Below are positions 1-18,799 of a stretch of 18,799 nucleotides of DNA, piece after piece. The stretch comes from a bacterium (lineage in GTDB: Bacteria; Arandabacterota; Arandabacteria; Arandabacterales; JALGWA01): positions 1-18,799 of the forward strand of contig JASFEA010000060.1 in NCBI GenBank assembly GCA_050125095.1, given 5' to 3'. The position numbers and the translations under genes are program-made. Each line of letters starts with the position of its first letter. Position 1 is the stretch's first letter. The notes under the pieces were generated by a model that was not told where the DNA came from, did no database searches, and saw nothing but the letters and a program-made list of their open reading frames with translations.

Positions 1-896
1 CCCCTTCGCAGACCGGGCACTACGCTCCGGCGGTTATCAATGTGCGCGATATGGCCTATCCGCCGCCAGGGCTCTTCATTCTGGCCTATAACCTGTGGCT
101 GGGCAGCGACACGTATGTAGATAGATATGGAGAGAGTCTGCCGAGTGAATTGAAGCTCGATGCCAGCGCGTTCGCGACCGTTCCCGCCGTGTTCTGGGGG
201 TCCAGCTTCAGCCTGCTCGGCGGCGCGCGCTATCTGGTCGGCGTATCGCCCAACTACTTCACCGCCGACGGAAGGGTCATATTTGAGGAAGGCGAGGGCG
301 ATTCGACGGTTGCCAGGGTCGAAGAGGGCAGCGTCTCGGGATGGAGTGACCTGTTCATATCGCCCGTGACCCTCTGCTGGGCTCTGACCAATTTCGATCT
401 CACCTTCTCGTATGGTTTTGCGGCCCCCACCGGAAGGTACAATACGGGCGCCGACGATAACGTCGGCCTGGGCTTCTGGACACATCAGTTCCAGGGGTAC
501 GGCTACTACTATCCGTCTCCAAGCAAGGCAACTGCGCTTATGCTCGCCCTCACATACGAGCTCAACGGGAAGATCAAGGATGCAGATGTGAACCCCGGAA
601 ACCGGCTCTCCCTGGAGTGGGGCTTGAGCCAGTACCTAACCGAGCAGTTCGAAGTGACCGTGCAGGGTGGGCACAACTGGCAGATCAGCGACGACAGCGG
701 CAGCGACGTTTACTGGGACCCGAGCTTTCATGACCGGAAGAACACGATCGCTTTCGGCGGGAGTTTCTGGCCGTGGCCTGACTGGCTCAATATCTCGCTC
801 AAGTATGCCTTTGACTTCGGGGCCCGGGGGCGTCTTGAGGCCGATTACTGGATGCTCAATCTCATATTTCTTACAAATACTTTGACCGGAGAATAA
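1..896 (+). CDS. SphA / MetA-pathway-of-phenol-degradation family outer-membrane beta-barrel (5' end outside window)
   Basis: Frame 3 is open from the window start (PSQTGHYAPAVINVRDMAYPPPG). It contains family-typical GLSD-like 'GWSDLFISP' and 'APTGRY...NVGLGFWT' segments and alternating beta-strand patterns. Stop TAA at 894-896. Confidence 0.8.
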   Translation, partial: PSQTGHYAPAVINVRDMAYPPPGLFILAYNLWLGSDTYVDRYGESLPSELKLDASAFATVPAVFWGSSFSLLGGARYLVGVSPNYFTADGRVIFEEGEGDSTVARVEEGSVSGWSDLFISPVTLCWALTNFDLTFSYGFAAPTGRYNTGADDNVGLGFWTHQFQGYGYYYPSPSKATALMLALTYELNGKIKDADVNPGNRLSLEWGLSQYLTEQFEVTVQGGHNWQISDDSGSDVYWDPSFHDRKNTIAFGGSFWPWPDWLNISLKYAFDFGARGRLEADYWMLNLIFLTNTLTGE

Positions 897-957
897 CTAG
901 TTCATGCGGGTGATATATTCTGGATTTTCAGGGTGCCATGGAATTCGGGGGGAGTCA

Positions 958-1887
958 GTGAAGTGGCGTCGCCACTCGCGCGCCGGGAGGATGCTGGTCC
1001 TCTATCTCGTCCTGGCCGGGGTGCTGCTCCCAAGTTCCGCCGGTGCGGACCTAGAGCCCCGCTTTCTGGCACCGGCCCCCGTGGGATTGAACTCAGGTCT
1101 TGTGGGTTACTCCTACTCGGTGGGGAACGTCATGCTGGATGATGCGCTCCCGCTGGAGGGAACCGAGTCCAGGCTCAATGCCCTAACGGCCGGCTATGCC
1201 CGGACCGTGGATATACTGGGGCAACTGGGGCGAATATGGGTGGCCGTGCCGCTGGCCAATGGCAAATGGACGGGCGATGTCGAGGGAAGCGACAGCAGCA
1301 CGACTCGAAACGGTCTGGGGGACCCCATAATCGGTGTTGTCTGGCATCTCTATGGTGCTCCCGCCCTGAGTATGAGTGAATTCGCCTCCTATCGGCCTAA
1401 GACGATTGTTGGCTTGAGTATCAAGGCGAGACTCCCGTTGGGCCAGTATAGCAGCAGTCAATTCTTCAATCTGGGCACCGGGCGCTTCCAGATAAGCCCG
1501 CGAATCGGCCTTACTCATTATATCGGGAAATTCATACTGGAAGCCTATGCGAGCGCCTGGTTCTTCACAAGAAACGACGACTTCTACCGAGGAAACTCGA
1601 TCGAACAGGATGCCATGGTGGCCTTTCAGGTACATGCAGCCTACCGCTTCCGGCGTGGTTGGTGGGGAGCGGTCTCGTTCGGCCAGAGCTTCGGCGGGGA
1701 GACGAGGCTGAATGGGGTCAGGCAAGACAACTCACAGACTAACAACAGGGTTGGCGTTACTTTTGCCTTTCCGTTGGCCCGCACACATGCCTTGAAGATC
1801 GTCCTGACATCAGGCATCTCAACTCGCGCAGGCGCCGACTTCAACACTGTCGCGATAGCCTGGCAGCACCGCTGGGGCGCGGGGTGA
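958..1887 (+). CDS. Second MetA-pathway/SphA-like transporter (outer-membrane barrel)
   Basis: Signal peptide followed by DLEPR..APVGLN, GLGDP and 'PLGQY...NLGTGR' motifs. GTG at 958 follows GGGGAG; ATG 991 and the ORF start at 904 are alternatives. Confidence 0.75.
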   Translation: MKWRRHSRAGRMLVLYLVLAGVLLPSSAGADLEPRFLAPAPVGLNSGLVGYSYSVGNVMLDDALPLEGTESRLNALTAGYARTVDILGQLGRIWVAVPLANGKWTGDVEGSDSSTTRNGLGDPIIGVVWHLYGAPALSMSEFASYRPKTIVGLSIKARLPLGQYSSSQFFNLGTGRFQISPRIGLTHYIGKFILEAYASAWFFTRNDDFYRGNSIEQDAMVAFQVHAAYRFRRGWWGAVSFGQSFGGETRLNGVRQDNSQTNNRVGVTFAFPLARTHALKIVLTSGISTRAGADFNTVAIAWQHRWGAG

Positions 1888-2009
1888 TGGGCGCGGACAC
1901 GAGAACGACAAAGGCATGGGAGAGTGGGCATGTCAATAACGCGAATAACAAGACAAGGCGCAGAGGCACTGCGCGGGGAGACCGAGTCGCAGCGAAAGGA
2001 GATAGTATC

Positions 2010-3335
2010 TTGAGAGCAAACCGTCGAGAGTCGATTCGGCTGCACTGGACCTGGGTTGCCCTGGTTTCAATGCTCCTTCTTACGGTCCAGCCCGTCCTGG
2101 CGGCCGGCCAGGGGGCAGAGGATTATGAGGGCCGGATCGTCGATGAGGTCAGGATAACAGGGGCGAAGCACACCAAGGAACGTATCATCAGAAGAGAGCT
2201 TGCGTCCAGAGCCGGCCAGCCACTGGATAGCGAGAATATGGCCGAAGACAGGTCCAACCTGGACGCGCTTGGAGTATTCAGCCAGATCGAAGTGTATCCC
2301 ATGGAGGAAGAGGGGAGGCTCGTTCTCGTAGTCGACCTCAAGGAGACGTTCCGTTACCTGCCCACTGTCTCGCTTAAGATAGACGATGAAAACGGGATCT
2401 CAATCGGGGGCGGGCTCAAGGCCACCAATCTCTTCGGCAGGGCCATGTTCTTCTCCGGGACCGCCCTGTTCGGCGGCGCGACGACGATCGTCCTCTGGCT
2501 AAAGGACAACTGGGTCGTGGGGGACCATATCGGTTACGACCTCAAGTACTTCCACAGGGACAGGCGGAACGAGCTTTTCGGCTTCAATGAGCTCTCGGAC
2601 GAGGTGTTCCTGGAGATCGGGGGCCGGCTGGGCAAGCGAGGCCGCGCCGGCGTGCCGATCTCATTTCAGAGCATCAAGAGCGACACCGATGGGAAGACGC
2701 TCGACCCGGATAACAGAGACAACATGCTCTCGGTGGGGGGATTCATTGGCTACGACAGCCGCGATCTGATTTCCAACCCCCACAGCGGCTGGTACAGTGG
2801 GATCGACGCATGCCGGGTCTGGGCGCTTGACAGCGGGCGAGCGCGCTGGCTGGCGAATCTGGATGTGCGCAGGTATGTACAGATATCCGGTCCCCATATA
2901 GCAGCCCTCTTCTCTCTGCTCACGTTGAGCACGGGGTCGGTAGGGGTCGAGGTCGCCGAGTGGCAGCAGTACAGCCTGGGTGGGACGAGCAGCATTCGCG
3001 GCTGGGATATCGGCAGGCGCTACGGTAAGAGCCAGTTCATTAACACCCTCGAGTACCGCTACAACGTTCTGGAGCCAAGGAACTTCCAGTTCTTCGGTAT
3101 CAACGCTTCCCTCGGGATACAGCTCGCCGCCTTCGGCGACGCGGGTGCGGTGTGGAGCGAGCGTGAGGAATTCACGGATTCGTGGATAGCCGGGGGCGGA
3201 ATTGGCCTGCGGCTCATCATCCCCTATGTCGGCCTGGCACGCTTCGACCTCGGCTGGGGCGACAGGCCCTCGGGAGTCGAGGTGCATATCGGGGCCCAGG
3301 AGAAGGCAGATAAGGCGCGACTGCGCGTGAGATAA
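2010..3335 (+). CDS. Omp85/BamA-TamA family outer-membrane protein with a single POTRA domain
   Basis: Signal peptide, then POTRA (VRITGAKHTKERIIRREL...LGVFSQIEV), 'NLFGR', 'YDSRD', 'LGGTSSIRGW' (VRGF-like) and 'GGGIGLR' motifs. TTG at 2010 lies 8 nt after AAAGGAG; the ORF is open from 1884. Confidence 0.85.
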   Translation: MRANRRESIRLHWTWVALVSMLLLTVQPVLAAGQGAEDYEGRIVDEVRITGAKHTKERIIRRELASRAGQPLDSENMAEDRSNLDALGVFSQIEVYPMEEEGRLVLVVDLKETFRYLPTVSLKIDDENGISIGGGLKATNLFGRAMFFSGTALFGGATTIVLWLKDNWVVGDHIGYDLKYFHRDRRNELFGFNELSDEVFLEIGGRLGKRGRAGVPISFQSIKSDTDGKTLDPDNRDNMLSVGGFIGYDSRDLISNPHSGWYSGIDACRVWALDSGRARWLANLDVRRYVQISGPHIAALFSLLTLSTGSVGVEVAEWQQYSLGGTSSIRGWDIGRRYGKSQFINTLEYRYNVLEPRNFQFFGINASLGIQLAAFGDAGAVWSEREEFTDSWIAGGGIGLRLIIPYVGLARFDLGWGDRPSGVEVHIGAQEKADKARLRVR

Positions 3336-3387
3336 GTGTGGCGACACACTCAGCCGAGCAGTACTGATAAGCCGTGCGGCTTGACCA
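3333..3387 (+). rRNA. 23S rRNA 3'-terminal fragment (~55 nt, non-functional remnant)
   Basis: TAAG-TGTG-GCGA-CACA-CTCAGCCGAGCAGTACTGAT-AAGCC-GTGC-GGCTT-GACCA follows the pattern of the last two hairpins of bacterial 23S rRNA and is followed by a spacer and 5S sequence. Confidence 0.8.
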
Positions 3388-3431
3388 TCGCAATTATCTG
3401 AACGCTTACTAAATTGGTGCTTGTGATCTTT

Positions 3432-3517
3432 TTCCCATTTCGAACACGAAGGTTAAGCCCTCCAGCGCCGATGGTACTGCATGGGAGACTGTGTGGGAGA
3501 GTAGGTCGCCACCGGGC
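3432..3517 (+). pseudogene. rrf: 5S rRNA pseudogene with internal ~33-nt deletion
   Basis: TCCCATTTCGAACACGAAGGTTAAGCCCTCCAGCGCCGATGGTACTG...GGGAGAGTAGGTCGCCACCGGG is the 3' two-thirds of 5S. The segment equivalent to 4634-4666 of the second copy is missing. A T7 tract follows. Confidence 0.9.
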
Positions 3518-3550
3518 TTTTTTTATGTGGTCATCCGGCCCCCCGACTTC

Positions 3551-3579
3551 TTGACAAGCACATGTGCATCGATTATCCT
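3551..3579 (+). promoter_or_regulatory. Sigma-70-type promoter with palindromic operator candidate
   Basis: TTGACA (3551-3556), 17-nt spacer, TATCCT (3574-3579). Perfect palindrome GCACATGTGC (3558-3567) in the spacer. Confidence 0.7.
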
Positions 3580-3642
3580 CCAACTTAGTATTCTAGGGCT
3601 TTGGCACGGTGGCCCTGCGGCAGAACCTGACTCGGGGTTTGT

Positions 3643-4233
3643 ATGGCACAGGATACCTCTCCTAAAGCCGTTGTCGTATCAGGCCCAAATGGTTCGGGCA
3701 AGACGACATTTGCAAGAGAGTACTTGGAAGAGCACAAGAGTGAATTTCTCAGTGCCGATGACATAGCAGACGAAATCGCGCAGGGGGGCTGGGAGAATTC
3801 CAGAATCGCCGCCGGGCGCCTGTATTTCGAAAGGCTAGAGACACTAATTGCGGATGGAAAGGACCTGCTCATCGAGACAACTCTGGCCGGGAGGGTCTTC
3901 GGACGGATTCTTGATAAACTGAAGGGCCGTGGGTATTATGTCGTCCTGGTCTTCATCTACCTGAGGTCTGCAGATATGTGTCTCGCACGTATACGCGAGC
4001 GCACGAGAAAGGGCGGGCATGACGTGCCGGCAGACGATGTCATACGTCGCTTTTACCGGAGTTGCGCCAATTTCTGGGAGCTCTATAGACAGAGGGCCGA
4101 CCGTTGGTACCTGACAAGCAACTCGACGGTCGAGTTCAGGGATGTGGCCTTTGGTGTCGGAGAGGCGTTTGAAGTGGTTGACGAAGCACTTCTTGAAGAG
4201 TTTACTGAGATCGTACGCGGGAGGGATACTTGA
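3643..4233 (+). CDS. Zeta-toxin-like P-loop ATPase/kinase (COG4185-like)
   Basis: Walker A GPNGSGKTT, then 'ADDIA', 'ETTLAG' and 'RIRERTRKGGHDVP..IRRF' motifs typical of this family. Confidence 0.85.
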   Translation: MAQDTSPKAVVVSGPNGSGKTTFAREYLEEHKSEFLSADDIADEIAQGGWENSRIAAGRLYFERLETLIADGKDLLIETTLAGRVFGRILDKLKGRGYYVVLVFIYLRSADMCLARIRERTRKGGHDVPADDVIRRFYRSCANFWELYRQRADRWYLTSNSTVEFRDVAFGVGEAFEVVDEALLEEFTEIVRGRDT

Positions 4234-4433
4234 TGAGTTACAGCGACTCCTTTGATCCGGAGGTCTATAGGGAGTGTATTGAGATCCAGCGCATCGGGAA
4301 TCGGGCCGTACGCAAAGCCCAGGCCGAAAGTCTCAGGCAGGGTGTTCCGAACGTGTATGCGCACAACGGCTCGCTCTATTATGAGACTGCGGACAGTGAG
4401 ATAACGCTGGAAGATCCCTACGGCACCCCTTAG
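4233..4433 (+). CDS. Small (66 aa) partner protein, putative antitoxin
   Basis: TGATG stop/start overlap with the ATPase gene. The 'IGNRAVRKAQ..LRQGVPNVY..NG' pattern resembles small proteins found downstream of such ATPases. Confidence 0.7.
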   Translation: MSYSDSFDPEVYRECIEIQRIGNRAVRKAQAESLRQGVPNVYAHNGSLYYETADSEITLEDPYGTP

Positions 4434-4630
4434 TAGCGTCGACAATGCCCAGCCTCCGCAGTCAGCACGCCATGGCGGTCTTCCACTCCATTACAACGGA
4501 TCTGGCTTCCGCCCCTTTTGAATCATCGGATTGTCCGGCCAGCGGATAAATCCATACCAGGCGACTGAATAGCCGACGGGATCTGGCTACCGAGCGTAGC
4601 GAGCGTGCCTGACCCCAAGGCATCAGAAGT

Positions 4631-4745
4631 CCCGGTGGTAATTGCGGAGGGGCCACAAGCGTTCCCACCGAACACGATGGTTAAGCCCTCCAGCGCTGAT
4701 GGTACTGCATGGGAGACTGTGTGGAAGAGTAGGACGCCACCGGGC
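4631..4745 (+). rRNA. rrf: Orphan 5S rRNA gene, near full length but degenerate (probable pseudogene)
   Basis: Helix I CCCGGTGG (4631-4638) pairs with CCACCGGG (4737-4744). CCGAAC, GATGGTA and GAGTAGG motifs are present. Loop C reads CCCA--CCGAAC, 2 nt short. A T6 tract follows. Confidence 0.9.
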
Positions 4746-4922
4746 TTTTTTATGTGCGCTGTTGGTAATTGACGATGAATCTCCCCGTTGACAGTTGTCA
4801 CCGCCTGTTGACACAGCAAGAGTTTCCCCTCAGGGCATCGCCTGTAGTTAGTCCCTTGCTGTGCCGGCGCTTACGTCCCGACAACCCGTCCGGCCCGATT
4901 GTTGTTATACCTGCCTGCCTGT

Positions 4923-5522
4923 ATGGCCTCACTATACAGGCAGCGGCATCCCGAGAGCACGGTGCTCTACCGGGTGCTCGCCACCCACTTCGACTCCTTC
5001 CTCACCCGGTATGAAGCCCTGTTCCAGCATCGCTACGGATACCTCCGGCCGGTGGTGCGGGAGGTGGTGGAGCGCTACCTGGACTGCGCCAACCCCATGT
5101 GCGGGTTTGCCAGGATCCGCTGCCCGGCATGCGCCCGTGAGTATCTTCTCACCTTCTCCTGCAAGACCAGACATTTCTGCCCCTCCTGCCACGCCAGGCG
5201 GCGGGAGGCCTGGAGCATCTGGCTCGGCCGGCATCTCCTGCTGCCTGTGCCCCACAGGCAGGTGGTCTTCACCATCCTCAAGATGATAAGACCCCTCTTC
5301 AGATACAACAGGGCGCTCCTCGGAGATCTATGCATGGTGGCCGTAACAGCCATGGCCAAGTACATGAAGGCCTATGCAGAGAGAGACCTCATGCCCGGGG
5401 TGGCAGCGGTCATACAGACGTTCGGGAACCGCCTCAACTTCCACCCCCACCTGCATATGCTCATAACCGAGGGCGGGTCAGTCAAACCGGGAGCGCATGG
5501 AACGGAGCCCCGGGGCGAGTAA
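4923..5522 (+). pseudogene. IS91/ISCR-family rolling-circle transposase, N-terminal fragment (Zn-binding domain + HUH)
   Basis: YLDC...GFARIRCPAC...FSCKTRHFCPSC zinc-binding domain, PHRQVVFT, and QTFG..LNFHPHLHMLITEGG (HUH). Similarity ends at about 5478, followed by unrelated residues and a stop. Confidence 0.9.
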
Positions 5523-5616
5523 CGCGAAACCGACCAGGAGAATGCCCTCTGTCGATGAGTTCATCTAACTTCGGGCGGCCGTCGGCCGGCATGTTCCGGA
5601 CCCCGATTGGGCCGGG

Positions 5617-8600
5617 CTATCTCATGAGCAGCATCTTGCCCGTGTCTGTGAACTCTCCCGCCCTCATGCGCACGAAGTAGACGCCGGGTCCTGCCATTTC
5701 ACCTGCATCGTTCTCGCCGGTCCAGGCCACGGAGTGCCGTCCCGCAGGCCAGGCGGTTTCTGTAAGCAGACGCACGACCCTGCCCTCGGCGTCAAACACT
5801 TCCAGGCGCACGTCACATGGCTCGGGAAGCTCAAAGGCAATGACCGTACTCGCCTCGAAAGGATTCGGACGGTTCTCCCTCAGCGCGAAGGCAGCGGGGA
5901 GGTCGCTCTCTCTCCCGACGCCTGATGACGTATTCTCGACGCTGGATGCGCTGCCCTCATTGCCGGCGAAGTCGGTGGCAGTGACATGGTAGTAGTCATG
6001 CGCATCGTCCGTGACATCCATGGCCGTCCCGACTGTATAGCCTATGAGCAGGGCCGTCGGGTCGAGGCCGGGCGCGGCTGACCCGTAAACCGTGAAGTAG
6101 TCGAAGTCTTCCTCGGGACACTCTTCCCAGGCCAGGTCGGTTGGTGACGGCATGGTGAGGTTCAGGGGCGCGGAGGGTGCGAGGTTGTCGACGGAGTAGC
6201 CGCTGTCCACCGGCGAATCGAAATAGACGCCGGGTGTCGCCGTCAGGGCCGACACGAAGAACGTCGAGTATTGCATCCCCTCGGCAACCGTGGAATCCCC
6301 GAGCGTGGGTACGACTACGGCGTAATCGTCCTCGGCCCTTGCCGGGACTGCCGTGAGGAAGTGCCACTCGCCGGGCGGGTAGAGGACATCGGGCTTGATA
6401 TCCGTCGATTGCCGCTCTGAGGCTGTCTCAAGCAACGCGGGCTCAGAGCCCCCGCAGGTCTGCCCGTAGTCATAGTCTATCCTGCGGTAGACCGCATACT
6501 CGGTGACCGGTACTGCCGATCCGACGACATCGTACCCGCTCCTCGTCCACGACAGGGACACCTGCCGTCCCTGGTCATCGGGGATATCGGTTACGGAGGC
6601 GACGATTGGAAAGTCGTACAGCCAGTCGATCGCCAAATCCGAGCACAGCGGATTAACGCCACCGGAAGTATAGACATGGGTGGATCTCCAGTGAAGGTTG
6701 CTGCCGGGGCTGGCAAAGACCTCATAGCCTGCGCCGGGGAGGAATTCCTGCCAGGCGCCGCCACCGTCCGAACTCATCTCCCAGAGTATGGAGTCAGAGT
6801 AGGTTCCGCTCAGGCGCGCCTGCAGAATAGTCCCATCGGTCCCTGAGACCACCGTCGACCGGGCGACGTTCGCGCCGGCGTCGAAGTGCCGCTGGGAGAC
6901 CTCGATGATCTGGAGGTCCCCTTCACCGTCTGCGACATAGGCGTAGTCTCCGGAGATCGCAATCCCTCTGGCCCAGCTCGGCGTGTCGACGCTATCGGCC
7001 AGCGCGGGGCTCGTCGGAACACTTATGTCTATCACGTAGACACCCTGCAGAGAAGCTGTAACAAAAGCGCGATCGCCGGATACGTCCAGGGCCCATACCC
7101 AGCCCGGAGTGTTGCACACGCCCACGACTGCCGGGCTGGCCGGATTGCTGATGTCTACGACCGCAAGACCGGAGTAGTCTGCGAGATATGCGTAATCACC
7201 CGAGACCTTCACTCCGTATGCTGTACCCGGCGTGGTGCAACTGCCGGCATTCGTGGGGGCAGCGGGATTGCTGATATCCACGACCTCGAAGTGGTCACCC
7301 ACCGCGAGGTAGGCATAGTCTCCGGAGATAGCGATTTCATCGCCGTCATTCAGGGAGACATAGTTGGTTACGAACACCGGGTCTGTCGGGTCGCTTATGT
7401 CAATTATCTGGATACCCTGAGTTCCATCTCCCACATAGGCGTGATTGCCCGAGATCGCAATCCCTCTAGCCAGGCCGGGCGTGTCATAGCCGCCCGCAAG
7501 TGCGGGATTAGTCGGGTCACTGATGTCCACAACCGTCAAGCCGGCACTATAATCTGCTACATATGCGTAGTCCCCCTCGATCGCTATGCCATAGGCGGCC
7601 CCGGGCGTGACATAATTGCCCGCGAAGGCCGGGCTCGCGGGGTCGCTGATATTCACAACCGTGAGCCCGGCAGACCCGAAGCCCGCATATGCATAGTCGC
7701 CGGAGACCGCAACCGCGAAGGCGTCCTGGGAATAGCTGAAATCCGTCGCGATGACCGGCTTGATGGGATAACTGACGCGTATGACCTTCAGCCCGTCGGT
7801 GTAGTCCGCCACGTACGCATATTCTCCCGAGATCACCACGCCCCTGGCTGATCCGGGCAGATCGATGCCGCTTTCAAACGCGGGACTTGTGGGGTCGGTT
7901 ATGTCCACTGCCCTCAGGCCATTAAGGTCCGCGTAGTAGGCACAATCTCCCGAGACCGCAACGTCCGTTGCGAAGCCGTAGGACGGGTCATAAGCTCCTG
8001 CGGAGGCCGGATTCTCGGGGTCACTTATGTCTATCACCTGAAGACCCGCCGAATTGTCGGCTACATACGCATAGTCCCCCGAGACGCAGACGCTCCGGGC
8101 GAGACTGGGCGTGTCGTGAATGCCGGCAGATGCGGGATTGGCGGGGTCGCTTATGTCTATCACCTGGAGTCCAGAGTAGCCCACCGCGACATATGCATAG
8201 TCTCCCGCGAGTGCGATGCCATAGGCGAAATCAGCCGTGACGTATCGGCCCTCAAGTGCGGGGTTGGCGGGGTCGCTGATGTCAACAACGGTGAGCCCCG
8301 AGTCAGCATCGGCAATGTACGCATAGTCCCCCGCGATCGCGACACTGTAGGCGGTGCCGGGCGTTCCATAGCTTCCGGCAAGCGAAGGGTTCGTGGGATC
8401 TGTTATGTCCACAACCTGCAGGCCCGAGGTGTAGTCGGCGACGTGTGCATAGTTGCCTGAGATCGCGACGTCGATGGCGTGCACGGGCGTGTTATGGGTA
8501 TTGGCAAGCGTGGGGTTGGTGGGGTCTGAGATGTCTACTATGTGCAGGCCGGACCCCCCGGCAGCCAGATAGGCATAGTCGCCGTATATGGTCAGGTTCT

Positions 8601-8829
8601 CTATCTGACCGGACGTGGCGAGACTGCCCTCGATGGATAGTGCGAAAGGATGGAGTTTCGCCTCGCCGGCAAGTGTGTCCCACCAGGCTGTGGTCTGGAC
8701 CGTATCGCAATAGTCCAGGGTCGTGAAGTCCTCGACATAGCTGGTAACGACAGCCCCTGCCGGGGAAGACGACAGCATCGCGAACGCCAGGCACATTGCG
8801 GACAGGAATAGACAGGATGACTTAGACAT
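5617..8829 (-). CDS. Secreted LVIVD-repeat protein (14 repeats) with C-terminal FlgD-Ig/T9SS-CTD-like domain
   Basis: ATG 8829 follows GAGG and begins a signal peptide (MSKSSCLFLSAMCLAFAMLSSSPAGA). ~42-aa repeats 'V.ISGDYAYVAD...GL.VVDISDP.NP'. C-terminus 'NRPNPF...AGRHSVAWTG.ND.G....GVYFVRM'. Confidence 0.9.
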   Translation of the reverse strand: MSKSSCLFLSAMCLAFAMLSSSPAGAVVTSYVEDFTTLDYCDTVQTTAWWDTLAGEAKLHPFALSIEGSLATSGQIENLTIYGDYAYLAAGGSGLHIVDISDPTNPTLANTHNTPVHAIDVAISGNYAHVADYTSGLQVVDITDPTNPSLAGSYGTPGTAYSVAIAGDYAYIADADSGLTVVDISDPANPALEGRYVTADFAYGIALAGDYAYVAVGYSGLQVIDISDPANPASAGIHDTPSLARSVCVSGDYAYVADNSAGLQVIDISDPENPASAGAYDPSYGFATDVAVSGDCAYYADLNGLRAVDITDPTSPAFESGIDLPGSARGVVISGEYAYVADYTDGLKVIRVSYPIKPVIATDFSYSQDAFAVAVSGDYAYAGFGSAGLTVVNISDPASPAFAGNYVTPGAAYGIAIEGDYAYVADYSAGLTVVDISDPTNPALAGGYDTPGLARGIAISGNHAYVGDGTQGIQIIDISDPTDPVFVTNYVSLNDGDEIAISGDYAYLAVGDHFEVVDISNPAAPTNAGSCTTPGTAYGVKVSGDYAYLADYSGLAVVDISNPASPAVVGVCNTPGWVWALDVSGDRAFVTASLQGVYVIDISVPTSPALADSVDTPSWARGIAISGDYAYVADGEGDLQIIEVSQRHFDAGANVARSTVVSGTDGTILQARLSGTYSDSILWEMSSDGGGAWQEFLPGAGYEVFASPGSNLHWRSTHVYTSGGVNPLCSDLAIDWLYDFPIVASVTDIPDDQGRQVSLSWTRSGYDVVGSAVPVTEYAVYRRIDYDYGQTCGGSEPALLETASERQSTDIKPDVLYPPGEWHFLTAVPARAEDDYAVVVPTLGDSTVAEGMQYSTFFVSALTATPGVYFDSPVDSGYSVDNLAPSAPLNLTMPSPTDLAWEECPEEDFDYFTVYGSAAPGLDPTALLIGYTVGTAMDVTDDAHDYYHVTATDFAGNEGSASSVENTSSGVGRESDLPAAFALRENRPNPFEASTVIAFELPEPCDVRLEVFDAEGRVVRLLTETAWPAGRHSVAWTGENDAGEMAGPGVYFVRMRAGEFTDTGKMLLMR
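6895..8630 (-). repeat. 14 tandem ~126-bp LVIVD coding repeats (boundaries approximate)
   Basis: Counted in the translation. DNA-level similarity is visible, e.g. GGGGTC(G/A)CTTATGTCTATCACCTG near 8017 and 8143. Confidence 0.85.
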
Positions 8830-9154
8830 GTTGGGCCCCCTCTCGATGAATGAATCCTGAAGCGCTCCGGGCTGGCAGAGCTCTCCTTGACGGTGATTTA
8901 CAGCCCTTCCAGCATACCACAATCCGGGCCCTATTCCCAGTCCTATCAGCACGTGGCCGGCTCCAGAGGCGGTAGAGCCTGTCCCGGTGGAGGCAAAAAC
9001 CTGACTCTCAGAGTGGTACAAACGATCGGGGCAGGTCAACCATCTCATGCGTGTGTAGGCACTCCTCCGTCATGAAGTAGTTGCGGAGATCGTCCTGCCA
9101 CGCCTGCCAGTTTCCACCATCCGCGTGTTCCGACTTCCATCTCGGCAATGCATT

Positions 9155-9178
9155 TGGTATAATGGAGGCAAAGGAGGT
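9155..9178 (+). promoter_or_regulatory. Extended -10 promoter and ribosome-binding site
   Basis: TGgTATAAT at 9155-9163; AAGGAGGT at 9171-9178 before ATG 9186. Confidence 0.65.
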
Positions 9179-9185
9179 GCGAGTC

Positions 9186-9752
9186 ATGCCGGGAAAGCTA
9201 CTGGCTTTGTGCTGCGCTTTTGCCATTACCGCTGTGGTTGTACACCCGATTGCTTGCCGCTCCGCGGAGATCATAGACGTATCCGTGGCCGGACAGGACG
9301 ATATTAGCCAATATTACTTCTATGCCCTGGACGACGAAGGCGGTTTGTACCGGGCCTATGCGCTTAATTGGAACTGGGTTTGTTGTCTGGGCACCTATGC
9401 GGGTGCCGTGGGTATGGATTTTGGTGTTCAGTGTGTGGGGATGCAGATCAGAGGGTTCATAACTTTCACCAATGGCGATCTGCTTCCGGTCGACTTTGAC
9501 GGAACCCCTGGCCCGATTATCCCCGGCCCTGAAGGCGTATCGGGTATCGAGGAGATCTCGGTCAGGTTCGGCTGCACATACTATGGGGCGGATTACGAAT
9601 ATCTCGTTCAGATCCGGTCCGGGTGTACCACATGGTGCTACATAGAGGACGGCAATTTCAGTGAATGGTTCGGCCCGTTTGACATCGGCTCACTCCCCTC
9701 TCTGACGCAGCCCGGGTCCTGGGGCCAGATCAAGACGCAGGTCATCAGGTAG
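9186..9752 (+). CDS. Secreted Cys-rich hypothetical protein with C-terminal SWGQIK motif
   Basis: Strong RBS, signal-peptide-like N-terminus (MPGKLLALCCAFAITAVVV), ends PSLTQPGSWGQIKTQVIR. Confidence 0.75.
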   Translation: MPGKLLALCCAFAITAVVVHPIACRSAEIIDVSVAGQDDISQYYFYALDDEGGLYRAYALNWNWVCCLGTYAGAVGMDFGVQCVGMQIRGFITFTNGDLLPVDFDGTPGPIIPGPEGVSGIEEISVRFGCTYYGADYEYLVQIRSGCTTWCYIEDGNFSEWFGPFDIGSLPSLTQPGSWGQIKTQVIR

Positions 9753-9805
9753 TGCTGCAGGGGAGCAGACTGGGTCATTCGTGTCCGTGTCCCGGGGAGC
9801 AATCG

Positions 9806-10245
9806 CCTCAAACCGAGAAAGCCTCGCCCGGCTGGAGGGAACTCATAAGGAGAGTCTACGAGGTCGACCCGCTCACCTGCCCCGCCTGTGGCGCCGGGAT
9901 GAAGGTCATGGCCTTCATCACCGACTACGAAGTCATCGACAGGATAATCCACCACCTGGGAGTTGCCTTCACCCTTAAGAGGCCGCCACCGCCCGCCCGG
10001 CAGGAGGAACTCTACTGACTCCGATCGCTTACGCACGGCCCACAAAGCCCGTCACAGGGAGAACTCTGCCCTGATGGGGCTTTCAGGTTACCCGCCGCAT
10101 CGCCGTCGGCAGCCACAAGACCGGATCTCTAACCCGAGAGCCTCTTCTTGAAGCAATTCCCCTGACCCCCATGGCTCCCACCGCTCCGAAATCCTCGGAA
10201 AACCCCCGCATCGCATCTGGCCGGGAAATCGAAATTCCTATGGTT
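9806..10245 (+). mobile_element. IS91/ISCR 3' end fragment, copy 1 (transposase tail + oriIS-like end)
   Basis: Highly similar to 12732-13181. Encodes WRELIRRVYEVDPLTCPACG...RPPP (stop 10018) and ends GGGAAATCGAAATTCCTATGGTT. Confidence 0.85.
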
Positions 10246-10596
10246 GCTGAGATGAAAGGGGAGAGCGTAACATCACTCCTCGGGAGACTCGTACATGACC
10301 TAAGCGAGGAACTCACCCTTGAGGACCTACAAACCATGCTTCCTTACAGCGAGGGAGAGCTCAGGGATTGTCTGGAGATCTTGAAGATTCCCGACGGGCT
10401 CGAGACCCTTCTTCAAGAGCAGGCCGAACAGGCCGAGCGTGAGCGGCCCCACATCCTCTCATTCGTCGTAGACGACGCGGAGCCCGTTGAAGAGGCCATA
10501 ACGGCCGCCTCACGGCGAAATGGGGGCCTTACGCGAGGCAGAGCCCTTGTTGAGATAGCGCGCGCCTACACAGGCGAGGATGAGGCCAATGAATGA
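10240..10596 (+). pseudogene. 5'-truncated phage-type gene, probably the C-terminal part of a ParB-like protein
   Basis: The ORF begins at the IS end. Helical acidic sequence (LVHDLSEELTLEDLQTMLPY...LSFVV...VEEAI...RGRALVEIA) sits directly upstream of, and overlaps, a terminase-small-like gene. Family call is from recall. Confidence 0.5.
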
Positions 10597-11017
10597 GCGA
10601 GAGCACCACAAGAAGGCCTTTGAGTTCTACTACGCGCTCGGGGAGGCAAGGAGCTACCGGAAGGTCGCAGAGGAGTTCTCTGTCTCCCTGGGTACGGTGA
10701 AGCTCTGGGGGAGGTCCTTTGGCTGGAAGGGGAAGATACGCGAGCGGGATACCGAGGTCGCCCGGGCTATGGCCGACCGCAGCATGAAGGATGGCATAGA
10801 ACGGAGCGTCAGAAACAGCAAGATCATCGAGATGGGGCTTGTCCAGGTGGCCAAGGCGATAGCTGAAGGCAAGGTCAAAATGACCGTGTCGGACCTTGAC
10901 CGGCTTATCAGGCTGGAGGAGTACCTGCGGGAGGAGGTCGAGCCGAGGCAACAGAAGATCGTTGTGGTCTGGGGAGACAGTGATGATGAGACAGACGACG
11001 AGCTCGGTGACGATTGA
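10589..11017 (+). CDS. HTH protein resembling phage terminase small subunit
   Basis: 'AFEFYYALG..RSYRKVAEEFSVSLGTVKLWGRSFGW' N-terminal HTH, helical middle, and C-terminal 'KIVVVWGD' plus acidic tail. Confidence 0.6.
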   Translation: MNEREHHKKAFEFYYALGEARSYRKVAEEFSVSLGTVKLWGRSFGWKGKIRERDTEVARAMADRSMKDGIERSVRNSKIIEMGLVQVAKAIAEGKVKMTVSDLDRLIRLEEYLREEVEPRQQKIVVVWGDSDDETDDELGDD

Positions 11018-11052
11018 CTCGATTGGGCGAGAATTTCTCTTGGCAAGAGGGA

Positions 11053-12114
11053 CTACTTGAACATGGCCTTTATCGAGCCCCATGTGGTCGATTTCACAGC
11101 GCCGGGGCAGTCGTCAGGCGTGATAATCCTGGTATGCGTGGAATCCACCCACCCGACATAATAGACATCTCCATGGAACTTGGTTTCGAAGTCCGGGCAC
11201 TCTGCCCCCCAGTAATTGAGTTTGGCCATAACGCCATTGACCCCGCCAGAATGCTCATACCATATATCATAACTCGCGTTGTCATAGAAGTCATTGGCAT
11301 CCGCTGGATTGAGCCCACCGTTGAAACCGGGCGCGGCCAGCGGCGGATCTGCATAGATGTAGACCGCTATGTCGAGGTTGTGGGCAATCGTGTTACCTGA
11401 GCAGTCGCCTCCGCAGTGGCCTTCGTAGTATAGCCCGTAGAAGTGAGAATAGGTTATCTCATTGCCGTCCAGCATCGGGGAGGAGTCTATTATCTCGGCC
11501 CCATAGCCACAATTAGTTATCGTGTTGTTCACAAACGCCGGTCGGCCTGGGTCAACCACGTCCCAGGCACCGATTCCAGCACCACAATCCCTCACCGTGT
11601 TGCTTCTGAACACAGGCTTCCACCACTCAGCTGATGAGTCCTCAAAATACATGCCGTAGCTCACGTTCTCCATGACGCAGTTCTCGACTAATAAGTCGGT
11701 ACAATCCACACACTTGACACCGTACGTAAAACCCACAATAGGGCAACCGGGAGCACCGCGTATGGTAAGACCTGAAGCAATCACCCCCTCGCTCCGGTAA
11801 ATGTAAACGCCCGAGCTTGGGCCACAGAATTCAATCGCGGTTACTTCCGGCCCCTGCTCGCTGAAAAGGGCGACACTATCCGGCATAGAAATGCGAGTTT
11901 CGTATGTGACTTCATATATTCCCGGTGCCACTAGGACCGTGTCCCCCGCCGACGCAGAATCGAGCCCAGCGTGGATCGTCGGGAATTCGGATGGAACCAA
12001 CAGAGTACGTGCGTTAATCCGGGCCGGAACCAATAGGCATAGCAGGCTGGCGACCAAAAGAAGGGGCCTCCTAGTGTCCGAGATGAAATCCAGTGGTCTG
12101 CAGCTGACATACAT
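11053..12114 (-). CDS. Secreted right-handed parallel beta-helix (NosD/pectin-lyase-fold) protein with C-terminal TWGSIK motif
   Basis: Signal peptide, then 'VPSEFPTIHAGLDSASAGDTVLVAPGIY' and repeated 'NNTIT/GNEIT/GNTIA' strands; ends VKSTTWGSIKAMFK. ATG 12114 follows GGAG. Confidence 0.85.
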   Translation of the reverse strand: MYVSCRPLDFISDTRRPLLLVASLLCLLVPARINARTLLVPSEFPTIHAGLDSASAGDTVLVAPGIYEVTYETRISMPDSVALFSEQGPEVTAIEFCGPSSGVYIYRSEGVIASGLTIRGAPGCPIVGFTYGVKCVDCTDLLVENCVMENVSYGMYFEDSSAEWWKPVFRSNTVRDCGAGIGAWDVVDPGRPAFVNNTITNCGYGAEIIDSSPMLDGNEITYSHFYGLYYEGHCGGDCSGNTIAHNLDIAVYIYADPPLAAPGFNGGLNPADANDFYDNASYDIWYEHSGGVNGVMAKLNYWGAECPDFETKFHGDVYYVGWVDSTHTRIITPDDCPGAVKSTTWGSIKAMFK

Positions 12115-12134
12115 ATTCTCTACTCCCATATCAT

Positions 12135-12164
12135 AGCTTATCACGCGCCAGTTCTGAAGGTCAA
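12135..12164 (-). promoter_or_regulatory. Sigma-70-type promoter for the beta-helix gene
   Basis: Minus strand: TTGACC, 18-nt spacer ending TGA, then TAAGCT. Confidence 0.55.
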
Positions 12165-12365
12165 GTAGCGAAGTGCCTACTCATCGCATATGAACGGATC
12201 CCGCGTCCCAGCGGGACCTAGACCCAACCACGCTGCAGAATCGACTTGACTCCCTTCAGCGCCATCTCTATTATCGAGTCGCTCTGGAGCGAGCTGCTGC
12301 AATTGCATGCTGCGAGGATTTTGCTTTGAAAGGAGTGTCCAAGATGGTCGCACGTCTTTGGCCGT

Positions 12366-12944
12366 CTAATCATAAGCCCCGAGATTCGGGATAAGATCCT
12401 CTCCTGGCGCCACACCGGATTCAATGTCCACAGCGAGGTGAGAACCACGACACCCCAAGACGCCCGGAGGGTGGCCATGTACATGGCCAAGCCCATCGTG
12501 GCTCTGGGGCGCCTCTCATTCAATGGGACCCAGGGCAAGGTCGTCTACCGCTACGGCAAGGGCGGTGCCGATAAGGTGGAGATGGACTATCTGGACTTCA
12601 TCGCCCGCGTCACCGCCCATATCCCCGATAAGGGACAGGTGATGATCCGCTACTACGGCCTCTACTCCAATGCCCACAGGGGCAAGGAGAGAAAGCGAGG
12701 TCGGGCCGCATCGGCCATGCCGGTCCTTGCACCTCAATCCGAGAGAGCTTCGCCCGGCTGGAGGGAACTCATAAGGAGAGTCTACGAGGTCGACCCACTC
12801 ACCTGCCCCGCCTGTGGTGCCGGGATGAAGGTCATAGCCTTCATCACAGACTATGAAGTCATCGACAGGATAATCCACCACCTGGGAGTTGCCTTCACCC
12901 TTAAGAGGCCGCCGCCGCCCGCCCGGCAGGAGGAACTCTACTGA
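12366..12944 (+). pseudogene. IS91/ISCR-family transposase, C-terminal fragment
   Basis: ILSWRHTGFNVHS...YMAKP (catalytic Tyr)...DFIARVTAHIP...IRYYGLYSN...WRELIRRVYEVDPLTCPACG. There is no N-terminal half in frame (stop at 12327-12329). Confidence 0.9.
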
Positions 12945-13181
12945 CTCCGATCACCTTAGCACGGCCCACAAAGCCCGTCACAGGGACAACTCTGCCCTGA
13001 TGGGGCTTTCAGGCAACCCGCCGCATCGCCGGCGGCAGCCACAAGACCGGATCTCAATCCCAACAGCCTGATCCTGCAGTAATCCCCCGGCACCCGGGGC
13101 TCCCACCGATCCGGTCTCCCAGGAATAACCTCCGCATACCATGAAATCGCATCAGGTCGGGAAATCGAAATTCCTATGATT
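12732..13181 (+). mobile_element. IS91/ISCR 3' end, copy 2, with oriIS-like terminus
   Basis: Direct repeat of 9806-10245. Ends GGGAAATCGAAATTCCTATGATT followed by CAAG. Confidence 0.85.
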
Positions 13182-13348
13182 CAAGCGCGACACTGTATAT
13201 TGCGGAGTGGTGGGATAACCACTTTCCGGACCTGGACAAAGTCACCAGCCCTCATCTGACCTTACCCCTGAAACGAGACTAGTTTCTGCCTTAGAGATCT
13301 GCTGTCTTCGAACTTCCGGCCAAGAGACCTGGGGGCAGCCGTTTTGCT

Positions 13349-13513
13349 GACGACTCATACATCGGGCCGGAGCGGCCGGGGGATGTGCATGAGGCCAACT
13401 TCATCTACTCAAACCTGAACGATGGCTGGTTCACCTATTTCCGGACCTATGCTCCCACCGAGGCCTGTTTTGACAGAACGTGGAGGCTGCTGGACATCGA
13501 ACTCCTGAAATGA
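13349..13513 (+). pseudogene. C-terminal fragment of a DUF1214 (DUF1254/DUF1214) protein
   Basis: Translates YIGPERPGDVHEANFIYSNLNDGWFTYFRTYAPTEACFDRTWRLLDIELLK*, matching the typical 'YFGP..P....NWI......WF.Y.RLY.P.E..FD..W.L.DIE' ending. No start codon; in-frame TAG at 13292-13294. Confidence 0.7.
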
Positions 13514-13632
13514 TGAAGCCGGAGGCAATGGCCGTCGCCAGTAAACCAAGCCCTTCAACCTGAAGCAGGTCTAGTGGCTCTCCTCTTTGGCGGGAATCAA
13601 GAAGAACAGCAGGAACTTCAGGCGAGTGCCGC

Positions 13633-14757
13633 TCAGGGCTTTCGGTAGACGGATAGCATTAGTACATCATCCTCCATGCCCACAGTACCGCAGGCATTAA
13701 GCACCTGGCTGTACAGCCGCTCAACGAGGCCATGCGCTCCGCTCATCATCACCTCTTTCACGGCCTCGGCAAGGCCCTCTTCGTCCAGCATTTCTCCGTC
13801 ATTGCACTGAGACTCCGTGGCGCCGTCAGTGTAGGCGAGAAGCAGGTCCCCCGGGGCCAGGTCTATTTCGCCTGCTTCATAGTCCATTCCTGCGATTATG
13901 CCAAGAGGCAGACCGTGGCTTTCAAGTGTGTTCACGGTACCATCAGCCGCACGAAAGTGGAGAGGCGCGCAGTGACCTGCATTCGTGTACCTGACTCGCG
14001 CGCTCTCCATGTCTACCACCATATAAAGCGCAGTAGCGAAGTTCTCATCCTGCAGAAAGCGCGTGATCTCTGAGTTCAAGGCATTTACAAGCTCGGCCGG
14101 CTCGCCGGCCTTAGCCCTGAGGCTCTCCCCCAGACTCTTAAGCAACATCGTGCAGAGCGATGCAGAAACCCCATGTCCCCTGACGTCGGCAATCAGGACA
14201 CCGTAGTGGTTCTCCCCGACGTGGTAGAGATCGTAGAAATCTCCTCCTATTAGATCGTGGGGGTAGTAGCACACTTCCATCTGAACCGCTTCGCTTGCGG
14301 GCATGGACTCGGGCAGGATGTACCGCTGAACCTCCTTGGCAAGTTCGAGATCCCTCACATTGTCGGTCTCGTCCCGGAACACCTCAATGCCTCCGATAAC
14401 CTCTCCACCCTCGTCGATTAGAGGCGCAACATCAACTGTGACGGCAATGCGCTCCCCATCAGCCGTCTTTGCGAAGACAAGCAGGGGCTCGTCGCCGGCC
14501 CTTCCCAGAAGCATGGATCTGTGAAGGGGACAACGGTCTGAAGGGCAAAGACGGTCACCGTCCTTGTTGATGTGACTCAGCACATCGTCGTGACAGGGCT
14601 TCCCCTCTACATCGGACGCCCTGTAGCCTGTGACCTCTTCAGCCTTGCGGTTCCAGAGCACTATTCTCCGATCCTGGTCCGTGATGTACACTCCGATGTT
14701 AAGGTAATTGAGAACCTTACGTAGCGCTTCAATATCAAGAGGGAATCTGTCAGCCAC
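13633..14757 (-). CDS. PAS-domain PP2C/SpoIIE-family phosphatase (RsbP/RsbU-like)
   Basis: N-terminal PAS (WNRKAEEVTGY), then GGDFYD, IADVRGHGV, NAGH, YTDG and DD motifs. GTG start after AAGGAG. Confidence 0.9.
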   Translation of the reverse strand: MADRFPLDIEALRKVLNYLNIGVYITDQDRRIVLWNRKAEEVTGYRASDVEGKPCHDDVLSHINKDGDRLCPSDRCPLHRSMLLGRAGDEPLLVFAKTADGERIAVTVDVAPLIDEGGEVIGGIEVFRDETDNVRDLELAKEVQRYILPESMPASEAVQMEVCYYPHDLIGGDFYDLYHVGENHYGVLIADVRGHGVSASLCTMLLKSLGESLRAKAGEPAELVNALNSEITRFLQDENFATALYMVVDMESARVRYTNAGHCAPLHFRAADGTVNTLESHGLPLGIIAGMDYEAGEIDLAPGDLLLAYTDGATESQCNDGEMLDEEGLAEAVKEVMMSGAHGLVERLYSQVLNACGTVGMEDDVLMLSVYRKP

Positions 14758-15069
14758 TGGAGAATCTCCTTGCCGGTAGCAACCCGCCGTTCCTCAACGG
14801 GTCTGGACGACTTCGATACAACCCAGAATAACTTCCGCACGGGGCGGCGTCCAGCCAAACCTGACATTGGTGACCTCTACCGGTGGGAAAATCGTCCTTT
14901 GGTGTGCGTAGCGGTCCCCCGCTACCACACCAAGCTCTTAAATCATAAGCGGTTCGGGGGCGTTCTCTTTGCAGCAGGTCACGGAGAGCTGGGAATCTAT
15001 CCGTTGGCTTCTGTGTATCGGCTCTCTTCCCCTCTCATTCGCTGCCTCCTTCTAGGCCTACAGGCCTAG

Positions 15070-15265
15070 CAGAGTGCAGCCTAAATCACACCGCCTCCGT
15101 GTCCGGTTCTTGCTGACGACTCACATTGTTTGTCGTCAGAGCATCCGGACTCGCAAAGGTTTGATATTAGGCTACACATTTCCCTTCCACTTGTAGTTTC
15201 TACCACCATTGCTCGACGTCAGATGAAAGTGGACACGGAGAGGTGTTGAATTAGGCTGCACTCTG
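15070..15265. mobile_element. ~196-bp non-coding element with ~35-bp imperfect terminal inverted repeats (MITE-like)
   Basis: Left end CAGAGTGCAGCCTAAATCACACCGCCTCCGTGTCC (15070-15104) versus right end GGACACGGAGAGGTGTTGAATTAGGCTGCACTCTG (15231-15265); the first 15 bp are a perfect inverted match. Flanked by CTAG and TTAG. Confidence 0.7.
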
Positions 15266-15326
15266 TTAGCCTGATCTGGGGCGAAAGGAGGCAGCCATGG
15301 GACAGGAAGCGAGCCGCAGTCCGGAG

Positions 15327-15533
15327 TCAGTAGTCCGCGATGGCGATTGCCTCAGGTGCCGTTTCCTCAGCTGCCTCGGCGGATGATTCTTCCTTGGGAG
15401 CCTCAACGGCTCCAAAGCCGGGAATCTGGGCTTGAACAGGAGCCTGGATACATAACAGCGTCATGCAGAACAAGCTGATCTTCACGGCAGCGGATAAAGC
15501 CCCTGATGACTTGGATTCAGGTCTGATAAGCAT
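15327..15533 (-). pseudogene. Probable truncated N-terminus of a secreted or membrane protein (68 aa)
   Basis: Starts 2 nt after the CDF stop with a GAGGT RBS. Signal peptide (..LLCIQAPVQA) plus an acidic linker, then an early stop. Confidence 0.45.
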
Positions 15534-15535
15534 CC

Positions 15536-16489
15536 CTACCTCTTTAACTGATCGGCATCCGGATCCCATCTGGCATCCGCGGTGAATACCACGTCCAGAA
15601 TCGTGCCCGGCATGTCTTTCTGAAGCGCATCCCAAATCCTCTCGCGGATTTCATCCTGTGCCAGAAGGCCGGCGGGCTCAAAGTCACGTGGAAGCACCAC
15701 ATGCGCCGACACGTATCGCATACGGCCGGGCTGCACCACCCGCACAAAGACCTGCTCCACGGGCAGATCACGGATACAGGACTCGACGACAGCCTTGATG
15801 CGCTCTCTCACCTTGACCGATGGCGCGCGATTGAGCATTTCCATCAGAGCCCGCCAGGCCTGCCTTGCCGGCACCGAAATGGTTACCACAACCAGGGCGA
15901 TCACCAACACCGGGTCGACATATGGCAGCAGGTGATCGGCCCCGAGCGCATGAATGAGATACATACTGAGGAAAGCAAGAAGGACCGCGGTGGAAACCGC
16001 GCCGTTTACCATCCAGTTGGCCGCATCGGCCCTCAGAAGGGGGCTATTGGTTCTCTTCGAGACGTGCCTCACGCCCAGGAAAGCGCTCCAGCAGGCCACG
16101 GTCGCAAAGACCGCGTATCCCACGGCCGCCCCTGCTTCGATCTCGCGCCCACCGCTTGCGGCAGCCTCTGCAGCGCCTGCAAGGGCAATGAGGGACATCC
16201 CGAGAACCAGGGCGCCCTTAACTCCATTAATGAGAGGCTCGAAATAGGCGAAGCCGAAGGGAAACTCCTCGTCACCCGGTTCCCTCAGGAGCCGGGCGAT
16301 CCTTAGTGTGAAGAGACCCGTAAGGAAGTAGATGATGTTAAATACACCGTCCAGGAGAATGGCCTGTGATGAGCTCAAATAGACAAAGACAAACGCGACG
16401 CATCCCACCACAAGGCAGGTGACGGCAGAGATCAAGAGACCCCGGCGCTCAGTGGTGTATTCTGCTTTTTCAGGCGCGGACATCTCCAT
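15536..16489 (-). CDS. Cation diffusion facilitator (CDF) family transporter
   Basis: About 6 hydrophobic segments, 'SQAILLDG', 'FPFGF..FEP', 'SPLLRAD' and 'DP' motifs, and a C-terminal dimerisation domain. Start at ATG 16489 or 16483. Confidence 0.9.
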   Translation of the reverse strand: MEMSAPEKAEYTTERRGLLISAVTCLVVGCVAFVFVYLSSSQAILLDGVFNIIYFLTGLFTLRIARLLREPGDEEFPFGFAYFEPLINGVKGALVLGMSLIALAGAAEAAASGGREIEAGAAVGYAVFATVACWSAFLGVRHVSKRTNSPLLRADAANWMVNGAVSTAVLLAFLSMYLIHALGADHLLPYVDPVLVIALVVVTISVPARQAWRALMEMLNRAPSVKVRERIKAVVESCIRDLPVEQVFVRVVQPGRMRYVSAHVVLPRDFEPAGLLAQDEIRERIWDALQKDMPGTILDVVFTADARWDPDADQLKR

Positions 16490-16667
16490 GCCGGGATTAT
16501 ATGCGTCAATCATGCCGGACACAATGCATTTTGTCGGTACGGCGGGGTTGTTTGCGCTCTGCCGTGACGGTGGTCTCTCCCGTATGTCCGTATTCAAGTC
16601 CTTGAAAAAGCATGCATCCACGTGTTAGTAATCTGGGGGGGGGAGCATAGCCCTTCTGGACGAGGAG

Positions 16668-18791
16668 ATGGAAATGATCAGTAGTATCACAATTGCATGG
16701 TCAGCCGCTGCGGCGGTTTGTTTGACCCTCGGGCTCATATACCTGTTCGTATGGCTGCGCCACCGGACTTCGCTCGCCCACCTGCTCTTCAGTATTTCAG
16801 CCTTCGGGGCAGGAGGAAACGCTTTGGCCGAGCTCGCGATGCTCCGTTCAGGCGCTGTGGGCCCCTATATCCAGGTACTCAAGTACTCACATGTCTTCAT
16901 CTTCATGCTGCTGGTCGGCCTGGTGTGGTTTGCTTATCACTACTTCGGCACAGCCCGCAGGTGGCTGGCTGTCGCGATAACGGCTTGCTGGGTCCTGATA
17001 CTGCTGATCAACTTCGCGGCTCCTTACGGGACCAACTATTCGGATGTTTCAGGCCTTCGCGAACTCGCACTGCCGGGAGGAGAGCGCTACTCCCTGGCCG
17101 CCGGCACGAACAGCCCCTGGAGACTCCTGGCCGACATCAGCATCCTTGCCATTGTAGTCTATGTGATCGATGCGGCCGTGCGGGCCCGGCGCCTCGGCGG
17201 ACTGCGGGGCACGATCTCCGTGGGTGTGAGCGTCACCGCCTTCTTCCTGGCGGCTGGAACTCACTCGGCCCTGGTCGACATGGGCATAGTGAATTCGCCA
17301 TATCTCGTGACCTTTGCATTCATGGGGATCATCTTCGTGATGGGCCTGCAGTTGAGCAGTGACGTGGTGCGGGCCTCCGTGATGTCAAAGGAAATAGCTG
17401 CCAATGAGCGCAGGTGGCGGACCCTGCTTGAGCAGGTGCACCTGCTTGTTGTCGGGATGGGTCCCGACGGGACCACCAACTATGTCAATCCCAGACTGCT
17501 AGAGAAGACGGGATACCGGAAACAGGACGTACTCGGCAAGGACTGGTTCAGGCTTTTTCACCCTGTTGGCGAGAGCGAACGATCCCGTGCCGACTATGAA
17601 GACTACATTCATGGCGGCTCTTATCCCCATTATCGGAGTACAATCGTGGGAAAAGACGGCTCCGAGCTTGTGGTTGCCTGGTCCAATGTCAGGCTGCACG
17701 ACCAAGACGGCAGGGTAATCGGCTCTCTGAGCATCGGTGCGGATGTCACAGATGAAGTGGCGGCTTTTAAGGAGATCGAGAACCTCAAGGAGCGCCTCTA
17801 TGAGGAGAACGTCTATCTCAAGGAGGAGGTGGTTCTCGACCACGATTACGGGCACATAATCTATGATAGCGACGAGCTGAGATATGTATTGAGCCGCGTT
17901 TCACAGGTGGCGCCCACCGATACCACGGTCCTGATCGAGGGGGAAACCGGGGTGGGAAAGGAGCTGGTCGCACGGGCGGTCCATGAGGCGAGTCCCCGCA
18001 AGGACAGGCCCCTGATCAAGGTCAATTGCGCCGCCATCCCGGCCGGGCTCCTGGAAAGTGAGCTCTTCGGATATATGAGAGGAGCCTTCACAGGCGCCCA
18101 CAGGGACAGAAAGGGCCGGTTCCAGCTGGCGGACGGCGGGACGATATTCCTGGACGAGATAGGCGAGCTCCCGCTGGAGCTCCAGCCCAAGCTCCTGAGA
18201 GTACTTGAAGAGGGCGAGTTCACGCCGCTCGGAGGCACTCGCACCTTGAAAGTGGATGTCCGCGTGATTGTCACGACCAACCGGGAGCTTAAGCGGGAAA
18301 CGGCCGCCGGAAACTTCCGGCAGGACCTTTACCACCGGCTGAGCACATATCCCGTCACCATTCCTCCCCTGAGAAAGCGCAAGGGCGATATCCAACCCCT
18401 GGTTGAGGCCTTCGTCGAGCGATTTGCGCGGAAACTTGGCAAGCAAATCAACCAGGTTCCAAGGGAGGTTGTGGACGCTCTCTGCGCCTACCCCTGGCCC
18501 GGCAATGTCCGCGAGCTCCGAAATGTAATCGAGAGGGCCGTCATAGGTACCAATGGGCCTGTGCTCAGGCTGGCCGAGGATCTCGGGCAGCCGGCCGCTG
18601 AGACGAGCCAGCCAGGCGGGGCTGCAAGCAATATGACCCTGGAGCAGGCGGAGCGGACCCACATCCTGTCAGTCCTCAAGAAGTGCAACTGGAGAATCGA
18701 GGGCGAGAGCGGGGCCGCCAGGCAGCTGGACATCAACCCCAGCACTCTCCGTAACCGGATCAAGAAGCTCAGGATCGAGCGGCCCTCCTAG
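16668..18791 (+). CDS. Sigma-54-dependent transcriptional activator: multi-TM N-terminus + PAS + AAA+ + Fis-type HTH
   Basis: About 7 TM helices, PAS, GETGVGKE, ESELFG, GAFTGA, FLDEIGE, WPGNVREL and a C-terminal HTH. RBS GAGGAG. Confidence 0.95.
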   Translation: MEMISSITIAWSAAAAVCLTLGLIYLFVWLRHRTSLAHLLFSISAFGAGGNALAELAMLRSGAVGPYIQVLKYSHVFIFMLLVGLVWFAYHYFGTARRWLAVAITACWVLILLINFAAPYGTNYSDVSGLRELALPGGERYSLAAGTNSPWRLLADISILAIVVYVIDAAVRARRLGGLRGTISVGVSVTAFFLAAGTHSALVDMGIVNSPYLVTFAFMGIIFVMGLQLSSDVVRASVMSKEIAANERRWRTLLEQVHLLVVGMGPDGTTNYVNPRLLEKTGYRKQDVLGKDWFRLFHPVGESERSRADYEDYIHGGSYPHYRSTIVGKDGSELVVAWSNVRLHDQDGRVIGSLSIGADVTDEVAAFKEIENLKERLYEENVYLKEEVVLDHDYGHIIYDSDELRYVLSRVSQVAPTDTTVLIEGETGVGKELVARAVHEASPRKDRPLIKVNCAAIPAGLLESELFGYMRGAFTGAHRDRKGRFQLADGGTIFLDEIGELPLELQPKLLRVLEEGEFTPLGGTRTLKVDVRVIVTTNRELKRETAAGNFRQDLYHRLSTYPVTIPPLRKRKGDIQPLVEAFVERFARKLGKQINQVPREVVDALCAYPWPGNVRELRNVIERAVIGTNGPVLRLAEDLGQPAAETSQPGGAASNMTLEQAERTHILSVLKKCNWRIEGESGAARQLDINPSTLRNRIKKLRIERPS

Positions 18792-18799
18792 CGACGACA

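Follow-up and report, generated by a model that had tools for sequence, protein, structure and literature searches.

An rRNA-operon tail behind an Omp85-family gene is probably a decaying scar of cassette turnover

Why should the tail of an rRNA operon begin at the stop codon of a protein-coding gene? The question is raised by an 18,799-nt stretch of DNA (the window, on contig C60) from a bacterial genome whose working rRNA operon lies on another contig, C44. A sequence-only reading of the window had proposed that a piece of a native rRNA operon was copied to this place and then decayed. That observation is partly confirmed here, and its interpretation is partly supported. For comparison we used L136, an independent metagenome contig from a related strain that is 95% identical over window positions 1-3440. 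A block consisting of the last 56 nt of a 23S rRNA gene, spacer, 5S sequence and accessory cassettes sits immediately behind an intact gene of the Omp85 family. The first part of this block, at 3333-3524, is called copy A. The features around the junction are as follows.

1884-3335, + strand: intact Omp85-family gene with POTRA and Omp85 domains (Pfam Omp85 69.8 bits, POTRA 35 bits)
3333-3388, + strand: 23S rRNA relic, last 56 nt (C44:13837-13892, 54/56 identical; same junction in L136)
3389-3432, + strand: relic of the initial ~46-50 nt of the 216-nt 23S-5S spacer, within the match of 3333-3440 to C44:13837-13942
3433-3436, + strand: TCCC microhomology at the deletion junction (two blastn segments overlap at 3432-3440)
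3437-3517, + strand: 3′ two-thirds of 5S rRNA (about positions 37-117), with the 5′ strand of helix I absent
3518-3524, + strand: T-tract of 7 T, which ends the native 5S; from its sequence, a candidate terminator of the Omp85 operon

We regard copy A as a non-functional relic or recombination scar of the 3′ tail of an rRNA operon that holds no working rRNA gene. Since the genome's single 23S rRNA gene ends at C44:13892, positions 3333-3388 are its last 56 nt, in good agreement with the ~55 nt that had been said to start at the Omp85 TAA. Alignment to the genome's intact operon, which had been suggested as a check, recovers the 23S tail, the beginning of the spacer and the 3′ portion of the 5S. 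Using blastn, the segment 3333-3440 matches its C44 counterpart with 87% identity over 108 columns (E 5.6e-25), and 3432-3523 matches C44:14140-14231 with 98.9% over 92 (E 5.3e-31). The AT-rich stretch after the 23S tail (3389 to ~3436) was correctly read as spacer; in alignments it is nearer to the L136 spacer than to that of C44. We aligned the 56-nt piece to the genome's own 23S because the Rfam LSU model (RF02541), run on 3200-4900, left it unmatched at E<=10, and the 23S assignment therefore stands on that alignment and not on the model. The other half of the proposed Rfam check succeeded, in that RF00001 matches 3401-3517 with 43.2 bits against a cut-off of 38, although only the 3′ part pairs. 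Copy A thus scores above the Rfam 5S cut-off despite being a relic. As had been noted, the window contains no 16S and no additional 23S sequence according to Rfam.

A functional 5S would form helices I-V of RF00001, but in copy A the 5′-side columns of helices I-III are non-pairing, and true 5S homology begins only at about 5S position 33 (blastn and alignment). The 5S and T-tract of the sequence-only reading are thus present, but of the 5S only the 3′ two-thirds. Compared with the working operon, conservation is 96% in the 23S tail, ~70-80% in the proximal spacer and 99% in the 3′ part of the 5S. This last part is identical to the functional 5S at 80 of 81 positions and to L136 at 74 of 79. 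Copy A is therefore a mosaic, with a left part of the L136 type and a right part that matches the functional 5S.

The native 23S-5S spacer occupies C44:13893-14108. Relative to the native operon, copy A lacks 206 nt, from the TCCC at C44:13935-13938 to the TCCC at 14141-14144 (coordinates from the sequence), which correspond to 170 nt of spacer and the initial 36 nt of the 5S. Here an out-of-register join of the two TCCC motifs has deleted most of the spacer along with the beginning of the 5S. The sequence-only reading had recognized the TCCC microhomology but gave the deletion as 33 nt, because it compared copy A only with the second copy in the window (copy B) and assumed that the spacer abuts the 5S. 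L136 has the identical Omp85/23S junction, and behind it lie the complete spacer, a complete 5S-like gene and an AbiE cassette; the gap in copy A is therefore secondary. Given the mosaic composition, the gap may also represent a larger deletion between two different copies of the tail.

The Omp85 gene and the 23S-derived stretch overlap by the TAA stop codon (3333-3335). The gene is not truncated: its C-terminus (...RVR*) agrees with that of a paralogue (C15:13041-14372; 67% amino-acid identity, residues 40-483) and with that of the orthologue in G010. Downstream of the stop, 6 of 56 sites of the 23S tail differ between L136 and the window, close to the 46 of 554 at four-fold sites of three neighboring genes, and the divergence of the tail therefore fits neutral decay. 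This similarity of rates, with the undeleted tail in L136, upholds the earlier proposal of a native piece that was copied and then decayed.

Three further leads around the Omp85 gene were dropped or downgraded. The flank of the C15 paralogue, considered as a decayed 23S tail or as a microhomology that guided the join, matches at 17 of 23 bases when anchored at the stop codon, but 88 of 300 shuffles equalled its local alignment score and we keep it only as a possibility. In G001, the contigs do not link Omp85 to 23S: contig C69, with the orthologue, ends 8 codons before the stop, C51 begins inside 23S, and the two do not overlap. A weak tblastx similarity of the region downstream of the G010 Omp85 gene to the IS91 zinc domain was unsupported by Pfam.

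It is very improbable that the junction is an assembly artefact, i.e., a chimeric join of an Omp85 contig and rRNA reads. The sequence does come from a metagenome bin of 268 contigs with 3.45% contamination, and Logan contigs break in the repetitive 5S part, stopping at 3461 and restarting at 3483; across the repeat 3441-3502, only the original assembler connects the left half of copy A with the next cassette. However, a 269-nt Logan contig from run X1, which may be the source sample, crosses 3128-3396 with zero differences, and a second Logan contig of 84 nt spans 3378-3461, reaching 25 nt beyond the TCCC junction as against the 31-nt rule of the tool. The same junction occurs in L136, which is a separate data set. 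Moreover, the part made of 23S tail and spacer is only 87% identical to the real operon, and the copy A region is therefore a distinct locus. A chimera at 3333, which the sequence-only reading had named as one refuting condition, is thus contradicted. Parts of the window that lack cover in runs X3-X5 are uninformative. Contigs C44 and C60 could derive from two strains; no sequence is shared where C44 ends and C60 starts. L136 extends 587 nt upstream of C60, and this extension is not the end of C44; it encodes a CorA-like C-terminus.

Downstream of copy A, the block continues with a cassette, a second copy of the tail and an insertion element.

3551-3579, + strand: promoter-like site of the next cassette, TTGACA-17-TATCCT (consensus match only, 10/12)
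3643-4233, + strand: zeta-toxin/AAA_33-like P-loop protein (Pfam Zeta_toxin 42.2 bits, AAA_33 44.9 bits)
4230-4433, + strand: 67-aa ORF that overlaps the zeta-like gene and belongs to the same cassette, 3643-4433
4555-4751, + strand: copy B, 93% identical to C44:14033-14234 (Rfam 74.7 bits)
4775-13181, + strand: IS91-family element, ends from alignments of copies; the right end is followed by CAAG

The 67-aa ORF has no family match in Pfam, PHROGs, PADLOC or NCBIfam. The zeta-like cassette lies between 5S pieces also in contigs of runs X3, X4 and X5, with 97-98% identity. Copy B comprises the last 76 nt of the spacer (4555-4630), a full-length 5S-like gene (4631-4745) and a T-tract (4746-4751). 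Its 5S-like gene has a 2-nt deletion in loop C, a derived deletion that is common to the L136 5S, and pieces have therefore also spread from copy to copy. Such spread is not predicted by a simple model in which each piece was once a working 5S.

Rather than the lone dispersed rRNA pseudogene that had been envisaged, copy A is one of six pieces of the rRNA-operon (rrn) tail that border cassettes in this genome, and the pattern recurs across the order. According to blastn, all six lie on the + strand of C44 or C60 and end at the 3′ end of the 5S with its T-tract. Their 5′ starts vary (13837, 13918, 14033, 14140, 14168 and 14201 in C44 coordinates), yet each retains at least the last 25 nt of the 5S plus the T-run, and the 3′-end repeat measures at least 31 nt. 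Between the pieces are protein-coding cassettes of 0.6-1.7 kb, of which the downstream ones have their own promoter-like sites. They encode AbiEi/AbiEii (PADLOC 218 and 349 bits), an RHH protein with ParE (ParDE-like), a PEGA protein and the zeta-like protein. Among the genomes of the order, 12 have some 5S match, and 7 of these contain additional 5S pieces. With the covariance model, extra or degenerate 5S matches were found in 6 of 13 genomes of the phylum, versus 1 of 13 in a control phylum. The cargo in relatives includes SoFic, a type IIG restriction-modification enzyme, PDC-M05A, PRiA4_ORF3 proteins and an amylase.

On C44, the flank at which the working operon is located shows synteny with rrn in G002, G003, G005 and G008. 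The right flank of the window (13182-18799) and the tail of C44 (17591-20502) gave only paralogous or no matches in G001, G002, G003, G005 and G008.

The IS91-family element begins at ~4775, 23 nt past the T-tract of copy B, and closes the block. It encodes an HUH Y2 transposase with a zinc-binding N-terminal domain, as is characteristic of the IS91 family. The gene is split by a ~6.9-kb insertion (~5477-12370) into a 5′ half (4899-5522) and a 3′ half (~12371-12944); Pfam detects Zn_Tnp_IS91 (74.7 bits) and the N-terminal part of Y2_Tnp in the first half and the C-terminal part of Y2_Tnp in the second. The G002 orthologue is intact, with 418 aa (NCBIfam IS91 210.6 bits, cut-off 125), and G002 aligns to window 4664-5476 and 12370-13181. 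Directly after the right end of the element, ...AAATTCCTATGATT (13168-13181), stands CAAG, read as CTTG on the opposite strand. Assuming the strand convention of PMC13181058, this CTTG would abut oriIS without target duplication, as expected of IS91.

The accessible text of PMC13181058 describes one-ended transposition by IS91, which mobilizes DNA next to terIS, and a tetranucleotide CTTG/GTTC that adjoins oriIS. The arrangement here resembles that process as described there, in that terIS is directed towards the rrn pieces, which lie on its side of the element, and CAAG/CTTG stands at the oriIS end. It differs in that we found neither an empty site nor a second copy of the unit, and in that the left boundary of the 23S piece, GGTG/TAAG, has no CTTG, GTTC or CTCG site of the kind that an IS91 surrogate end might need. 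Since the transposase gene is broken, a one-ended event, if there was one, is old. Of 40 loci checked with Rfam, 2 have a full 5S followed after 0.5-0.75 kb by a relative of this transposase in the same orientation. The 5S-to-IS junction common to G000 and G002 could be plain inheritance.

Taken as a whole, the block is probably a decaying scar, left by cassettes that turned over through recombination at the rrn tail, and was possibly moved by IS91 one-ended transposition; we give this reading a probability of roughly 0.6. Each addition of accessory DNA behind the rRNA operon would have duplicated this tail, mainly the last 30-90 nt of the 5S with the T-tract, through joins anchored by homology at one side and made by microhomology at the other. 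The repeated pieces would then serve as portable homology for the swapping, deletion and conversion of cassettes, and perhaps also as ready-made transcript ends. The TCCC join may likewise have deleted cassettes between two different copies of the tail. The IS91 element at the far end of the block would probably have brought all of it to the Omp85 locus, through rolling-circle transposition of the one-ended kind. Since no donor sequence or circular intermediate was seen, we infer each of these mechanistic steps. More tentatively, the tail might be the organizing module of an integrase-free cassette system. In such a system, a piece of the tail would be carried or acquired by every cassette of defence or toxin-antitoxin genes. 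This piece would provide a transcript end and, given the conservation of the 5S across species, a universal site at which strains and species could exchange DNA by homology. IS91 one-ended transposition would have seeded a second array behind Omp85.

Three other explanations account for part of these data. Site-specific integration, in which the 3′ part of the 5S is the attB of integrase islands, the fragments are attR-side duplicates and the cassettes have decayed or are mobilized in trans without an integrase of their own, would give the layout of a tRNA-island array: an intact gene first, then cargo between 3′ fragments in the same orientation. Partial 3′-end copies in the same orientation do flank the inserted DNA, as at islands in RNA genes. 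The defence and toxin-antitoxin cargo is also suggestive, and a fragment in G013 equals the intact 5S but for one base over ~100 nt, with unrelated flanks. Against this, a search of 72 ORFs next to the pieces, from 15 loci of relatives (a subset of the 112 ORFs listed there), turned up no integrase, resolvase or transposase family, although a distal integrase could be missed on short contigs. Profile searches found no integrase near the pieces on C44 or C60. In this genome PF00589 matches lie only on C66, C38 and C224, PF00239 has none, and PHROGs, PADLOC and NCBIfam reveal no recombinase in the unknown ORFs adjoining the pieces. A constant repeat boundary or crossover site is lacking in this genome and in relatives: fragment starts are scattered (5S positions ~22-25, 33-44, 52-65 and 93, with three inside spacer or 23S), and copies A and c2 hold spacer or 23S sequence and internal out-of-register joins, unlike att duplications. 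We consider site-specific integration improbable. The related idea of an integron, raised by a GTTAAGC in the 5S that fits GTTRRRY, was rejected: intI is absent, the motif lies at the wrong side, and the repeats derive from rRNA and fold no better than shuffles.

Equally improbable in our view is amputation in situ, whereby a second full rrn operon behind Omp85 lost its 16S and nearly all of its 23S in one deletion, with no transposition or cassette mechanism. It is true that copy A is a contiguous operon tail starting inside 23S, that spacer and 5S are complete in L136, and that the conservation profile resembles that of two operons diverging while both were functional. However, the working operon already occupies the rrn-syntenic flank. 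Omp85 orthologues are present in just 5 of 18 genomes (G000 included), the one in G010 being followed by a DUF1214/DUF1254 gene and not by rrn, and the other four pieces and those in other genera would be left unexplained. An exapted RNA module, i.e., a 5S 3′ end and T-tract kept as a terminator, processing site, stabilizer or small RNA, is somewhat less doubtful than either, and is compatible with the recombination scar that we favor. The last 25 or more nt of the 5S with the T-run persist in all six pieces, a promoter-like site precedes each downstream cassette, and, in pieces whose start precedes GGTTAAGCCC, AAGCCC is predicted to pair with GGGCUU just ahead of the U-run. The module is modelled on the tRNA-linked repeats of E. 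coli, and those behind 5S genes are transcribed and processed, according to the accessible part of PMC8144298. By contrast, the pieces fold no better than shuffled sequence (z -1.15 to +1.58), the 23S-tail and spacer parts drift at a neutral rate, and the 22 listed runs are all DNA. A consensus scan of 3200-5000 found no classical hairpin followed by a T-run, and thus termination at 3518-3524 is only inferred.

For lineages known only from metagenomes, portable rrn-tail homology, if real, would explain how defence and toxin-antitoxin genes can turn over with no dedicated recombinase. Relics of this kind also have practical consequences: annotation pipelines will label them 5S genes, rRNA copy numbers derived from 5S matches will be inflated, and rrn-tail repeats break assemblies at the rRNA locus.

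Genomic islands that adjoin tRNA or tmRNA genes and are flanked by direct repeats of part of the gene are textbook knowledge, and Reiter and colleagues are said to have described them in 1989. Islands organized by repeated rrn-tail pieces are barely described. Our locus resembles the tRNA and tmRNA islands in having an intact RNA gene followed by accessory, defence and toxin-antitoxin cargo that is punctuated by 3′ fragments in the same orientation. It differs in its target, the 5S and rrn tail, in the variable starts of the fragments and in that no integrase was found; some pieces also include spacer, 23S and internal illegitimate joins.

Our literature search on islands organized by rrn tails found only three related cases, and the results of that on 5S fragments or pseudogenes in bacteria were nearly all eukaryotic studies. 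In SAR11, a hypervariable gene island adjoins the rRNA genes, as it does here, and these genes were proposed as homologous-recombination anchors for the spread of island variants. That island lies between 23S and 5S, and the available portion of the source describes no arrays of partial rRNA copies. In our case the cargo is located behind the 5S, with a duplicated piece of the tail closing every unit. An orphan 5S in Francisella is likewise 5S-derived and apart from the rRNA operon, and is conserved within the genus. In the accessible text of PMC3479022, however, it is a single 119-bp sequence without 23S or spacer parts, and no cassette array is reported.

The tRNA-linked repeats (TLRs) of E. 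coli, including rrA/rrB/rrF behind 5S, reproduce the final 18-19 bp of the tRNA or 5S gene that precedes them, according to the part of PMC8144298 available. As at our locus, the 3′ end of the upstream RNA gene is repeated downstream in the same orientation, next to a terminator or, in our case, a possible one. However, the TLRs as presented there are sequence-conserved, short non-coding units inside the operon. The pieces described here share the 3′-end repeat, but are 31-200 nt long, drift neutrally and separate protein-coding cassettes that have promoter-like sites of their own.

The only 16S, 23S and high-scoring 5S genes of the metagenome bin that contains the window (3.35 Mb in 268 contigs, completeness 91%, contamination 3.45%) lie together on another contig, C44. 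The C44 flank upstream of the 16S gene is syntenic with the rrn flank of four related genomes (G002, G003, G005 and G008), and C44 therefore carries the ancestral rrn site.

C44:8808-10386: 16S
C44:10821-13892: 23S
C44:14109-14225: 5S, 96.8 bits

A blastn search with the tail of this operon found six pieces of it in the genome, all on the plus strand of C44 or the window, with the 5S 3′ end and a T-run as their common end point. The relic at window 3333 (copy A) is thus no isolated case of a dispersed rRNA pseudogene, the term used in the sequence-only reading. Comparisons of contig ends and flanks did not demonstrate that the window is a farther stretch of the C44 array.

Piece 1, C44: the working 5S
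Piece 2, C44:15903-16071: spacer 13918-14005, then 5S from 14145 in an out-of-register join
Piece 3, C44:16903-16933: last 25 nt of 5S and T-run
Piece 4, C44:17517-17590: operon tail from 14168 onward
Piece 5, window: copy A
Piece 6, window 4555-4754: copy B, last 76 nt of the spacer and a full 5S-like gene (74.7 bits)

Copy A matches the operon tail in two segments. The left one, 3333-3440, corresponds to C44:13837-13942 (87%, E 5.6e-25) and the right one, 3432-3523, to C44:14140-14231 (98.9%, E 5.3e-31). Its parts are as follows.

3333-3388: final 56 nt of 23S, of which 54 agree with the genome's 23S
the ~46-50 nt after 3388: start of the spacer (native length 216 nt)
~3437-3517: partial 5S, about positions 37-117
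3518-3524: T-run, the same that terminates the native 5S

Rfam calls a 5S at 3401-3517 with 43.2 bits (cut-off 38), its 5′ third unpaired, and the 56-nt 23S piece has no match with the Rfam LSU model. Copy A is a scar without ribosomal function. Relative to the native operon it lacks 206 nt, with a TCCC at each edge (C44:13935-13938 in the spacer, 14141-14144 in the 5S). The TCCC microhomology proposed from the sequence thus holds, but the proposed deletion size of 33 nt does not, having been measured against copy B instead of the operon.

The left end of copy A adjoins an Omp85-family ORF (1884-3335, POTRA and Omp85 domains, TAA at 3333-3335), with the join at TA(A/G)GTG overlapping the stop codon. 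The C-terminus of the encoded protein (...RVR) matches a paralogue on contig C15 of the same bin (67% amino acid identity, to the last residue) and an orthologue in G010; the gene is undamaged. With the stop codon as anchor, 17 of 23 bases in the 3′ flank of the C15 paralogue agree with the 23S tail, but 88 of 300 shuffles equalled the local alignment score of the two. It is possible that a flank of this type provided microhomology with the 23S tail. A ~240-nt non-coding stretch directly after the last 5S piece of C44 (L006:8608-8844, equal to C44:17606-17842) resembles the leader upstream of the C15 paralogue (L053:3803-4037, equal to C15:12801-13035), with 71% identity over 195 nt, conserved blocks and TTGACA in both. 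It could be a promoter or leader element, or the remnant of a former Omp85-type locus.

The Omp85/23S join is almost certainly real and not an assembly chimera. A Logan contig of run X1, possibly the source sample of the bin, spans 3128-3396 with zero differences; a second spans 3378-3461, just 25 nt past the inner junction. Stronger evidence is L136, a contig of a related strain from a different metagenome: it shares 95% identity with window 1-3440, and its Omp85/23S junction is the same. After the junction, L136 continues with the whole spacer, a whole 5S-like gene, the T-run and a homologue of the AbiEi gene that lies behind the working 5S on C44 (83% over 936 columns). Given that this tail is undeleted, the gap in the window is a later event. 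The window and L136 differ at 46/554 four-fold degenerate sites in three upstream genes and at 6/56 sites of the 23S-derived piece, so the relic is drifting at close to the neutral rate. Copy A is also a mosaic: its left part is of the L136 type, and its 5S part is identical to the working 5S at 80/81 positions and to the L136 5S at 74/79. It may thus be that the TCCC join brought together two distinct tail copies, and we infer that the DNA between them, for example an AbiE cassette, may have been lost in the process.

The gene cassettes that the pieces border encode an AbiEi/AbiEii pair (PADLOC, 218 and 349 bits), an RHH+ParE pair, a protein with a PEGA domain and, within the window, a zeta-toxin-like P-loop protein together with a 67-aa partner. 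A few tens of bases past the T-run, every cassette has a promoter-like site of its own, by consensus match. Three other runs have contigs in which the zeta cassette recurs at 97-98% identity, with a 5S 3′ piece on one side and the copy-B spacer and 5S on the other. At window 3643-4433 the zeta-like gene precedes the 67-aa ORF, whereas the usual epsilon/zeta order is antitoxin first; the ORF has no family match in Pfam, NCBIfam, PADLOC or PHROGs. The pieces may have a putative role as transcript ends. A scan of window 3200-5000 revealed no classical terminator, and no piece folds better than its shuffles.

Similar pieces occur in relatives, in a collection that covers the order with 16 genomes and the phylum with 18. 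Some 5S match is present in 12 of the 16, and 7 of these 12 (G000, which is the window's own genome, G002, G003, G004, G009, G012 and G013) have extra 5S-derived pieces, while another 4 have a single full 5S each. The sole match in G001 is truncated, being made up of 88 nt or more of 23S, 14 nt of spacer, 19 nt of filler and the final 85 nt of 5S, and its deletion differs from that in the window. With a covariance model, extra or degenerate 5S matches were found in 6/13 phylum genomes with a match and in 1/13 genomes of an equally large control phylum, a descriptive comparison only, since kin are not independent. Outside the phylum, an extra fragment was absent from all 23 genomes searched but one, which has two operons, with a DNA query that is insensitive at that distance.

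Examples of cargo beside these pieces are SoFic in G002, PDC-M05A in G009, PRiA4_ORF3 proteins in G003 and G009, an alpha-amylase in G013 and, in G004, a type IIG restriction-modification enzyme that has Mrr- and RadC-like neighbours. The G013 fragment differs from the intact 5S by one base over ~100 nt, with unrelated flanks, which points to recent duplication or gene conversion. The terminus of one G002 contig is a 5′ fragment of 5S, its first ~87 nt, with unrelated sequence inward (L031:5768-5857, end of G002:C30). A G009 locus (L030:385-4257, G009:C25) contains a 5S interrupted by a ~45-nt insert, a 5S 3′ fragment to which a short 23S-like piece is fused, and another 5S-like copy; its first 5S lacks a 23S tail upstream. 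Elsewhere in the window, the intergenic stretches ~15206-15340 and ~14873-14931 are 79-87% identical to sequences of other genera of the order (G001:C9, G008:C101, G008:C134 and G003:C30); they match no Rfam family or tRNA, and may be a conserved non-coding element of a new type.

No integrase, resolvase or transposase family was detected in 72 ORFs around the pieces at 15 loci of relatives (72 of 112 ORFs, leaving out those overlapping rRNA genes or far from pieces). PF00589 has three matches in the genome, all on contigs other than C44 and the window, PF00239 has none, and ORFs without an assigned family gave no recombinase in PHROGs, PADLOC or NCBIfam. The pieces begin at scattered 5′ positions, and copy A, piece 2 and G001 have out-of-register joins. 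Together, these observations argue against a single fixed crossover site, in a test limited by short contigs. In the simplest serial model each piece was once the working 5S, yet the 5S-like gene of copy B (4631-4745), a full-length orphan with 76 nt of spacer upstream and no 23S, shares a derived 2-nt loop-C deletion with that of L136. Copying from piece to piece has therefore also taken place, which argues against that model.

An IS91-family element lies behind copy B.

~4775: left end, 23 nt past the copy B T-run
4899-5522: transposase 5′ part, zinc domain and start of Y2_Tnp
5617-9048, minus strand: insertion cargo, 1143-aa LVIVD-repeat protein with FlgD_ig tail
11053-12144, minus strand: insertion cargo, NosD-like/beta-helix protein
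~12371-12944: transposase 3′ part, end of Y2_Tnp
13181: right end, then CAAG, which is CTTG, the IS91-family target, on the opposite strand

The transposase is split by a ~6.9-kb insertion (~5477-12370), with ~104 nt of the gene lost. In the sister species G002 it is intact (418 aa, NCBIfam IS91, 210.6 bits), and the element lies behind the same junction, following a full 5S, SoFic on the opposite strand and a 5S 3′ fragment. IS91-family elements overrun terIS in 1-14% of events, co-mobilising DNA on that side (PMC13181058); in the window, the terIS-side DNA is exactly the rrn pieces and cassettes. At 2 of 40 loci (Rfam check), a relative of the transposase follows closely behind a complete 5S and is oriented like it, which hints that this IS group prefers the end of rRNA operons. 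The overrun and these relatives make one-ended transposition plausible for the block 3333-13181, and we put the chance that the block reached the Omp85 locus in this way at about one in three. Against this, no surrogate-end motif was found at the 23S boundary, and there was no empty site for comparison. The two loci with a transposase relative behind 5S, L117:1-3073 and L089:1076-2780, belong to unrelated public genomes (labelled Aminicenantes chromosome and 'uncultured Eubacteriales' MAG, respectively), with 0.5-0.75 kb between 5S and transposase.

The most economical account has three steps. Accessory DNA would join behind the rRNA operon, homologously on the rrn side and illegitimately on the other, each join duplicating a variable length of the tail. 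The duplicated pieces would then recombine among themselves, resulting in deletion, as at the TCCC join, in exchange of cassettes, as between AbiE in L136 and zeta in the window, and in conversion, as in the 80/81 identity to the working 5S. Finally, the block would have come to the Omp85 locus, either moved or as a copy, possibly via the IS91 element.

Our literature search found no description of arrays of rrn-tail pieces bordering defence cassettes. Islands linked to tRNA or tmRNA genes, with partial-gene repeats, represent a known principle and are among the nearest likenesses. Others are the SAR11 island between 23S and 5S, for which rRNA genes were proposed as recombination anchors (PMC2217521), the tRNA-linked repeats behind 5S in E. 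coli (PMC8144298), the orphan 5S of Francisella (PMC3479022) and IS91 one-ended transposition (PMC13181058).
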